Virus record (IMG/VR): IMGVR_UViG_3300045988_155182
Source of the DNA: a virus
Taxonomy: Duplodnaviria; Heunggongvirae; Uroviricota; Caudoviricetes
DNA: 64,000 nucleotides
Direction: 5' to 3' (one strand)
Translations under genes and position numbers: made by a program
Shown here: piece after piece, positions 1 to 64,000 of the stretch
Numbering within the stretch: position 1 is the stretch's first letter
Layout of the letters: every line of letters begins with the position of its first letter
The notes under the pieces: generated by a model
Seen by the model: only the letters and a program-made list of their open reading frames with translations
The model's database searches: none
Told to the model about the DNA's origin: nothing

Positions 1-87
1 AGTGACTCTTCGCCGCAATCAAAACCGTTTAGATCATAATCTTTCTCTCCAGAGAAAATCTCTATCGTTGTATTGCTCACGAGTAAA

Positions 88-357
88 CTACTCCATGCTT
101 TTCAGACGATCAGCAGCTCGTTTCAGCTTGTCGTTCGGTGCCGGAGGATTGCTTATAGCGTCCATAACCAGATTCCAGGATTCTTCATTCAGAACTAGTC
201 TACGGTGTTGCTCTATAACTTTCACGGCACGTTCAGATGCACTGCTAACCATAAACTGAGTAATGCTCTGGTTAGACATTGCGGCAGCTTCCTCGATGAT
301 GCTTTTATCGTCATCGGTTAATCTCAAATCGATGCGCTGCTTTTTTAGTGCTGACAT
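88..357 (-). CDS. RHH antitoxin of the DUF1778/TacA type; the cognate GNAT toxin would lie downstream, off the left edge
   Basis: Protein MSALKKQRIDLRLTDDDKSIIEEAAAMSNQSITQF... fits the TacA-like antitoxin pattern; ATG at 355-357 preceded by a GGAGGA RBS; the ORF-track start at 396 is an upstream extension. Confidence 0.6.
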   Translation of the reverse strand: MSALKKQRIDLRLTDDDKSIIEEAAAMSNQSITQFMVSSASERAVKVIEQHRRLVLNEESWNLVMDAISNPPAPNDKLKRAADRLKSME

Positions 358-675
358 GTATTCCTCCTGATGGCCGTGATGTAGGAAGGCCATCAATCTC
401 CTCTGTTCAAACTGAGTTTTCGACTCAAAAATTACTTTAAAAGGCTATAGCCCATTACGTGTGCATTATCAAATTGTGTACGGCATAACACCGTACTTGT
501 AATATAGAGGTCATTGTTACTTTTTTCAACAGACAAATACAAGCTATGATTGCCAATTGTTAATCACAACCTACCATTTAACCTTTACACCGCAGCCGTA
601 GGCATTTAGGCTATATCACATATAAGAAAACAAGTTGTTTCAGACGATAATTATATACGCAAAGGGAACTCTCCA

Positions 676-1344
676 ATGACCAAGATCTTTGTGGTTGGCG
701 GCACAAAGGGCGGGCCTGGCAAATCCACCGTTGCCCAGCAAATTGCCGTTTGCCTGAAAGTCAAAAAGAAGAAGAAGGTTTATATTACCGATATAGATAT
801 TCAGCGCACGACAACGAGCTGGTGTGAAGACCGTCGACAGAACGAAGACCTTGAGCTGATTCCTTTTGCATACGTTCAGGATGACATCATTAAGCACCTA
901 AAATCGCTTCAGGGTAGAGCTGAGTTTGTAGTGGTAGATGCTGGTGGCTTCGACTCCGAAATTCAGCGACAAGCGATGCTGATGGCCGACGTTATCATTA
1001 TCCCGCTTCGTCCTAAGCGTCGTGATTTGAAATCTCTGCGTGATATCGATCCTATTATCGACAATGTTCGTAATGTAAACGATAAAGTGAAGGTCCGCGC
1101 GGTCATGAACCAGTGTCCGGCTTTGCCATCACAAGTGTCTCGCATTCTGGCGGCTAAAGAGATTGTTGAGACGTTTGGCATCGAGTCTGCGCCAGTCAAT
1201 CTATATAACCGCAACGTCTATGATGATGCGGAAGAGTCTGGTCGTTCTATCTTTGAAATGACCGGTAGCGAGCGCGACAAAAAGGCGGAAGCCGAGTTTG
1301 AAGAATTTGTAGATTATCTGTTGAGTCTGGAGGAAAAAGAATAA
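676..1344 (+). CDS. parA: ParA/Soj-family partition ATPase (small type Ib)
   Basis: Deviant Walker A KGGPGKST near the N-terminus (VVGGTKGGPGKSTVAQ); 222 aa; followed by a translationally coupled small gene. Confidence 0.85.
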   Translation: MTKIFVVGGTKGGPGKSTVAQQIAVCLKVKKKKKVYITDIDIQRTTTSWCEDRRQNEDLELIPFAYVQDDIIKHLKSLQGRAEFVVVDAGGFDSEIQRQAMLMADVIIIPLRPKRRDLKSLRDIDPIIDNVRNVNDKVKVRAVMNQCPALPSQVSRILAAKEIVETFGIESAPVNLYNRNVYDDAEESGRSIFEMTGSERDKKAEAEFEEFVDYLLSLEEKE

Positions 1345-1703
1345 TGTCCATGAAAATGGGTGACCTAGCAAAGCGCAAAGAGCCTGATGCACCGGCTAAG
1401 AACACAACTCCTTTGCGCCAACCAGTCAGACCACAGGGACGCCCGACTCGTGGCAAAGAGAAAATTAAAAGCCGCACAATGTCACTGGAGGACGAATACT
1501 TCGAACTGCTGGAGATGATGAAGTTCATCCCTCGCTTCGAGAAGTTCACTCGTTCTGACGTGATTCGTGCTGCTATTTTCCATCTTGCGGAGAAGACACC
1601 GCAGGAAATCGAGGACATCGTGAAACTTAACGAGGCGATCACCGCTGCCGATGTCACGATGCGTACCGATGAAATCAAACGCGAGTTGATGAAGAAAGGT
1701 TAA
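1344..1703 (+). CDS. Small ParG-like RHH DNA-binding partner of ParA (putative centromere-binding protein)
   Basis: Start overlaps the parA stop (TAATG); basic disordered N-terminus and an RHH-like C-terminal segment (FTRSDVIRAAIFHLAEK). Confidence 0.45.
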   Translation: MSMKMGDLAKRKEPDAPAKNTTPLRQPVRPQGRPTRGKEKIKSRTMSLEDEYFELLEMMKFIPRFEKFTRSDVIRAAIFHLAEKTPQEIEDIVKLNEAITAADVTMRTDEIKRELMKKG

Positions 1704-1710
1704 TTTTATT

Positions 1711-1735
1711 GAGGTGCTGCTTGGCACCTCTTTCT
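1711..1735 (+). terminator. Hairpin terminator after the par operon
   Basis: gaggtgctgc/ttggcacctc inverted repeat followed by tttct. Confidence 0.45.
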
Positions 1736-1747
1736 ATAGGTTCCCTA

Positions 1748-2467
1748 ATGCTCTACAAATATATTGGAAGTGAAGATTCGCAAAAAGTGTTACGTAACCT
1801 CAAACGGTTTGTAGAGGACGGCACTATCTCTGCTAGCGCACCTTCTTCATTCAACGACCCATCAGAGTTCAAAGTTTCGATAACGATGGGAGGTACAGAA
1901 GTGGAGCGCCGGAAACACTTTGAAGACAATGGATGTAAGGATTTTTCCTTTGAAGACTGGGATGCTGTAGCTCCTGAAGCTGCAAAATCGTTGGCTGTGG
2001 ATTTGCGGAAAGAATCATTAGGGGCTTTTGGTGTGGTGTGCTTGTCACCAAACGAAGATAACATCTTGATGTGGTCACATTACTCAGTGTCGCATAAAGG
2101 TTTCTGCATAGGCTTTGATGATGATTTTGTTACCTCTATTGAGGGGTATCACAGCTTTGATAATGTGAAATATATACCTTCTGTTCCCGTGTTCGATGAA
2201 GTTACAGATGAGTTTAAGGTACTTTTTGATAAGCTCTTTTTCTACAAGCACGAATGCTGGAAATATGAGGAAGAACAAAGGGTTATTACTAAAAAAATAG
2301 GCGCTCAGGCATTTGATAAGAAATATATTAGAGAGATCATTCTTGGACATAACGTTTCTCCTGAAGTAGAAGAATATGCCCGGACACAGCTAGACACGAG
2401 CATCGAGGTTTACAAAATGAGTACACCTGATGATGGTTATCTTCTTGTCAAAGAAAAGCTGAAGTAG
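1748..2467 (+). CDS. Hypothetical protein, possibly DUF2971-like; AT-rich cargo
   Basis: ATG at 1748 lies after the terminator hairpin (track start 1709 is TTG inside the hairpin); motif LMWSHYSVSHKGFCIGF recalls the DUF2971 signature; visibly lower GC than neighbours. Confidence 0.4.
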   Translation: MLYKYIGSEDSQKVLRNLKRFVEDGTISASAPSSFNDPSEFKVSITMGGTEVERRKHFEDNGCKDFSFEDWDAVAPEAAKSLAVDLRKESLGAFGVVCLSPNEDNILMWSHYSVSHKGFCIGFDDDFVTSIEGYHSFDNVKYIPSVPVFDEVTDEFKVLFDKLFFYKHECWKYEEEQRVITKKIGAQAFDKKYIREIILGHNVSPEVEEYARTQLDTSIEVYKMSTPDDGYLLVKEKLK

Positions 2468-2533
2468 CTCCAGACTTTCCTCAAATGATTATGTTGGGCG
2501 CTTTTCTTATTGAACTGGTTAGTGAGGCTAATA

Positions 2534-3706
2534 ATGGATTTGTTCTCAACCAAAATAGCAAAAAACAAGCTGCACGAATCTTTTAAACAGATTTATCAAG
2601 ATAATACATATGCTCCAGTAAGAGAAGTGATACAGTCGTGGGGGCGTGGGTTACTGGAGCGTAGCGGTGAGCAGACTAAATTCGTTAAAGAGTTTCAGAC
2701 AACCTTCAATTCCGCCTTATGGGAATTGTATCTGAACGAAATGTTTATTCGTCTCGATTATTCTGTCGACTACACAAAAGACAGTCCCGATTTCTGTGTT
2801 ACTACACCGTCAGGCTACCAGTTTAACGTCGAAGCTGTGATATCAGATCGGCCACATAATCCACCTGCAGGTGTTCTTTTTAGCGAATCAAAATTCAAAC
2901 ATCAATCAACGCTAAAATTAATCGGAAAAATCAAAGACAAACATGATCTTTTTACAGGAGTTAATGGCAAAAAATTCCCGTACTCTACGATGTCTCATGT
3001 AGTTAATAAGCCGTTTGTTCTGGCGCTTGCACCCTTTGACTCCGATTTATCATTGTCTCAAAATAACACAATCATCAATCGAGTGTTGTTTGGCATTGAG
3101 GAACCTACCACCAGAAATTTGGTGACTGGCAGCCAAACTAAAGTTACCTCAATCAAAAAGAATGAAGACGTTGAAATTCCATTAGGTATATTTACTAACG
3201 ACTCATATAAAGAAATAAGTGCGGTTATTTTCTCCACCACCGGCACTTTTGGAAAAGCCGTGGTTCAAAGCGGTATCGGTAGATATGTAAGGTCAACACG
3301 ATATCGAGCCATTGATGTGAATGATTTTATCGCCAATGAAGGGATGAAAAACGAGGGAAAGCACACACAAAGGATAGGACCTGATCATTTCATCACTACA
3401 TATCGGCATTTTTTAAATAACGAAGTCACTGGTGCGGATATTGTAGTTTGTCATTCCACTGCTCATGAAGAGACGCACTTTGACGGCCTTCATATTTACT
3501 ACAATCCTTTTGCGACAGTGCCACTGGACAGAAATATTTTCTTCCCCCCAGAGATAACTCATAATTTTTACGATATGGAAAAAGAACAGTCTGTTCAGAA
3601 TCATCCTGATGGAGCGCTGGTATCTAGACAGGTTTTTGAACCAACTAGAGCACATTTTAGGTATATCATGAAACATTGGTTTCCAGGCTTTCTAAAAGAT
3701 GTTTAA
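2534..3706 (+). CDS. Hypothetical protein, AT-rich cargo, no recognised domain
   Basis: ORF track 2510..3706 begins with TTG; ATG at 2534 is preceded by GAGG; 390 aa; same strand and close spacing to the upstream gene. Confidence 0.4.
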   Translation: MDLFSTKIAKNKLHESFKQIYQDNTYAPVREVIQSWGRGLLERSGEQTKFVKEFQTTFNSALWELYLNEMFIRLDYSVDYTKDSPDFCVTTPSGYQFNVEAVISDRPHNPPAGVLFSESKFKHQSTLKLIGKIKDKHDLFTGVNGKKFPYSTMSHVVNKPFVLALAPFDSDLSLSQNNTIINRVLFGIEEPTTRNLVTGSQTKVTSIKKNEDVEIPLGIFTNDSYKEISAVIFSTTGTFGKAVVQSGIGRYVRSTRYRAIDVNDFIANEGMKNEGKHTQRIGPDHFITTYRHFLNNEVTGADIVVCHSTAHEETHFDGLHIYYNPFATVPLDRNIFFPPEITHNFYDMEKEQSVQNHPDGALVSRQVFEPTRAHFRYIMKHWFPGFLKDV

Positions 3707-3729
3707 GCATCCTGCTGGTTGAATTTGGA

Positions 3730-3791
3730 ACCTGCTTCTGTATATAAATACTAAGTTACTTATTATTATTTATACGGAAGCAGGTCTTTTT
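3730..3791 (+). repeat. Conserved long hairpin element, copy 1 (also acts as a terminator after 2534..3706)
   Basis: cctgcttctgtatataaata ... tatacggaagcagg followed by tcttttt; near-identical arms recur at 49346..49408. Confidence 0.6.
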
Positions 3792-3903
3792 CTATGCCAA
3801 CTTCCCAGACACATTCCCTTCCGTTTCCACTTCCAAAAACTGCCACCAGTCGCTATCATCCGCTCATTGCAATAAGTAAGTAACTACCTATCTGGTGAGC
3901 CAC

Positions 3904-4644
3904 ATGAGCCAAATCTTTTTTGATACCATTGACAACGACCAGTACGACTTCATGACAGAGTGGAATACCGCTGTTATGGACAAGTGGGTCGCTGAAAACA
4001 TTGGTTTGTCGCGCTGCAAAGACGAGGCTGAACTCTTCGAGACGAAGTGGTTTGATTACCGCGATATGCATCCTCTCATGGCCACCTGTCTGTTTACGGA
4101 GGCGTACAAACGTCAGTACTCAAATATCATGCTGACGCACGGTCGCGAACACTTTGAAACAGCTCCGTTCACCACCGGGTTAAAACGCCTGCCTTATCAG
4201 GAGTTGTCGACTGCCAATAAAACGTCGCTATGGAAAGCACGCCAGTTTGCTGATCGCTATTGCTGTTCATACGACTACTTTATCTCCACGGTTCTTTCCG
4301 CAGCTGCACGGCGTCTGTGGGACAAGTTGCCGCGCCCACAGCATTTATGGCAGCCAGAACTGATTGAGATATTCGAAGAGAAATTATCCAGACGCGCAAC
4401 AACCCGTCTGGATGACTCTCTGGTTAGCTTTAAGCATATGGGAGACATGCAGTTCAACCCGATTCAGGAAAGCTATTTTGAGTGGATTCTGGAGCGTTTG
4501 CGCACCATCCCTCGCAGCAAGCGCATACGCGCAATTTTCTCCGCTATCTGGCTAATGGAAATCGTTCCAGAGCGCCTTATTTCCGCCCACTTTCCAGAAG
4601 AACTGGAAGAAGCACGGCGGTTTATTGATCCCCTATCTAATTAA
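3904..4644 (+). CDS. Hypothetical protein upstream of the helicase (helicase-loader role is only a guess)
   Basis: Track ORF starts with GTG at 3895; ATG at 3904; 246 aa; no recognisable motif. Confidence 0.4.
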   Translation: MSQIFFDTIDNDQYDFMTEWNTAVMDKWVAENIGLSRCKDEAELFETKWFDYRDMHPLMATCLFTEAYKRQYSNIMLTHGREHFETAPFTTGLKRLPYQELSTANKTSLWKARQFADRYCCSYDYFISTVLSAAARRLWDKLPRPQHLWQPELIEIFEEKLSRRATTRLDDSLVSFKHMGDMQFNPIQESYFEWILERLRTIPRSKRIRAIFSAIWLMEIVPERLISAHFPEELEEARRFIDPLSN

Positions 4645-4687
4645 CTAATACTAGAAAACAATTTGTTTAAAAAACAAAGGAAAGCAC

Positions 4688-6028
4688 ATGACCGAACTTT
4701 GCCATACAGGACGCGGGCTGTCCGAAGAGTTTGATGAAGATTTTCAGAACAGATTGACGGCCTATTTTTGTCGTGATCACGAGTTTCTTACTCGTGCTGG
4801 AGATCTGGTTGTACCTAGCCAATTTGCCAATGCGGCCAATGCCATATTGGTTAATATGGTTTCGGGCTATTACCGTATGTACAAGAGCGCGCCCTCTTCA
4901 TCTGCGATTCTGGATATGCTTAAGCGTGCGAAACGCGATAAGACTATCCGTGAGGAACTATTCGCCGATGTTGTTGCTGCGTTTAAGCGCATCCTTGCAG
5001 AAAAATTGTCTGATACCTCGTACATGGTTGACCAGGTATCAACCTTCGCAAAAAGCGTAGCGTTTGATGATGCTCTGATTAAGGCTGCTGAACTGAAAGA
5101 GAAGGGCGACTTTCAGGGGGCGATGGCAATCATGGCCAAGGTTCAGCAGATTGGATCGAACGAAGCGACCGGAATCTATGACTACTACACCTCCGCAAGT
5201 GAGCGATTGAAAGCGCGTGAATATGAGGCTTCAGAGGAGTATGTGCCAAACAGCATTACAACTGGACTCCCTCTGCTCGATAGGTTGCTGTACCAAAAAG
5301 GCTGGGCGAAGCGTGAAATGGTGCTCTTCATGGGGTTCGCTAAATCCGGTAAATCGACCGCAATGGGTGAGTTTTCCATAAACGCAACGCTTGCTGGCTA
5401 CAATGTTCTGTATCTCTCGCTGGAGGTTCACACCAACATTTTGTCCGACCGCTTTGATGCAAGATTGTCGGAGACGGAAATGTCCAAGCTGGTGGAACGG
5501 CGCGATGAAGTTCATCGTAAGTTGGCAGAGTTGGGAGCCACTAAGGGGATTGGTAGTTTGTGGGTTGTTGAGCGTCCGTCAGGAAGTATGTCACCTGCAG
5601 ATCTGGACCGTATGCTTAACAGTATGAAAGCCAATGGCATGGTGCCTGACATGGTTGTTGTCGACTACGCAGATTTGATGCGTGCCAGTTATGACCTTCG
5701 TGATGATCGCGCCAATATTCGTAGTATCTACACCGATTTACGTGCTCTTTATGACAAGCATAACGTTGCTGGGATCACGGCATCGCAGACAAACCGTGAA
5801 GGTGGCGCGTCAGAAGTTGCCACAATGATGCACGCCGCCGATAACATCGAAAAAGTACGTATTGCTGACCTGGTAATAACGATCAACAAAACCGAAGAAG
5901 AAGAAGCGAAAGGAGAGGCTCGTCTCTACTTTGCTGGTTCACGTAACCAGCAGGGTGGGATCAGCATTCGCGTTAAACAAAACCTCGAACAAATGCGTTT
6001 CATTGAGCGAATCTTAGACGTTACCTAA
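4688..6028 (+). CDS. Replicative DNA helicase, DnaB/gp41 family
   Basis: Walker A GFAKSGKST, RecA-fold C-terminal domain with VVVDYADLM; conserved AGGAAAGCACATG start context. Confidence 0.8.
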   Translation: MTELCHTGRGLSEEFDEDFQNRLTAYFCRDHEFLTRAGDLVVPSQFANAANAILVNMVSGYYRMYKSAPSSSAILDMLKRAKRDKTIREELFADVVAAFKRILAEKLSDTSYMVDQVSTFAKSVAFDDALIKAAELKEKGDFQGAMAIMAKVQQIGSNEATGIYDYYTSASERLKAREYEASEEYVPNSITTGLPLLDRLLYQKGWAKREMVLFMGFAKSGKSTAMGEFSINATLAGYNVLYLSLEVHTNILSDRFDARLSETEMSKLVERRDEVHRKLAELGATKGIGSLWVVERPSGSMSPADLDRMLNSMKANGMVPDMVVVDYADLMRASYDLRDDRANIRSIYTDLRALYDKHNVAGITASQTNREGGASEVATMMHAADNIEKVRIADLVITINKTEEEEAKGEARLYFAGSRNQQGGISIRVKQNLEQMRFIERILDVT

Positions 6029-6034
6029 AAAATA

Positions 6035-6058
6035 AGCGTGGAGAACACCTCCACGCTT
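6035..6058 (+). terminator. Hairpin after the helicase gene (weak T-tract)
   Basis: agcgtggag aacacc tccacgct. Confidence 0.35.
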
Positions 6059-6109
6059 GATTCATTTGTGAAACAACTTTTCTTTTGCCAAACCACAAAA
6101 GAAAAACAC

Positions 6110-7288
6110 ATGAGCCTTTATGTTATATCAACATTTAGGTTGGTCACAATATTGCCTGTTAAAAGTGGAATTATCGTGAGCGAGCTGAAAGAGCTAATTG
6201 CCGAATTAGATTTTGAACAATGGTTGGATACTGAAGGTATCGTTTATCGACGTGGAGGCGTGAGTGCTCGCGGTCGTGAAGTGAATATCAAGGAATGTCC
6301 GGTATGCGGCAGCTCCAACTGGAAGGTATATTTCAATCTGACCAGTGGCGTCGGCAAATGCTTTGCTGGTGATCATCCCGAAGAGATTCAGTTCAATAAG
6401 CTGGTCTTCCTCAAGCACTACAGCGGCAAATCACGACGACAGTTCGAGGAATATGTGCAGAACGCCCTTCTTTCCCAGGGGTGGGCACCAAAGAAAGAAG
6501 AGATAGTGCTTGCAAGCACAGTCGAGTTAGAGGGACCACTTGCACTCCCTCGTCATTACGAACTTCCTATAGATGGCCGTCTTCCAGACTATCTGGTTGA
6601 ACGAAACATATCGCCTGAAATGGCAAAGTATTTTGACCTACGATACTGCGTCGAAGGTAAGCACGCTTATGTAGATCCGTATACAGATCAGGTTAAAGGA
6701 CAGATATTCGATATGCGAATACTGATACCGGTTTACGATCTGGATGGGGTAATGAAGACATTTCAGGGACGAGACATTACCGGTACAGCAGAACGCCGCT
6801 ACCTCTTTCCTATGCAGCTTCCAGCTTCAGGTAAATTTCTCTACAACGGCCATAATGCAGTCGGCAAACAGACTGTAGTTGTCTGTGAGGGTGCGTTCGA
6901 TGTTATGGGGGTCAAACGAGCTATTTTCGACGAAGAAACATTACGTGATTACGTGGAGCCAATAGGAACGTTCGGGATGCATCTATCTGGCAACACCACT
7001 CAGGATGCAGAAGATCAGTTGGGCGCGTTCCTGACGCTCAAAGCGCGTGGATTACGTAATGTGATCATGATGTGGGATAGTGAAAAGCAAGCTATACGTA
7101 ATACGATGGCCGCAGCCAGGCGACTGACCAGTATTGGTCTTAATGTCAAAGTGGCGTGTTTGGGCGAGGAAGGACTCGACCCGGGCGATGCAACGCCAGA
7201 GCAAATCATCAAAGCCTATTATCGGGCAAAACCGTATACCAAGCAGTTGGAGTTACAAAGCAAGGTTTTGGGCATTAAGGCTCTATGA
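6110..7288 (+). CDS. DNA primase (zinc-ribbon plus TOPRIM)
   Basis: CPVCGSSNW...CFAGDH zinc-binding motif and a TOPRIM-like VVVCEGAFDVMG; start set at the ATG at 6110 that carries the conserved aaaaacacATG context (track start 6038 is GTG inside the upstream hairpin). Confidence 0.75.
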   Translation: MSLYVISTFRLVTILPVKSGIIVSELKELIAELDFEQWLDTEGIVYRRGGVSARGREVNIKECPVCGSSNWKVYFNLTSGVGKCFAGDHPEEIQFNKLVFLKHYSGKSRRQFEEYVQNALLSQGWAPKKEEIVLASTVELEGPLALPRHYELPIDGRLPDYLVERNISPEMAKYFDLRYCVEGKHAYVDPYTDQVKGQIFDMRILIPVYDLDGVMKTFQGRDITGTAERRYLFPMQLPASGKFLYNGHNAVGKQTVVVCEGAFDVMGVKRAIFDEETLRDYVEPIGTFGMHLSGNTTQDAEDQLGAFLTLKARGLRNVIMMWDSEKQAIRNTMAAARRLTSIGLNVKVACLGEEGLDPGDATPEQIIKAYYRAKPYTKQLELQSKVLGIKAL

Positions 7289-7366
7289 TAACAATCACCT
7301 TTAAAATAAGTAGATGATTACTTATCTTTCTGTGAGAATACTTTCATCTGTTAGCTAGGAGTTGGT

Positions 7367-8143
7367 ATGAAAGACGAAATTCAGAAATTAGCCTGCGACA
7401 TCATTGATAAAACTGGTTTAGAAATCAGCGAGAGCAATCGGCTAGACATCATTGAAAAAGCCGTAAAAACAGCAATGGATCATATCGCCACTCGTTTGGT
7501 CGAGATCCCGCTACCAGGGCTACCTTATCTGAAAGTTGAGTTACACGTATGGGGTGAACCTTCTTGTTCACGGCGTTCTGCATTAGTTGTTTTTATTAGC
7601 AAAGAAAACCCGCTCAGTCTTAAAGTGCAGGTTGGTGCATGGATGGATGGAAAAGTGATCTACACAAATACCGTTTTTTGTCTTTCAAACGACGAAACTA
7701 TTGAAGCGGCCATTCAAGAAGCAGTTCTAGCAATGCGCAGCAGCGGTTTGATGAAGAATAACTACGAAGAGTACTTGCGTTCGATAAGTGGTGAAAAGAC
7801 ATTATCTCTGAAAGCAGATTTCGTTACCCCGAAAAATCTGTTGGAAGTCTTGCTTAATAAAGGGGCTAATGATGCCGTAAATGTAATCAGAGAGAGTGAG
7901 TATGCGTCTCTTTGCGACATGTGCAAAAGCCAGTTGGATCTGGTGCATATCGTTATTGATGCTGGGAAGGCATGTGATGGCGTAATGGCGGAATTTGCTT
8001 GGAAGGTGGTCAGGATTGCTAACGAATTACCGATGATAGAGCAAGAGGCCAAATCATACGCCACCAATCATGTCACAGAGCTTCTTGTCCCCTATCGCTT
8101 AGAAAGCAATCAGCGCAAGATGGTTAGCTGGGGAAGTTGGTAA
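7367..8143 (+). CDS. Hypothetical protein
   Basis: 258 aa ORF with ATG start and GGAG RBS, in the operon orientation; no recognised motif. Confidence 0.4.
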   Translation: MKDEIQKLACDIIDKTGLEISESNRLDIIEKAVKTAMDHIATRLVEIPLPGLPYLKVELHVWGEPSCSRRSALVVFISKENPLSLKVQVGAWMDGKVIYTNTVFCLSNDETIEAAIQEAVLAMRSSGLMKNNYEEYLRSISGEKTLSLKADFVTPKNLLEVLLNKGANDAVNVIRESEYASLCDMCKSQLDLVHIVIDAGKACDGVMAEFAWKVVRIANELPMIEQEAKSYATNHVTELLVPYRLESNQRKMVSWGSW

Positions 8144-8198
8144 TCTCTCCGCGCGTCGTTTTTTACGCAAATAACGATAGGTAAGTACAAGATTATTT

Positions 8199-8681
8199 AT
8201 GGCGGTAGTTGTGAAAGCTGATTTGTCAAAAATCCCTTCTATTTCAGGAAATAACGGTTATTCACTTCGTTGTGAGGAAGTAAAGATAAACGGTGAGTCG
8301 GCATATTGCAGCTACTCCGTATGCCAGCACACCATTCTTGCCTTCAAAGAAAACCGTCTTCCTCGAACGTCTTTCCAGTCGTGCGCAACCGCTATTAAAG
8401 CAGGCAAATGCAAGGCGTTAAAAATGATGGTTGAAGAGATTCGTAAAGGAGAATCTCTGTATTTCGAAGATATGACCGCACTCATTAAGGAGGTTGAAGA
8501 ACGGAATAAACAAGCCAGAACTATAAAACGAAAACGTGACAGTGTAACGATTAATAGCATGGTTAAGAAGAGCGCCACATCACAAACAGCGATCACTGAC
8601 GTGTATGCGGCGTTGATTGAAGAAACAACAAAAGAAACACATGAGCAAATCGATCAACATATGGAGGCAAAACAACAATGA
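8199..8681 (+). CDS. Hypothetical protein
   Basis: 160 aa ORF; its stop overlaps the start of the ligase gene. Confidence 0.35.
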   Translation: MAVVVKADLSKIPSISGNNGYSLRCEEVKINGESAYCSYSVCQHTILAFKENRLPRTSFQSCATAIKAGKCKALKMMVEEIRKGESLYFEDMTALIKEVEERNKQARTIKRKRDSVTINSMVKKSATSQTAITDVYAALIEETTKETHEQIDQHMEAKQQ

Positions 8682-10000
8682 AAAAGTTGATCGCACTTAA
8701 GCATAAGCTGGACGAAATGAAAGCTATGGGAACCAATGCAAAAAAAGAGGCATTGGCCAACATGGATGACTTCGAGCAAAGCATGGTTTCATTGATGCTC
8801 AACCCTTTCATCCGTTTTGGGGTAAAGAAATACAAAGTGGCAGAGCCGCTTAGTGAGTCCGTCCCAAGTGACGAAAAAGCCATTGATATACTGAATAAGC
8901 TGGCCTCTCGCGAGCTGACGGGGAACGCAGCAATAGCTGCTGTTGAGTCTATCGTGGCGTCAATGTGCGCCGATGGGCAGGACGTGTTCCGTCGTTTCCT
9001 CTTAAAAGATCCGAAAGCTGGCGTTGGGATTAGCCTATGCAACAAGGTTTTTGAAAATCCCATTCCGAAATTTGAGGTGCAGCTGGCGTCACCGTATAAA
9101 GAAAAAGGCGACAAATACCCCTTCAAGCCAAATCCTAAAGCCAAATGGCCGATGATTGGCAGCCTTAAGCTCGATGGTTTGCGAGTAATTTGTGAGGTTA
9201 TTGTTGACGAGGAAGAGGTGAACTTCCTTTCTCGTACTGGTAATCCAATCACGTCTCTCGATCACCTAAAGCCAGCCATGCTCGAATTAGGCAAACTTTC
9301 AGGCCACAAACACATCTTCTTCGATGGTGAAGGAACAGCCGGTTCATTTAACCAGTCCGTATCTGCATTGCGCAAAAAGAACGTGCAGGCAATTGGCGCT
9401 ATTTATCATGTTTTCGACTTCTTCCTACCGGAATGGCGGGCACAGGCTAAATCCAAAGAGTATGCAAAGACAGGTATAAAGCTGAAAGAGCGCCTGGCTA
9501 TGCTCGTGGCGTTGTTCAAAAACGATCGCAGTGAAGGCTACGCACAAGACATTCACCTGCATCCGTTCTACATCATCCATAGCCACGAAGACTTCATCGA
9601 ACGCTTCATGAAACGCCTGGACGATAACGAAGAAGGGGAGATGGGCAAAGATCCGAACTCTGTTTACGAGTTTAAACGTACCCGCAGCTGGTGGAAGTTA
9701 AAAGACGAAGATTCAGAAGATGGTGAAATTATCGATTTTGAGCCTGGCGACCCGGACTCTGGTTTTGCCAACACGCTTGGAAAAATTGTTATTCGTCTTG
9801 AAAACGGCGTCATCGTTCGTGCGAGTGGCATTAAGCATAAATATCTGGACGAGATCTGGAACAACAAAGAGAAGTACCGTGGTCGTATTGTCGAGGTTCA
9901 TTGTCACGAGAAAACACCTGATGGCAGCTTACGCCACCCACGACTGAAATGGCCGCGTTGCTTACGCGATACCGAAGATCGAATCGGAGATAAAGAATGA
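8678..10000 (+). CDS. ATP-dependent DNA ligase
   Basis: Adenylation motif I KLDGLR (GSLKLDGLRVICEV); 440 aa. Confidence 0.7.
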   Translation: MKKLIALKHKLDEMKAMGTNAKKEALANMDDFEQSMVSLMLNPFIRFGVKKYKVAEPLSESVPSDEKAIDILNKLASRELTGNAAIAAVESIVASMCADGQDVFRRFLLKDPKAGVGISLCNKVFENPIPKFEVQLASPYKEKGDKYPFKPNPKAKWPMIGSLKLDGLRVICEVIVDEEEVNFLSRTGNPITSLDHLKPAMLELGKLSGHKHIFFDGEGTAGSFNQSVSALRKKNVQAIGAIYHVFDFFLPEWRAQAKSKEYAKTGIKLKERLAMLVALFKNDRSEGYAQDIHLHPFYIIHSHEDFIERFMKRLDDNEEGEMGKDPNSVYEFKRTRSWWKLKDEDSEDGEIIDFEPGDPDSGFANTLGKIVIRLENGVIVRASGIKHKYLDEIWNNKEKYRGRIVEVHCHEKTPDGSLRHPRLKWPRCLRDTEDRIGDKE

Positions 10001-10212
10001 TCGTATTAAGTAAAAGGGAGAAAGAAACGCTTCATGAAATCAGTAAGTGGCCGGAGTTCCCTGAGTACTGGAAGCCTAAAACGCGAGCTAAGTTAGAGCG
10101 TTTAGGGTTGGTTGCAAACGTTTCTGAAACGTGGTGCTCGGCCAACTACCAGTTAACTGATAAAGGGAAAGTATTGCTACAGCAATTAGTAGAATCAGGA
10201 GTGTTAAAATGA
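9997..10212 (+). CDS. Hypothetical small protein
   Basis: 71 aa; start overlaps the ligase stop (ATGA). Confidence 0.3.
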   Translation: MIVLSKREKETLHEISKWPEFPEYWKPKTRAKLERLGLVANVSETWCSANYQLTDKGKVLLQQLVESGVLK

Positions 10213-10361
10213 TTCCATACATCTCATTAGCTTTTATGGGTGGCTTCCTTGTCGGCTTCGGCATCTGTCGTGATTTAATTAAGCAGGAACTTAAAACCAA
10301 AACACTGTGCATCGGAAAGCGTGTGTATCGGGTAGTTCATGAAACAAAGGTTAGAAAATGA
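10209..10361 (+). CDS. Hypothetical small membrane protein (50 aa, below the ORF-track cutoff)
   Basis: ATGATTCCATAC... encodes MIPYISLAFMGGFLVGFGICRDL...; coupled to neighbours by overlapping start/stop codons. Confidence 0.25.
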   Translation: MIPYISLAFMGGFLVGFGICRDLIKQELKTKTLCIGKRVYRVVHETKVRK

Positions 10362-10648
10362 GCAATTTAACTTCTTGGGACTGGTGGTTGGCCACCTATT
10401 TCTTAGCGGCCGGAGTCGCATTCGCCTTTTACGTAGGTCAGTTAGTCGTAAAACTGCTGCTGATTAAATTTGCCAGTCATAAACGTATCGATGATGGTCT
10501 GTGGCGTCTTGGCACCCTGGTGGAAACTCGCTACGGGCAACTTAAGGAGAACGAAACCATTACTATCCAAGCGAAACGATTCACTGCCACCATCACAAGA
10601 ACACCTAGTCGTAGAGTGGCCTTGATCAAAAAAGTCACAACCGAATAA
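10358..10648 (+). CDS. Hypothetical membrane protein
   Basis: 96 aa with a hydrophobic N-terminal segment (WDWWLATYFLAAGVAFAFYVGQLVV). Confidence 0.3.
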   Translation: MSNLTSWDWWLATYFLAAGVAFAFYVGQLVVKLLLIKFASHKRIDDGLWRLGTLVETRYGQLKENETITIQAKRFTATITRTPSRRVALIKKVTTE

Positions 10649-10649
10649 A

Positions 10650-11426
10650 ATTACAATGATAAGTATTTACTTACTTATCTTTTATGTATAAGATGACTTT
10701 GTTTTCGTTGAGACGCGACTGTTTGAACTTAAATACAAGTGCAAACGAAGAAGTCTATCTGGCAGTAGCCTAATAAGCCAAACACCAGCGAGGTCAGTTT
10801 CCAGCCTCGTTACCGAAATGGGATACACTGAGCGAGTGTGATTACAGAACGCAGGAGGGAACATGAATGTTCCCTCCGATGAAGTAACAGAATGGGCGGT
10901 TGGTATATTTTCAACTCCATATGACTCCCGGATTCTTAGCCACTGACCGCCCATCCTGTTACGTCATTTTGTTCAATTATGTCGTTTATACTGGGTTAAA
11001 AAGCGGCGACGTAGCCCGGCTGGTATGGTTAGCCAGCACACAACGTTGAGGCCATTACATTTTTATCAATTCTAAGGTTCTATTCACAGAGATACCGGCG
11101 AGCGTTGATATGTAACATGTTGGGCAAACATTCAATCGGAGTAGTGGCCTCAACGTTGTGAAGACAGGATTGTTGTGTAGGTTTAACCACTGTTGCCATT
11201 GGTGCCTGTTTTCACAACAAATGATTCCATACATCACATTGTATAAATTACAAAGTAGGTGCTGTCCTCAGAAACATCATCTACTTAAAGAGTTTGCCTT
11301 CTACTATTGAGCGAAGTCGAAAGCGTCTGGCACTAACGAAAAGTGCAAGTAGCGGTGCGTTTCCTGGCAGAAACTAAACCGTCGCGATTGGCACTGTTGA
11401 GTAATGAATACAGGCAGTGCTGAATT
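10650..11426. other. ORF-poor structured region upstream of the tRNA cluster (candidate ncRNA or processing region)
   Basis: No convincing ORF in ~780 bp; several long inverted repeats including a 20-bp pair at 11037-11056 / 11141-11160. Confidence 0.3.
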
Positions 11427-11501
11427 GATGGTGTAGCTCAGCGGTAGAGCAGTTGGCTGTTAACCAACTGGTCGGTGGTTCGAATCCACCCACCATCGCC
11501 A
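11427..11501 (+). tRNA. tRNA-Asn (anticodon GTT)
   Basis: Cloverleaf by eye: acceptor gatggtg/caccatc, D-arm gctc...gagc, anticodon loop ctGTTaa, T-arm ggtggTTCGAATccacc, encoded CCA. Confidence 0.85.
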
Positions 11502-11503
11502 AT

Positions 11504-11579
11504 GCCGGTTTAGCTCAGTTGGTAGAGCGCCTGCCTTGTAAGCAGGATGTCAGCGGTTCGAGTCCGTTAACCGGCACCA
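11504..11579 (+). tRNA. tRNA-Thr (anticodon TGT)
   Basis: Acceptor gccggtt/aaccggc, anticodon stem-loop cctgc-cttGTaa-gcagg (anticodon TGT), T-arm agcggTTCGAGTccgtt, encoded CCA. Confidence 0.85.
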
Positions 11580-11803
11580 ATACAACGATAAGATCATTAC
11601 GGTTAATCGTCGTTCATGTGCACAATGACTGGTCGAAAGGTAGTGATCTTACCGTTGTGGTGGATTCGCAGACTGATGCGATAGCTTTCTTGGATGTTAG
11701 GGAAATGCGGCCGCAAATCTTCCCTTTCGCGAGCGGTGATCGTCCGTAGTCCTAATTGGCTGCACCGTATGCCGGAGATTCAGTACCGGCCACCACAACG
11801 GCC

Positions 11804-11890
11804 GGAGAGTAGGGAGCATGGTGCTCAAGCGGTCTTGAAAACCGTCCCATTGCGCAAGCGATGATGGTTCGATTCCATTACTCTCCGCCA
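11804..11890 (+). tRNA. tRNA-Ser (anticodon TGA), type II with long variable arm
   Basis: Acceptor ggagagt/actctcc, anticodon loop cTTGAaa, long extra arm, T-loop GGTTCGATTCC, encoded CCA. Confidence 0.75.
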
Positions 11891-12045
11891 GACACAGCGT
11901 TGAGCGGTTTGGCCTTTTAATCAACTCGATTAAGACTCCGCTAACATAAACCAGACCGCTCAACGCTGTGATAGACAATTACGGCAGACGTTCTTAACCA
12001 TAGCTTGCTAACATCCTAGCAACACTTTTTTAAGCGCAAAATCCA

Positions 12046-12068
12046 AAGGGGCTTCGGCCCCTTTTTTG
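12046..12068 (+). terminator. Rho-independent terminator after the tRNA cluster
   Basis: aaaggggc ttcg gcccc followed by ttttttg. Confidence 0.6.
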
Positions 12069-12977
12069 TTAATGATTGCCTAGATATGATTTTAGTTCTT
12101 CTTTAATGATTAGTGAGTATTCTAAAATATCACTTAGTAAAAATTTTGCTCTGTTAAAATACCCACCAAAAGAACCTAAAATTTCAGATGGTCTTTCTAA
12201 GAGCATCACAATATCATCTTCTTGCACTTTAGTAATGTAACTTCTAACAGCTCTTTCTCCAATAACTCTTTTCTTACCGTTTATTTCAGATTCATCTAAA
12301 ACCTTATTTATAAATTTTTCTGTATCATTGAATCGTCCACTATTGTGTACTATTGTATGTCTTAGTAGTTCAATTAGCTTGATGTTAAAGCGATAGTTTT
12401 TGCCAATCTTGTTGTTTGTTTCTATCTCTTTGAAGCCAGGTATTTTATTTCTGAAAATTTTAGTTATTTTTTTCGATGGGTTACTTTTTGCTTTTAATAA
12501 TCTGTAATAAACTTCCCTTTTCCCAATTTCATCATCTTCAACCTTACCAAAATCACTTGAGGACCATAAATCATTTCGAACACATACAGTATAGACATAT
12601 ATTGCCTCAATATAGTCTTCCAGTAACTCATAGGCTTCAGTAATAACCCACTGATATTGTTTATTTTTCAAAGTATTACACAATCTTATCTTTTCTTCTA
12701 AATCAATGGCGCTGTTACCTATCTCTAATGTTGAACCTGTATATGGGTTTGAACATAAATGGCGAGCTAACGTTGTGCCACACTTAATCTTAATAGTTTC
12801 ATTAATATTAATAATAGTATCTGGATTCTGTGCATACTCCACTTCTTTAAGAAGACGTTTTATATTTTTCTTTGTTGTATCATTTATCTGATTTAAATAG
12901 TCAAAAAGTAAAGATATTTCTTCTCTAAATTCGTTGTATTTATTTTCAATCAAAGAATCAGACAACTTACCAATCAT
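12069..12977 (-). CDS. Hypothetical AT-rich protein; possible HEPN-type Abi-like protein
   Basis: 302 aa; the only sizeable minus-strand gene in this segment; strongly AT-rich codon usage; Rx4H motif (RHTIVH) near the C-terminal third; AT-rich upstream region at 12978-13150. Confidence 0.4.
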   Translation of the reverse strand: MIGKLSDSLIENKYNEFREEISLLFDYLNQINDTTKKNIKRLLKEVEYAQNPDTIININETIKIKCGTTLARHLCSNPYTGSTLEIGNSAIDLEEKIRLCNTLKNKQYQWVITEAYELLEDYIEAIYVYTVCVRNDLWSSSDFGKVEDDEIGKREVYYRLLKAKSNPSKKITKIFRNKIPGFKEIETNNKIGKNYRFNIKLIELLRHTIVHNSGRFNDTEKFINKVLDESEINGKKRVIGERAVRSYITKVQEDDIVMLLERPSEILGSFGGYFNRAKFLLSDILEYSLIIKEELKSYLGNH

Positions 12978-13150
12978 TAAAACCTCTATAAAATGTACAT
13001 TTCAAGGCAATCCTTACTGTAATCTATTGTCGTAATCACTTCAATTGTTTACTAGTCAATCAATAAGTTACTACATACTTATCAAAAAAATCTGTTTGTA
13101 GTATAGTCTGATATGTTCGAATCAATATTTATAAAGGTATTTGTTAAGTT

Positions 13151-13396
13151 ATGACGATCACTATCTACGGACGAGATAACTGCTCATACTGCAAACGTGC
13201 GGTCGAGCTGGCGAAGCAACTAAAGGGACATGGCTACGGTGATTATGAGTACATCGACATCACCACTGCCGGTATCGACAAGGAAAAACTAAGTGAAATT
13301 GTTGGTAAACCGGTAGAGACTATCCCCCAGGTGCTGATCGATGGCCAGCCGATTGGCGGATACACAGAACTGGCTGCATACGTCAGCACCCTCTGA
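13151..13396 (+). CDS. Glutaredoxin (Grx1/NrdC-like reductant for ribonucleotide reductase)
   Basis: CSYC active site (CxxC), KPVETIPQVLIDGQPIGGYTEL closely resembles E. coli glutaredoxin 1. Confidence 0.85.
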   Translation: MTITIYGRDNCSYCKRAVELAKQLKGHGYGDYEYIDITTAGIDKEKLSEIVGKPVETIPQVLIDGQPIGGYTELAAYVSTL

Positions 13397-13401
13397 TTTT
13401 A

Positions 13402-13427
13402 ACGGCTCACAGGAGCCGTTTTTATTC
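13402..13427 (+). terminator. Rho-independent terminator after the glutaredoxin gene
   Basis: acggctc acag gagccgt followed by ttttatt. Confidence 0.6.
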
Positions 13428-13606
13428 CCACCAAACTCACTCCCATTTCCCTTAAAATTCAAAAAACAACGTCAAAATGATTCCATACCTACTATGTATG
13501 GAATCATTGCTGAAAATGAGTTACTTTTACTCTTGATCCTATAAGAATCTATGCCTAATATACTGTTTACTTATACAGTGCATCGGCGTAACTCGGTGAT
13601 TGTCAT

Positions 13607-14710
13607 ATGAAAAATAGCTTTGACAGAGCACGCGCTGCGGAGAACACCTCAAAAGAGGCGATAGAGTATCTCGAAAGAGCATCTCAAATGCAGGCCGTTA
13701 TGATCTCCCAGGTCAGCAATGACATGAGATTCTCGGACGCATTCATGTTATTCACTCGCTTATCTCTGCTGATAACCAGACGTCGGCCAGAGATCGCTGT
13801 TCATTGTATTTTGATACATGTTTTGCCGCACATTGCCGATGTAAAAGTAAGTGACATTAATAGGTTCATGGTGAACCAACTGGTCAACCCACTAATACTG
13901 GATGGCAAAATTGTTATGGGCCGCCGCGTTTTCTCTCTGATGAAGCAGTTCCTTAGCTGGTGCGCCTTCCAGGGGATGATAGACGTGTCACCGTTGAACG
14001 ATATGTCACTTAACAAAGTTGCCGGTGGCGCAAAGCCCACACCTCGCGAGCGGAAGCTGACCGACGCAGAGGTATGGGTGTTCTGGAATATATGGGACTA
14101 CTTCAATGTGTGTGCTGGTACAAAATGGGCGGCCAGGCTATGTCTTGTATCCGCAAGACGACCTGACGAAGTACTGCGGGCTAAAAAAAGTGAGTTCAAT
14201 CTTAAGCGTGGGGTTTGGAATCAAGGCAAGAGGAACAAATCTGCCCGTGAGCATTCTCTGCCTTTAAGCTCATTAATGCGCACTTGTATTGAAGAGTTGT
14301 TCGAATATGGTAAAGACAGCCAGTGGCTCGTGCCTTCGAATAAAAAAATCGGGAAAGACCTTCCTATGTCTAAAGTGGCAATAGCCCAGGCATTACGTCG
14401 TATTCTGGAACGACCAGAACTGATGGAGCTTGAGCCATTTACACCCCGAGATTTGCGCCGTACTGCGCGTAGTTACTTCCCAGCATTAGGCATAAGCCAG
14501 GAGGTATCACGTAAAATCATGAACCACAGTCTTGAGGGGATAGATCGGGTCTACGACCGGCACGATTATATGGACGAGATGCGAGACGCCTTAGAAAGTT
14601 TCTCGACGTACATCGCATCAATCGTAGAGCAACCGGATTTAGACGAAATTGACCACAAATTTAAGGGAGATCGTCTATCAACAGAGCTTATTCGTGTAAA
14701 TTTTTCATAG
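13607..14710 (+). CDS. Tyrosine recombinase (integrase or Cre-like resolvase family), divergent
   Basis: C-terminal catalytic region with RRPDEV..., TPRDLRRTARSYF (R in place of the usual H of HxxR) and NHSLEGIDRVYDRHDY (box II with the tyrosine); N-terminal third not recognisable. Confidence 0.6.
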   Translation: MKNSFDRARAAENTSKEAIEYLERASQMQAVMISQVSNDMRFSDAFMLFTRLSLLITRRRPEIAVHCILIHVLPHIADVKVSDINRFMVNQLVNPLILDGKIVMGRRVFSLMKQFLSWCAFQGMIDVSPLNDMSLNKVAGGAKPTPRERKLTDAEVWVFWNIWDYFNVCAGTKWAARLCLVSARRPDEVLRAKKSEFNLKRGVWNQGKRNKSAREHSLPLSSLMRTCIEELFEYGKDSQWLVPSNKKIGKDLPMSKVAIAQALRRILERPELMELEPFTPRDLRRTARSYFPALGISQEVSRKIMNHSLEGIDRVYDRHDYMDEMRDALESFSTYIASIVEQPDLDEIDHKFKGDRLSTELIRVNFS

Positions 14711-15091
14711 AGACTTTATGGCCTCAACAACCTTTTGTGATGCGCCTTTCTCTTTACCGAATCGCTCGTTATATGCAGCAAGAACCTGTTTTTCGTCCTC
14801 GTTAAGAGGAGCAGTGCCTTCTTTGTATAAAAATGCTGCGAGTTCGGGTTGGCGTTCTTCCAGCACCATCATCATAAGACGACTTGGCTCAATGCCCAGT
14901 GCCAGCGCCAGCGGACGAACCTTATCGATAGGCAAAGGAATTTTGCCGCTTTTAATTAAAGAAAGGTTGTTGGCGTTTTTATACCCAATTGTTTTGGCTA
15001 TCTGGGCCTGGCTCATAGGTGAGGATTCAATCAACCCTGCGATAAAAGCAGCGTAGCGACTTTCTATAAATTCAATCTTGTTATCAGACAT
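14705..15091 (-). CDS. HTH (XRE/Cro-CI-like) transcriptional regulator
   Basis: N-terminal helix-turn-helix MSQAQIAKTIGYKNANNLSLIKSG; convergent with and overlapping the 3' end of the recombinase gene. Confidence 0.6.
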   Translation of the reverse strand: MSDNKIEFIESRYAAFIAGLIESSPMSQAQIAKTIGYKNANNLSLIKSGKIPLPIDKVRPLALALGIEPSRLMMMVLEERQPELAAFLYKEGTAPLNEDEKQVLAAYNERFGKEKGASQKVVEAIKSL

Positions 15092-15342
15092 GGTTACAAC
15101 CTTTGCGCGTTCAATTCTCTCTGGTAAGTGCTTACCGATATTACATCAAAGGTTAGGGTTGTAAAGCTATTATCATTTTTTTCGATAGGCACTTAAAAGA
15201 CCGGTTAAAGGCCATTGCACGGAGAAAAATTAGCCCAAAACAGGTAAGAAAATCAACTTGCATATGATATGAATGTATTCAGTATTGATACAAATTTTAG
15301 TAGTATTCCTTACCATAGTATAAGTTAGAATGGATTGATTGA

Positions 15343-15555
15343 ATGAACACCACTATTTCCAGCCTAATCGCTCTTGAGATCGGACACGTACAGAAATTAG
15401 CTGATGAGTGTGTAGCTGACATCCTCACCGATCTACCGAATGAGCAGATTCAGGTTGGTGTGAATGACACAACTGGATTTATATTCGAACTTAACAACAA
15501 ACGCTTCACGCTTCTCAATACCGGCTCCGGGTCTTTAGCCGTCAGAATCTGTTAA
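15343..15555 (+). CDS. Hypothetical small protein
   Basis: 70 aa ORF with ATG start between the regulator and the vWA gene. Confidence 0.25.
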   Translation: MNTTISSLIALEIGHVQKLADECVADILTDLPNEQIQVGVNDTTGFIFELNNKRFTLLNTGSGSLAVRIC

Positions 15556-15653
15556 CCCCTCTTCTCCCTGCGCGAATGGCTTAGTTCCCTGTTCGCGCAG
15601 TGCTACATTAAACACACTAGTAAATAATTTGTTTTCATAACAAAGGATTAGCC

Positions 15654-17762
15654 ATGTCTAAAAAACGTTCCATCAAAGAGGTTCAGGACTTCCGTGACAG
15701 TGTAAAACGAGTAGTCGCTCTCCTTTCAGGTAAAAACATCCCTGTTGCAGAACGAGGGGACGACGCTTATGTACGCTATAACGATGATGGAGAGCCAATT
15801 CTCGTAAACATCCCATCAATCCCGGATAACGCAACACCGGCATTGATGAATGCTGTGCGCGGATTTCTCGATCATGAGGTTGCTCACATTTTGTTTACCG
15901 ATATTCGTGTGTCCAACAAAATGAGAGAAAAAGGACGCGTTCCTTCCTGGTCGCTATGGAATGCCTTAGAAGACGTGTTCATCGAGCGAAAAATGGGTCA
16001 GGTCTTTAACGGAACAAGACGTAATCTGATGGCAACTCAGCGCCTTATAATCGAAAAAGTCTTTAAACCAAAGGCTTCAGAGGCTATTGCTTATTGTGGC
16101 AAAGATCAGCGCGCGCTTTTTCTAAACTTCTTTCTCTGTCCGGTTGTAAGAGCCTGGGATGGCCAAGCACCGTTCGTAGACTTCATGGATGAATATTGGC
16201 CTGTCATTGAGAAACCAATTTCATTATTAAAAGAACATGGTATCGATGTGGCCGTGCGTAACATGTCTTGCACCGAGGATTGTGTAAAGGTGGCTGCGAC
16301 CATAGCTAAGATCCTCAAAGACACTGAAAGTGAAAGCAAAGGTAAGGAGTCAGCTCCGGGAAAAACTTCCGATCCTTCAGACGCTGACCAGACGGATGCC
16401 TCTGGAGAAAACAATGAAGACAACGAAGATCATGAGACACCCTCATCGTTAGATAATCACAAATCTATTAAATCAGAGTCACATAGTAAGTACAAACATG
16501 ATAATAACGACAGTGATGACTCAGATAATCCTGAATCATCAGAAACAATATTCGATGATACAGAAAATGATAAAGCGGTATCAGATTCTGATGCTTCTGA
16601 TAACGCGGCGTCAGAATCATTAACCGCTGACCACGAAAAAAGAAAAACGACAGAAGACGGCTCTTCAGACATTCCAACTCCGTCAAAAATGAGTCTGGAA
16701 GAGGCTTTAGAGGAGTTGGATAGCATGGAAGATGAAGTCGGAGGCATGACAGAAGATGCGCTATCCGAAACGATTAAAAGCGAGTTAACAGAAAGCTCGA
16801 AAAGCGAATACAGGCCATACAATCGCTCATACGACTTCATCGGCTCGATTGATCAGGCAGAAGCCCATATCAAACGGCTTATTAAAACATTCTCCGATAT
16901 TGATTTAGGTGGATATCCAATCAGCCGTTATCGCATCGTTCCTGAAGGCAACCAACTCTTCGACAAATATATTGAAAAGCACCTTTCGTCAGGTGTTTCG
17001 TCGACGCTGGCAAAAGACCTGGAACGTGCAATAGCAAGCAGAAACAGAGTTCAGTTTATACCTGGCCAGCGTCGGGGGCGCATTCATGGTTCAAGTATCT
17101 ACAGATTAACAATGAATGATGATCGCGTGTTTCGTAAAAAAGAAGAATCTAAAGCCGTTAACGCCTGTGTTCAACAAGTGATTGATTTATCGGGTTCAAT
17201 GAGTGGCGAAACGATAAAACTAGCTCTTGCAAGTGCATATACCATCGCCGATGCACTTGATCGAATAAATGTTCCCAACATTATCACCGGCTTCACTACA
17301 TTTGGCAGTCATATGGCAGCAGGAGAACTTAAGGCTATCAAATATGAGTTCTCTCGCTTTGAATCTTTAATGCTACCTATCATCAAAAATTGGAATGAAA
17401 AAGCAAATTCTCGCGAAGTTCGCTCACGTATGGGGTGCGTAGGCTACACATTCCCACTTCTTAATAACGTGGATGGTGAAAGCATAGCCAGCCTTGCATC
17501 GTTATTTTCCGGTCGCTTGGAGGACAGGAAGATCATGCTTGTTCTGAGCGATGGCGCGCCGTGGGCTGTTGGGAGAGGTTTTGACGCCCATTTGCGGTCG
17601 GTTACGAAGCAAATTGAAACGCAGACTGACATTGATTTGATGGCAATTGGCATCATGACTGATGCACCGGAGAGATTTTACGCAAATCATGCCCTGGTAA
17701 CTAGTGTTGATAGTCTTGGTTCATCTGTAGTTACTGAACTATCTCGTATCATTTTGAAATAA
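15654..17762 (+). CDS. vWA-domain protein (CobT-like) with a long acidic S/D/E-rich disordered insert
   Basis: MIDAS-type DxSGS motif (VIDLSGSMSG) in the C-terminal half; ~150 aa low-complexity acidic region (DSDDSDNPESSE...); paired with the downstream AAA+ gene. Confidence 0.65.
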   Translation: MSKKRSIKEVQDFRDSVKRVVALLSGKNIPVAERGDDAYVRYNDDGEPILVNIPSIPDNATPALMNAVRGFLDHEVAHILFTDIRVSNKMREKGRVPSWSLWNALEDVFIERKMGQVFNGTRRNLMATQRLIIEKVFKPKASEAIAYCGKDQRALFLNFFLCPVVRAWDGQAPFVDFMDEYWPVIEKPISLLKEHGIDVAVRNMSCTEDCVKVAATIAKILKDTESESKGKESAPGKTSDPSDADQTDASGENNEDNEDHETPSSLDNHKSIKSESHSKYKHDNNDSDDSDNPESSETIFDDTENDKAVSDSDASDNAASESLTADHEKRKTTEDGSSDIPTPSKMSLEEALEELDSMEDEVGGMTEDALSETIKSELTESSKSEYRPYNRSYDFIGSIDQAEAHIKRLIKTFSDIDLGGYPISRYRIVPEGNQLFDKYIEKHLSSGVSSTLAKDLERAIASRNRVQFIPGQRRGRIHGSSIYRLTMNDDRVFRKKEESKAVNACVQQVIDLSGSMSGETIKLALASAYTIADALDRINVPNIITGFTTFGSHMAAGELKAIKYEFSRFESLMLPIIKNWNEKANSREVRSRMGCVGYTFPLLNNVDGESIASLASLFSGRLEDRKIMLVLSDGAPWAVGRGFDAHLRSVTKQIETQTDIDLMAIGIMTDAPERFYANHALVTSVDSLGSSVVTELSRIILK

Positions 17763-17857
17763 TTAAAACAGCCTTAATGATAAGTAACTACTTATCATAG
17801 TTAATGGTATATTTATATAAGAACTTGAACGCTCATTAGAGAACAAAGGAAAAGCGC

Positions 17858-19093
17858 ATGACTACTACTGCACTGCAAAATGATAAAAATCCTTCTGATT
17901 ACCTTGTTTGCAAGTGGTGCGGCAAATCATTTCACTATTTTAAGTCCCATGTAGCCAATGGTAATTGCGAGGGCATTCCTGAGTCAGTAAAAAATGCCGA
18001 TCCTGACACCGTACTGAAAATGTACACAACGCAGTTTCCAGATGAACCAACGCTATCGAAAAAGGCACTTGATGCAATTCAAGCTAAACGTGCCGAGCAA
18101 AAAAGCGAAATGGCGAAATCTTCTGGCTTGACCAGTAGCCCAGGCTACACAGGCACAGTTGAGTACAAGACAGATCTGGTCGCAGCTCACGAACTGCTAA
18201 ACGTAACGGTGGAAGAACTCGGAACAAAACGTGGGACGCCGCTCATGGTTAGCGTCAACGTCAATACGCCGTATCCAGAGTTCGTTCCAGAAGTGAAGAA
18301 GGGCTACGTATATGGCGACTTCGAACTGATCAAAGATATTTTCATGATGCTTGAACTTGGCATACCTGGCTATTTGTGGGGTCATGCAGGAACAGGCAAA
18401 TCGTCATTGCCTACACAGCTATGTGCTTTGCTCAATCGTCCGTTGATCCGTGCCCAACATACAGCATCAATGGAAGAGGCACATGTTACGGGGCAAATTC
18501 TGGCGCGTGATGGCTCTACGTATTTCGAGCCTGGCTTGCTTGCGCTCGCAATGAAGCATGGCTGGGTTTACCTCGCGGATGAATACGACTTTGCGTTTCC
18601 ACAAATTCTTGGCGTGTATCAGCCAGTGCTGGAAGGTGAGGCGTTGGTCATCAAAGAGGCAACTCCAGAATGGCGTCGCATTACTCCGCATGAACGGTTT
18701 GCTTTCATTGGCACTGGCAACACAAACGGTTCTGGTGATGAAACCGGCTTGTACCAGGGTACAAACATCCAGAACGCCGCGAACTTTTCGCGTTTTGGCA
18801 TCGTTTCGAATGTGAAATACATGAGCAAAGAGGCAGAGATCAACATGTTGATAAATGCCGGTATCGTGGATGAATACGCAGAAAAGATGGTTAAGTTTGC
18901 CGGTATCGTTCGCGATGGATACGAAGAACACCTTATCAGTCAGCCAATTGGCCCTCGTGAACTTTTGTTGTCGGCCAAGATTGGAATGATGCGAGGCGAC
19001 TTTGTGACAGGTATTGAGCGTTCTTTCATTAACAAACTCCCTTCAGCTTCTGCACAAGCGGCTCGTGAAGTTGTTCAAAAAATATTTGGTTAA
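17858..19093 (+). CDS. AAA+ ATPase (CobS/MoxR-like)
   Basis: Walker A GHAGTGKSS, Walker B VYLADEYDFA; gene pairing with the vWA protein is typical of CobS/CobT-like phage pairs. Confidence 0.7.
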   Translation: MTTTALQNDKNPSDYLVCKWCGKSFHYFKSHVANGNCEGIPESVKNADPDTVLKMYTTQFPDEPTLSKKALDAIQAKRAEQKSEMAKSSGLTSSPGYTGTVEYKTDLVAAHELLNVTVEELGTKRGTPLMVSVNVNTPYPEFVPEVKKGYVYGDFELIKDIFMMLELGIPGYLWGHAGTGKSSLPTQLCALLNRPLIRAQHTASMEEAHVTGQILARDGSTYFEPGLLALAMKHGWVYLADEYDFAFPQILGVYQPVLEGEALVIKEATPEWRRITPHERFAFIGTGNTNGSGDETGLYQGTNIQNAANFSRFGIVSNVKYMSKEAEINMLINAGIVDEYAEKMVKFAGIVRDGYEEHLISQPIGPRELLLSAKIGMMRGDFVTGIERSFINKLPSASAQAAREVVQKIFG

Positions 19094-19273
19094 TCGTGCG
19101 TAAAGGATGTTTCGGCTCTCTTATCGCTGCTTCTGAAACTGGCAAGGCTTGTCTGGGGTGTCCAGACAAGCCCGATTGTCACCAATCAGCAAAAGAAGTT
19201 GCGATTTCGATGTATGGGAAGTTCGTAGGCTTCCCCAATGACAAAATCAAAAAAACCAGAAAGGTAAAAACAC

Positions 19274-22200
19274 ATGAAGGCACTGATGGTTCGAACTGAC
19301 TTCTCACTTGGGGAGTCGGCTCTAAAAGCAGAAAACGCGGTGAAGATTGCCAGAGAAGCTGGCTACACCGCTGTAATTTCAGCAGATAGCATGAATATTG
19401 CAAGTGTTATTCCACTACAACGTGCCGCTGGTGACGACATGGCGGTTATTTGTGGTGTGAAACTAAACATTGTTGATGATCCCACATACGAGCACCGGGC
19501 TAAACTTGCTAAAGAATCTATGAGATGTATGGAATCATTAGAGCGGGGACGTAACTACTCGTTTACCGCTCTAATTAAAAATGAGCAAGGATATCGCGAC
19601 ATCTGCGAACTAATGACGGCGGCCAACACACGAGAACAGTTCTACTTTGTACCGCGTCTCTCGCTCGAACAGTTGGTTTCTACATATGCCAAAGGCAACA
19701 TCATCCTGCTTACTTCCGACATCGGTAGCGTGTTCCAACGCAACGATTTTGCAAAAATCATAAGCACACTGATTACAGCGGGTGGAAAAGACAACTTCTA
19801 TAGTGTGGTTTATCCGCATCCTACCCCATTCTACGACCAGATTAACGTCCGGGCGATGAAAGTCGCCAGCGCATTGAAAATAGAGCCAGTGGCGTTCTAT
19901 CCCGCTTATTACGAATCGATCGACGATGCAGACATTAAAGACATTGCGCACATGGTTACGAACAACATCAAAATCGACCAGCCGCATCGTCTGCGTATCC
20001 CCCACCAGCGAGATAACGCCGTCAATGGTCGCCGCCATCTCCTTGAGGCGCTTAAAGCCTTCTCCGTTCGCATGGATGTGCCGGTAACAGCTGCAATGGC
20101 CTCAACAACGCAGGATACCATTATCGATGCCTGCACATGGCGCTGGCATGAATTGCCGCCAGCACTGCCAAAGATGGCAGACGACGAGCCTGCAACGCTT
20201 ATGAAACTGGCTGTTGCAGGGCTGCGTAAACGTCTTACCACAAAAGAGTTTGGATACACACCACCTGCTTCAGAGAACAGGGTTTATGTTGAGCGGCTAA
20301 AGTACGAAATGGACACGCTGACTCGCCTGGGATTTTGTGGTTACTTCCTGATGGTACGCGATCTGATGAATCATAGTCGTGAAACTGGCATTCCCGTTGG
20401 GCCTGGTCGTGGTTCCTCTGCCGGTTCTCTGGTGGCGTGGTGCATAGGCATAACCAACGTCGACCCAATCCGTCACGGTCTTCTGTTTGAGCGTTTCATC
20501 AACCCTGAGCGTCTCGACTTGCCGGATGCGGACTTGGACTTCAGCCAGGCACGTCGCCATGAGGTGATCGAGTATCTGAATGAACGCTACGGCGAAGATT
20601 ACGTTGCGGGTATTCCGAACTTCACCTACCTGGGCGCAGCCTCTGCACTACGTGATACCGCTCGTATTTATGGTGTGGAGTCCGCAGATATGGCGGTATC
20701 AAAAGAACTGAAGAACGCTGAGGATGATAGCCTTCCATTGGAAGAACTGCGCGAACAACTGGCAAGTCTCGACAAATACGCAACAAAATATCCTGATGCA
20801 TTCAATGCAGCCTGCAAGTTACAAAGCCTTATGCGTGGCTTTGGTAGACATGCGGCAGGGATGATCGTAGCAGGTGTTCCTCTGACAGAACGTACACCGG
20901 TTGAGCGCCGTGGTGACGCGCGTTGTATCGCATTTGACAAGCGTTACTGCGAGGCTATGGGCCTAATTAAGCTGGACGTGCTTGGCCTGGCAACTCTCGA
21001 TTTGCTCGATAGTGCAAAACGCTACATAAAAGAGAACACAGGTGAAGATATCAATCTTGATGCCATTTCTCTTGAAGATCGCAAGGTGCTGGATGGTTTT
21101 GCTGCTGGGTACACTCAAGGTGTTTTCCAGCTTGAATCAGGCCCAATGCGCAAGCTGCTTAAAGATTTAGGTGGTGGAATTGAGCCAATGAGCTTTAAAA
21201 CGGTCGTCGCTACAACTGCGCTCTTCCGGCCGGGGCCAATTCAATCAGGCATGTTGGATGACTATGTTTCTGTCGCCAAAGGCTTTATGACGCCGGAATC
21301 ATTACACCCCGTTCTTGATGAACTTACCGCGGAAACAAATGGCGTGATTCTCTATCAGGAACAGACGATGAACGCGACTCGATTGCTTGCCGGCTTCACA
21401 ATGGCTGAAGCTGACGCTGTGCGTTCCGCAATCGGTAAGAAGAACATGGAAAAAATGAAGAGCATGGGCGAGAAGTTCATCGTTCAGGCTCAAGCTGGCT
21501 GGATAGACGTTGAGCTGGAAGATGGCACTACACAGCGCATTCACCGTGCGGAACATTTTAAATGCGAAGACGGAACTCTGAAAACTGTCGAAGAGGCACT
21601 TGAGCACGGCGCAAAACTACCTATAAACGCAGTACGCGTTACAGCGTCACATCCAGGGCTATCAGAGATGAAAGCGAAGGAGATCTGGACCGCATTTGAG
21701 AAAAACGGAGCCTATCAGTTCAATAAATCACACTCCGTTGCTTATTCTTTAATCAGTTATCAGTCTATGTGGCTAAAGACGCACTACCCTGCTGAGTTCT
21801 TCGCAGCTGCGCTCACCATTCTGGGCGAGGATAAGCATCAGGGGCTGGTGAAGGATGCGCTGACCTATGGCATTCGCGTATTGCCACCAGACGTTAATGT
21901 GTCATCTAACCGAATTGAGATCCGCACACTCGAAGACGGCAGTCAGGCACTGTATGCGCCATTCTCTGCTGTGAAAGGCTGTTCTGAAAATGGTTGTCAG
22001 GCAATTATGCGTGCGCGTGAGAAAGTTGGTGGCAAATTCGAGTCAGTGGCACAATTCGATGAAGCGGTCGAGAAGCGTGCATGTAACAGTCGTGTACGCG
22101 AGTCGCTTCATAAAGTAGGGGCTTTTGCGTCAATTGAGCCAGGCAGTCTGCCAGCAACTGATCCTGAACGACTGCGCGACCAGGCTGAGCTGATGGGCAA

Positions 22201-22792
22201 TCTCATCATTGACGCTGTTAAAGCATCACGTCCGTTCGAAATGAATCCTAAGCGTTCTGCCGAAATCAACGTACTCATGACACGTATGGCGGCTGAAATG
22301 GGCTTGGGTGAGGAGTTGATACGCCCGACTATTGGTATTAAACCCAAAATCATGATCATTCTGGACAATGCGAACGGCAATGACGCTCGTACCGGCTACT
22401 TCATGGAGAACGGATACGACGACTTTAAGGCAAAACTACTGACAGTTGGAGATCTGCGCATGGGCGATCTTTATGTCACGGGTGTTTGTAAGAAGGTTAA
22501 GGACAAAGAGAAAGACTATACCAAAGACGAGATAGGCCAGTTCACAGACTTTATGCGGGAAGAAATTAATCTTGTACGACCAACCTACATTTTGACGTGT
22601 GGTAGTCGTTCAACCGCACTATTTAACAATAAGAGTAAACCATCAGATCTGATTGGTCGTAAGGAGTACTTCCCAGAGCTTGATGCAACCGTCTTCTACG
22701 GATTTAACCCGAATATCCTGTACTTCCGACCGGAAGAAGGAGAGCGACTGGAGGCCATTCTGGCTGATATCGCGGAGACAATGAATAAGTAA
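19274..22792 (+). CDS. dnaE: DNA polymerase III alpha subunit (DnaE-type, PHP domain plus polymerase core)
   Basis: 1172 aa; GFCGYFLMVRDL...IPVGPGRGSSAGSLVAWCIGIT...LLFERFINPER and YQFNKSHSVAYSLISYQSMWLKTHYPAEF closely parallel E. coli DnaE motifs. Confidence 0.92.
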   Translation: MKALMVRTDFSLGESALKAENAVKIAREAGYTAVISADSMNIASVIPLQRAAGDDMAVICGVKLNIVDDPTYEHRAKLAKESMRCMESLERGRNYSFTALIKNEQGYRDICELMTAANTREQFYFVPRLSLEQLVSTYAKGNIILLTSDIGSVFQRNDFAKIISTLITAGGKDNFYSVVYPHPTPFYDQINVRAMKVASALKIEPVAFYPAYYESIDDADIKDIAHMVTNNIKIDQPHRLRIPHQRDNAVNGRRHLLEALKAFSVRMDVPVTAAMASTTQDTIIDACTWRWHELPPALPKMADDEPATLMKLAVAGLRKRLTTKEFGYTPPASENRVYVERLKYEMDTLTRLGFCGYFLMVRDLMNHSRETGIPVGPGRGSSAGSLVAWCIGITNVDPIRHGLLFERFINPERLDLPDADLDFSQARRHEVIEYLNERYGEDYVAGIPNFTYLGAASALRDTARIYGVESADMAVSKELKNAEDDSLPLEELREQLASLDKYATKYPDAFNAACKLQSLMRGFGRHAAGMIVAGVPLTERTPVERRGDARCIAFDKRYCEAMGLIKLDVLGLATLDLLDSAKRYIKENTGEDINLDAISLEDRKVLDGFAAGYTQGVFQLESGPMRKLLKDLGGGIEPMSFKTVVATTALFRPGPIQSGMLDDYVSVAKGFMTPESLHPVLDELTAETNGVILYQEQTMNATRLLAGFTMAEADAVRSAIGKKNMEKMKSMGEKFIVQAQAGWIDVELEDGTTQRIHRAEHFKCEDGTLKTVEEALEHGAKLPINAVRVTASHPGLSEMKAKEIWTAFEKNGAYQFNKSHSVAYSLISYQSMWLKTHYPAEFFAAALTILGEDKHQGLVKDALTYGIRVLPPDVNVSSNRIEIRTLEDGSQALYAPFSAVKGCSENGCQAIMRAREKVGGKFESVAQFDEAVEKRACNSRVRESLHKVGAFASIEPGSLPATDPERLRDQAELMGNLIIDAVKASRPFEMNPKRSAEINVLMTRMAAEMGLGEELIRPTIGIKPKIMIILDNANGNDARTGYFMENGYDDFKAKLLTVGDLRMGDLYVTGVCKKVKDKEKDYTKDEIGQFTDFMREEINLVRPTYILTCGSRSTALFNNKSKPSDLIGRKEYFPELDATVFYGFNPNILYFRPEEGERLEAILADIAETMNK

Positions 22793-22796
22793 TAAA

Positions 22797-22822
22797 GAAA
22801 ACCCGCCTGTTGGCGGGTTTAT
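22797..22822 (+). terminator. Hairpin terminator after the polymerase gene
   Basis: aaacccgcc tgtt ggcgggttt. Confidence 0.55.
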
Positions 22823-23095
22823 AAAGAATTATGGCGCTTGTTGAGGAAGTCACTCCTCTTACGCACTTTGTTTTGCCATGCCGGCAGTTAGCTTCTGCCT
22901 TTGACTATTCATGCGGCAACCCCGCATTTCGCCACAATGGGCAATTCACTTTTATGGAATAAACTGGCCGTTGTGTCGATTTAATTAGCATGGCCTTACC
23001 ATGCTAATTTATTCAACTTGTACAATCCTACAAATCTATCCACTCAGGCTTACACCGTCTTCGTTATTGTAGAAATGAGGATCATCAGCGTTGAA

Positions 23096-23311
23096 TCAGC
23101 TTAGAGCAACGACATTTGCTGCTGCTGGGCCTTTAGCACCATTCTCGATAGAGAATTCGACCTGCTGGCCTTCTTCCAAAGTGCGGAAATTATTACTCTG
23201 AATTGCCGAAAAATGTACAAAAACATCTTTACTGCCATCAGCAGGAGAAATAAAGCCAAAGCCTTTATCAGAGTTAAACCATTTTACTAAACCAGTCATT
23301 TTATTAGACAT
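23096..23311 (-). CDS. Cold-shock protein, CspA family
   Basis: [38 protein letters not shown]... with RNP motifs; start reassigned to the internal ATG at 23309-23311. Confidence 0.85.
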
Positions 23312-23640
23312 AGATATTACCTTCTTAATTTTGTGAGCCACATAGTGCGGCGAGAATTTGATCTGTATAGATTGGGACTTACTTAGGCACTTAAGGAGGA
23401 GACTCACGAAGAAGGGAAATCAGAAGATAACACTGAACTGAGACTGCTTTACTAAAACTGCTTACATAAGGTCTGTCTTGCAAACCAACGATGCTATTAA
23501 CGCATACCCCTTCTTTTCATGCAACCTTTATTTTTCAAAGATAACTAATTTTTGTCACCATTGGTTTAGTAAACGTTAACGAACCAGACGATGCCAGACA
23601 CCTTTACAGAGAACAGATGCCCGCCAATTGGCGGGCATCA

Positions 23641-24204
23641 TTATGCGCATTTCGCAATATCTTTGCGGCGTTTAATCAGTTTCTCCGCAATTTGCTCTAT
23701 TTCGTTGAAATCTTTCGAGACGCTGTTTCGAAGCGCCAGATTCCATTTACTCAAAGTTCGGGCATTTTGGACAATTTGATCGCCCTCTTTAAGTCGTCCG
23801 TTATTCATGAGCCATTCAGCCACATCAGCCCAATCCCAGAGAGGAGACTGGCCTTTTATGCGTTGTACAGGGCAAGGGAAGTCGCCGCTTCCGCGCTTAC
23901 CGTCTTTGAGCAACGCCACTGCCTGGCGAGACAGGTCTGTCAGTTCCGCGATATCACTTAAGCCCACAAGAGCCGAGTCGACGGATTCAACAATTGCACC
24001 GATACCGGCTGATTCAATATTGTCGACCGCAGATGCGATAGCTGCATCAAGTGATTGTGCTTCGCGGTCAAATTCTACATAGACGGAGTTTCCATATGCG
24101 CAAATTAGCGCATCGTCACAGCCGTTTTGGTACAGCGCGTCTTCCAGTCCTTCCGTCTCATACGATACGCCTGAGAGCGTCAGAGTGAAGTTATAAAGCG
24201 CCAT
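23641..24204 (-). CDS. Hypothetical protein; possible antitoxin partner of the upstream HicA-like gene
   Basis: 187 aa from MALYNFTLTL...; ATG at 24202-24204 preceded by an AGGAAAA RBS; immediately downstream of 24265..24489 on the same strand. Confidence 0.35.
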   Translation of the reverse strand: MALYNFTLTLSGVSYETEGLEDALYQNGCDDALICAYGNSVYVEFDREAQSLDAAIASAVDNIESAGIGAIVESVDSALVGLSDIAELTDLSRQAVALLKDGKRGSGDFPCPVQRIKGQSPLWDWADVAEWLMNNGRLKEGDQIVQNARTLSKWNLALRNSVSKDFNEIEQIAEKLIKRRKDIAKCA

Positions 24205-24264
24205 AGTTTTCCTTTGAAGATAGTTGGACAGTTTCTGCAAAAGGCGGCTAATGCCGCCTTGAAA

Positions 24265-24489
24265 TCATTTACAACGATCAACCATTCGTTTGATCTGTTT
24301 GGCATGGTTTTCGGGATTACCCGGAGTCGACCATACGCTCATTTGGTGAGTTTTGTGTTCACCTTCTGGATTACCGCATCGCAGTCTGCAAAAACAATGT
24401 GCAGCACCACCAGCAGCTACCCAGATCCAGCCTTTACTTAATGCATAGTCAATGGCTGCTTGAATATGCTTATTCGGATGTTGCTTCAT
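24265..24489 (-). CDS. Small HicA-like (YcfA-fold) protein, putative toxin
   Basis: 74 aa; LSKGWIWVAAGGAAH resembles the HicA KxGW...GSHH region. Confidence 0.3.
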   Translation of the reverse strand: MKQHPNKHIQAAIDYALSKGWIWVAAGGAAHCFCRLRCGNPEGEHKTHQMSVWSTPGNPENHAKQIKRMVDRCK

Positions 24490-24770
24490 TCGCCTCCGAT
24501 AATAGTATTCTATTCACAGTGTTGACATCTGTCAACGGCGACTGAATTTCATCCGTTCATGCCACACCCCCATCCATCTCATGTATGTGACCTAAAGATG
24601 GTCAGCACAGCTTACCAAAATAAGACAACTAATTATCTTCGGTGATCTCAATATTTTCCCCTGAACAAAGTTGACATGACGCCATAAACCCGTTCTCTGT
24701 TTGATATAATTGATACAGATTTTATAAGTAGGAACCTATTAGAGTGAACACTGATATTTTTTCTAAAATC

Positions 24771-25175
24771 ATGGCCGATCTGGAGTTCGACCGCGACAAC
24801 CTTGAGGAAGTATGGCGTAAACAGCCACGGCTTTTAATGGAGTATGGGTCAAAACTAGCGCAGGCAGATCGAGATGTCGCAGAGGCAAAACTTAACCTTG
24901 AAGCTGTTGAAGCAAAGCTATACGACACAGAGCGTAAGAACTTGAGTATGAACGGCATTAAGTTCAACGAGTCTGTACTGGACGCTAAGGTTAAAACAAA
25001 CCCACAGTATCTGTCTAAACGGCAGAAGTTGGATGAAGCACGGCACATCGCAGACATATACAAACATGCTGTCGCCGCCTTTTCGCATCGCCGAGACATG
25101 ATCGTTCAGGCGTCAAAGATGGCCATCGTTGAATTAGAGCGATTAGGCTCTGAACGCTTTATTACTCCCCGTTGA
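24771..25175 (+). CDS. Hypothetical coiled-coil protein
   Basis: Track ORF 24744..25175 starts with GTG; first ATG at 24771; start uncertain. Confidence 0.3.
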   Translation: MADLEFDRDNLEEVWRKQPRLLMEYGSKLAQADRDVAEAKLNLEAVEAKLYDTERKNLSMNGIKFNESVLDAKVKTNPQYLSKRQKLDEARHIADIYKHAVAAFSHRRDMIVQASKMAIVELERLGSERFITPR

Positions 25176-25292
25176 TTTTTGATAGATAATAAGTAAGTAC
25201 TGATCTATCATTTAACAGCTCGAAAGAGCCACGAATGAACGAAAGCCCAACGCGCATAGCGCCATCGGCCAAATCACAACAAGGAGAAACAC

Positions 25293-26321
25293 ATGTCTAA
25301 GACATTACTTGATTTGCTTAACAAAACTCGTGAAGACATTGCCGCCAAACGTGGTAACAACGTTGATCTGACTCGCTTAAAAGATGGCGTCAACTATATC
25401 CGTATCTTCCCGAATAAGGACGACCCAAACGGTAAGTTCTTCCAGACTTTCGGTATGCACTACGTTAAGTATCAGAACGAGGACGGTAAAGAAGCCACCA
25501 ACGCTTATATTTGTGAGCAACATACTCACGGTCGCGCTTGTCAGCTATGCGAAATGGTGATGGAAGGTCGCGCTCGTCACAAGGGTAACAAAGCAATGGA
25601 AGAGCGCATCGGCCAAATGCGCGCCACTCCTCGCTACCTGGTCAATGGCATTCTTTCTGCTCGTGAGGATTTCGCAGATGCTGAGAAATGCCAGTTAATC
25701 GAGCTGCCGTCTACTGTATTCGATGATATCTGCAAAGCAATCACCGAAGACATCGCTGATGATATCGGCAATCCACTGAGCAAAGAGGAAGGCTACGCAT
25801 TCCTGATTAAACGTACTGGCTCTGGTCGCGATACCAAATATGACGTCTCGCCTAAGCGTAAAGTCTACAAAGGCGATATCGAAGATAAATTCTGGAACAC
25901 CCAGCATGATCTGATCGCATACGCAAATCAGGCTGATGAAACTCGTCTTCTGTCGACAGTTCGCACTATGGGTCGTCTGATTGGCATCGCTGCACCAACT
26001 GCCGCAGCATCTGCACCAGCAATTTCCTCAACCGCGAAAACATCGGCTGCGGCACTACCTGGATTTGGCTCTGTCACTGGTCATACAGAAGGAGCGACGG
26101 CTGTAGCAACCGCGCACACACCGGCTTCTGAACCAACCAGTCTGGTTGATGAAGAAATCCTCCGTGCCGTTGAAACTGAATTTAAACCAGAGGCAAGTTC
26201 CGCTGCCGTTGCCGTATCAGTCAAAGAGTCTGAAGCAGTCGCAGCGACATCTGTAGCAACCGCATCTGCGACGGAAGATGAAGGTCTGGATGACCTACTG
26301 AGAGAGCTGGACTCTCTGTAA
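25293..26321 (+). CDS. Single-stranded DNA-binding protein, T4 gp32-like
   Basis: N-terminal basic region, Cys/His cluster (CEQHTHGRACQLC) resembling the gp32 zinc subdomain, long A/S/T-rich linker and acidic C-terminal tail (EDEGLDDLLRELDSL). Confidence 0.55.
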   Translation: MSKTLLDLLNKTREDIAAKRGNNVDLTRLKDGVNYIRIFPNKDDPNGKFFQTFGMHYVKYQNEDGKEATNAYICEQHTHGRACQLCEMVMEGRARHKGNKAMEERIGQMRATPRYLVNGILSAREDFADAEKCQLIELPSTVFDDICKAITEDIADDIGNPLSKEEGYAFLIKRTGSGRDTKYDVSPKRKVYKGDIEDKFWNTQHDLIAYANQADETRLLSTVRTMGRLIGIAAPTAAASAPAISSTAKTSAAALPGFGSVTGHTEGATAVATAHTPASEPTSLVDEEILRAVETEFKPEASSAAVAVSVKESEAVAATSVATASATEDEGLDDLLRELDSL

Positions 26322-26337
26322 TCCCATTACGTGACCA

Positions 26338-26367
26338 GTAAGGCGTCTACGGACGCCTTACTTTTTG
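26338..26367 (+). terminator. Hairpin terminator after the SSB gene
   Basis: taaggcgtc tacg gacgcctta followed by ctttttgg. Confidence 0.5.
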
Positions 26368-26381
26368 GAAGGAATGTACCG

Positions 26382-27326
26382 GTGAATTATCTCTTCGTAG
26401 ATGGCAATAGCCTGGGTTATTACCACCAACAATCTGACAAATTGCACAACGGCGAAATGGAAGTACAGGCTGCTTTCGGCTTTGTTAAGAACGTCCGTCG
26501 TTATGCCTCCATCCTCCATGCCCGACCTATGATTCTTTGGGATGGATTTAGTGACAAGCGTCGCGACTTTTACCCGGACTACAAGGCAAATCGCGACGAC
26601 GATCCTGATATGAAAAAGATGAAGGAAGGCTTTGCTATCCAGAAGCCATACATCCTCAAAATGATGACCGCGCTTGGAGTTACCCAACTCATTGCAAAAG
26701 ATGCAGAAGCGGATGATCTGGCCGGGCTGCTGGTATCCCGCATGGCACCGCAGCCAACCGTTGAACACATCTATCTGTTAACAGGCGATAGCGACTGGCT
26801 TCAGTTAGTTCGCGAAAACGTAAGCTGGGTAAGCCTGCGTGAAGAAGCCAAAAACAAGCAGGTTAATTTTGAGCAATTTGCGGAGCTGACAGGATTCGCC
26901 ACGCCTCGCGCATTTTTGGAAGCAAAAGCATTACAAGGCGATAACTCGGACAACATTAGCGGTGTTGGTGGCATTGGTGCTGGCGGTGCGAAAGAGCTGC
27001 TGCATGAATGGGGAAGTGTCGCAACGATGGTACGCGGCATCAACGACGGCTCAATCGTGGTTAATAAAGGGCGTCATAAGACCGCCTTCAACAAACTAGC
27101 GAAGAATGCCTTCAACGAGAAAACAGGCTGTCGAATGCTCGAAGCGTTCAAGAGAAACATCACGCTAATGAACCTGATTGAGACGAAGTTTCCGCCTACC
27201 GAAATCGAAACAATCAAAGGCAATCGTGACGTGAAAGCATTCGAGCAACTGTGCTACGAGCTGAATTTCCGTTCGTTCCTTGAAGACCTTGAAGTGTTTG
27301 TTCTTCCATTCGAAAGGTATTGCTAA
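26382..27326 (+). CDS. Flap endonuclease / 5'-3' exonuclease (T4 RNase H, Pol I 5'-exo family)
   Basis: Motifs YKANRDDDPD, LIAKDAEADDLAG, LLTGDSDWLQL, QGDNSDNISGVGGIGAGGAKEL; start set to the GTG at 26382 after a GGAAGGA RBS because the track start lies inside the upstream terminator. Confidence 0.8.
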   Translation: MNYLFVDGNSLGYYHQQSDKLHNGEMEVQAAFGFVKNVRRYASILHARPMILWDGFSDKRRDFYPDYKANRDDDPDMKKMKEGFAIQKPYILKMMTALGVTQLIAKDAEADDLAGLLVSRMAPQPTVEHIYLLTGDSDWLQLVRENVSWVSLREEAKNKQVNFEQFAELTGFATPRAFLEAKALQGDNSDNISGVGGIGAGGAKELLHEWGSVATMVRGINDGSIVVNKGRHKTAFNKLAKNAFNEKTGCRMLEAFKRNITLMNLIETKFPPTEIETIKGNRDVKAFEQLCYELNFRSFLEDLEVFVLPFERYC

Positions 27327-27592
27327 TGCTTAAATCGATTATCAATGGCGCTACAACCACCCCTGCCCAACTGGCAAAAGAGATTGTCTTTTATCACGGT
27401 GAGTACGCTGTCATCGCACTGCCGTCAATTCTAGGCGCTGCCGGAATGAAAGCGACAGATCGCGAGTTTGGATTAGTCAGCGAGCAGGTCGTAAAAATCC
27501 TCGCTCGTGTATCCAGACTCCTTAACCACGATGCGATTGTATTCGATGAATCCGCCGCTTTAAAACGAATCAACGAAACAAAAGGAGCCTGA
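27326..27592 (+). CDS. Hypothetical protein
   Basis: ATG at 27326 overlapping the upstream stop (TAATG); 88 aa. Confidence 0.3.
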   Translation: MLKSIINGATTTPAQLAKEIVFYHGEYAVIALPSILGAAGMKATDREFGLVSEQVVKILARVSRLLNHDAIVFDESAALKRINETKGA

Positions 27593-27594
27593 TC

Positions 27595-28668
27595 ATGGCA
27601 AAAGGAAAATCCGCACTGGCACTTGCTCTGAAAAAGAAAATCGGTAGCAACGACGAAATTCAGAAAGTAACTCATTGGATTGATACAGGCTTTCCACCGT
27701 TAAACAAAGCTATTTCTGGTCGTTACGATGGCGGCTTCCCATGTGGTCGTATCGTCGAAGTATTCGGTCCTCCAAGTGCAGGGAAAACGTTCCTTGCAAC
27801 AGCAGCGATGATCTCCGCTCAAAAACAAGATGGTCTGGCGGTATTCCTCGATCATGAAAACAGTTTTGACGTTGGCCTGGCTGTCGCCAATGGCCTGAAC
27901 GCAGATGAGGATGACGGTCAGTGGGTATACAAGCAGCCAGATACCTTCGAAGACTCTGTAGAGTTGATCGGCACAATACTTAAATTGGTTCGTGATGAAG
28001 AGCTTATCCCTGAATCAGCACCTATCTGTATCGTGGCTGACTCTCTTGCGTCTATGGTTCCGAACTCCAAAGCCGAGAAGTTCGAAAAGATGGCTGAAGG
28101 CACTGCCAAAGACAAAGATCAGCTAAACATGAACGACAATACGGCACTGGCTCGTGCGACGAGTGCGAACTTCCCTACTCTGGCTTTGTGGGCACGCAAA
28201 TACAACGCCTGCATCATCTTCTTGAATCAGGTTCGCACAAAAATCGGTGTAATGTTTGGCGACCCTACTACGTCGCCAGGTGGAGATTCACCGAAGTTCT
28301 ACGCTTCTGTACGTATCCGTCTTGGTGCATCGGTGATGAAGGATGGTAAAGAGAAGATCGGCCAGGACGTAGGCGCAGAATGCATCAAAAACAAAGTTGC
28401 ACCACCGTATGGCAAATGCACCTGGAAATTCTACTTCGATCCTACTCGTGGCCTCGACGTTATCGAATCGCTCGTCGAGTACATGCTGGAAGAAGGATAC
28501 CTGCCAAAGAACGCCAGCGGGCGAGTTGAAATTGGTGACAAGAAATACACCAAATCGCAGATCGTTGAGATGTATCGGGAGAAGCCACTGGCTGAAATCA
28601 TTGCGGCTTTGCAGGCAATCGACGACCGAAGAGCAAAAGACAACCCCACCGAGTCAGTAGAAGAGTAA
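27595..28668 (+). CDS. RecA-superfamily recombinase (RecA/UvsX-like)
   Basis: Walker A GPPSAGKT in a RecA-like core (EVFGPPSAGKTFLA); 357 aa. Confidence 0.8.
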   Translation: MAKGKSALALALKKKIGSNDEIQKVTHWIDTGFPPLNKAISGRYDGGFPCGRIVEVFGPPSAGKTFLATAAMISAQKQDGLAVFLDHENSFDVGLAVANGLNADEDDGQWVYKQPDTFEDSVELIGTILKLVRDEELIPESAPICIVADSLASMVPNSKAEKFEKMAEGTAKDKDQLNMNDNTALARATSANFPTLALWARKYNACIIFLNQVRTKIGVMFGDPTTSPGGDSPKFYASVRIRLGASVMKDGKEKIGQDVGAECIKNKVAPPYGKCTWKFYFDPTRGLDVIESLVEYMLEEGYLPKNASGRVEIGDKKYTKSQIVEMYREKPLAEIIAALQAIDDRRAKDNPTESVEE

Positions 28669-28675
28669 ACACAAG

Positions 28676-28700
28676 GCGTCCACAGGACGCCTTTTTTATC
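28676..28700 (+). terminator. Rho-independent terminator after the recombinase gene
   Basis: ggcgtcc acag gacgcc followed by ttttttat. Confidence 0.65.
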
Positions 28701-28760
28701 TCTTGAAAATATATAAGTACTTACTTATTATTTTCGCATAACAACCACATAGGAAAACAC

Positions 28761-28961
28761 ATGATCAAAATCTATCTATTGGCAGTAGCCACAGGCCTTT
28801 CAGTGGCTCTCATCTACGGTTTACTGGTTCCGTCGCTGATTTCTACCAAGAGTGATTTAGCCGTCATGTTTGGAGTTATCGTTGGTTTTGGTGCTCCTGT
28901 AATCGGTCTTATTGCTGGTCGTAAGTTTATCAACTCATTAATCAAAGCAAAGGGGAAATAA
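28761..28961 (+). CDS. Small membrane protein
   Basis: 66 aa, two predicted hydrophobic helices; conserved aaaacacATG start context. Confidence 0.35.
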   Translation: MIKIYLLAVATGLSVALIYGLLVPSLISTKSDLAVMFGVIVGFGAPVIGLIAGRKFINSLIKAKGK

Positions 28962-28964
28962 GTA

Positions 28965-29795
28965 ATGAAGAAAGGTTTACTTGCAGTTGCTCTGGCGGCT
29001 ATTTGCACAATGGGTCTTACTGGCTGCGATCGCGTGGAGCCTGGATACGTTGGCATCAAAGTAAACAAATTAGGTGAAGACAAAGGGATTGGTGAAGTGG
29101 TTGGCGTTGGTCGCCAATGGACAGGTCTTAACACCGAACTTTACGTATTCCCGACCTTCAAACAAATGAAGACCTACGACGAGCCGTTCACATTCCAGAT
29201 GAGTGACGGTACTGCTATTGGTCACAAAATTGGCGTTGCGTATCTGGTTAATCGTGACAAGGTAACGACGGTGTTCCAGACCTATCGCAAAGGCGTAGAC
29301 GATATCACCGAATCAGATCTGCGTCAGAAAATTGCCGACTCTCTAAACCGTTTGGCCAGCCGTATGACCACTGACTCATTTATCGACGGTGGTAAGGCAC
29401 AATTGCTGGACAACGCACTGAAAGATATTCAGAAAGAGATGTCTCCGGTTGGTATTGAGGTACTGAGCCTGTCATGGGTTGGAAAGCCTGATTACCCAAA
29501 AACTGTCATTGAATCTATTAACGCCAAAGTAACGGCTAACCAGCGTACTCTGCAACGTCAGCAGGAAGTTGAACAACGTAAAGCTGAGGCGAATATGCTA
29601 CGTGAACAGGCTAATGGTGAAGCTGATGCTATCCGTGCTCGTGCGCAAGCAGAAGCAGACGCCATTCGTCTGCGCGGTGAAGCTCTGCGTCAAAACCCGA
29701 ACGTTATGGAACTGGAAGCCATCAATAAATGGAATGGCCAGTTACCGCAGTACATGACTCAAGGGGCTAACACTCCTTTCATTACAGTGAAATAA
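28965..29795 (+). CDS. SPFH/band-7 (prohibitin-like) lipoprotein
   Basis: Signal peptide with lipobox LTGC; A/E/R-rich coiled region (EADAIRARAQAEADAIRLRGEALRQNP) typical of HflK/C-like SPFH proteins. Confidence 0.55.
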   Translation: MKKGLLAVALAAICTMGLTGCDRVEPGYVGIKVNKLGEDKGIGEVVGVGRQWTGLNTELYVFPTFKQMKTYDEPFTFQMSDGTAIGHKIGVAYLVNRDKVTTVFQTYRKGVDDITESDLRQKIADSLNRLASRMTTDSFIDGGKAQLLDNALKDIQKEMSPVGIEVLSLSWVGKPDYPKTVIESINAKVTANQRTLQRQQEVEQRKAEANMLREQANGEADAIRARAQAEADAIRLRGEALRQNPNVMELEAINKWNGQLPQYMTQGANTPFITVK

Positions 29796-29811
29796 CTCCC
29801 CTTAAAAGTTC

Positions 29812-29838
29812 AGGCGTCCAGTTGGACGCCTTTTTTAT
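29812..29838 (+). terminator. Rho-independent terminator
   Basis: aggcgtcc agtt ggacgcc followed by ttttttat. Confidence 0.65.
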
Positions 29839-29886
29839 CGCAATTATCTTATTAAGAAAACAATTTGTTTAAAGGGTTAAGAAAAT

Positions 29887-30312
29887 ATGACAGCTATTAA
29901 GAAACTCTACGATGCCGCAAACGCGGCTCTGGATGTTATTGATGATGAAGTATCAAAAGGCTTTCCTGAACCTGATTGGGCGCATCAGCTACGAAACGCT
30001 ATCGCCGAAATGAATCCACCAGATCCGACCACCGAGGAGACAGACTGGCAGCGATTCATCCGTATGTACGCTCAGGAAATAGGTCCAACGCCAACGGCAG
30101 AGCAGGCAATGCTGCTGAAATACTTCAAAGAGGCGGGAGAGGATTTACCAATTGATGACTCAGCATATTGGTTCCACTGCGCATGGCGTAAGTATGACGT
30201 GATATTCACACAAGGCATGGGAAGCAAAGATATGGTTGTGTGGCATCTACTCCATATAGACACAGCCGTTGACAGAGTTATTGAACAGTTTTTCCCTAAA
30301 CAAGAAGATTGA
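29887..30312 (+). CDS. Hypothetical protein
   Basis: 141 aa; AAACAATTTGTTTAAA motif about 30 bp upstream. Confidence 0.4.
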   Translation: MTAIKKLYDAANAALDVIDDEVSKGFPEPDWAHQLRNAIAEMNPPDPTTEETDWQRFIRMYAQEIGPTPTAEQAMLLKYFKEAGEDLPIDDSAYWFHCAWRKYDVIFTQGMGSKDMVVWHLLHIDTAVDRVIEQFFPKQED

Positions 30313-30367
30313 TCGCCTATTCATAACTAACAAAATAAGTAAACACTAACCACAAAAGGAAAAACAC

Positions 30368-30643
30368 ATGAGAGTTTTAGTTCGAATCGTTACCAGCACT
30401 GTCTATGACGTGTTTCCGGTTTTTATGGTCAAAGCCGATGGCCTTAACGACGAAGAAACTGACGCGCTGATCCAGCGTATTCTCGTTGAATATACAGGTC
30501 ATGACGCTGATTCAGTGATGGTTGATGATGATGGTGTTTGTTGGCATAACGGCAACTGTTGGTACGTAGAAGAGACTCAACAAATCAGTGATGAAGATGC
30601 CGAACATCTTGAGCGTATTTTAAGCATCAGCACTTTTGAGTGA
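30368..30643 (+). CDS. Hypothetical acidic protein
   Basis: 91 aa; conserved aaaaacacATG start context. Confidence 0.35.
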   Translation: MRVLVRIVTSTVYDVFPVFMVKADGLNDEETDALIQRILVEYTGHDADSVMVDDDGVCWHNGNCWYVEETQQISDEDAEHLERILSISTFE

Positions 30644-30858
30644 GTTTACAGTAAAATTTATATAAGTTAGTATCTACCTATCATGAAGATTTTTATTGAA
30701 TACTTGTTACTCATCGTTTCAATAGCTTTTGTCATCGACTGCATTTTCACTGGTGTCATTCGTAAAGTCTTTTCCCCGGTGCACGACGTAGTCATAAACG
30801 CTTTGGCTATCGTGCTCGTATTTAATTCAGCATTTGATGTAATCAAAGAGGTGGCAGC

Positions 30859-31194
30859 ATGAAGGCCATCCCATTCGCGCTGTTGTTCCTTTCTTCGATC
30901 GTTGTGGCCGACACCACTGTTTATCAGTGTGAAATGTCTGTAGCCGACGTTAAGAATGGCGCTCTTACCGACGTCATAAAAGCACCATATGGAGCGATGG
31001 TCGTAGACAGCGGCGACCAGTTCTATGTTGTGCGTGACGATCGAGTGTTGTCATCCCCATATCTCACAAATCGTAATGGCAAATTAACCGGCGTCGGAGA
31101 AGACCACTTCGTATACAACAAATACAAGGGCTTCTATGGCGTTCACGCTTCTCAGCAAAGCTACCTTTTCGATGACTGCAAGGAGGTTGGATAA
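30859..31194 (+). CDS. Hypothetical secreted protein
   Basis: N-terminal signal-peptide-like segment MKAIPFALLFLSSIVVA. Confidence 0.35.
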   Translation: MKAIPFALLFLSSIVVADTTVYQCEMSVADVKNGALTDVIKAPYGAMVVDSGDQFYVVRDDRVLSSPYLTNRNGKLTGVGEDHFVYNKYKGFYGVHASQQSYLFDDCKEVG

Positions 31195-31406
31195 TGGCAT
31201 TAACACTGGCAGGTCTGGAAATCGAGAAAACAAGCGGCTACTGGCGTGCTAAGGGTTTCAAGCAGCCTGGCATTCTTGAGCGTCTGGAACGTGAAGATGG
31301 GTATATCGTCCACCAGCGGCGTGAATGGCGTATGTACGATCCAGAAACAGGAAAACTGACTACAAAAGCCGGAACACTTTGGGGTCTGTTGAAGAAAATA
31401 CACTAA
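31194..31406 (+). CDS. Hypothetical small protein
   Basis: 70 aa; start overlaps the upstream stop. Confidence 0.3.
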   Translation: MALTLAGLEIEKTSGYWRAKGFKQPGILERLEREDGYIVHQRREWRMYDPETGKLTTKAGTLWGLLKKIH

Positions 31407-31413
31407 TAGCACC

Positions 31414-31895
31414 AACCACTGCGGTGAGTAGTCTGCTCACCGCATTCGTATCCAGCTCATTATCCACTGTAGTCAGTAACAAAACCTTCCTACATATCTG
31501 CTAACCACTGTAGCGAGTAGACAGCCTTTCATTCGCATCAAACAACCACTATGGTGAGTATTGGAGTGAGATGTCCAGCGGGTATCCACTATGGTGAGTA
31601 AGCCTTTGCTGTTTTCAGTGGATATCCACTCGCCACAGTGGATACGCTCAAAGATGAGGGCGACAACAACCACTATAGACAGTAAATTTTCCAAGATACC
31701 CAGTGACCACTAACCTCGCAGCCCTTGTTTCATCAGTGTTAGTGATCACTAACATTTAATTCAGTATTTGCATTCTACTGCCTACAGTGGTTATCAACAG
31801 ATAACGATACTCACTATAGTGGATAGCGAATTACAGATATAAGTAAGGCTCACTACAGTGGATAGTGAGCCTTACTACTAACTACAGTGGTTGGG
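31414..31895. repeat. Iteron array downstream of repA (copy-control/inc-like), about 12 units in mixed orientation
   Basis: Repeated CCACTATAGTG / CACTATAGTGGATA-type units, e.g. aaccactgcggtgagtag, atccactatggtgagta, ctcactatagtggatag. Confidence 0.75.
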
Positions 31896-32951
31896 CTATT
31901 TGCGAGTCTTTGCCTTGCGCAACTCTTCGAGAAGCGCCAGTTCTTCTTTACTCAACATGACCATTTTGCCTTCTTTTTCGTCAGGCACAACGTCGATAAT
32001 GTCATCTTGATTCTCATCTGGGAGGCTATATTCCGTCTCATCATTATCGATTTTTGTTGATATTTGTGCCTGGCGTAACTTTGGCCGCCTATAGTGGATG
32101 ACGAAGTAGACCGAGTTTCCGCGCTTAACTTCCGTGTAATCGAGATATCCTATCTCTCGCAGCTGTTCCATAGCCTTTCTTACCGTCGCATTCTGAGTAA
32201 TAGTGCGACTTGTCAGATTAAGTCTGGCGCGTAAACGGGCTAGTGATATTGGTGCCGGATCAGGCGGCAAACTTTCAATAAAAGTATAAAGCGCCTGAGC
32301 GGATTCTTTTCTTGAGAGTTCGTTTATAGCCCGGAGTTGCAGAAGAACCTTTTTGTCGAACTGGTAGAGTTCGAAAATCTTGGGATCTGCTTTCAGTTCG
32401 ACCGTATCGTGCTTGACACTATATTTTGCCGTTTGCACAAGATGCGTTACGTAAAACTCATCAGAGCCTTTGCTACGGAACGAGATGGTATTTGTGGCAA
32501 TACGGCTTAGCGAACTGTCCAGGCGTTTGCGTAACTTCGCTGATGACCTGGCGGTCGGAATGCCACACAGCCTTACAAACTCAACGAACGGCAACGTGAC
32601 AGTATCGCCAACGACCTTGTGTTTGGCAAACGCGTGGATTATTCCCACCCACGTTTTAAAGTCGTTATCCATATCAAGCCGAAGGCCAGAGATCCTTATG
32701 TCTTCGTACCCTTCGGCTTTTGCCAGAGACAGCTGTTTGAGTTCAGCAGAGGCATCCATAGAGACCATTTGCCCCTTTCTTCCTCTGGATGTCGATTTCA
32801 GCGTCGGAACGAAGAGGCCCAGACGCATCAAAGCAACAGGCTGAACAGTGTTATTAGTGTTAGGAACCAACGTAACAACTTCGCCTGTCTTTTTATCTGT
32901 TTCTGAAAATGCTTCAACGATCGCTATGTTTTTATTGCCGTTTTCGCTCAT
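31896..32951 (-). CDS. repA: Iteron-binding plasmid replication initiator (RepA, P1/IncFIB-like architecture)
   Basis: 351 aa gene flanked on both sides by arrays of 21-22 bp iterons, with DnaA boxes and GATC clusters upstream of its 5' end; protein reads as RepA-like ([18 protein letters not shown]) from memory. Confidence 0.75.
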
Positions 32952-32995
32952 TCCAAATGTCTCTTGTTATTCGACGGCTTTGGTGGCCTTTGCTG

Positions 32996-33115
32996 ATTAC
33001 AGTGGATAGTAGCACTCATCACAGCGGTTATCCTACCGTCTATAGTGGTTTTTCTCCTCTCTATAGTGGTTGCTTTGCTCCCTATAGTGGATTATTCGCT
33101 CTCTATAGTGGATAT
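32996..33115. repeat. Origin iterons: six direct repeats of about 21 bp upstream of repA
   Basis: Units ending in ctatagtggWT spaced 20-22 bp apart (ctctctatagtggttgc, ccctatagtggatta, ctctctatagtggatatc). Confidence 0.8.
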
Positions 33116-33149
33116 CGATCATGTCTGAAGGCAGATGGCACAACGGTTT

Positions 33150-33285
33150 GAGGTGGGCGGGGATCTTATTGGGTCTTTATGGGTCTCTTTGGTTCTCTTT
33201 GTGATCTGAATTACTGGATCGGGCCTGTGGATAAAAATCAGAGGATTTCAAGAACAGGTAACTCTACTCTTCTGTGGATATTTAA
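33150..33285. promoter_or_regulatory. Origin accessory region: GATC sites plus DnaA boxes
   Basis: GATC at 33163, 33204, 33217; perfect DnaA box tgtggataa at 33227-33235 and an 8/9 box at 33274-33282. Confidence 0.65.
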
Positions 33286-33392
33286 GGACATAAGAATCAT
33301 GACTAAGAGTAGAGTTTAAAATATATCTATGTATATCAGTATGTTAATGAAGAATTAAGTCATTAAGTTATCCATAAAAGACAATGTGCTCT

Positions 33393-33610
33393 ACTCTCTA
33401 CAGTGGATATATACAGCTCTCCAGAGTGGTTGTTTTACTCTTCATAGCGGTTATTCAGCTCTCTACAGAGGTTTCTTTGCTCTCCATAGTGGATGGCAAC
33501 ACCCTTTCAGACCAGTAACCGCAACGGCTAGAGGCGATCGGGGATCTCTTTGGATCTTCTATTTGATCTTACTTGGGATCTCTTATTTGGATCTATCCAG
33601 TGGATAACTG
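33393..33610. repeat. Second origin-like module: five iterons, five phased GATC sites and a DnaA-box-like site
   Basis: Iterons at 33393-33496 (ctctctacagtggatat, ctctccatagtggatgg); GATC at 33543, 33553, 33565, 33577, 33590 at 10-13 bp spacing; agtggataa at 33598-33606. Confidence 0.65.
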
Positions 33611-33694
33611 GGATAAGTAAAACAGGCAAATGCAGATTAAGGTATGCCTAATGAGTTATCGTAGCATCGGCCAATAACTACTGAAAAAACGATT

Positions 33695-34339
33695 ATGGAT
33701 CTAAAACGCACGCGCTGGGTTCGTCGTCTTGAGGACGGCTCCTACACTATCGAATCAAATTCCAACCTGAATAAGCAGAAGTTACTTTGTGATATCTGCG
33801 GTATAGCGGCGAAGTGCCCGATCTACGAAACCAGAATTAAACTTGATAAGGCTGGTGTGAACTTTCATTTGAATAGTTGTATCAGGTACGTTCCATTGCT
33901 CGCATTTCGTAAACCGATCATCGGATTGGATGCGCCCTACTTCAACACACTCCGTTCAGGAGTAACGTGGCGAGATCGTTTATCACCAGACAAACTGATT
34001 TGCCTTGTATCCGCAGATACAGGAAAAATCATTCGTTTTGGGAAAGTAGACAAGGTTTACTCAGGCCCAGTTGACGAGATGTTGCGGAAACACAGCCGGT
34101 TTAATCACCTCTGCATGGGTGGTGAGAAAATCGAGAAGGTTGAAGAAGTGATCCGCAAATCCTACGGACACTTCCTGACCAAAGATAGCCTGCTCACTGC
34201 AATCTACATCAGACATGTAAAACGTGAGTTCGACCTTGAATACCATAGCGAAGAAGAACTGAACCTTGTCGATCCACGTCCTAAAGCTGGCGTCATAAGC
34301 ATAAATGCAGCGCGTAAAAAGCCCACTGACGCGCTGTAA
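33695..34339 (+). CDS. Hypothetical protein adjacent to the origin
   Basis: 214 aa ORF with ATG start. Confidence 0.35.
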   Translation: MDLKRTRWVRRLEDGSYTIESNSNLNKQKLLCDICGIAAKCPIYETRIKLDKAGVNFHLNSCIRYVPLLAFRKPIIGLDAPYFNTLRSGVTWRDRLSPDKLICLVSADTGKIIRFGKVDKVYSGPVDEMLRKHSRFNHLCMGGEKIEKVEEVIRKSYGHFLTKDSLLTAIYIRHVKREFDLEYHSEEELNLVDPRPKAGVISINAARKKPTDAL

Positions 34340-34593
34340 CCCTCCAGATCGTATATTGGCGTAGATAGAATCTACGCCCCCTCAAAATAGCTCTCATAGC
34401 GTTCTACAGTGATCCTGTCTTATTTTTAGTCATACAGACAAGCAAAGTTGCGCCACGATAAATAGGTATATACTTACTTATAAATTTTGTATATTAAGGC
34501 GCTCGTTTCATTCCTAACATACCGTTATGCATAGTTGTTTACCTCCTCATTGCTCTTAGAATTTGTATCAAAATAACCACAAAGGAAAAACAC

Positions 34594-35679
34594 ATGACTT
34601 TGCCATACGGCGTCATTTCTGACTGCCACTACCACAAATGGGATGCGTTCTCCACGACGAACGCTGAGGGGCTTAACTCCAGACTTGAAATACAGTTGGA
34701 AGCAACGAAAGAAGCAGCCATCGCCATGAAGAAGGCCGGTTGTAAGTACATGTTGGTTGCCGGTGATACATTTCACGTCCGAGGAACTGTGTCCCCTTCT
34801 GTTTTGCATTACGTAACTGAAACGTACAAGTGGATTATCAACGAGCTTGATCTGACAGTAGTAATGCTGGCCGGTAATCACGATCTTGAAACCAACGATT
34901 CAGTATATAGCGCCAACGCAGCAGCATCGCTGAGTTCTATCGGCGTGGTAATCGTATGTGGCAAGCGCCCACACTCAATAAAAATTGGCGATGTGACTGT
35001 CCACCTGATTAGCTGGCGTAACAATCATGCGGAGCTTATCAGCGATCTGAAAGCATTACGTAAGAGCGTAGAAGGTGATAATCATGACGTTGTTATCCAT
35101 ACATCCATTAACAAAGCCATTCCAACAATGCCTGACGTCGGTATCGATGCGCAGGAGTTAAAGGATATCGGCTTTCGTCTCGTGCTTAGTGGGCATTACC
35201 ACAACCACAAAGAGGTCATTCCTGGAGTTATCAGTGTCGGTGCACTGACTCATCAAAATTGGGGAGATGTTGGATCTCTGGCTGGCTACATGATCGTAAA
35301 CCCGGACGGCAGTTTCAGTCACTACGAAACCAGTGCGCCTAAATTCATTAACCTGGAAGATGATGTTGCTGATGACCAAATTCGCGGCAACTACGTGCGT
35401 TTCCGCGCCGTAATTGAGAACGATGAAGAAGGCATTAAGTACCAGAACATCCTCAAAACAATGGGTGCAAAAGGTGTCGTGTGCAACTTCATCCGTAAGT
35501 CATCAATGATGGAAGGTACAGCCAGCACAACTGAAACCAGCAAAATCGATAGCCTGGGAGAGTCGGTATCTGCTTATTGCAAGATTGTCCACGATACTGA
35601 CGGCGGATTTGATCTGAGCAAATTGGATATTTTGTGTCAGGAAATCCTCACCGAAGCGGAGAGTTCGGAGGCTGTGTGA
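34594..35679 (+). CDS. SbcD/Mre11/T4 gp47-like nuclease (calcineurin-like phosphoesterase)
   Basis: Phosphoesterase motifs DCHYH, GDTFHV, GNHDLE, SGHYHNH; conserved aaaaacacATG start. Confidence 0.75.
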   Translation: MTLPYGVISDCHYHKWDAFSTTNAEGLNSRLEIQLEATKEAAIAMKKAGCKYMLVAGDTFHVRGTVSPSVLHYVTETYKWIINELDLTVVMLAGNHDLETNDSVYSANAAASLSSIGVVIVCGKRPHSIKIGDVTVHLISWRNNHAELISDLKALRKSVEGDNHDVVIHTSINKAIPTMPDVGIDAQELKDIGFRLVLSGHYHNHKEVIPGVISVGALTHQNWGDVGSLAGYMIVNPDGSFSHYETSAPKFINLEDDVADDQIRGNYVRFRAVIENDEEGIKYQNILKTMGAKGVVCNFIRKSSMMEGTASTTETSKIDSLGESVSAYCKIVHDTDGGFDLSKLDILCQEILTEAESSEAV

Positions 35680-35908
35680 AGCAAAGTCGTTATGGGAGCT
35701 TTCGAGACTTTGCCATCACGATGAAAAGACTTGAACGAGGCCAGACGGTGATGTTTCACAAGCCCTACCCGCCACAAGGAAATCCCGTAGCGTTTTATCT
35801 TGGAAGGTTAACAAGAAAAGGCGTATTGAGGCGCAGATCCTTCCCGGCGCATACGGAGTTCAGATTGAAAGAAGGCCAAAAGCTAACACACGGTATCAGA
35901 GGTGTTAT

Positions 35909-37825
35909 ATGAAGTTTTTAAAGCTCCAGGTTGAGAATTTTATGGCTATCGCCAGCGCGGAGGTCGAGTTAGATCAGCGTGGTTTAGTGCTTATTCAGGG
36001 TGTTAATAGTGATGATAGTTCCGCATCAAGTAATGGCTCTGGAAAGTCAACTCTAATGAATAGCCTGATGTGGTGTCTTTATGGCGAAACAGCTCATGGT
36101 GTGAAGGGTGACGATGTGTTGTCTACCGACCATGAAAAGAACTGTCGTGTTGCAGTAACCATCGAGGATGAAGGCAAGAGATACGCAATCATTCGTCACC
36201 GTAAACACAAAGAGTTCAAAAATCGTCTTATCGTTCGTGGTGAAGATGGCGATATGACGAAAGGCAAAGATGCGCTGACGCAGGAGTTCGTCGAGCGTCT
36301 GATCGGTGCATCTAAAGAGGTTTTCATGGCTTCCATCTATGCGAGCCAAGAAGCTATGCCAGATTTACCTGGAATGTCCGACAAAAACCTCAAAACCATC
36401 GTAGAAGAAGCCGCTGGCGTTGACAGACTGACACGCGCCTACGCTATTGCTCGTGAGCGAGCTAATGCAGCTGCCGCACGTATGGATGTGGTTAAAACCA
36501 AATTGGAGTCGACAATCTCGACCATTGAGGCAACACAGTCAGAAATTGAGTCAGCGAAAGCCTCCTCTGAATCATGGGAGCAAGAGCGTTCTAAACGTTA
36601 TGACGATGCCCTGGCTGGGCTGGCCAGTGCCGAAGTTGAGTTAACGGAAGTTGAACTTGAGATCCGCACTCTTCCCGAACAGATACGTGATACCGAGAAG
36701 GCAATCGAAAGTGAGCGCAAAAAGTTAGCCTCAAAAGAAGAACATGACGCCAAGTTGCTCAAAGTTCGTGGTGCGATAACTGATATTCGGGCAAGCATCA
36801 AAGCTACAGAAAATAGTCAGGCTGATGCAATGAACCGCGCGCGTAATTTTAAGACCAAAGCAGAAGAGGTTGGTACTAAAGTGGGATCACCATGCCCTAC
36901 TTGTGGCAAAGCCTACTGCGAAGAAGATCTATCAACGGTGAAGGAGAGTTTCATTGAACAAGCACGTCAGGAAATTGGTCAGGCGAAGACACTTGCAGAG
37001 GCAATGGCTAAACACAAAACGAATCTTGAGAAAGCGTTAAGCATTGAGTCTGCCCTTGTTAAAACGACACCTGATGTAACGGCTATCATTGCCCGGATTG
37101 AAGAGCTTACGAAACAACTCTCATCTTTGCGTCATCGTGAGAAGGAGGTTGTTGCTATTGAGTCTCTTGTGACTCGTGCTCGTACTGAGGTCGATCGTAT
37201 ATCAAAAGAGATTAATCCGTTTATTGCTCTTATCGCCAGACACGAAGATAACTTGGTATCCAGTAAGTCTACCTTCAAGTCCTTAAAAGATGAGTTGAAG
37301 GCTATTCAGGAACAAACGTTGCTATTGGAAAAAGCTCGTCAGGTCTACTCTCCTGCCGGGGTGCGTTCTCATATTTTGACGTCTGTTACGCCTTTCCTGA
37401 ATACACGCACTGCCGAGTATCTCAATACGTTGTCTGACGGGAATATTACTGCTGAGTGGTCGACGATGGATGTCACTAAAAAAGGTGAGTATCGCGACAA
37501 ATTCAACATTAGTGTGCAGAAGAAAGGTTCAAGTAAGTCGTTCCAGACCCTCTCTGGTGGTGAGAAGCGGAAGGTTCGCATTGCGTGTTCTTTGGCATTG
37601 CAGGATCTGGTTAGTAACCGGGCTAGTAAAAACATCGATTTGTTTATCGGCGACGAAATTGACGATGCACTCGATACAGCCGGTCTTGAACGCCTCATGG
37701 GTATTCTGGAGTCCAAAGCTCGCGAGCGAGGTACTGTGCTGATTATCTCCCATAAAGAGATGAAGTCATGGTTCAGGGAAACTATTACGCTGGAAGTTAA
37801 AGAGGGGCGCAGCTATGTCGTTTAA
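35909..37825 (+). CDS. SbcC/Rad50/T4 gp46-like ATPase
   Basis: N-terminal Walker A NGSGKSTLMNSL, central coiled coil with CxxC zinc hook (CPTCGKAYC), C-terminal ABC signature LSGGEKRK and Walker B LFIGDEIDDALD. Confidence 0.8.
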   Translation: MKFLKLQVENFMAIASAEVELDQRGLVLIQGVNSDDSSASSNGSGKSTLMNSLMWCLYGETAHGVKGDDVLSTDHEKNCRVAVTIEDEGKRYAIIRHRKHKEFKNRLIVRGEDGDMTKGKDALTQEFVERLIGASKEVFMASIYASQEAMPDLPGMSDKNLKTIVEEAAGVDRLTRAYAIARERANAAAARMDVVKTKLESTISTIEATQSEIESAKASSESWEQERSKRYDDALAGLASAEVELTEVELEIRTLPEQIRDTEKAIESERKKLASKEEHDAKLLKVRGAITDIRASIKATENSQADAMNRARNFKTKAEEVGTKVGSPCPTCGKAYCEEDLSTVKESFIEQARQEIGQAKTLAEAMAKHKTNLEKALSIESALVKTTPDVTAIIARIEELTKQLSSLRHREKEVVAIESLVTRARTEVDRISKEINPFIALIARHEDNLVSSKSTFKSLKDELKAIQEQTLLLEKARQVYSPAGVRSHILTSVTPFLNTRTAEYLNTLSDGNITAEWSTMDVTKKGEYRDKFNISVQKKGSSKSFQTLSGGEKRKVRIACSLALQDLVSNRASKNIDLFIGDEIDDALDTAGLERLMGILESKARERGTVLIISHKEMKSWFRETITLEVKEGRSYVV

Positions 37826-38558
37826 ATTAAGCCGCTCGCAGTTTTTGCAGGTATTTGCAGTGATGCAGTCGATAAAACTGATCAATGGGCATACTTCCAA
37901 TGGTGCGGCTCCACGTATTCTGTGGGGCAGCAACAATATTGACGGAGTACAATTCGCCGCGTTGCTTGGTCTAATATCCGAGACGCCATTGATGCAAAGT
38001 TTGAAATCACTACCACCTGGATGTATTGCGCCGATCCTGATTAATCCTTTTGTTGAGGGGGGATATCTTCCCAACGTCGGGCCTGGGTTTATTGCATCCC
38101 ATGAAACTGAAGATCTTAACATTAATAGCGAAGGGTTCTTTGGGGGAATGGGTGCGCATCACTGTATGGCTTTCACGAACCTTATTCGACTTGCCAATAA
38201 GCGGGTGGATAGTTTGGCATCGCCAGGTGATGCTTTTACTGGTTTCCTTATCCAAAGGAGGGATAAAAAGTACAGTGCGGACAAACTACAGTTTGTTGGT
38301 AAGTATGGAGAAATGGTAGAAATCGAACTTCAGCTCCCTCATGTTTTAGCAAACGATAGTGCAGACAGTCGGAGGCTATTGGGCATCATGCGTCATTTCA
38401 TAGCAAGTGGTGTTAAACATGCCGCAGATAAACGTGTCACGCAGGAAAATGAGTATTCAGACTTTGCAAACTATCCCCAACCAACGTTGCAAACGGCAAT
38501 AGTAGCCAATTCGTTGGAGGCGAGATTATTGGAAAACCCTATATGGGGAACATGGTAA
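37815..38558 (+). CDS. Hypothetical protein
   Basis: 247 aa; start overlaps the upstream gene's 3' end. Confidence 0.35.
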   Translation: MSFKLSRSQFLQVFAVMQSIKLINGHTSNGAAPRILWGSNNIDGVQFAALLGLISETPLMQSLKSLPPGCIAPILINPFVEGGYLPNVGPGFIASHETEDLNINSEGFFGGMGAHHCMAFTNLIRLANKRVDSLASPGDAFTGFLIQRRDKKYSADKLQFVGKYGEMVEIELQLPHVLANDSADSRRLLGIMRHFIASGVKHAADKRVTQENEYSDFANYPQPTLQTAIVANSLEARLLENPIWGTW

Positions 38559-38567
38559 GGAGACTAT

Positions 38568-39137
38568 ATGAGTAAAAAAATCAGCGTAGTTGGTGTTGAT
38601 CCCTCAATGAGCAACTTTGGGCTTGCTGTGGGCACTTTAGACCTTGAGACGGACGAACTTGAGATTCACGGCCTTACTCTTGTTGAGACTAAAGCGGGGA
38701 GTAACAAAAAGACCGTTCGTGTGAACAGTGACGATCTGCGCCGCGCCAGTGAAATATGGCGTGTTGCGAAGCCAATCATTGATAAGGCAAATATGGTTTT
38801 TTGTGAGCTACCGGTTGGGAGCCAAAACTCTCGTTCGCAGACGTCTTACGGTATTTGTATAGGTGTACTTGCGTGTGTGGATAAGCCATTGATCCAGGTT
38901 ACTCCAAACGAAATCAAGCATTTTGTCGGCAATAAACTTACTACATCGAAAGAAGAGATTATCCAGTGGGCTACGAAAAAACACCCTAAAGCACCGTGGC
39001 TGCGTCGTAAGCAATCTGGACAGGATGTTCTCGTGAACAAAAACGAACATTTGGCTGATGCGGTGGCTGCCATCCATACCGGTATGCAAACAGATCAGTT
39101 CCGCCAGGTGCGCGATGTTCTTAAGTCTCTCATTTGA
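38568..39137 (+). CDS. RuvC-like Holliday-junction resolvase (tentative)
   Basis: N-terminal VVGVDPSMSNFGLAV resembles the RuvC GIDPG start; position after the SbcCD-like genes fits a recombination module. Confidence 0.45.
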   Translation: MSKKISVVGVDPSMSNFGLAVGTLDLETDELEIHGLTLVETKAGSNKKTVRVNSDDLRRASEIWRVAKPIIDKANMVFCELPVGSQNSRSQTSYGICIGVLACVDKPLIQVTPNEIKHFVGNKLTTSKEEIIQWATKKHPKAPWLRRKQSGQDVLVNKNEHLADAVAAIHTGMQTDQFRQVRDVLKSLI

Positions 39138-39171
39138 TTTCATTGATAGGTAAGTGCTTATCTATTAACAT

Positions 39172-39202
39172 GGGCCACTATATTTAGTGGCCCTCTTTAT
39201 TT
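39172..39202 (+). terminator. Hairpin terminator before nrdA
   Basis: gggccacta tattt agtggccc followed by tctttattt. Confidence 0.55.
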
Positions 39203-39210
39203 GGTGATAC

Positions 39211-41526
39211 ATGATAAGCATCGTAAAACGTAACGGCCAAACAGAGCCGTTATCCGAAGAAAAATACAACCGCGTCGTAATGTATGGCGTAGAAGGCATT
39301 CGTGGTGTAAGCGCATCCGCTGTAGCAATGGGAGCTGCGGCCAGCATTTTTGATGGGATTACCACCAGCCAGTTGCATGAGGCTTTGGTTAAATCTGCCG
39401 CTGATTTGATCTCACCAGAAGCACCAAATTACTCACAGGTGGCTGCCCGCCTGAACATTTTTAAAATCCGCAAAGATGCCTTCGGTCGTTACGACTATCC
39501 GAACTTCTACCAACACATTGTCAAGAACGTTAACAAGGGCGTTTATGACAAGGATTTGCTGACACATTATTCGTTTGAAGAGATCGAAGAACTCGGCAAT
39601 TACATTAAGCCGAAACGTGACGATCTTTTTGGCTATGCAGCTACGGTGCAGTTGCAAAGCAAATACCTCGTTCAAAACCGTGTTACTGGTGAGATTCATG
39701 AGGGGCCGCAACATATCTATATGCTGGTAGGCATGTGTCTGTTCCAGAATTGGGAAGACGACTGCGCTGGCAAAACACGTATGGAGATGGTCAAAGGTTT
39801 CTATGACGTTACAAGTACGTTCAAACTGTCTCTGCCCACACCAATCATGGCCGGCGTCCGTACTCCAACCCGTCAGTTCTCCAGTTGTGTGCTGATTGAG
39901 TCTGGCGATAGTCTGAAAGGGATTAGTGCAGCTTCAGCCGCAATTATCGACTACGTTTCACGTCGTGCTGGAATTGGTATTGGTTTTGGCCGTATCCGTG
40001 CGCTGGGCAGCGAGATCCGCAATGGTGAAGCCACCCATACCGGAGTTATTCCATTCCTGAAGCATTTCCAGACGGCTGTTAAATCTTGTTCGCAAGGTGG
40101 TGTTCGTGGTGGCGCAGCAACAGCGTTTTACCCGATCTGGCATCTTGAAGTTGAAAGTCTGCTGGTGGTGAAAAATAACCGTGGTATTGATGAAAACCGC
40201 GTTCGCCATCTTGATTACGGCGTCATGAGTAACCGTCTAATGTACCGTCGACTCGTCAGAAGCGAGAACATCACTCTGTTCAGCCCGCATGATGTGCCTG
40301 ATATGTACGAAGCCTTCTTCACAGACCAGGAGCTGTTTGAAAAGCTGTACCATAAATACGAAGCCGATGATTCAATTCGCAAGAAGTCAGTACCTGCCAT
40401 TGAGCTGTTCTCATCTCTGATGCAGGAACGAGCGTCCACGGGCCGAATTTATATTGCGAACGTCGATCATATTAACGAGCATGGCGCTTTCATTCCTGCT
40501 CTTGCACCTGTTCGCCAGTCAAACCTGTGCATGGAGATCACTCTACCCACTCGTCCACTGGCATTTACCGACGACCCGAACGGTGAGATCGCGCTATGCA
40601 CTTTATCCGCTTTTAACCTCGGAGCCATCCGTTCACTGGAGTCTCTTAAAGAGGTGGCGTTCTATGCCGTTGCTGCACTGGATTCGTTACTGGATTATCA
40701 AGACTATCCGATGGAGGCAGCCGAAGTGCCTGCCAAAGCTCGTCGTAGCTTGGGAATTGGTGTAACCAACTTTGCTTATTACCTGGCAAAGAATGGCGTT
40801 CGTTATTCTGATACCGCTGGCAATAAACTGGTGCATGAAACGTTCGAAGCTATCCAGTATTACCTTCTTGATGCCAGCTGCCGACTTGCTGAAGCAAAAG
40901 GTGAGTGTGACTGGTTTGAGCAGACCAAGTACGCAATTGGTCAGTTGCCGATCGACCATTACCGTTCTTCATTAGACGAAAGTGGCGAAACCAACTTTGA
41001 GTTAAAGATGCCGTGGGAAGAACTGCGTGAACGTATTGCAAAATACGGCCTTCGCAACTCCACACTGACGGCACAAATGCCATGCGAGACTTCCAGCCAG
41101 ATCACTAATTCCACCAACGGCATCGAACCGCCTCGTGGCCCGGTGTCGGTGAAATCTTCTAAGGACGGCATCGTTAAGATGGTCGTGCCTGAGTTTGAAA
41201 AACTGAAGGAACAGTATGAATACCTGTGGGATATGCCGGACAACCGCGGCTATCTGACAAAGGTGGCGATCATCCAGAAGTTCTTTGACCAGGCTATTTC
41301 AGCCAATACCAACTATGACCCTTCTCGCTTTGAAGGCGATAAAGTCCCAATGATGACGCTACTGTCAGATTTGCTTCTCGCCTACAAGATGGGAGTTAAA
41401 ACGCTTTACTACCACAACACCAGAGATGGGGCAGGAAAGCGTGATGACGACGAACCGCAGAATCCACTGACGCAAGCTGTAGCCGTCGAGCCAGAAGATG
41501 AGTGCGACGGAGCCTGCAAAATCTGA
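39211..41526 (+). CDS. nrdA: Ribonucleotide reductase class Ia alpha subunit
   Basis: 771 aa; active-site region NLCMEITLP and C-terminal Cys pair (CDGACKI); adjacent nrdB. Confidence 0.9.
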   Translation: MISIVKRNGQTEPLSEEKYNRVVMYGVEGIRGVSASAVAMGAAASIFDGITTSQLHEALVKSAADLISPEAPNYSQVAARLNIFKIRKDAFGRYDYPNFYQHIVKNVNKGVYDKDLLTHYSFEEIEELGNYIKPKRDDLFGYAATVQLQSKYLVQNRVTGEIHEGPQHIYMLVGMCLFQNWEDDCAGKTRMEMVKGFYDVTSTFKLSLPTPIMAGVRTPTRQFSSCVLIESGDSLKGISAASAAIIDYVSRRAGIGIGFGRIRALGSEIRNGEATHTGVIPFLKHFQTAVKSCSQGGVRGGAATAFYPIWHLEVESLLVVKNNRGIDENRVRHLDYGVMSNRLMYRRLVRSENITLFSPHDVPDMYEAFFTDQELFEKLYHKYEADDSIRKKSVPAIELFSSLMQERASTGRIYIANVDHINEHGAFIPALAPVRQSNLCMEITLPTRPLAFTDDPNGEIALCTLSAFNLGAIRSLESLKEVAFYAVAALDSLLDYQDYPMEAAEVPAKARRSLGIGVTNFAYYLAKNGVRYSDTAGNKLVHETFEAIQYYLLDASCRLAEAKGECDWFEQTKYAIGQLPIDHYRSSLDESGETNFELKMPWEELRERIAKYGLRNSTLTAQMPCETSSQITNSTNGIEPPRGPVSVKSSKDGIVKMVVPEFEKLKEQYEYLWDMPDNRGYLTKVAIIQKFFDQAISANTNYDPSRFEGDKVPMMTLLSDLLLAYKMGVKTLYYHNTRDGAGKRDDDEPQNPLTQAVAVEPEDECDGACKI

Positions 41527-41632
41527 CATATGGTGGGGGATATCCCCACCTTCTCTTTGATTTGTAAGCCTTGTTTAAACACATAAGATAACAACTTGTT
41601 TAAACGCACCAAAAAAGAAAAAGGAAAAACAC

Positions 41633-42775
41633 ATGTCATATTCAACGTTCCGTTTGGGTGCTAATGATGCAACCAAAGAGCCTATGTTCCTCGGACAATC
41701 TGTCAACGTGGCACGTTACGATCAGCAAAAATACCGTGATTTTGAAAAGTTGATTGAACGTCAATTGTCTTTCTTCTGGCGGCCGGAAGAAGTTGATATT
41801 TCGAGCGATCGTATCGACTTCAACACGAAGCTGCGGGACCACGAACGTCACATTTTTCTGAGCAATCTCCGTTATCAAACGTTACTCGATTCAGTTCAGG
41901 GACGTAGTCCAAATGCAACGCTGCTGCCGCTTATCTCTATTCCTGAACTGGAAACGTGGGTTGAAACGTGGTCTTTCTCTGAGACTATCCATAGCCGCAG
42001 CTACACCCACATTATTCGTGGCATGGTGGACGATCCGAGCATTGTTTTTGACGGTATTGTTACGGATGAAGAAATCATCAACCGAGCGATCAGTATCTCT
42101 GCTGAATATGACAGGCTTTATGGGATGACCTGCGAGCGCCAGTCGTTAGGTGAGAAGGAGTTTGAACGTCTGTACGTAAATGAATATGGCTGGGAGCCAT
42201 ACCCTTTGCACCGTCAGCTTTTCCGCACGTTGGTGTCCATTAATGCGCTTGAGGCGATCCGTTTCTATGTAAGTTTTGCATGTACGTTTGCCTTTGGCGA
42301 ACGGAAGTTGCTTGAGGGTAACACCAAAATTATGCGCTTTATTGCCCGTGATGAAGCTCTGCATTGCGAAGGAACTGAACGCATGATCCGCTTCATGCGT
42401 ACCGGTCGCGAAGGTTTATTGTGGAAAGAGATTGCTGCTGATGAAGAAAACGTCATTTACGACACCATGAAATCAGTCGCCGAACAAGAAATGAACTGGG
42501 CAGACTATCTCTTCAAAGACGGTTCGATGATTGGTTTAAACGCGGATATTCTCAAAACCTATGTAAAATACCGCACCAATCTGGCTATGAATCGTCTTGG
42601 CCTGAAGGCTTTATTTCCAGAGGTTACCACCGATCCGCTGGTCTGGATGAACAAGTGGTTGTTAACCGACACACTGCAAATTGCACCACAAGAGGCAGAG
42701 CAAAGCACATATCTGGTAGGTCAGATCGATTCTACCGTGGATAAGGCTTCTCTAAGCCAGTTTGCTGACCTGTAA
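41633..42775 (+). CDS. nrdB: Ribonucleotide reductase class Ia beta subunit
   Basis: 380 aa; near-colinear with E. coli NrdB ([53 protein letters not shown]). Confidence 0.9.
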
Positions 42776-42852
42776 ACCGATACAAAGCATTATGTGGCCT
42801 GGCAACGCTGGGCCACAATGGATCACAAGAATTAAGAAGGAACAAAACTAGC

Positions 42853-43722
42853 ATGAACTTTACCAAACTGACTGACCACCTGAAACTTGCCACCGATCGA
42901 CTCATTGGATTTAAGCCAGAACCATATGAGTTGCATGAAGGTCATGGTGTAGCTACTGAAAGTATTTACAAGATGGTCGATCAGTTTCATGAACTCTTCC
43001 AGCATCCGAGACGCGTTATGCCGACACCAGAGCTGCTTCGTCTCCGTGCAAGCCTGATTCATGAAGAAGCTGTAGTGGAAGGTATTCCAGCCGCAATGAA
43101 TGGGGATATTGAGCAACTGCTGGATGCAATGGCCGACTTTTTATACGTTGGTGTTGGTACGATGGTCGCCATCAAAGGTGGTATTTCTACCGGCATGACC
43201 TATTACACGCAGGAACAGAGCATTGATCGCTTTATGCAGACAATTTTTGTGCCTGGTAACACTGTTTTCGATGATATGGCAATGCCATTTCAGGAAGCTC
43301 GTGAGGCGTCATGTATGCTCGAAGAGCTGGCAGATAAACTTGAGAACAAGACTGTTAAGGATTCTGAGCTGATTCAGGAACTGCGCCGTGTCATGAACAA
43401 AATCTATGTGGCGTGCATGATGACCTATCGACTGGCTGATTTCCTCGGTATCAATGTAGTCGAGCTGGTTGGCGAAATTCATCGGTCTAACATGACAAAA
43501 TTATGGCCTGCTGATGTTGAGGAACGTCGCCAGGCTGTGGCCAACTGCAAATACGACTCTTCAGATCTGGGATTCCGCCATGCTGATGGCACCGATAAGA
43601 TGATCGGTTTTCGAATTTCCGATGGAAAGATTCTGAAGTCTCCAACCTATAGTGATGTCGATTTATCCTCCTTTGTTGAGCAAGCTAAAGCCTCAGCAAT
43701 GTACGGAATGATCAAAAAATAA
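42853..43722 (+). CDS. Hypothetical protein, possibly a MazG-like all-alpha NTP pyrophosphohydrolase
   Basis: EE..VEG.......EQLLDAMADFLYV resembles MazG/HisE helices; weak. Confidence 0.3.
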   Translation: MNFTKLTDHLKLATDRLIGFKPEPYELHEGHGVATESIYKMVDQFHELFQHPRRVMPTPELLRLRASLIHEEAVVEGIPAAMNGDIEQLLDAMADFLYVGVGTMVAIKGGISTGMTYYTQEQSIDRFMQTIFVPGNTVFDDMAMPFQEAREASCMLEELADKLENKTVKDSELIQELRRVMNKIYVACMMTYRLADFLGINVVELVGEIHRSNMTKLWPADVEERRQAVANCKYDSSDLGFRHADGTDKMIGFRISDGKILKSPTYSDVDLSSFVEQAKASAMYGMIKK

Positions 43723-43791
43723 TTGTAGGTAGTTATCTATCTGTGTATATTGCGTTGGCGCGTTAAATTTCTGAAACAACTATTCGTTTTT

Positions 43792-43818
43792 GGTGGCCTA
43801 TGGCCACCATTTTTTTAT
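43792..43818 (+). terminator. Rho-independent terminator
   Basis: ggtggcc tat ggccacc followed by atttttttat. Confidence 0.65.
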
Positions 43819-43893
43819 CTGTCTGGTCTTGTTCTCTCAATAAATGTAAACTCACGCAATGAATAAGTGGTTACTTATCTTTGTGAGGTTTTT

Positions 43894-44997
43894 GTGTCAC
43901 TCCTTTTGAATCGTGAGCATACGAACGGTCAGGTAACAAACGCATCGTATGCAAAAGTTATTGAGACGGTGCTTAAAAGCGGCGTGCAGGCTGATGATCG
44001 CACAGGCACTGGTACTTTAAGCACCTGCTACGTTCCCTCTTACTACATGCTTACTGGTGGGACTGTGCCGCTTATTTCTGGAAAGGCGGTAAATCTTAAG
44101 CCACTGCTTGTCGAACTTGAGTGGTATCTGAAAGGCACGGGCAACATCCAATTTCTCAAGGATAACGGCGTTAAGATTTGGGATGCATGGGCCGATGAGA
44201 ATGGCGATTTGGGGCCGGTTTACGGTAAGCAGTGGCGTCGATGGGAAGATACCCGCATCGTGAGCCATAGTGAATATCTGAGCAAGATCGCTACTTTCCG
44301 TGAACGCGGGTACAAAGTCGAGGGATACCTGGGTATCAGTGAAGATCGCGTAGTGCTGTCCCGTGAAATCGATCAGCTACAGCGTATTGTCGATACACTG
44401 CGCACGAACCCTACCGATCGTCGCATCATGCTTAACGCATGGAACGTAGGCGAGCTTGAGGATATGAAACTGCCACCTTGCCACTTTGTCTTCTCTTTGT
44501 GGAGTCGTGAGCTGGATTTTGAAACCCGTTTAACGATGGCAACTGACATTGGTCTTCAACACAGTCGCCTCGGTTACGAGTCTATCTACACCAAGATGCT
44601 ATACGATCTGGAGATGGACGGCAGTGTTACTGAAGCTGAACTGGATGAACTTGGAATCCCCAAACGCATCCTCAACTCCTGCCTCGTACAGCGTAGCGTA
44701 GACACTTTTGTTGGTATGCCATTCAATATTGCTGGCTATGGCATTCTCACTCATTTTCTCGCGAAGATTACGGGTCACATGGCCGGTGCATTTGTGCATT
44801 TTGGCTTTGACGTGCATTTGTACAACAACCACATGGAAGGTGTGTGTGAGCTAATGAAACGACAGGCTCCAGAGCATTCAGATCCGGTCGTTATTTTCCC
44901 TCATGAATGGTCAGAGTTGGATGATTTCAAATGGGACGAGGTTTTAATTCTTGGCTATGACCCTCTATCGTGGATCAAGGTTCCAGTGGCGGTGTGA
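43894..44997 (+). CDS. Thymidylate synthase (ThyA) family enzyme with two internal insertions
   Basis: DRTGTGT, WADENGDLGPVYGKQWRRW, RRIMLNAWNVGELEDMKLPPCH and QRSVD...GMPFNIAGY match ThyA motifs; about 50-aa inserts interrupt the alignment; start uncertain (GTG at 43894 after GAGG; track start 43867 is also GTG). Confidence 0.8.
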   Translation: MSLLLNREHTNGQVTNASYAKVIETVLKSGVQADDRTGTGTLSTCYVPSYYMLTGGTVPLISGKAVNLKPLLVELEWYLKGTGNIQFLKDNGVKIWDAWADENGDLGPVYGKQWRRWEDTRIVSHSEYLSKIATFRERGYKVEGYLGISEDRVVLSREIDQLQRIVDTLRTNPTDRRIMLNAWNVGELEDMKLPPCHFVFSLWSRELDFETRLTMATDIGLQHSRLGYESIYTKMLYDLEMDGSVTEAELDELGIPKRILNSCLVQRSVDTFVGMPFNIAGYGILTHFLAKITGHMAGAFVHFGFDVHLYNNHMEGVCELMKRQAPEHSDPVVIFPHEWSELDDFKWDEVLILGYDPLSWIKVPVAV

Positions 44998-44998
44998 T

Positions 44999-45412
44999 AT
45001 GGCAAGAGGTATGTATGTCTTATGCGAAATTGAAGGTGTGCTGGCAAATGCCAGCCATCGTAAATCAGTATCTGACGCGGATGCAGGCCAGCTCATTGCC
45101 GGTGATGAACTCATTTTCCCCACCAGCCGTATGTTGCGTGGTTTTGCTCGCTCAGGGGCTGAAGTGGTGCTTATCAGTAGCCGCTCTGAAACTCTTGAAG
45201 CGCCAACTAAACGATGGCTGAAAGATTTTGGCGTTGATTATGACTGGCTTCATCTCGTACCGAATGGCACCAGTTATGAGAAGCATATTAAGCGCACATT
45301 AGCGGAGCATAAAGGCGATCTGCTTATCGCTGCGCTGGTGCACGATCCTCGACTCCGTGCCGCTTTAGCCGACTCTCACCATCGACCGGTCATCTATGAG
45401 GTGAGCAAATGA
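44999..45412 (+). CDS. Hypothetical protein (possible HAD-like nucleotidase; weak)
   Basis: ATG immediately after the ThyA stop; 137 aa. Confidence 0.3.
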   Translation: MARGMYVLCEIEGVLANASHRKSVSDADAGQLIAGDELIFPTSRMLRGFARSGAEVVLISSRSETLEAPTKRWLKDFGVDYDWLHLVPNGTSYEKHIKRTLAEHKGDLLIAALVHDPRLRAALADSHHRPVIYEVSK

Positions 45413-45885
45413 AGATGATCGCTGCTGTTGGCCGTAACTATGAGATCGGCATAGCGAATGAACTCCCCTGGCGTTGTTCTACCGATCTGAAGCTATTTAA
45501 GAGACTCACCAAAAACGCCACTGTCGTTATGGGGCGTAAAACGATGGAAAGTCTCAAACGCCCTCTTCCAGAGCGTCATAACCTCGTTTTGACGCGCTCT
45601 CATGGCTTTGTACCAAATGGATTCTACCCTGCTGGTGTGGATGATGTGTTGCGATTACCAGAGCCTGTGTGGGTGATTGGCGGGGAACAAATTTACTCGC
45701 TATTCATGCCGCATGTTGAAGAGATTTGGCTCTCCCACATCGGCGTTGATGTGCCAAACGCCGATGCATTCTTCCCGGCAAGCATGATGCGTAATTTAGG
45801 CTTTGTGCCTGTTGAAACAGCTTATACCCAACGAGCCAGCGAGGAAGAGCCTGGCTTTTCGCAGATCGTATACAGAAGGTCGTAA
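45409..45885 (+). CDS. Dihydrofolate reductase
   Basis: IAAVGRNYEIGIANELPW...VVMGRKTMESLKRPLPER...VIGGEQIY pattern of FolA/T4 Frd. Confidence 0.8.
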   Translation: MKMIAAVGRNYEIGIANELPWRCSTDLKLFKRLTKNATVVMGRKTMESLKRPLPERHNLVLTRSHGFVPNGFYPAGVDDVLRLPEPVWVIGGEQIYSLFMPHVEEIWLSHIGVDVPNADAFFPASMMRNLGFVPVETAYTQRASEEEPGFSQIVYRRS

Positions 45886-46529
45886 TGGATTACCGGATTG
45901 GGATCACTGGTGCTCAGGGCAGTGGGAAAACAACCCTGGCTAAATATATCGACAAACATTACGGAATCCCTTACGTGGATGCTGGTGTCGGAAGTTTGAT
46001 GAGCCGCCTCGGTGTTCGAGTAGGTGATTCTATGCCTCTATATGAGCGGCTTCAGATTCAAATGGAAATAGCAAAGCATATAGAGCTACTTACGCGTGGT
46101 GTTGAAGGCTTTGTTATCGATCGCACACCTGCTGATGTTATGGCCTACACGTTGGATTTGGTCGGCCATACAAATGAAGATCGGTGTATTGAGTTAGCCC
46201 TCGATATCGAAAAGTTTTGCCACAAAACTGCTATTTCAAACTTTAACGCCATTGCTGGCTTACGCCCGGGAGTCGCTCTCTCAGAGCGAGATTACTTGCG
46301 ATCACAACGAGCATCATTAGACCGTCTGTATGTCGCTCGTATTGATGCGTTGATGTGCGGGGAACTGACAAAAATTCACCTGCATCCGCAAAGGGGAGAT
46401 CTGCAAACCTTCGTCGTTTCCAACCGATATCGCACGGTTGAAGCAAGAGCCAGATCAGTAATGAGAATGCTAGATAACGCTGTAGAAAAGATAGAAAACC
46501 GGTTCTGTGGCCGAGTGACCGTTCATTAG
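45885..46529 (+). CDS. P-loop nucleotide/nucleoside kinase (dNMP-kinase-like)
   Basis: Walker A GITGAQGSGKTT at the N-terminus; sits in the nucleotide-metabolism block. Confidence 0.5.
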   Translation: MDYRIGITGAQGSGKTTLAKYIDKHYGIPYVDAGVGSLMSRLGVRVGDSMPLYERLQIQMEIAKHIELLTRGVEGFVIDRTPADVMAYTLDLVGHTNEDRCIELALDIEKFCHKTAISNFNAIAGLRPGVALSERDYLRSQRASLDRLYVARIDALMCGELTKIHLHPQRGDLQTFVVSNRYRTVEARARSVMRMLDNAVEKIENRFCGRVTVH

Positions 46530-46590
46530 AAATTGTTCGCCTCTTCGACATTGCGACAATAAAACTCTCAAAATGGGTTAAGGATAAAAA

Positions 46591-47010
46591 ATGTTTAGTG
46601 AAATGTTGCTTGAAGATGAACTGGATCGGAAAACAACAGAGGCTTTGATTCGTGTAGCGGACGAACATTCCCGGTCGCTTATGAGCGATCGAGAGGCTCG
46701 TCTGGCTATTCGTGCCATATTCGAAACTGCGCAGGGGCTTGTTGGTACACAAGTGGGTGAAGCCATTAACATCGCCATGTCTCAGTTCAGTGAAGGCAGT
46801 AAAAAGCCTCTGTTTCCTATGCATTTGATGCTGGCTGGTGGCACGGTGCTTTATATCTCTGTTTGTCTGGATAGCAACCAAATCAATATTCTCAACACTG
46901 TGTCAGGTAAGTGGAAAGATCCGATTGTCTGTGAAACCAGTGAAGAAACTTTGAAAAAAGCGGCTCAATTTGTACGTAGCGCACTACTTAAGGGCGCTAA
47001 GAAGTTGTAA
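46591..47010 (+). CDS. Hypothetical protein
   Basis: 139 aa ORF. Confidence 0.35.
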   Translation: MFSEMLLEDELDRKTTEALIRVADEHSRSLMSDREARLAIRAIFETAQGLVGTQVGEAINIAMSQFSEGSKKPLFPMHLMLAGGTVLYISVCLDSNQINILNTVSGKWKDPIVCETSEETLKKAAQFVRSALLKGAKKL

Positions 47011-47019
47011 GGAGTTCTG

Positions 47020-47577
47020 ATGACAACGATTGTTGCAGGCATCGATATCGAGTCTACGGGACTGGATTTCCTTGCTGGTCATAAAATTATTGAAATCGCA
47101 ATTACCCGCTATGAACTGGAGACACAGAGACATATTGATAGTCTGGAGATGCGTTTTAACCCTCGCAGAAACATAGATCCGAAAGCTCAAGCCGTTCATG
47201 GCATTTCATTGGAACAGCTCGCAGCTGAACCTTTGTTGTCAAATCATGCCAGCGAAATTGGCGCTTATATGGGGGCATGTAGTGTGTGGGTTGCTCATAA
47301 CGGCGAAGCATTTGATATACCATTTATTCGACACGAGTTTTCAGGGTATGGAGTAAGACTGCCAGAAGTTCCTGTTATAGATACTATGTTATCGGGATTG
47401 TGGGCCACAGAAGACGGTAAACGTCCCCGCCTTGAAGAGTTGGCCTTCTCTCTTGGCTTTATATACGATCATGCCAAAGCACATAGTGCCTTATATGACA
47501 CAAACTTAATGATGCAATGCTTCTTTAAGGCACGTAATAAGTACGGATTTTTTAAATTACCCTCTGAAATTGTGTAA
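47020..47577 (+). CDS. DnaQ-like 3'-5' proofreading exonuclease (DEDDh)
   Basis: Exo I IDIESTG, GHKIIEIA, Exo II VAHNGEAFDIPF, Exo III HSALYDTNL; closely parallels E. coli Pol III epsilon. Confidence 0.8.
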   Translation: MTTIVAGIDIESTGLDFLAGHKIIEIAITRYELETQRHIDSLEMRFNPRRNIDPKAQAVHGISLEQLAAEPLLSNHASEIGAYMGACSVWVAHNGEAFDIPFIRHEFSGYGVRLPEVPVIDTMLSGLWATEDGKRPRLEELAFSLGFIYDHAKAHSALYDTNLMMQCFFKARNKYGFFKLPSEIV

Positions 47578-47581
47578 AACA

Positions 47582-47620
47582 AAAGCCTACTTTAAAAAGT
47601 TTAAAGTAGGCTTTCTTTTA
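47582..47620 (+). terminator. Rho-independent terminator
   Basis: aaagcctactttaaa aagt ttaaagtaggcttt followed by ctttta. Confidence 0.65.
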
Positions 47621-47735
47621 AAGAACAGTCGCCTTTTAATCATTTCCTGCCTGTATTTAATACTTTTCCGCCTGATAGGTTTAGTCAAAATGTAGCCATC
47701 GAAACGCAAATGTAACCAAACAGAAGGAGACTTAC

Positions 47736-48545
47736 ATGAGTTCGGTTGAAAATGTAATGACAAATGATGATCTGGACGAGCTGACAGCCATGTTGCAATC
47801 ACTTGATGAACCAGTAAAAAAAGCTGCACAGGTTGAAAATACTGATGATATTGACGATCTGCTGCTCGGCCTAGATGCTGGCGTAGCCATGAGTTCTGAT
47901 GATGTTGCCGAAGAACTGTTCAATGAAGAAAAAGCAGGTGATTTCAGCTCTGCTTTAAATGAGTTGGAGTTAGCGCATGAGCCTATAAACGTAATTAACG
48001 CTGAAAGTGTTGAAGCTGCCGAAAACGAGCCAGAACAATTGGGATTTATTGAGGTTGAAGAGTGTGTTGAGGTTAATGATGAATTAAAAGTTCAACAGTC
48101 AAATGATAGCAATACAAATAAAAAAGCTCGTACTGCAAGAGGTCCTCGTTTTACTTTAAGTGATAAAGATGATTCGTTTTTCAATAAAGCGGGCTTAGAA
48201 AAAGATATTTTCTTAGACGCTTACGATAACGCGCCTGTCAAAGCAAAGGATAAGATATTAAACCTTCTTAATTGGTTTAGCGGAGGTCCAGATATTAGTG
48301 TTTACACGGTAATTTCCATGAGACACCTTCTCACAGAAAAGAAGGCTACAAGTAATAGTATTAAGATTGCTTTAATGAGCAATCCAGAAAAACCGTATCC
48401 GCTTAACACTGCGTCAACTCAGGCTGGGCAAATGATGGCTGTATTTCCAGCGACAGGAATTGCCGTTAGAGACGGTGGAAATCTAACATTGAACGAAGAA
48501 TCACCGATCGTTAAGAAGTTTGTCGCGGAGTACACTATTGGATGA
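47736..48545 (+). CDS. Hypothetical acidic protein
   Basis: 269 aa, D/E-rich N-terminal half. Confidence 0.35.
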   Translation: MSSVENVMTNDDLDELTAMLQSLDEPVKKAAQVENTDDIDDLLLGLDAGVAMSSDDVAEELFNEEKAGDFSSALNELELAHEPINVINAESVEAAENEPEQLGFIEVEECVEVNDELKVQQSNDSNTNKKARTARGPRFTLSDKDDSFFNKAGLEKDIFLDAYDNAPVKAKDKILNLLNWFSGGPDISVYTVISMRHLLTEKKATSNSIKIALMSNPEKPYPLNTASTQAGQMMAVFPATGIAVRDGGNLTLNEESPIVKKFVAEYTIG

Positions 48546-48728
48546 CGTTCCCCTACTGAAAATAAAGCCCATAGAGAGCTTTATAGTGCTGGGCAAGCCA
48601 ATCACATACCCAGCACCACAAAAACGCGCCAGAGAGCTTCTCGTTTGCATTTCTGGCGTGTTTTATTTGATTGCCAGACATAAAATCAAATGCAAAAATA
48701 GGTATTTACTTACCTATCGAGAAAGAAG

Positions 48729-49322
48729 ATGATTGCAGCCGAAAAAATCAAACAGCGAAAGCGCGACAACTCTCTTCGTGACCTCTGGAGAACACCTGAC
48801 TGGCTGTTTTCTGCCATTCAACGTTATCTTGGGGTGACATTTGATGTTGACGTTGCCTGCAACAAGGACAATGCAAAGCTGCCTAATTTCATAGGCGTTG
48901 AGCGTGATGCTTTGAAATCTGAATGGGGACAGCCAGGTACAATTGCCTTCCTCAATCCCCCCTACTCCAAAATCTCCCCCTGGATTGATGCGGCTATACG
49001 TGAGCAGGCTCGCGGAGTTACAACAGTGATGCTAATTCCTCAATCCCTAGATACAAAGTGGTATGAGCGTGCAACAGAGTGTGCGAATGAGACGATTATT
49101 CTGTCTGGTGGCCGCGTAGCGTTTGTCGAGCCTGACGTCAATCTGGGTCAGGTAGAAGTAAACATCAACCCAGGTGGCAGTATGCTCGTTGTTTTTCGAG
49201 GATTCTGTCAGGACGCTGGGCACTCTATAAGCAAGATCCCTTTGGACGTCATGAAAAGTCTGGGAGGGTATGATCCTGCGAATGTGATCAGGAAAAAAAG
49301 ACCATCAAAGAAGGCTGCTTAG
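48729..49322 (+). CDS. Phage-type DNA N6-adenine methyltransferase (Dam_N6 family)
   Basis: WRTPDWLF, FDVDVACN and catalytic NPPYS motifs. Confidence 0.7.
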   Translation: MIAAEKIKQRKRDNSLRDLWRTPDWLFSAIQRYLGVTFDVDVACNKDNAKLPNFIGVERDALKSEWGQPGTIAFLNPPYSKISPWIDAAIREQARGVTTVMLIPQSLDTKWYERATECANETIILSGGRVAFVEPDVNLGQVEVNINPGGSMLVVFRGFCQDAGHSISKIPLDVMKSLGGYDPANVIRKKRPSKKAA

Positions 49323-49345
49323 TTTGTTCTGGCGTCTGTAATTAG

Positions 49346-49408
49346 CCTGCTTCTGTATATATAAATAACTACATATTAATTATTAATATACGGAAGCAGG
49401 CTGTTTTG
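49346..49408 (+). repeat. Conserved long hairpin element, copy 2 (terminator-like, after the methyltransferase)
   Basis: cctgcttctgtatatataaata ... tatacggaagcagg followed by ctgtttt; arms match 3730..3791. Confidence 0.6.
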
Positions 49409-49507
49409 TATCAGAGACTCCAGACCTGAACATCACTACAGAATCCACTAGAACCCCTTCCCAGACGCTTTAAAATCGATTTTATGAATCACTTTAAGGA
49501 AACTAAC

Positions 49508-49738
49508 ATGTCATACCCGACTAATGTCGTTGCGCTCGTAGAGAGCGATTTTCTGGCCCAGGCCCGTGAAATGATGAAAGATCGCGAGCAGGCTTTCAAC
49601 TTGTACGAATGGGCAATTAAGTGCTTGCATCTTGGGGAGCATCGCGAACTTGTTGAACAGCTTTTAGGTGAGTTGATCAACGAGGTGTTTGCCTTGAATG
49701 TTCAACTACATGGTCGAGAAAATAATCAATCGAAATGA
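49508..49738 (+). CDS. Hypothetical small protein
   Basis: ATG at 49508 with AAGGA RBS 7 nt upstream. Confidence 0.3.
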   Translation: MSYPTNVVALVESDFLAQAREMMKDREQAFNLYEWAIKCLHLGEHRELVEQLLGELINEVFALNVQLHGRENNQSK

Positions 49739-49744
49739 TAGATA

Positions 49745-50290
49745 AGTACAAACTATTCATAAAGTGAATTGTAAGTGCTAAGATCTGATAGTTTCCAGTC
49801 GTAGACTGGAGACTCGACCTGATGGGTGGGGGTAAGCGTCACTGGCGTCAGGTTTAAAAAAGCTCACTACCAGCGTAGAACCGGTGCCGTTTAGGTGTCG
49901 GGGAAGGGGGAACCAAAGTGAGCGGAGACAAGGGTCACTTTATGATTGTCGAGTCTGGGGTGTTTCGAGAGGTTGAATCCAGTACTCCCCTTCATAAAGT
50001 GTGGGAAGATCTCGGTTCTGGGGTGCTGTCATCCATAACTTCCCAAGTCTAAGCTGGCAGTAGACTTAGGCCATAACTTTTTCAGGTTATGAAACGACCA
50101 GGTTGGTGAGGGATTTTTATACTCACCTCCCTGGGAGAGTATTACCTGAAAAGACAACCTCTCACTTCGTTCGAGGTGAACTTCACTCACTTCGTTCGTT
50201 CAGTTCAGGTTTATAAAAACCTGTTCTGGGAAGTAATTTGTTTATTTTAATAATTATTAACACGCACGCGTGTGCGCACGCGCGAGGAAA
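49745..50290. other. ORF-free, GC-rich structured region with an alternating purine-pyrimidine tract (candidate ncRNA or origin)
   Basis: About 540 bp with no ORF in a gene-dense element; multiple hairpins; cacgcacgcgtgtgcgcacgcgcg at ~50261-50284; short direct repeats ctcacttcgttcg. Confidence 0.3.
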
Positions 50291-50322
50291 AAATCGGCGC
50301 GGCGCTTGATTCAGGAGTTTAT

Positions 50323-50913
50323 ATGACGACGAAGACACCAGCCCGATCGCAAGAAAAAACTCGCAAAAAAGCCAAAAACAAAAATTCTCCCCGCACCAAT
50401 TCCACAACGCCTGTCGTAGAGTTCAATCCCCAGCTTAAAACCGTGAAAATCTTCAGTGATGGCTCTTGCCTTAAAAATCCGGGTGGCCCGGGCGGTTACG
50501 GTATAGTTCTCCAGTATCGTGGTGAGGAACGCGAGTTCTCAGATGGTTTTCATAGCACCACCAATAACCGCATGGAGATGATGGGGGCACTTATCGGGCT
50601 GGAGCGTTTGAAATATCCATGCAACGTTATTTTGCACTCTGATAGCCAGTATCTGAAAAACGGCATGACACAGTGGATGAAATGGTGGAAACGCAATGGA
50701 TGGGTGACTTCTGACAAAAAACCGGTAAAGAATGTTGATCTGTGGAAGCGTCTGGATGAGGCCGCAAGTCGACATAATGTTCGCTGGAAGTGGGTTAAAG
50801 GCCACGCCGGGCATCGTGAAAATGAAATATGTGATCGACTCGCGAAGATCGCAGCTTTTTCCGCAGCAGATATGCCTCACAAGAAAGATATTGGTTTTGT
50901 TTATAACAAATAG
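50323..50913 (+). CDS. rnhA: Ribonuclease HI
   Basis: [18 protein letters not shown]...[10 protein letters not shown]...[21 protein letters not shown]...[13 protein letters not shown]...KGHAGH closely matches E. coli RNase HI; start at the ATG with AGGAG RBS (track start 50272 is GTG). Confidence 0.85.
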
Positions 50914-51061
50914 TAAGTAAGTGTTTACCTATCATTTTAAATCATGTATCTTATCGGCGTCAGGATGACAATGTGTCGGTAAGACACAGTTCCAGGATGG
51001 AACGAGAAAGGCGGCTGGCAATCGCCAGCCGCAACTCTTTCTGACACTGGATGGAGTCCAC

Positions 51062-51556
51062 ATGGCACGTCAAACCTATTTCACTTCTGCAACTAAACGT
51101 CCTCGTTCTTTACGTCAAATTTTGGCCGAATTGTTTAGCGGTCGTGTTATGTCACGTCTTGATGAACTAGAGACTACCGTTCGGTTGCTGAATGAACGTT
51201 TAGATAATCAAGCGTCAGTTGTTGCGAACGTGGGGGCGATTGTTGCCTCTGGTTCTTCACGCGAAGCGAAAAGTACACGGCCTTTAGTGAAGGAGAAAAA
51301 CAACAAGGACAGTTCGAATGGAAAATTTTCAAAGAAAGAGGCTGAAACCAATGGCCTACGTTCTCATTATAGTTTCACTGGCGACGGTAGCCGTTCCAGC
51401 CGGCCAGAGCCTTTTGATGCCGGGTTCATCCATCACCACACCTCCGTCGACGACAATTACCACCACTACAGTAGAGCGTCCTGTCACTCTGGATGGGATG
51501 ACGGTGGATGCGATACCTCAAGTTCATCCAGTTACTCAGGATCATGCTGTGACTAA
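51062..51556 (+). CDS. Hypothetical protein with S/C-rich C-terminus
   Basis: 164 aa ORF. Confidence 0.3.
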   Translation: MARQTYFTSATKRPRSLRQILAELFSGRVMSRLDELETTVRLLNERLDNQASVVANVGAIVASGSSREAKSTRPLVKEKNNKDSSNGKFSKKEAETNGLRSHYSFTGDGSRSSRPEPFDAGFIHHHTSVDDNYHHYSRASCHSGWDDGGCDTSSSSSYSGSCCD

Positions 51557-51565
51557 GGCGGTTGT

Positions 51566-51754
51566 ATGAACTGGTTTTCAAATCACTTTGGAAAAATTTG
51601 GCTGGCAATTCTTGCCCTCATGGCCGCCGGTTGGGTATCGAACATTATAAAACTTGTTTGCTCTGGCGATCTCCAGTTTCAGGCTGGTATGACCTTGGCT
51701 CGTGTTGTTGGGATTTTTGTTTTTCCAGTTGGTTCGGTACTTGGTTATTTCTGA
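51566..51754 (+). CDS. Small membrane protein
   Basis: 62 aa, hydrophobic. Confidence 0.3.
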   Translation: MNWFSNHFGKIWLAILALMAAGWVSNIIKLVCSGDLQFQAGMTLARVVGIFVFPVGSVLGYF

Positions 51755-51847
51755 CGGCTGTTAGTGCATATGCATTGACCATCTCTGCGTAAGCAATTTA
51801 TGTAATTAGAAAACAACTTGTTTTGACAAATAATAAAAGGAAAACAC

Positions 51848-52273
51848 ATGTTAGGTTTCTTCAAAAAGAAAACTCGTAAAGCTGTTATCGAAGTCAAAAA
51901 AATGGAGAACCGTGATGCGGTTGAGGCCACCGTGTGGGGCGCGTACATGATCTCCTATGCCGACGGCACATGTGACGCAAAAGAAATTGCCATTCTTGAG
52001 AAGACAATTGCAGCTCTGCCTGCGTTTTCTCCGTTTGCTGGTGAAATTGCCCAAATGAGCGCCAATATCCGTGCTCGTTACGAAGCGTCCCCTCGTTCTG
52101 CTAATGCACAGGCTATTCGTGAGCTGTCTGATATTGCGGGTACTCCAGAGGCGGTCGATGTTCTGTGTCTGTGCCTTGATATTGCCGATCAGGACGGCAT
52201 TGGTGAACAAGAAGAGCAGGCACTTAAAAAGATCGCCCAGGCGCTTCAGTTGTCACTGGATGCTTATCTCTAA
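51848..52273 (+). CDS. TerB-like domain protein
   Basis: YADGTCDAKEIAILEKTIAALP and later EQEEQALKKIAQALQL resemble the tellurite-resistance TerB fold. Confidence 0.45.
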   Translation: MLGFFKKKTRKAVIEVKKMENRDAVEATVWGAYMISYADGTCDAKEIAILEKTIAALPAFSPFAGEIAQMSANIRARYEASPRSANAQAIRELSDIAGTPEAVDVLCLCLDIADQDGIGEQEEQALKKIAQALQLSLDAYL

Positions 52274-52431
52274 TGCTTGAGAGATTCCGGCTTGTGATCG
52301 TCATTGCTCTTCTGGTGATGGCGGTGTTGGTGGATTTTACGGGAAAGATGATGTCTGTCATTTCTGATGGCGTCCTCATTGGTCTGGCGATCTACTTCGC
52401 TTATCCGCTAGTCCGTAAAGCAACGTGTTAA
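52273..52431 (+). CDS. Small membrane protein (52 aa, below the ORF-track cutoff)
   Basis: ATG overlaps the upstream stop (TAATG); MLERFRLVIVIALLVMAVLV...; terminator follows. Confidence 0.25.
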   Translation: MLERFRLVIVIALLVMAVLVDFTGKMMSVISDGVLIGLAIYFAYPLVRKATC

Positions 52432-52433
52432 TG

Positions 52434-52464
52434 ACAAGGGCCATTTGGCCCTTGTGTTTCGTTG
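52434..52464 (+). terminator. Hairpin terminator
   Basis: acaagggcc attt ggcccttgt followed by gtttcgtt. Confidence 0.5.
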
Positions 52465-52570
52465 ACCGAAATAGAGAGTTTGCACCTTTACGTTTAGCTT
52501 GCTCCCCTTTTATGCCACATCACAATAAAGCCAATAAGAAAACAACTTGTTTAAGCATTAGGAAAAACAC

Positions 52571-53140
52571 ATGTGCAAGAAATGCAAAGCAATAGCTGAT
52601 GAACAAAACGCCTTATTCGAAGAAATGGATGCTAATGAACTGGTCAAAATGTTAGCCATTCTTCGAGGAATAGAAGACGTTTCCATATTTGAGAGAGTGG
52701 TTACAGCACTTAATTTTGAGTCCACCTTTGAAGAGCCAACTCAGGTTGTAGCTTTAGCACATCATTTCGGTGTTCATTATCTTGCTGAAAAAGAGCGCGC
52801 TGATAAGTTGCAGGCGACTTTGGATATGGTGAGCGAGACTCAACGAACTGATGACACTAACAAGAGTGAGGCGATTATTGCCAGCAAAGATCGTGAAATT
52901 GCTGGGCTTAAATCCTCTCTAACGATGTTGATGTCTGCGTTCAATCTTATGTCTTCTCAGGCGGGTTATAAAATGCCATCACTAAACAGCGATGATCCGA
53001 TGGCCGTTCGTCAGCTTTTGGGAGCAATGGCCGACCAACTCGACGACACAAAGAGTCGGCTTGAAGACATGATGCGTGAGTTAAGCCATCGACATAACCT
53101 CGCAACACAGCCACACAAAGCCTTTCAAAGCTCTAATTGA
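52571..53140 (+). CDS. Hypothetical protein
   Basis: 189 aa; AAACAACTTGTTTAA motif and conserved start context upstream. Confidence 0.35.
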   Translation: MCKKCKAIADEQNALFEEMDANELVKMLAILRGIEDVSIFERVVTALNFESTFEEPTQVVALAHHFGVHYLAEKERADKLQATLDMVSETQRTDDTNKSEAIIASKDREIAGLKSSLTMLMSAFNLMSSQAGYKMPSLNSDDPMAVRQLLGAMADQLDDTKSRLEDMMRELSHRHNLATQPHKAFQSSN

Positions 53141-53195
53141 TCTGATATGGCCGCATGATCGGCCATATTGTGTTGATAAAAAACAAGGATGAAAA

Positions 53196-53477
53196 ATGGC
53201 ATACGGTACAGGGATTTACAACAATAAAGGAATTAACGTTACTGGCTTCCTTACTCCTATTTTTTTTCTTGATCGATTTACTGCGTCATCAGGCTCTAAG
53301 ACGTACTCCAATCCGCCACCGGGTAAATCGCTACATGCCGTGTGGTCATTGATGCCTCTTAACAACGACAACTACATTAATTTACCTGTTCCAACAGTTA
53401 CTATTAATGGAAATACGGTTAGTTGGTCAAATTTATATACGGGGCTTGGTTCTTACATATACACATACTGGGGATAA
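53196..53477 (+). CDS. Hypothetical protein (AT-rich cargo)
   Basis: 93 aa, N/T/G/Y-rich. Confidence 0.3.
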   Translation: MAYGTGIYNNKGINVTGFLTPIFFLDRFTASSGSKTYSNPPPGKSLHAVWSLMPLNNDNYINLPVPTVTINGNTVSWSNLYTGLGSYIYTYWG

Positions 53478-53479
53478 TT

Positions 53480-54094
53480 ATGTTCGGGATGTCAATTACT
53501 CAATCAGATGGAAGTTTGTGGATGAGTCCAGAATTTACTCCGCAAAATCTGATTAATAAAGGGACAATGTCTACATCTAAAGGTTCTGTTTTTCAAACAT
53601 CAATCCCATCAAACAAATCATGCTTTTTCTTCATAAAAAGCAGTAATAAGGCGAACATGATGTTTATTCATGAGCATAGTAACGGATACAATGCTCTCAG
53701 ATTGCATCAGGTAAATGGTAGCCCCGGAACAATAACAGTTTATGCTTTTTCTGATATGGTGTTACCACATTCTGGCTATGGCATTGCCATGTATAACAGC
53801 GCAGGCGCAATGGTGTATCACGGTGAGATGATGCCCCTTGATGCGAAACTTATCACTATTTCTGACCCTCAATTTACAATAGATATGGGGTATCCATGTG
53901 CGGTAATGCCTGCTATGGTTGGGGTATATAACTATAGACGAACCGATTACGACAGACCTGTCTATGTAACAATGACAGGTGCAACTGGAAACCAAGTATA
54001 TAACGGTCAATGGTATTCCGGTAATGTCACATGGGATATTAAGAAGATTTATACAAACAAAATTCTGGTGATAAATACCTCCAAGTATGATTAG
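53480..54094 (+). CDS. Hypothetical protein (AT-rich cargo)
   Basis: ATG at 53480 just after the upstream stop; 204 aa. Confidence 0.35.
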   Translation: MFGMSITQSDGSLWMSPEFTPQNLINKGTMSTSKGSVFQTSIPSNKSCFFFIKSSNKANMMFIHEHSNGYNALRLHQVNGSPGTITVYAFSDMVLPHSGYGIAMYNSAGAMVYHGEMMPLDAKLITISDPQFTIDMGYPCAVMPAMVGVYNYRRTDYDRPVYVTMTGATGNQVYNGQWYSGNVTWDIKKIYTNKILVINTSKYD

Positions 54095-54197
54095 CCAATG
54101 CCTTTATTTGAAGGATTGCCTGTTTATTTCTATTTAGTACCTTTTCATTTTTGAAATAATTGCACCATTAAACAAATCACTTCTTAATGGTGCAATT

Positions 54198-55883
54198 ATG
54201 AATACAGCCCTTTCCATCATCGACGATGCCAACTCAAACACTGCTATCGACTATCGGAAGGAAATGAACGTCATCCACGAAATTGTGGCCGAGTGCGAGA
54301 AAGAGATCGCCTTCATGTATCAGGTTCACGACTTCGTTTATGGCGACGAACGCCACAACATGATTAATCGCCTGCTGAGACTAAACCATCGACCAGATGA
54401 AGATCGCTCGCGTTTAAATCGAGGTTGGTTGGATAAAGTCGATCTGGAATGGGTGAAACAGAATATTTGGGCCGAGTACTGGAGGAAGGTCACGGACATG
54501 ACTAACGTTTTGCTGATCATGCCAGCTTCCCGTCGAGATGAGTGGCGCGAGCAGTTTATAGAGGGCAAACAGGAAGTCATCAAAACTGACAGAACCGGCT
54601 ACCAGATGAAGGTTAAAGAGTTCGTTGGTGTACCGGAGTTCAAAGCAGAAACGGTCATACCCACGATGCTTAATTTGCTGAATGACAGGCACAAATATCT
54701 CTCTGAGCGCGTGTATGGCTTGTTTAAGGCGCTGAGTCCTGCGCACAAGACAAATAAGACAAACGGTTTCAGCGAGCGTCTGATAATCGCTGACTGCATT
54801 TCTGATTTCTGGCGGGACAGCGTTAGCGTGAACTATCGCAAAGAGGACTACATCGACGATCTGCGTGTCTTGCTTCATTTCTTCGCGCACAAAGAATTTA
54901 TTACCATCAACCGCACTGCTGAGGTGCTATCAGCTGCGTATCGAGCAAACGACTGCCAGACCGGTGACTGGATGAACGTCGATGGAAATCTGATGCGCGT
55001 GAAGATGTTCAAGAACGGCAACGTTCACTTTGAAATACATCCTGACGTGGCCTGGAAGTTGAATGAGGTGCTGGCTTACAGTATGCCTGCTGCAATCCCC
55101 GCGCCATGCCGAACTGCGCCAAAAACACGGGCACCAAAGCAGTTCGGGTTAATCCAGAAGACGATCTCCGTGCCGGTTCGCACTGCGCTTCGTGACGGGC
55201 GATTGAGCAAAGACAAAGGCGTATGGTACTTCTCTGATTCAGCTCTCCAGAAGTCGCAGGTGGAAGAGCTTGAGCGCACACTGAGCTTCATTGGCGGCGT
55301 GCAGGAGAAAAAGCACTGGCAGTTCCCGTATGACATCGGCCATACGCTAAATACGATTGTGGCTACCGGTTTAATACCGGATACAAAATCACACCAGTTC
55401 TACCCTACCCCACGCTTGATTGCTGAGTACGTTGCCAGAGCCACTGAATTGAAGCCTGGTGAGAAGCTGCTGGAGCCTCAAGCCGGACGTGGGGATCTTC
55501 TGGCCTATATTAACGCCGATCTGGAAGATGTTACCTGCATAGAAATCGCACCTCTCTTCGCTGATATCCTGCGTGGAAAAGGGTATACGAACACGATTTG
55601 CTGCGACTTCATAAAGTGGTCTGAGGACAACGCAGGTTATCAGTTCGACAAAATCGTTATGAACCCGCCGTACTCGCTTGGTCGTCATAGAGAGCACACG
55701 CTGGCTGCGCTGGGGCATCTGAAAGTCGGCGGGCGTCTTGTAGCAGTATTGCCGGGCACTGCGCCAATACTGGACTGGATGACGATGGATAATTACGTTT
55801 ATGCCAGAGGGAAGTCGTTTACCAACGAGTTTGAAGACACAGGGATCACAGTCAGCGTATACGTTTTCAAACGCGTTAAATGA
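54198..55883 (+). CDS. Putative SAM-dependent N6-adenine DNA methyltransferase with a large N-terminal domain
   Basis: C-terminal motif I-like LEPQAGRGDL and catalytic NPPYS; 561 aa. Confidence 0.55.
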   Translation: MNTALSIIDDANSNTAIDYRKEMNVIHEIVAECEKEIAFMYQVHDFVYGDERHNMINRLLRLNHRPDEDRSRLNRGWLDKVDLEWVKQNIWAEYWRKVTDMTNVLLIMPASRRDEWREQFIEGKQEVIKTDRTGYQMKVKEFVGVPEFKAETVIPTMLNLLNDRHKYLSERVYGLFKALSPAHKTNKTNGFSERLIIADCISDFWRDSVSVNYRKEDYIDDLRVLLHFFAHKEFITINRTAEVLSAAYRANDCQTGDWMNVDGNLMRVKMFKNGNVHFEIHPDVAWKLNEVLAYSMPAAIPAPCRTAPKTRAPKQFGLIQKTISVPVRTALRDGRLSKDKGVWYFSDSALQKSQVEELERTLSFIGGVQEKKHWQFPYDIGHTLNTIVATGLIPDTKSHQFYPTPRLIAEYVARATELKPGEKLLEPQAGRGDLLAYINADLEDVTCIEIAPLFADILRGKGYTNTICCDFIKWSEDNAGYQFDKIVMNPPYSLGRHREHTLAALGHLKVGGRLVAVLPGTAPILDWMTMDNYVYARGKSFTNEFEDTGITVSVYVFKRVK

Positions 55884-55944
55884 TAGGTAAATACTTACTT
55901 AATTTGTGTAAGAATGTAATAACTAAACGATAAGAGAAAAACAC

Positions 55945-56649
55945 ATGAACAACCTCCAGTTAGAGCATTTTAACGTCACAGGCCATTCTGATTTTCCTTT
56001 CAAGTTTACATTGAAAGGTTATGCAGAGGATGCGGTAGGCCAGATCATTATTGATAAAGGCATCGTTAAGTTTGAGGGGGATTTTGATGAATCCGCGAAA
56101 ACATTCATAGACTTCGTTGCCAAACGTTGGAGCGAGCAATGGAAAGACCTGGAAAAGCGCGCTAGTGAGTTTGATCGGTTCATGGATGCAATGAATACAG
56201 CAAAAGAGGCTCTTGCTGCCGGGACTCCGTTAGATCTGGAGTCACTTTTCAACGGCGAAGTGGCCTCTGCGATGTTCGCCACCATGTTCGCGGGTGAGTT
56301 CGTCCGCAGCGGTGCCAAAAACTACCTTGAGCTGGATTACAACGTCCCTGCAATTGGCGATTTCGTCGTTACCATCCAACGCAAAGAAGGTAAGACGCCA
56401 GGTGAACGCGTCGCAGAGCTTGAGGCCGTTGTGGATCAGCGTAACGGAGAGTGTGACCGTTTGATCAACGAGCTTCATGCACTTCGGGAAGAAAGAATAT
56501 GCGCGGGTAGCAATACACGTAATGCAGCGGATATCTACTTCCAGTTAGTTGAGGAATGCCAGATTCCACCAGGCGGCTCTCTTGTCGATTACGTCAGACA
56601 TTTAATGACGGAAGTTAACTCCAGCCATAAAGATGGTGAGGTGCGCTGA
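55945..56649 (+). CDS. Hypothetical protein
   Basis: 234 aa; conserved aaaaacacATG start. Confidence 0.35.
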   Translation: MNNLQLEHFNVTGHSDFPFKFTLKGYAEDAVGQIIIDKGIVKFEGDFDESAKTFIDFVAKRWSEQWKDLEKRASEFDRFMDAMNTAKEALAAGTPLDLESLFNGEVASAMFATMFAGEFVRSGAKNYLELDYNVPAIGDFVVTIQRKEGKTPGERVAELEAVVDQRNGECDRLINELHALREERICAGSNTRNAADIYFQLVEECQIPPGGSLVDYVRHLMTEVNSSHKDGEVR

Positions 56650-57029
56650 TGTTTGGCATTGACGCACAGCGTGTAGCCGCTTTTGCAAAAAGCCCTCTTG
56701 ATAATCCCTTGTCTCGTAGTGAGCAAATGGAGCTGGCAAGGCTTTTTCTTCACATTCAAAAACAGGCAGACATTTTCAATAACATGCCTAATCAACCTAT
56801 TCTGGATGGTCACATCCAGATGGTCATTAACAGTCATGAGAAAGGCTGGGCTGCAATCGTCCCCTGCACAATTACATACAAGTTGGCGAAAGAGGTTCAA
56901 GAGTTTCGAAAAGCCAGTGTCGAATCGGAGTCTACCAAAGCCGCAATAAACACTCTTATTCGCATGGGGTTCACATGGACCGGTGGAGCCTACTGGCAAG
57001 CACCTCAACCCATTTTATCCGGCAATTAG
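56649..57029 (+). CDS. Hypothetical protein
   Basis: 126 aa; coupled start. Confidence 0.3.
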   Translation: MFGIDAQRVAAFAKSPLDNPLSRSEQMELARLFLHIQKQADIFNNMPNQPILDGHIQMVINSHEKGWAAIVPCTITYKLAKEVQEFRKASVESESTKAAINTLIRMGFTWTGGAYWQAPQPILSGN

Positions 57030-57167
57030 GCGCTACAAATCCTTCTGCATGAATAAATAAAGGCCATAACTTATGGCCTTAAATAAATTGTTTTCTACCT
57101 TTTCTTATTTGTGAAAATAAACCAGCACTTGGTAGTGCTTATGTAACAGCAAAGAAGAGAAAAACAC

Positions 57168-57668
57168 ATGAGTAACAAAATCGAAAATCCCGTAGTTCTC
57201 ATTCACAAGCGCGAGAACCACGACTCCTATGCGGTGGCGATCACCAATGGGAGTCACGATTTTTACGATGGCCTGCTAATGGCCTCAGTGTCGCCTGATG
57301 AGGCAGATAACTCTTTTGCCGTCTTCGCTATGGTTGGTTACTACATGGCTGCCGAAATTGAGAAGTTGCTGGCGCAAAGAGACGCATTAGCGGCGGAGAA
57401 TGCAGCCCTGAAAGAATCTGAGCGAGCATTCGATGCGATGTGTGCCGAGGAACACGGAGATAATTGGGTTAGCGAATTGACGGAGACTCCAGCCACCGAT
57501 GCTTTTCTGGCTGAAGTACGTGCGCAGGGCGTGGATATGGCTCGTAACGCGATGATTGATTTTGTTGATGGTGAAGTTGGGCCAAACAAGAACGTTCCGG
57601 GGCTGATTAGAGGCGCAGAGATATGCGTAAGTATTGCTGAACAGCTTCGTAAAGGAGTCATCCAGTGA
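57168..57668 (+). CDS. Hypothetical protein
   Basis: 166 aa; conserved aaaaacacATG start. Confidence 0.35.
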   Translation: MSNKIENPVVLIHKRENHDSYAVAITNGSHDFYDGLLMASVSPDEADNSFAVFAMVGYYMAAEIEKLLAQRDALAAENAALKESERAFDAMCAEEHGDNWVSELTETPATDAFLAEVRAQGVDMARNAMIDFVDGEVGPNKNVPGLIRGAEICVSIAEQLRKGVIQ

Positions 57669-58066
57669 GCAAGATTGACTATCAGGCACTGCGTGAGGCG
57701 GCAGAGCGTGCAATTCCGGCAATGGAACGCCTGTTAATGTTGCCAGTTGATGATGATCTGATATGCGAACAGGAACTTAAAGATAGCGGTGTTGATATTG
57801 ATGCCCTCAACGCCTTCAAATTTCTGGCCGGACCAGAAACCGTGCTGGCACTACTGGATGAGATCAACGCATTAGAGGAAACGCGTATCAACGATGTTTG
57901 CCGTATTGCGGAACTAACAAAACAACTGGAGTTGGCAAAATCAAAACTCAACGAGCAGCGTGAGTATTACGAGGGCGTTATCTCGGATGGAAGTAAGCGC
58001 ATAGCCGCTCTTCTTCGCAAGGACAATCTTGCCAGCGCCACGAACATTGAAGGTGAAAGAAAATGA
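57665..58066 (+). CDS. Hypothetical protein
   Basis: GTG start overlapping the upstream stop (GTGA); 133 aa. Confidence 0.3.
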
Positions 58067-58386
58067 CCACATCGCACTCTGCTATTACCCAAGAAAAAGT
58101 CTTCAACATACTCGAACGACTAGAGACGCTCGCTACGGAGGAGGATATATCCCCGGAGAAACTGGTTGAGTTCAGCCGTGTGATATTGCGTCGCAAGAAC
58201 GATATGGAGCGGCTGACATCTGGCGCTCCATCCTTATCAGTCAGGCGAACACTTTGTTGCAGCTTCTGCAACAAATCCCAGTACGCCGTCAAAAAGTTAA
58301 TTGCTGGGGACGCCGTTTTCATCTGCGACGAGTGTGTGGATGTGTGCAACAGAATTATCCGGGGAGAGAAAGAGGGATCAGCATGA
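58063..58386 (+). CDS. Small protein with a C-terminal ClpX-type zinc-binding domain
   Basis: C-terminal 45 aa [39 protein letters not shown] are nearly colinear with the E. coli ClpX N-terminal ZBD ([36 protein letters not shown]). Confidence 0.6.
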
Positions 58387-58913
58387 AATTTTCCAAATTT
58401 TCTGAGTTGGTGAATCGTATTTTGTCCAACAACCACAGCCATCGTCGCGATATGGATGTAACGATCGTTGTTCATTCGCCTGGTCGCATCGGTTCAACAC
58501 CATCAGTTGAGGTTCAGTCAATTCAGGCGGGTTTTGATTGGGATGCCGGGCAAGTGATGATTTTTCCAGCACAGCCACTGACCACGCTAACACCAGAGCA
58601 GGTTGCTGATATCACTGATAGTGTGCGCAAAGGTCAGTCTTGGCACGCGTATCAGGAATACAAGAAGCATAAAGAGCAGTTGGAAAAATTGTCGATGGAG
58701 TTGGAAGGCGCTAAACAGCGGGAAAAAGATCTGTTTATGGAAAATGTTCGACTTAAGTCAGGTATAGCCGGTCTGATACACCTCGGTATTCGATATGCGG
58801 ATGTTGAGGTCATGAAAATTGCTGGAGATGCCCAGCTTTCTACTCCATGCACTGACAGCATCATAAACAGCATTGCAGCAGGCATTTTCACCAAAGAGGG
58901 GGCAGCACGATGA
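58383..58913 (+). CDS. Hypothetical protein
   Basis: ATG overlapping the upstream stop (ATGA); the track ORF 58254..58913 extends upstream in the same frame. Confidence 0.3.
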
Positions 58914-59095
58914 GAACACTAGAGGTTCGCGCTGAAGACGTAATCCCTGGTGATGTGCTCATAACATCTAAAGGTCAACAATGTGCGGTTAAATCTTTTT
59001 GGATGGAAAATGACAAAGTGACTCTGTTCGGTACGGATGGTTCCGAAACTGATTATGACTACGACGAATTGCTTGTTGTTGAGAGAGCTGCCTAA
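58910..59095 (+). CDS. Hypothetical small protein
   Basis: 61 aa, coupled. Confidence 0.3.
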   Translation: MRTLEVRAEDVIPGDVLITSKGQQCAVKSFWMENDKVTLFGTDGSETDYDYDELLVVERAA

Positions 59096-59748
59096 TGACC
59101 ACCGTTAACAATAAGAAATGCTACCCAAGCGAGAAATATCTTAATGAGCTGATCACCAACATTGAGTTTGCTGCAAGAGCACCAGTTGAAGTCGTGAGAG
59201 CGATTGCAGCAGAGCTACAGAAGCACCGTAAGGCCTATGCCAATACAGCCGCATCTAAGGATGGTTGGATAAGCTGTAGTGAGCGAATGCCTGTAATTGG
59301 CGAGCTAAATTGGAGAACTAGTTTTCCTTTACTGGTTACGTGTGAGATCGGCGTTATACCTGCTTATTACGGCTTTGTGAGCGTTAATGGTGATAGGCAT
59401 TATGGCTTTATGGAGAGTCTTAAATACGGAGACGCTAACGGCAACCATCCTCAAACTAATGAATATGGTCTGATTAGCAATGTCACACACTGGATGTCAC
59501 TACCAGAACGCCGCAGGAGTCGAACAGTGAATAATGCAGAGTTATTTCAGAAAATATCGGCTCTCGCGACTGAATGCCACGCTATAGCATCTGAGCTTGA
59601 TGTTGGCGATGAACGAACCGAGATGTTCGAAATATACAGTGTGCTGCGCAATCTCTGTCGGCGTGGCTACGCCACTCAAGTAGGGCGAATGACTAACCCA
59701 CTACTCTCATCCTGTGATGAGGATGACTCGGATGAGGATGACGAATGA
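59095..59748 (+). CDS. Hypothetical protein with acidic C-terminal tail
   Basis: 217 aa ending DEDDSDEDDE. Confidence 0.35.
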   Translation: MTTVNNKKCYPSEKYLNELITNIEFAARAPVEVVRAIAAELQKHRKAYANTAASKDGWISCSERMPVIGELNWRTSFPLLVTCEIGVIPAYYGFVSVNGDRHYGFMESLKYGDANGNHPQTNEYGLISNVTHWMSLPERRRSRTVNNAELFQKISALATECHAIASELDVGDERTEMFEIYSVLRNLCRRGYATQVGRMTNPLLSSCDEDDSDEDDE

Positions 59749-60128
59749 TGCATAAATCAGTAGCCGGTGAGTTTCAGAAGGAAGTCGATAATACTACCGT
59801 TCTATTGGACGATATTTTAAGCATTCTCGCGCTGCTTGAGGCTGGCGATTGGTCAGAACATTGCACTAAAACAGAGCTAGGCGGTCGGCTTGAAAGAGAG
59901 ATTACACGACTGATTAGCGATGCCCAAAATGATTTGTCACCTGAGCATCTCCCCTGCGATGTAGTTCTTGTGCCAGGGATGAGGATACACGAAGGCGTCA
60001 GAACGAAAACATTATTAACCGCATTACAGAGAAGAGCCGAACTAAGCTCGCGGATAAAGTTGATGCCATCCAAAATATTTGATGTCGTCAAATTTACGCC
60101 ATCGCAACATACTGAGAGAGATAAATGA
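59745..60128 (+). CDS. Hypothetical protein
   Basis: 127 aa, coupled. Confidence 0.3.
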   Translation: MMHKSVAGEFQKEVDNTTVLLDDILSILALLEAGDWSEHCTKTELGGRLEREITRLISDAQNDLSPEHLPCDVVLVPGMRIHEGVRTKTLLTALQRRAELSSRIKLMPSKIFDVVKFTPSQHTERDK

Positions 60129-60751
60129 GCACGGTAGCGAAAGATCTCACAGAAGATATTCTCAATGAAATTATTGCTGGTGCAAATACCTCGCTTGAGC
60201 AACTTCTTGCGTTAGCACTGATAGCCGAACGTCGAGACAGAAATCGTTTTTATGAGCGATTACCAGGGAAGCGACCAGATAGATCGGATGAAGAAGGTTG
60301 CGATATAGACTACATGGAGCCTTCAGAGATTTATCAACTTGGTAAAGATGACGGCTGGAACGCTTATCACGATGCTGTGATGAAGTTGGATGAAAAAGTT
60401 AAACCTCTTTCTCGACCGGTAGATCACGGTTTCCGCGATAACTGCGAATGCTCTAGTTGCCAGACCACGGCCCGTATTTGTTCCGAATTGACAGATAAGT
60501 CCAGCCTAATCTACGAAGTTAATGTAGGCGGTAATACATGGGTCGAATGCACAAGAGCTGCATACGTAAGAGCAAAAGACAAGGGTGAATTAACCAGAGT
60601 TGTTGCCCATCACCCAAATAATGAGCTTAAAGATCACCAGATTAGAGAACTGGTGAACGAGTTGCGGGATATTGCGGTTCAGTACCACGGAACGCAGCAA
60701 TTGCGGGAGAAAATTGCCAGAGCAGTGAACAACTCAGTCCGTAAAAAATAA
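60125..60751 (+). CDS. Hypothetical protein
   Basis: 208 aa; last gene of the long plus-strand block. Confidence 0.35.
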   Translation: MSTVAKDLTEDILNEIIAGANTSLEQLLALALIAERRDRNRFYERLPGKRPDRSDEEGCDIDYMEPSEIYQLGKDDGWNAYHDAVMKLDEKVKPLSRPVDHGFRDNCECSSCQTTARICSELTDKSSLIYEVNVGGNTWVECTRAAYVRAKDKGELTRVVAHHPNNELKDHQIRELVNELRDIAVQYHGTQQLREKIARAVNNSVRKK

Positions 60752-60964
60752 GCAATAGTACGATAAAGAGGCCCCATGCTCTTGATGGGGCCTGTAGCAA
60801 CTAGCGTTATGGACGCTGGTTTACGTACTCAATGATCGCTTTGATAATCGCGAACATCGGCGGCACGATTTTGAACAGTAAGTTAACCATAACAGGCCTC
60901 ACTTAGTTTTATCGCGCCTAGCTGCAAATACCTTTGGGCTTGCCTTTGCAGTTGCAATATCTGT

Positions 60965-61153
60965 AGTCGCCAGATACTTACGGCACGATTTCGAGTTAAG
61001 GTAAGGTTTTAGAGTCACCAAAAACCTGGACTTAAATCTTCTTTGAGAACAACGATGTTTAGTAAATGGTCATTATTACCTGGTATGACCACTCAACCTT
61101 TCTTGATGAATCCAGTACATTCGGTTAATCTTAATTCAGTCGCCAGATACTTA
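60965..61153. repeat. Pair of 16-bp direct repeats (AGTCGCCAGATACTTA) 173 bp apart in the ORF-free junction region
   Basis: Exact copies at 60965-60980 and 61138-61153; the second is followed by two tandem hairpin plus T-tract terminators (61161-61190, 61192-61222). Confidence 0.5.
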
Positions 61154-61516
61154 TGGCTCAGGAACAGAGCCGCAAACTCTGTTTCCTTTTAAAAAGCCCA
61201 GCCTAGTCAACTGGGCTTTTTAATGTCTATTTTTAACCCAACATACCCTCAATACTGCAACATCAGTGTCTTGCGAATTAAGATAGTGTGAATAGATTTT
61301 TCATGCAAGTGCATAAGCCTGTGGATAACTCAGGAAGGAAAAAGTGACTTCTGCGCACTTTAGACCGGACAAGGCGTTCGAAAAAGTCAATGGGAAGAAA
61401 AAATTTGTTAAAAATAACGTTTGTTTGAATTGTATATATTTATGCCTTTCAATAGTTAGCATCTTATTAACATCTTTTTTAAGAGATAGAGTTCAAAAAT
61501 ATATAGCTTCAATATA

Positions 61517-61536
61517 TACTGTATGTGTATACAGTA
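61517..61536 (+). promoter_or_regulatory. LexA (SOS) box upstream of the UmuD'-like gene
   Basis: tactgtatgtgtatacagta = CTGT-N8-ACAG palindrome, 16 bp upstream of the ATG, with AAGAGG RBS between. Confidence 0.65.
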
Positions 61537-61552
61537 TTAAGAGGCGAGTATT

Positions 61553-61942
61553 ATGGGCTTCCCTTCTCCTGCGGCGGATTATGCTGAGAGCCGTATTTCT
61601 CTTGATCAGCAGATAATTAGACATCCTTCAGCGACCTACTTCATGAGGGCAGCTGATAGTCATCATCGTGAGGGAATATTACAGGGTGCATTGCTGGTGG
61701 TCGATTCCTCACTTACCCCGGTTGATGGTTCTCTGCTTGTATGCGCTCTGGATGGGGAATATCGCGTAAAAAGATACCGGAAGTACCCACGTCAGCATCT
61801 GGAGGATTTAAGAACCGGTAAGAAGGAAGCATTGCCAAAGGATGACGATGGATGCACGGGCAGCAATGCCGTGTTTGGTGTGATCACTCACATTATCAAC
61901 GACGCAAGAAGTGGCGAGTTTGATGATTGTCCCGTGATGTAG
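61553..61942 (+). CDS. UmuD'-like protein (S24 peptidase fold, HumD-type, encoded already in the processed form)
   Basis: Begins MGFPSPAADYAE, which corresponds to UmuD immediately after its Cys-Gly self-cleavage site; conserved Ser (ADSHH) and Lys (GEYRVKRYR) positions present; no umuC follows. Confidence 0.8.
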   Translation: MGFPSPAADYAESRISLDQQIIRHPSATYFMRAADSHHREGILQGALLVVDSSLTPVDGSLLVCALDGEYRVKRYRKYPRQHLEDLRTGKKEALPKDDDGCTGSNAVFGVITHIINDARSGEFDDCPVM

Positions 61943-61953
61943 GAGAACTGATT

Positions 61954-61979
61954 AGGCGGTGCAATGCACCGCCTTTTTA
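61954..61979. terminator. Hairpin terminator between the UmuD'-like gene and the convergent mrp gene
   Basis: aggcggtgc aa tgcaccgcct followed by ttttat; abuts the mrp stop codon. Confidence 0.6.
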
Positions 61980-63080
61980 TCACACTGCGCGGAATGCGAT
62001 TTCGCTAGGTATTACTTCACCTTGCCAATACATTTGGGCAGCAACGCGATCTGCGAGGTCACGATAAATAGCTGTAAATTCGCTATCTGGACGACTAATA
62101 ACGGTTGGTGTTCCGTTATCCAGATCTTCACGAAGAGAGATATGAAGTGGCATTTGGCCTAACAACTGCGTGTTGTATTTCTCGGCCAGTTTCTGTGCGC
62201 CACCGGTGCCAAAAATTGGCTCGTGATGACCGCAGTTACTGCAAATATGCACACTCATGTTTTCGACGATACCCAGTACCGGCACTTCGACTTTTTCGAA
62301 CATCACAATGCCTTTCTTCGCATCGATCAGCGCGATGTCTTGCGGCGTAGTTACCACAACCGCACCAGTTACAGGAATGTTCTGCGCCAGCGTCAACTGA
62401 ATATCACCAGTGCCCGGCGGCATATCGAGAACGAGATAGTCCAGATCAGGCCATAGAGTTTCCTGCAACATCTGCATCAGCGCCTTGCTGGCCATCGGTC
62501 CACGCCACACCATTGCATTGTCGTCGGTGACCAGATAACCAATAGAGTTGGTTGCCAGGCCATGAGACATGATAGGTGCCATGTGAGTACCGTCAGGTGA
62601 GGTTGGACGTTGGTTTTCCGCGCCCAGCATGGTTGGAATTGATGGCCCATAGATATCGGCATCCAAAATACCAACTTTCGCACCTTCAGCAGCCAACGCC
62701 AGTGCCAGGTTTACCGCCGTTGAGGATTTACCCACGCCGCCCTTGCCTGAGCTGACGGCGATAATGTTCTTAACGCCATTAATGCCTGGTTGGTTTTTGA
62801 CGCGCTTAAGCGTGGCAATGTTGTACGACAGCTTCCAGTCAATAGCCTTTGCGCCAGTGATACGGAGCAGATCACCACTACATTGCTCTTTCAGGTCTTC
62901 AAAAGGCTTATTCCACACGAAAGGCATGATTAGTTCGACATGCAGTGTGTCATCCATCAACGCAACATGGTGTAACGCTTTAAGCGTAGTCAGGTTGTGT
63001 TTCAGGGTTTGGTGCTGAAAATTAGCCAGCGTACCGGCTACCATTGCTCTCAGGGCATCCGGCGATTTGGACTCGCTCAT
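61980..63080 (-). CDS. apbC: Fe-S cluster carrier ATPase Mrp/ApbC (chromosomal housekeeping gene)
   Basis: 366 aa; deviant Walker A SGKGGVGKSST, C-terminal CSNCGH motif; typical divergent arrangement with metG. Confidence 0.9.
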   Translation of the reverse strand: MSESKSPDALRAMVAGTLANFQHQTLKHNLTTLKALHHVALMDDTLHVELIMPFVWNKPFEDLKEQCSGDLLRITGAKAIDWKLSYNIATLKRVKNQPGINGVKNIIAVSSGKGGVGKSSTAVNLALALAAEGAKVGILDADIYGPSIPTMLGAENQRPTSPDGTHMAPIMSHGLATNSIGYLVTDDNAMVWRGPMASKALMQMLQETLWPDLDYLVLDMPPGTGDIQLTLAQNIPVTGAVVVTTPQDIALIDAKKGIVMFEKVEVPVLGIVENMSVHICSNCGHHEPIFGTGGAQKLAEKYNTQLLGQMPLHISLREDLDNGTPTVISRPDSEFTAIYRDLADRVAAQMYWQGEVIPSEIAFRAV

Positions 63081-63237
63081 CCCGTCTCCTTTATTTTAAT
63101 TTGCGCAATTGTCGCCTTGTAGTGTACTCCAGCTACGACATTTAATCATTTATGAGAAATGCTGTTATCACATGGCAGACATAAGGCCATTTTGTTACTA
63201 TCAAGCCCCTTTTCACTACAAAGAAGTAATGCCTACT

Positions 63238-64000
63238 ATGACCCAAGTCGCGAAGAAAATTCTGGTGACGTGCGCGCTGCCGTACGCTAACGGCTCAATC
63301 CACCTCGGCCATATGCTGGAGCACATCCAGGCTGATGTCTGGGTTCGTTACCAGCGAATGCGCGGCCACGAGGTTAATTTCATCTGTGCCGACGATGCCC
63401 ACGGTACGCCGATCATGCTGAAAGCGCAGCAGCTTGGTATCACACCGGAGCAGATGATTGGCGAAATGAGTCAGGAACACCAGACTGATTTCGCAGGCTT
63501 TAACATCAGCTATGACAACTATCACTCGACGCACAGCGAAGAGAACCGTCAGTTGTCTGAGCTTATCTATACTCGCCTGAAAGAGAACGGTTTTATTAAA
63601 AACCGCACTATCTCTCAGTTGTACGACCCGGAAAAAGGCATGTTCCTGCCGGATCGTTTTGTAAAAGGCACCTGCCCGAAATGTAAAGCGCCAGATCAAT
63701 ACGGCGATAACTGTGAAGTCTGCGGCGCGACCTACAGCCCGACTGAACTGATCGAGCCGAAATCGGTGGTTTCTGGCGCTACCCCGGTAATGCGTGATTC
63801 CGAACACTTCTTCTTTGATCTGCCTTCTTTCAGCGAAATGTTGCAGGCATGGACCCGCAGCGGCGCGTTGCAGGAGCAGGTGGCGAACAAAATGCAGGAA
63901 TGGTTTGAATCCGGCCTGCAACAGTGGGATATCTCCCGAGATGCGCCTTACTTCGGTTTTGAAATTCCGAACGCGCCGGGCAAATATTTCTACGTCTGGC
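63238..64000 (+). CDS. metG: Methionyl-tRNA synthetase, 5' portion (gene continues beyond the window)
   Basis: [46 protein letters not shown]... with HIGH-type motif (SIHLGH) and zinc knuckle CPKC...C..CG; no stop before the window end. Confidence 0.9.

What the first reader, a model, noticed from the sequence alone, without database searches (positions are those of the whole stretch)
60752..61552. ORF-free 800-bp junction region with 16-bp direct repeats and tandem terminators
No ORF occupies the space between the last operon gene and the UmuD'-like gene. AGTCGCCAGATACTTA occurs twice in direct orientation (60965 and 61138); the second copy is followed by two consecutive hairpin plus T-tract terminators (61161-61190 and 61192-61222), the layout expected for a short plus-strand sRNA of about 50-80 nt. 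The repeats could alternatively be recombination (att-like) sites marking the element boundary.
Basis: seen in the sequence. Interest (0 to 1): 0.5.

Follow-up and report, generated by a model that had tools for sequence, protein, structure and literature searches.

The report
Unannotated small-RNA-controlled toxin module on phage-plasmid
The "empty" 800 bp is not an element boundary: it very probably holds a small hidden gene pair, a 27-residue membrane-type peptide and a short RNA that pairs with its messenger, of the kind plasmids use to kill cells that lose them, and this pair belongs to a sequence family I could not find described.

Summary
The 16-mer repeat and the two hairpins are real, but the region is neither ORF-free nor a junction. 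The window is an SSU5-like phage-plasmid (Cyrano/pLF82 type) that itself carries apbC(mrp) and metG; collinearity with plasmid pAVS0223-B runs gap-free across the region. The left 470 bp fits a type I toxin-antitoxin module laid out like dinQ/agrB. On the minus strand lies a 27-codon hydrophobic ORF (60807-60890) with a Shine-Dalgarno sequence, a terminator and a structured 5'UTR. On the plus strand lies an 84-nt sRNA (61138-61221). Repeat copy 2 is the sRNA 5' end; copy 1, read on the other strand, is its target in the toxin 5'UTR (20 bp with one G.U). Across 12 distinct relatives the two copies co-vary: 10 of 22 pairs show compensatory changes and 97% of cells stay paired. Differences between copies are mostly wobble-compatible in the predicted orientation only. 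The ORF is under purifying selection (pN/pS 0.06-0.2). The peptide, 5'UTR and sRNA fail the DinQ, DqlB and AgrB models, so this is a separate, unnamed family. The right 250 bp is P1/P7-like humD upstream DNA with a DnaA box and a LexA box. Expression and toxicity are untested.

The parts
60759..60793 (-). Terminator-like hairpin of the toxin mRNA (AGGCCCCAU...AUGGGGCCU followed by CUUUAUCG)
   Evidence: Found by the terminator scan. Relatives have a stronger hairpin with a T-tract at the same place.
60807..60890 (-). 27-codon ORF plus stop: MVNLLFKIVPPMFAIIKAIIEYVNQRP, the putative type I toxin
   Evidence: Sequence read. Conserved in 32 unique loci. Window type versus Kluyvera copy: 9 synonymous against 2 non-synonymous differences, pN/pS 0.06. 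The L018 clade keeps the frame with a GTG start. No match in Pfam, NCBIfam, PHROGs or PADLOC.
60897..60902 (-). Shine-Dalgarno GUGAGG, 6 nt before the AUG; it lies in a hairpin with codons 2-5
   Evidence: Sequence. The hairpin is in the family consensus fold (columns 157-184 of A3) and in the window minimum-energy fold.
60891..61045 (-). Structured 5'UTR of the toxin mRNA. Its 5' end is not mapped and may lie up to about 61090.
   Evidence: Fold z = -4.1. Conserved stem-loops lie at 61004-61027 (co-varying) and 60922-60951. No sigma-70 match was found for the promoter.
60965..60984 (-). Repeat copy 1. On the minus-strand mRNA it reads GCCGUAAGUAUCUGGCGACU, the target of the sRNA.
   Evidence: It is the best non-self duplex partner of the sRNA 5' end in the whole window: -38.5 kcal/mol against -25.5 for the next best. 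Intermolecular covariation.
60957..60977 (-). Target hairpin GUAUCUG-GCGACUA-CAGAUAU. Its loop is complementary to the very 5' end of the sRNA.
   Evidence: The stem is re-formed in variants with a different pairing sequence: L015 CACUG/CAGUG, L056 GUUAAC/GUUAAC, L053 GUGUCUG/CAGAUAC.
61103..61131 (+). Promoter-like site of the sRNA: TTGATG, 17 nt, TAATCT; the start would fall near A61138
   Evidence: Relatives keep TTGAAG, 17 nt, TAAGCT at the same distance from the repeat. This is inference from conservation. The -10 matches the consensus in only 3 of 6 positions, so the consensus scan missed it.
61138..61221 (+). 84-nt antitoxin-type sRNA. The 5' single strand (61138-61157) is repeat copy 2; stem-loop 1 is 61161-61186; the terminator stem-loop is 61191-61221.
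   Evidence: Fold. Family alignment and consensus fold. Own covariance model R1 scores 94 bits here and 64-100 bits in 29 other loci. 97% of structure cells are paired, with 31 compensatory cells. The best Rfam match is AgrB at 27.6 bits, below the gathering score of 40.
61320..61328 (.). Perfect DnaA box TGTGGATAA. It is context, not part of the toxin module.
   Evidence: Sequence. The homologous P1 stretch is annotated as containing DnaA boxes.
61517..61536 (.). Perfect LexA box TACTGTATGTGTATACAGTA, 16 nt before the humD-like gene (61553-61942). It is context.
   Evidence: P1 annotates a LexA site at the same place before humD. The gene matches the PHROG 811 UmuD-like family at 2.7e-54.

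Best explanation
Window 60759-61221 most likely holds a type I toxin-antitoxin module with the dinQ/agrB, tisB/istR-1 and zorO/orzO layout. A minus-strand mRNA carries a long structured 5'UTR and a 27-codon ORF for a small hydrophobic, probably membrane-active peptide. Upstream of it, and transcribed the other way, lies an 84-nt sRNA.

The first 20 nt of the sRNA (repeat copy 2) pair with the 5'UTR 55-75 nt upstream of the start codon (repeat copy 1 read on the other strand). Contact probably begins at a hairpin loop that displays GCGAC.

By analogy with characterised systems of this layout, pairing should keep the toxin mRNA untranslated or lead to its cleavage while the element is present. 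After loss of the phage-plasmid, a short-lived sRNA would decay first and the peptide would be made, so the module would act as an addiction (stability) device.

Shown here: the ORF, its selection, the sRNA fold, the complementarity and its co-evolution. Inferred: transcription of both RNAs, toxicity of the peptide, the repression step and the role in plasmid maintenance.
For: 1. The complementarity is unique within the 64 kb: -38.5 kcal/mol for the toxin 5'UTR against -25.5 for the next best non-self site.

2. Twelve distinct target/sRNA pairs from Escherichia, Citrobacter, Enterobacter, Kosakonia, Kluyvera, viral contigs and metagenomes were compared. 97% of cells are paired and 10 of 22 pairs show changes on both sides. 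None of 500 shuffles reaches these values, and sliding the partners drops pairing to 25-35%. Whole blocks are swapped in both copies together: ATACTTA, ATACATT, TGTTTTA, GTTAACAA.

3. Differences between the two copies are directional. 20 are C>T or A>G, which gives G.U only if copy 1 is read as minus-strand RNA and copy 2 as plus-strand RNA. Only 2 are the reverse transitions, and the 7 transversions lie at the 3' edge.

4. The ORF is conserved with pN/pS 0.06-0.2, has a Shine-Dalgarno sequence, and one clade uses a GTG start.

5. The sRNA has a conserved promoter-like site, two conserved stem-loops and a terminator.

6. The target sits in a hairpin whose stem is re-formed in each pairing variant.

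7. The module travels as a unit in different genomic contexts: next to repA, next to RepB, after a methyltransferase-like gene end (my reading of the sequence), and before humD.

8. The same layout is experimentally established. For dinQ/agrB see PMC3567139 and PMC5066626. For pOXA-48 DqlB/agrB, toxicity, rescue by the sRNA, compensatory mutations and killing on plasmid loss were all shown (PMC12365149).
Against: There is no expression data for either RNA. The toxin promoter could not be located. Toxicity is untested, and the peptide matches no known toxin family.

A simple thermodynamic test of 'sRNA binding closes the ribosome site' showed no change. Mean unpaired probability of the Shine-Dalgarno-to-AUG stretch was 0.41 with and without the target blocked, so the repression step is not explained.

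The two copies are direct DNA repeats, so gene conversion could produce some of the concerted change. Many of the compared sequences are related, so the counts are not independent events. The alignment used to count the sRNA fold was fitted to the model.
Confidence: 0.8

Rival explanations
1. The repeats are att-like recombination sites, and the region is the boundary between an inserted element and a chromosomal mrp-metG locus.
For: There are two direct repeats 173 bp apart next to housekeeping-type genes.
Against: The 801 bp is 100% identical to a circular 108-kb plasmid. Of 120 E. coli places, 110 are on plasmids. apbC and metG are annotated inside those plasmids and inside phage Cyrano. 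Collinearity is gap-free across the region. The window matches Cyrano at 99.2% and SSU5 at 77%. Both repeat copies occur together in unrelated contexts.
Confidence: 0.02
2. The repeats are binding sites for a protein (iterons, an operator or DnaA-type sites) in a regulatory or replication-related spacer, and the hairpins are ordinary terminators.
For: A DnaA box and a LexA box lie nearby. Relatives often sit next to rep genes. There is a palindrome at 61067-61091.
Against: Binding sites would not show the strand-specific bias of 20 wobble-compatible against 2 reverse transitions. They would not need a co-varying hairpin partner downstream of copy 1 only. Copy 2 would not have to sit exactly 7 nt after a conserved -10-like hexamer and in front of two conserved stem-loops. 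There are only two copies, and the sequence differs completely between lineages while staying matched within a locus.
Confidence: 0.04
3. The sRNA and the small ORF are real and paired, but the peptide is not a toxin. It would be a regulated small membrane protein with another role, for example in the phage cycle, exclusion or membrane stress, so the pair is not an addiction module.
For: Toxicity is untested. The peptide has a central Pro-Pro and three charged residues, and matches no toxin model. The window lacks the LexA control seen for dinQ.
Against: Size, hydrophobicity, the sequestered ribosome site, the long structured 5'UTR and the divergent sRNA with a 5'UTR target are the combination seen in established type I toxins (PMC5066626, PMC5397157, PMC12365149). 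The module occurs on low-copy plasmids and phage-plasmids, often near replication genes.
Confidence: 0.12
4. It is simply a member of the published dinQ-like (dql) family (dqlA or dqlB) and therefore already described.
For: The layout is the same. The repeat lies 75 nt from the start codon, as in K-12 dinQ. AgrB is the best Rfam match, at 27.6 bits and E 0.028. My sRNA model finds the pOXA-48 agrB at 23 bits.
Against: The dql genes were defined by BLAST similarity to the dinQ 5'UTR plus signature residues (PMC5066626). Here nhmmer with the dinQ or dqlB module finds each other at E 1e-19 but not this family. A profile of this family finds only the terminator of the pOXA-48 agrB. The NCBIfam DinQ and DqlB models give no hit even at E 10, while both controls score 54 and 73 bits. 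hhalign probability against DqlB is 5%. I could not see the dqlA sequences, because the figures and supplements are not held.
Confidence: 0.08

Closest known systems
dinQ/agrB of E. coli K-12 and the dinQ-like DqlB/agrB of plasmid pOXA-48 (type I toxin-antitoxin)
   Same: The peptide is 27-31 residues and hydrophobic. The sRNA gene lies upstream and is transcribed divergently. The sRNA 5' end pairs with the toxin 5'UTR about 75 nt before the start codon, which appears in DNA as a direct repeat. The sRNA consists of a single-stranded 5' end, one stem-loop and a terminator. The ribosome site lies in a hairpin. The pOXA-48 system is plasmid-borne and acts as an addiction module.
   Different: There is no detectable sequence homology of the peptide, the 5'UTR or the sRNA. 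The pairing region is 20-22 nt, against 31-35 nt. There is no LexA box at the toxin promoter and no second agrA-like copy. Some relatives carry two tandem small ORFs.
tisB/istR-1 and zorO/orzO (type I toxin-antitoxin systems with divergently encoded, trans-acting sRNAs)
   Same: Short (about 18-21 nt) complementarity lies far upstream of the ribosome site in a long structured 5'UTR. The toxins are 29-residue helical peptides (my own knowledge, and PMC5397157).
   Different: The sequences are different. tisB is LexA-controlled. The OrzO-P Rfam hit in the window lies on the wrong strand and rests on the terminator alone.
phd-doc of phage P1, the addiction module next to humD
   Same: It is a stability module placed beside the humD gene of a phage-plasmid.
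   Different: phd-doc is a protein-protein (type II) system downstream of humD. Here the module is RNA-controlled and lies upstream of humD.

Membership tests
Type I toxin-antitoxin systems (general) | Small (<60 aa) hydrophobic protein-coding gene | tested here: met
   27-codon ORF with 59% hydrophobic residues, a Shine-Dalgarno sequence, conservation across loci and pN/pS 0.06-0.2.
Type I toxin-antitoxin systems (general) | Antisense RNA gene whose product can base-pair with the toxin mRNA | tested here: met
   20-bp duplex at -38.5 kcal/mol, unique in the window. 10 of 22 pairs show compensatory change, and 0 of 500 shuffles reach the observed values. The sRNA fold is conserved.
Type I toxin-antitoxin systems (general) | Both RNAs are transcribed | not testable with these tools
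   Only promoter-like and terminator-like sites are available. The sRNA site is conserved. The toxin promoter was not found.
Type I toxin-antitoxin systems (general) | The protein is toxic when over-produced and the RNA prevents this | not testable with these tools
   This needs the expression and rescue experiment, as done for pOXA-48 DqlB/agrB (PMC12365149).
DinQ / DqlB toxins (NCBIfam NF041472, NF041473) | Peptide matches the family model | tested here: not met
   No hit even at E 10 for the window peptide and four relatives. The controls DinQ and DqlB score 54 and 73.5 bits. hhalign probability is 5% against DqlB and 0.3% against DinQ.
dinQ-like (dql) genes as defined in PMC5066626 | Nucleotide similarity of the 5'UTR to dinQ | tested here: not met
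   With nhmmer --max, dinQ and dqlB find each other at E 1e-19. Neither finds the window, and the best match to any relative is E 0.07. A profile of the family finds only the terminator.
AgrB sRNA (Rfam RF02891) | Score at or above the gathering threshold (40 bits) | tested here: not met
   27.6 bits, E 0.028, full-length alignment. The validated pOXA-48 agrB also fails the gathering score, so the model is narrow.
dinQ/agrB-type architecture | Divergent upstream sRNA gene whose 5' end is complementary to the toxin 5'UTR, well upstream of the ribosome site | tested here: met
   sRNA at 61138-61221 (+), target at 60965-60984 (-), AUG at 60890. The 75-nt offset is the same as in K-12.
dinQ / tisB (SOS-induced type I toxins) | LexA box at the toxin promoter | tested here: not met
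   No CTGT-N8-ACAG with up to 1 mismatch lies between 60990 and 61137. The only nearby box (61519-61534) lies 16 nt upstream of the humD-like gene (61553-61942).

The most novel reading that the evidence does not exclude
This would be a previously unrecognised family of RNA-controlled toxin modules specific to phage-plasmids and large enterobacterial plasmids. The 20-22-nt pairing segment would exist as several mutually non-matching 'alleles'; at least five were seen (ATACTTA, ATACATT, TGTTTTA, GTTAACAA, and the GCTGCC or GTAGCC heads). Each element would then neutralise only its own toxin, so the module could serve as a discrimination or competition device between co-resident or incoming elements. 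It might also act as an abortive-infection trigger when transcription is shut off. Some versions place two different small toxins under one sRNA.
Probability: 0.2. Interest if true: 0.65.

Novelty: new member of a known kind. Interest (0 to 1): 0.5.

Why it matters
Type I toxin-antitoxin modules are routinely missed by annotation. None of the roughly 120 E. coli records, nor the curated phage Cyrano genome, marks anything here. [quoted passage not shown]

SSU5-like phage-plasmids are common in clinical E. coli, and phage-plasmids as a class often carry antibiotic-resistance genes (abstracts of PMC9600943 and PMC12217456, seen). An RNA-controlled addiction module would help explain how they persist. 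It would also be a target for curing strategies, since the sRNA supplied in trans should permit loss of the element.

The family also offers a clean natural data set of co-evolving sRNA-target pairs. It shows several specificity variants and a target hairpin that tracks them, which is useful for studying how antisense specificity evolves.

Tried and rejected
1. Rfam at gathering thresholds finds nothing in the region. At relaxed thresholds only AgrB lies on the right strand. The Thr_leader, OrzO-P, MicC and STnc40 hits lie on the minus strand and rest on the bidirectional terminator.

2. Homology to dinQ or dqlB was rejected at the sequence level.

3. A 40-codon frame in the 5'UTR (60899-61021, minus strand) ends in the toxin Shine-Dalgarno sequence and looked like a mok-type leader ORF. 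It has early stops in L006, L007, L009, L015, L037 and L056, so it is not conserved.

4. The model 'sRNA binding re-folds the mRNA and closes the ribosome site' rested on the duplicated AUCGUGCC elements (60982-60989 and 60862-60869), which are both complementary to GGCGCGAU (60911-60918). A constrained fold showed no change in accessibility, 0.41 against 0.41. The model is left as unproven.

5. LexA control of the toxin: no LexA box is present.

6. The toxin promoter was not found by the consensus scan or by alignment.

7. The plus-strand 49-aa ORF at 61043-61192 has no family match. It overlaps the sRNA gene and its promoter-like site and was not pursued.

An exact look-up shows the peptide only as an unnamed IMG entry and one 'hypothetical protein' of a metagenomic virus.

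9. A full-text search for the peptide motifs returned 0 papers.

10. Accession JN626286 is not in the collection, so NC_019154 was used instead.

Full report
**What is in the sequence.**
The 16-mer AGTCGCCAGATACTTA is present exactly twice in the 64-kb window, at 60965 and 61138 on the plus strand. The match extends to 20 nt with a single C/T difference. Copy 2 is followed by a stem-loop at 61161-61186 and then by a strong terminator stem-loop with a T-tract at 61191-61221. The 87-nt stretch folds far better than shuffles, z = -5.6.

**The region is not a junction.**
The 801 bp is 100% identical to the circular 108.6-kb E. coli plasmid pAVS0223-B. It is found in 119 of 5426 complete E. coli genomes, and 110 of the 120 places are on plasmids of about 100-120 kb. 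It is 96.8% identical to Escherichia phage Cyrano, the phage-plasmid pLF82 of strain LF82 (PMC9928086).

In those records the S24/UmuD-like gene is followed by apbC (mrp) and metG inside the element. Window 54752-64000 aligns without a gap at 99.3% to the plasmid, through apbC and into metG. Window 30000-54000 is 99.2% identical to Cyrano and 77% to Salmonella phage SSU5. The window is thus an SSU5-like phage-plasmid that carries its own apbC-metG, and the 'empty mrp-metG locus' premise does not apply.

**The left part holds a small gene pair.**
Reading the minus strand shows a 27-codon ORF at 60807-60890, MVNLLFKIVPPMFAIIKAIIEYVNQRP. It is preceded by GUGAGG 6 nt upstream and followed by a terminator-like hairpin at 60793-60769.

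Repeat copy 1 lies 75 nt upstream of this start codon. On the minus-strand RNA it reads as the exact complement of the plus-strand RNA that would start at copy 2. A conserved promoter-like site sits so that transcription would start at A61138, the first base of the repeat. It reads TTGATG, 17 nt, TAATCT in the window and TTGAAG, 17 nt, TAAGCT in relatives.

This is the layout of dinQ/agrB in E. coli K-12. There a direct repeat also links the dinQ 5'UTR and the divergent agrB gene, with the same 75-nt offset. The best relaxed-threshold Rfam match of 61143-61224 is AgrB, aligned full-length at 27.6 bits, below the gathering score of 40.

**Comparative evidence.**
Diverged copies of the module were found on plasmids of Citrobacter, Enterobacter, Kosakonia and Klebsiella. 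A conserved 5'UTR block was then used to scan the genome, viral and metagenome collections. This gave 56 loci, 32 of them unique.

In every locus with both ends present, the two repeat copies match each other but differ between lineages. Whole segments are replaced in both copies together...CCAGATACTTAYGGC...CCAGATACATTYGGC...CCAGTGTTTTACGGC...CCGGTTAACAACRGC, and GCTGCC or GTAGCC heads.

The pairs were then written as an intermolecular helix and counted.
- The 12 distinct pairs are 97% paired.
- 10 of 22 positions show changes on both sides.
- No shuffle out of 500 reaches these values.
- Sliding the register drops pairing to 25-35%.

Differences between the two copies of one locus are strongly directional. 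Twenty are C>T or A>G, which become G.U only if copy 1 is transcribed from the minus strand and copy 2 from the plus strand. Only two are the reverse transitions. Protein-binding or recombination sites would not show this asymmetry.

Two caveats apply. The sequences are related, so these are not independent events. Gene conversion between direct repeats could also contribute to the concerted change.

**The ORF is a gene.**
Eleven distinct 27-codon versions exist. The window type differs from the Kluyvera copy by 9 synonymous and 2 non-synonymous changes (pN/pS 0.06), and most comparisons give 0.06-0.2. One clade keeps the frame with a GTG start.

Some relatives carry two tandem small ORFs behind one 5'UTR. 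The two types, MLLLFLKLAHPV... and MV.LLLKI.PP..., align without gaps and look paralogous.

**RNA structures.**
The sRNA family has a single-stranded 5' end of about 22 nt, a stem-loop and a terminator. A covariance model built from it scores 64-100 bits in 30 loci (94 bits in the window). 97% of structure cells are paired, with 31 compensatory cells. That alignment was fitted to the model, so it leans towards the structure.

The toxin mRNA folds with z = -4.1. The family consensus has four elements:
- a co-varying stem-loop at 61004-61027;
- a hairpin at 60957-60977 that presents GCGAC in its loop, opposite the sRNA 5' end, and whose stem is re-formed in each pairing variant;
- an invariant hairpin at 60922-60951, although its invariance is built in, because this block was the pattern used to collect most of the loci;
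- a hairpin that buries the Shine-Dalgarno sequence and the AUG.

**How it probably works.**
The sRNA 5' end would contact the target loop and zip into a 20-bp duplex far upstream of the ribosome site. In the characterised systems of this layout (dinQ/agrB, tisB/istR-1, zorO/orzO, pOXA-48 DqlB/agrB), such pairing blocks formation or use of the translatable mRNA form and leads to cleavage. On plasmids, it causes killing of cells that lose the element (PMC5066626, PMC5397157, PMC12365149).

I infer the same here, but the step from pairing to repression is not shown. A constrained fold of the window mRNA gave no change in ribosome-site accessibility when the target was blocked. The toxin promoter was not located. 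No LexA box serves the toxin.

**Comparison with known families.**
The module works like dinQ/agrB but is not a detectable member of that family.
- The NCBIfam models for DinQ and DqlB do not match the peptides at any threshold, while both controls match strongly.
- Profile comparison gives 5% probability or less.
- nhmmer links dinQ and dqlB to each other at 1e-19 but not to this family. The family profile finds only a terminator in pOXA-48.
- Pfam, PHROGs and PADLOC have nothing.
- The exact peptide exists in public protein sets only as an unnamed entry and one 'hypothetical protein'.
- Full-text searches for its motifs find no paper.

I could not inspect the published DqlA sequences. Those were found by BLAST from dinQ, which this family is not. 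I therefore file it as a new family within a known kind of system.

**The right part of the finding.**
Positions 61301-61552 are about 79% identical to DNA upstream of humD in P1, P7 and SJ46. They contain a perfect DnaA box at 61320-61328 and a perfect LexA box at 61517-61536, just before the humD-like gene. The bidirectional terminator at 61189-61223 separates this SOS-controlled unit from the toxin module.

**Verdict.**
The repeats and hairpins are real. The claims 'ORF-free' and 'junction' are wrong.

The sRNA reading is supported and extended to a full toxin-antitoxin module. The att reading is rejected.

Confidence in the sRNA-plus-small-ORF module is about 0.8. Toxicity and the addiction role remain to be tested. 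Interest is moderate: it is an unannotated and apparently undescribed type I family on clinically common phage-plasmids, with unusually clear co-evolution of the sRNA and its target.

Noticed in passing
window 61980-63080 (-) and 63238-64000 (+): apbC (mrp) and metG, normally chromosomal housekeeping genes, are carried as cargo by this SSU5-like phage-plasmid. They are conserved in pAVS0223-B and in phage Cyrano.
   Followed up: partly
window 61301-61552: This stretch is shared at about 79% identity with P1, P7 and SJ46 upstream of humD. It has a perfect DnaA box (61320-61328) and a perfect LexA box (61517-61536). P1's hot and lxr genes are absent here.
   Followed up: partly
window 61067-61073 / 61085-61091: Perfect palindrome TGGTCAT-N11-ATGACCA between the sRNA promoter and the toxin 5'UTR. 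Relatives have different palindromes at the same place, for example AACCGTT-N13-AACGGTT in L005. It could be an operator or a 5' hairpin; this is unexplained.
   Followed up: no
window 60862-60869, 60982-60989 and 60911-60918: AUCGUGCC occurs twice in the toxin mRNA, once in the 5'UTR next to the sRNA target and once at codons 8-10. Both copies are complementary to GGCGCGAU just upstream of the Shine-Dalgarno sequence. This suggests alternative long-range helices, but a simple accessibility test showed no effect.
   Followed up: partly
L005 1860-1950, L006 1850-1930, L007 1900-1950 and other relatives: A conserved block follows the module in the diverged relatives and is absent from the window: CTATATGGTGAGTATTCTAGTAAGGATTCTTTTCAGTACAAGAGTTGATTTTGAGGTTAA. 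A DnaA box often lies in between.
   Followed up: no
L005, L007, L008, L010, L026, L056, L058 (left of the conserved 5'UTR block): These variants have two tandem small hydrophobic ORFs behind a single 5'UTR and a single sRNA: a 26-28-aa MLLLFLKLAHPV... type followed by a 25-27-aa MV.LLLKI.PP... type.
   Followed up: partly
window 11427-11890 (+): A cluster of tRNA-Asn(GTT), tRNA-Thr(TGT) and tRNA-Ser(TGA) on the phage-plasmid.
   Followed up: no
window 23071-23489 (-): Full-length match to the cspA thermoregulator (Rfam RF01766, 187.6 bits), which implies a cspA-type cold-shock gene with its 5'UTR on the element.
   Followed up: no
window 13563-13578: A second perfect CTGT-N8-ACAG LexA-type motif (CTGTTTACTTATACAG) elsewhere in the window.
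   Followed up: no

Follow-up and report, generated by a model that had tools for sequence, protein, structure and literature searches.

The humD gene (61553..61942, plus strand), found in the 64,000-nt viral sequence analysed here (the window), encodes a 129-aa HumD-family protein, an analogue of UmuD' produced without the N-terminal arm, and is preceded by a LexA operator sequence. By its sequence context, humD is an accessory gene of a Cyrano-like (SSU5-type) E. coli phage-plasmid. The humD module quite probably supplies a LexA-controlled subunit in the UmuD' form for the polymerase V of the host. The gene, the family model, the exact protein and the element are already known from public databases and the literature.

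The humD gene and its product

The open reading frame of humD begins at 61553 and its product has the N-terminus MGFPSPAADYAESRIS; an earlier note on this DNA had set the start of the gene at 61517, a position at which the LexA box begins and not the gene. A TAA codon is present in the humD frame at 61538-61540, five codons 5' of the ATG ('...CIQY*EASIMGFPSP'), and a search for an alternative ATG, GTG or TTG between this codon and the humD ATG found none. An upstream in-frame start, which would have spoken against a truncated protein, is thus absent, and a full-length UmuD form with an N-terminal arm is excluded. The Shine-Dalgarno sequence AAGAGG (61539..61544, plus strand), read off the sequence, is located 8 nt 5' of the ATG and is predicted to be a good ribosome-binding site. 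The gene lies between a non-coding stretch of 800 bp and the convergent apbC gene, which is the next gene after humD, and no umuC-type gene shares an operon with it. Its intrinsic terminator (61954..61979, plus strand) is composed of a 9-bp G+C-rich stem (61954..61974) and a subsequent T run, and ends one base before the stop codon (61980..61982) of apbC. Together with the candidate promoter and the operator described below, humD and this terminator constitute a complete module.

Comparison with NCBIfam models showed that residues 1-129 of the humD product align with profile positions 1-129 of 129 of the equivalog NF051876 ("HumD family translesion DNA polymerase"), with a score of 219.8 bits (E 8e-66; cutoff 120 bits). 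Peptidase_S24 was the only Pfam domain detected. The model NF007621 (pol V autoproteolytic subunit of the UmuD/MucA/RumA type) gave 87 bits compared to a cutoff of 110 bits, and an autoproteolytic precursor of that type was ruled out by this score, by the lack of an arm and by the lack of a Cys/Ala-Gly cleavage site. The LexA model gave 27 bits compared to a cutoff of 111 bits and matched the C-terminal domain only; an S24 repressor of the LexA/CI type was ruled out by the S24 domain standing alone, with no N-terminal DNA-binding domain. A tblastn search against phage genomes showed 100% identity to Escherichia phage Cyrano (CYRAN_98), 91.5-93% identity to P1, RCS47, SJ46 and D6, and 66-71% identity to the proteins of phiKO2, N15 and HK140, other phage matches being weaker.

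In a direct alignment, the humD product starts at the position of UmuD Gly25, which is the first residue of UmuD', and Ser36 and Lys73 align with the catalytic Ser60 and Lys97 of UmuD. This bears out the claim of the earlier note that the protein (MGFPSPAADY at its start) begins where UmuD is cleaved. The best PDB matches were UmuD' (1UMU, 1I4V, and 1AY9) and UmuD in 8GMT, with residue 2 of the humD product aligned to residue 1 of 1UMU. The S24 fold is common to HumD and E. coli UmuD' (1UMU, 1AY9, 1I4V, and 8GMT), which are 44% identical, HumD differing by four inserted residues and by a C-terminus that is longer by about 10 residues. Whereas E. coli UmuD' is obtained through RecA-mediated cleavage of a 139-aa precursor, this HumD is made directly and is not encoded in a umuC operon.

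The HumD protein of P1 (AAQ14181.1) is likewise 129 aa long, starts with MGFPSPAADY and showed 91-92% amino acid and 85.5% DNA identity to the protein and gene described here. With the full-length NF051876 match, this agrees with the earlier proposal of a pre-processed UmuD' of the P1 HumD type, and the alignments support the view that the humD product is a pre-truncated UmuD' analogue of that type. In every feature that can be tested on sequence, it is a member of the HumD family. UmuD'-type function, including dimerization, binding to UmuC and to the RecA filament, and restored SOS mutagenesis, was reportedly shown for P1 HumD by McLenigan and colleagues in 1999 (J Bacteriol 181:7005, cited in PMC4713147 and PMC11541004). 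In the GenBank record of P1, the entry for HumD reads 'DNA repair; functionally complements E. coli UmuD''. The Cyrano-type HumD may be expected to replace UmuD' in the same way, that is, in forming the dimer, in binding UmuC and the RecA filament, and in SOS mutagenesis.

The proteins gp26 of N15, Gp23 of phiKO2 and gp28 of HK140, with 66-73% identity to this HumD, share the truncated architecture, the C-terminal SGEFDDCPV tail and a LexA box upstream of the gene, but they have Thr at the position of UmuD Ser60, where this HumD has Ser. The three genes adjoin dinI and sopAB or an integrase gene. MucA, RumA, and ImpA are made as full-length precursors that contain a cleavage site and, to our knowledge, are always paired with a Y-family polymerase of their own (MucB, RumB, and ImpB). 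MucA of pKM101, RumA of R391, and ImpA are SOS-controlled UmuD-family proteins of mobile elements (PMC8460599, PMC7092418).

A survey of the family in public genomes gave 561 cluster representatives, of which 120 were listed, mostly from Escherichia, Citrobacter, Klebsiella, Enterobacter, Salmonella, and Kluyvera. Nothing precedes MGFPSP in 110 of the 120 representatives listed, and the other 10 are longer, apparently because their starts were called too far upstream; in at least four, the translation runs through the LexA box. The nucleophile position equivalent to Ser36 is occupied by Ser in 76 and by Thr in 43 of the 120 listed, and the equivalent of Lys73 is present in 118. The variation between Ser and Thr would fit a protein that has no further need of self-cleavage and is uninformative on lesion bypass. 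The dN/dS ratio was 0.05 compared to P1 humD (dS 0.80) and 0.04 compared to the phage PhiR41_1, and the coding sequence is thereby under strong purifying selection. In PLSDB, 650 plasmids were found to contain humD, about 190 of the Cyrano type (≥90% identity) and 457 of the P1 type (80-90%).

The LexA operator and the upstream region

The LexA operator (SOS box) TACTGTATGTGTATACAGTA is located at 61517..61536 and agrees with the palindromic consensus TACTG(TA)5CAGTA at 18 of 20 positions, i.e., with two mismatches. The distance from the box to the humD ATG is 16 nt, as the earlier note had stated. It is the sole site with three or fewer mismatches in the window, and no such site was found in 100 dinucleotide-preserving shuffles. 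In the K-12 sequence fetched for comparison, the umuDC operator also has two mismatches and is located 20 nt 5' of umuD, which puts the operators of umuDC and humD in the same strength class. A sigma-70-like promoter candidate was detected at 61492..61520 (plus strand), with a -35 hexamer TTCAAA (61492..61497), a 17-nt spacer and a -10 hexamer TATACT (61515..61520) that overlaps the left arm of the LexA box. This pair agrees with 9 of 12 consensus positions, a weak match, and promoter-like pairs in the humD region were no commoner than in shuffles; by its position, TTCAAA-17-TATACT is a plausible humD promoter. The operator sequence points to binding of LexA at 61517..61536 and to SOS induction of humD.

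In both P1 and the element described here, the LexA box stands immediately upstream of humD (19 nt in P1, 16 nt here), umuC is lacking and the carrier is a phage-plasmid, although the P1 element (a myovirus) is unrelated to the SSU5-type siphovirus phage-plasmid studied here. The homology to P1 on DNA level extends from the LexA box to the stop codon of humD, with unrelated flanks. According to the P1 GenBank record, the LexA site 19 nt upstream of humD is common to the divergent lxr gene; a divergent lxr homologue was looked for and is absent here, the P1 homology beginning at the box. The upstream hot and the downstream phd-doc of P1 are also absent around humD here. The spacer of the P1 box (TACTGTATAAATGAACAGTA) is AAATG compared to GTGT in this element.

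Corresponding boxes were found in N15 (TACTGTATAAAAAAACAGTT) and in phiKO2 (TACTGTATGCATATACAGTA), where the box is an annotated lexA site in the phage record, and HK140 has a LexA box 5' of a two-gene operon. In two Cyrano-like elements, the plasmid pIso00225_02 and the phage PhiR41_1, the ATG is preceded at a distance of 16-18 nt by a LexA box, and the DNA upstream of humD in both is wholly different from that of the window. Since the box is present in Cyrano-like elements with unrelated upstream DNA, the humD operator has been kept while its surroundings were reshuffled.

A second LexA-type box, TACTGTTTACTTATACAGTG, was detected at 13561..13580. It has both CTGT/ACAG cores, agrees with the consensus at 16 of 20 positions and lies 26 nt 5' of the ATG of a tyrosine-recombinase ('integrase') gene (13607..14710, plus strand). 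This box is kept in Cyrano (41044..41063), and the two boxes, at humD and at the recombinase gene, are the only such sites in the whole element; for the CTGT/ACAG core pattern alone, 0.78 occurrences per window are expected by chance.

Several features were observed in the non-coding stretch upstream of humD, a block of 800 bp that is missing from some Cyrano-like elements. About 150 bp (61280..61445, with the minus strand as sense) showed, in all 5426 complete genomes, 82-84% identity to the promoter region of E. coli nrdA, which is annotated ypaB. The fragment contains the paired DnaA boxes TTATCCACA and TTATGCACT, and part of it is what we take to be the -35 and -10 region of the nrdA promoter. 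It points away from humD, towards a two-way hairpin (61200..61217), and could drive a minus-strand RNA of approximately 100 nt. The same nrdA-like fragment is present in P1 in the upfN/upfO region, upstream of hot and lxr. A sub-threshold Rfam match to AgrB (61143..61224, plus strand; 27.6 bits compared to a gathering score of 40) ends in the same hairpin. The part of the spacer from 60752 to 61260 contains a 16-nt direct repeat, AGTCGCCAGATACTTA, at 60966 and 61139, and a minus-strand ORF from 60902 to 60807, encoding a hydrophobic peptide of 31 aa and followed by its own terminator (60793..60769). Six small ORFs of the spacer gave no match to NCBIfam models. The layout resembles a type I toxin-antitoxin or small-RNA pair of the dinQ/agrAB kind, a reading that is unproven, the AgrB match being sub-threshold and the alignment of the spacer with K-12 dinQ-agrAB poor.

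The phage-plasmid and the apbC-metG cassette

The window (1..64000) was found to be collinear from end to end with positions 28632..91758 of Escherichia phage Cyrano at 96-99% identity. Cyrano is a 108-kb phage-plasmid, and its map contains terminase, capsid, tail, ParA/ParB and RepA genes in addition to a large DNA-metabolism block. It is identical to pLF82, the plasmid of the adherent-invasive E. coli strain LF82, and was described as an SSU5-like phage-plasmid with about 5.5 copies per cell, for which siphovirus particles were seen (PMC9928086). In Cyrano, humD is annotated as 'LexA-like peptidase S24' and apbC as 'MinD'. A stretch of 1.3 kb covering humD together with the end of apbC recurs with 99.6-99.8% identity on over 100 plasmids of E. 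coli (about 106-120 kb), where the RefSeq names are 'S24 family peptidase' or 'HumD family translesion DNA polymerase', and apbC, and most of this stretch is present in 107 of the 5426 complete E. coli genomes.

The complete apbC (mrp) gene (61980..63080, minus strand) is convergent to humD and is followed by metG (63238..64000, plus strand), which is cut by the end of the window. According to the earlier note, humD was the last gene before a chromosomal mrp terminator, and the element would then be integrated beside chromosomal mrp with humD as its terminal gene. In the E. coli chromosome, apbC and metG are indeed arranged in the same divergent way, and ApbC shares 345 of 369 residues with K-12 Mrp and matched the ApbC equivalog with 757 bits (cutoff 348 bits). 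However, the window is collinear with the 108-kb phage-plasmid through both of its ends, and in Cyrano approximately 15 kb of further phage-plasmid genes follow metG; the linear Cyrano record goes on for about 15-19 kb, with many genes, beyond humD, apbC, and metG. The humD-apbC junction is also present, at 99.6-99.8% identity, on the more than 100 plasmids (around 110 kb) mentioned above. The DNA identity of apbC-metG to K-12 is 85% in the window and 89% in Cyrano, and the K-12 homology runs from the apbC stop codon, beginning at 61984, to the metG stop codon. The hairpin 3' of humD is not a chromosomal mrp terminator, as the earlier note had it, because it is outside this block, and no counterpart of it was found downstream of mrp in K-12. 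A chromosomal junction is a barely credible reading and is on these comparisons refuted for the sequence in hand. On the phage-plasmid, apbC-metG is a complete captured cassette of chromosomal type, carried as cargo. Genes for a methionyl-tRNA synthetase and an Fe-S carrier protein are not what a phage usually carries.

The DNA-metabolism genes of the element include those for a DnaE-type polymerase of 1172 aa (19274..22792, plus strand), an epsilon-like exonuclease (47020..47577), and a RecA-like protein of 357 aa (27595..28668). For the DnaE-type polymerase, the Pol III alpha model gave the better score (675 bits) and the model of the error-prone DnaE2 the lower one (403 bits), each under its cutoff. 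Residues 1053-1168 of this polymerase showed a weak match, far below cutoff, to family-4 uracil-DNA glycosylase (E 5e-7), which hints at a fused UDG-like domain at its C-terminus. The RecA-like gene is annotated in Cyrano as a CDS of 2340 bp; compared to the window, Cyrano contains an extra 1.26 kb (55257..56519), inserted at window positions 27784..27786, and this difference suggests an intein or homing element that is present in one genome and absent from the other.

A gene at 58063..58386 (plus strand), one of the small accessory genes that make up an Ead/Ea22-like block, encodes a protein of 107 aa, in which an N-terminal part of unknown kind is joined to a ClpX C4 zinc-finger (PF06689, E 1.3e-15). 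For the region that contains it (57698..58712), megablast found no match in Cyrano. In UmuD/UmuD' heterodimers, UmuD' is removed by the protease ClpXP, and a link between the zinc-finger protein and HumD is conceivable.

Role of HumD and alternative explanations

No umuC gene adjoins humD, as the earlier note had observed, and the search for a Y-family enzyme was extended to the rest of the element. K-12 UmuC was used in tblastn, UmuC and DinB in phmmer, and an HMM was built from UmuC and DinB, the targets being the six-frame segments of at least 50 aa from the 64-kb window and from the complete Cyrano genome. No homologue of UmuC or DinB above 10 bits was found in either sequence by any of the three methods, and the 126 annotations of Cyrano include no Y-family enzyme. 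The alternative offered in the earlier note, a partner polymerase encoded elsewhere on the element, found no candidate of this family, the DnaE-type replicase being the polymerase encoded there. Host umuC was found in 5423 of 5426 complete E. coli genomes; a partner is therefore practically always available in the host, and UmuC of the host is the likely partner of HumD.

In an undamaged cell, LexA of the host would occupy the box overlapping the -10 hexamer and keep humD switched off. Upon DNA damage, RecA filaments on single-stranded DNA would provoke the self-cleavage of LexA, and humD would be transcribed alongside the umuDC operon of the host. Since its product already corresponds to UmuD', HumD would bypass the RecA-mediated cleavage of UmuD, a slow step that delays polymerase V. 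HumD would then dimerize and join host UmuC, with RecA filaments and ATP, in an active mutagenic polymerase for lesion bypass, by which damaged DNA of host and plasmid could be replicated, and bypass may be earlier or stronger in cells carrying the element. For LexA binding, induction, and the partnership with UmuC, we infer this scheme from P1 HumD, which is 92% identical, and from established knowledge of polymerase V. P1 HumD was reportedly poorly expressed in the work of McLenigan and colleagues from 1999, with good complementation obtained only from a high-copy plasmid, and this result counts against the scheme.

The main rival to HumD as a polymerase V subunit, and in our view a rather unlikely one, is that HumD mainly modulates the SOS machinery of the host, through UmuD heterodimers and their turnover by ClpXP, through cleavage of UmuD in trans, or by damping of RecA filaments. 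If true, this would mean an altered UmuD checkpoint, or an effect on prophage induction or recombination. Such a role would be consistent with the retention of Ser36 and Lys73 in the P1/Cyrano branch in spite of the missing self-cleavage site, with the near invariance of Lys73 among the representatives listed, and with the frequent position of humD beside dinI, a gene for a modulator of RecA filaments, in phiKO2 and HK140. Intermolecular cleavage of UmuD and the preferential formation of UmuD/UmuD' heterodimers are both established and count in the same direction. However, the presence of Thr as nucleophile in N15, phiKO2, HK140, and 43 of the 120 representatives listed argues against a conserved protease role, and P1 HumD is on record as complementing UmuD'. 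HumD could also belong to a small SOS regulon owned by the element and shared with the recombinase, in which, instead of simply providing a polymerase V subunit, it would serve the DnaE/epsilon/RecA-like machinery or manipulate host UmuD; this idea is raised because only two good LexA boxes exist, preceding humD and the recombinase gene at 13607, and we consider it improbable.

That HumD works with the element's own DnaE-type polymerase, epsilon-like exonuclease and RecA-like protein instead of host UmuC is possible but unsupported, and seems very improbable. All three proteins are encoded by the element, UmuD and UmuD' interact with Pol III through its alpha, epsilon, and beta subunits, and humD of P1 is near hot, which encodes a homologue of the Pol III theta subunit. 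HumD is, however, also present in N15-like and lambdoid phages, and the complementation of UmuD' recorded for the P1 protein again stands against this reading. We know of no DnaE-type replicase in P1 or in the N15-like and lambdoid phages with humD, and the function of the HumD family thus cannot depend on such an enzyme. Truncated and unannotated humD fragments (query residues 45-128), found at the ends of Stx2 phages and in mEp234, would be in keeping with humD being a decaying remnant without current function, but the full-length ORF in this element is intact, with Shine-Dalgarno sequence, operator, and terminator, its dN/dS is 0.04-0.05, and the operator is kept across mosaic upstream regions; we give this explanation next to no credence. 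The supply of a ready-made UmuD' to host polymerase V thus stands as the preferred explanation of the humD module.

P1 HumD is the experimentally characterized prototype of the HumD family, for which NCBIfam provides a curated equivalog; annotated copies number in the hundreds, and RefSeq lists the exact protein described here under the family name. What was believed of this DNA is corrected in two points: apbC-metG is phage-plasmid cargo, and no Y-family polymerase is encoded on the element, host UmuC being the expected partner of HumD. LexA-controlled, ready-made UmuD' genes are present in three unrelated lineages of phage-plasmids (P1, N15/phiKO2, and SSU5/Cyrano) and in some lambdoid phages. 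The retention of the operator amid shuffled flanks suggests a real, still undefined benefit of these genes for temperate phages.
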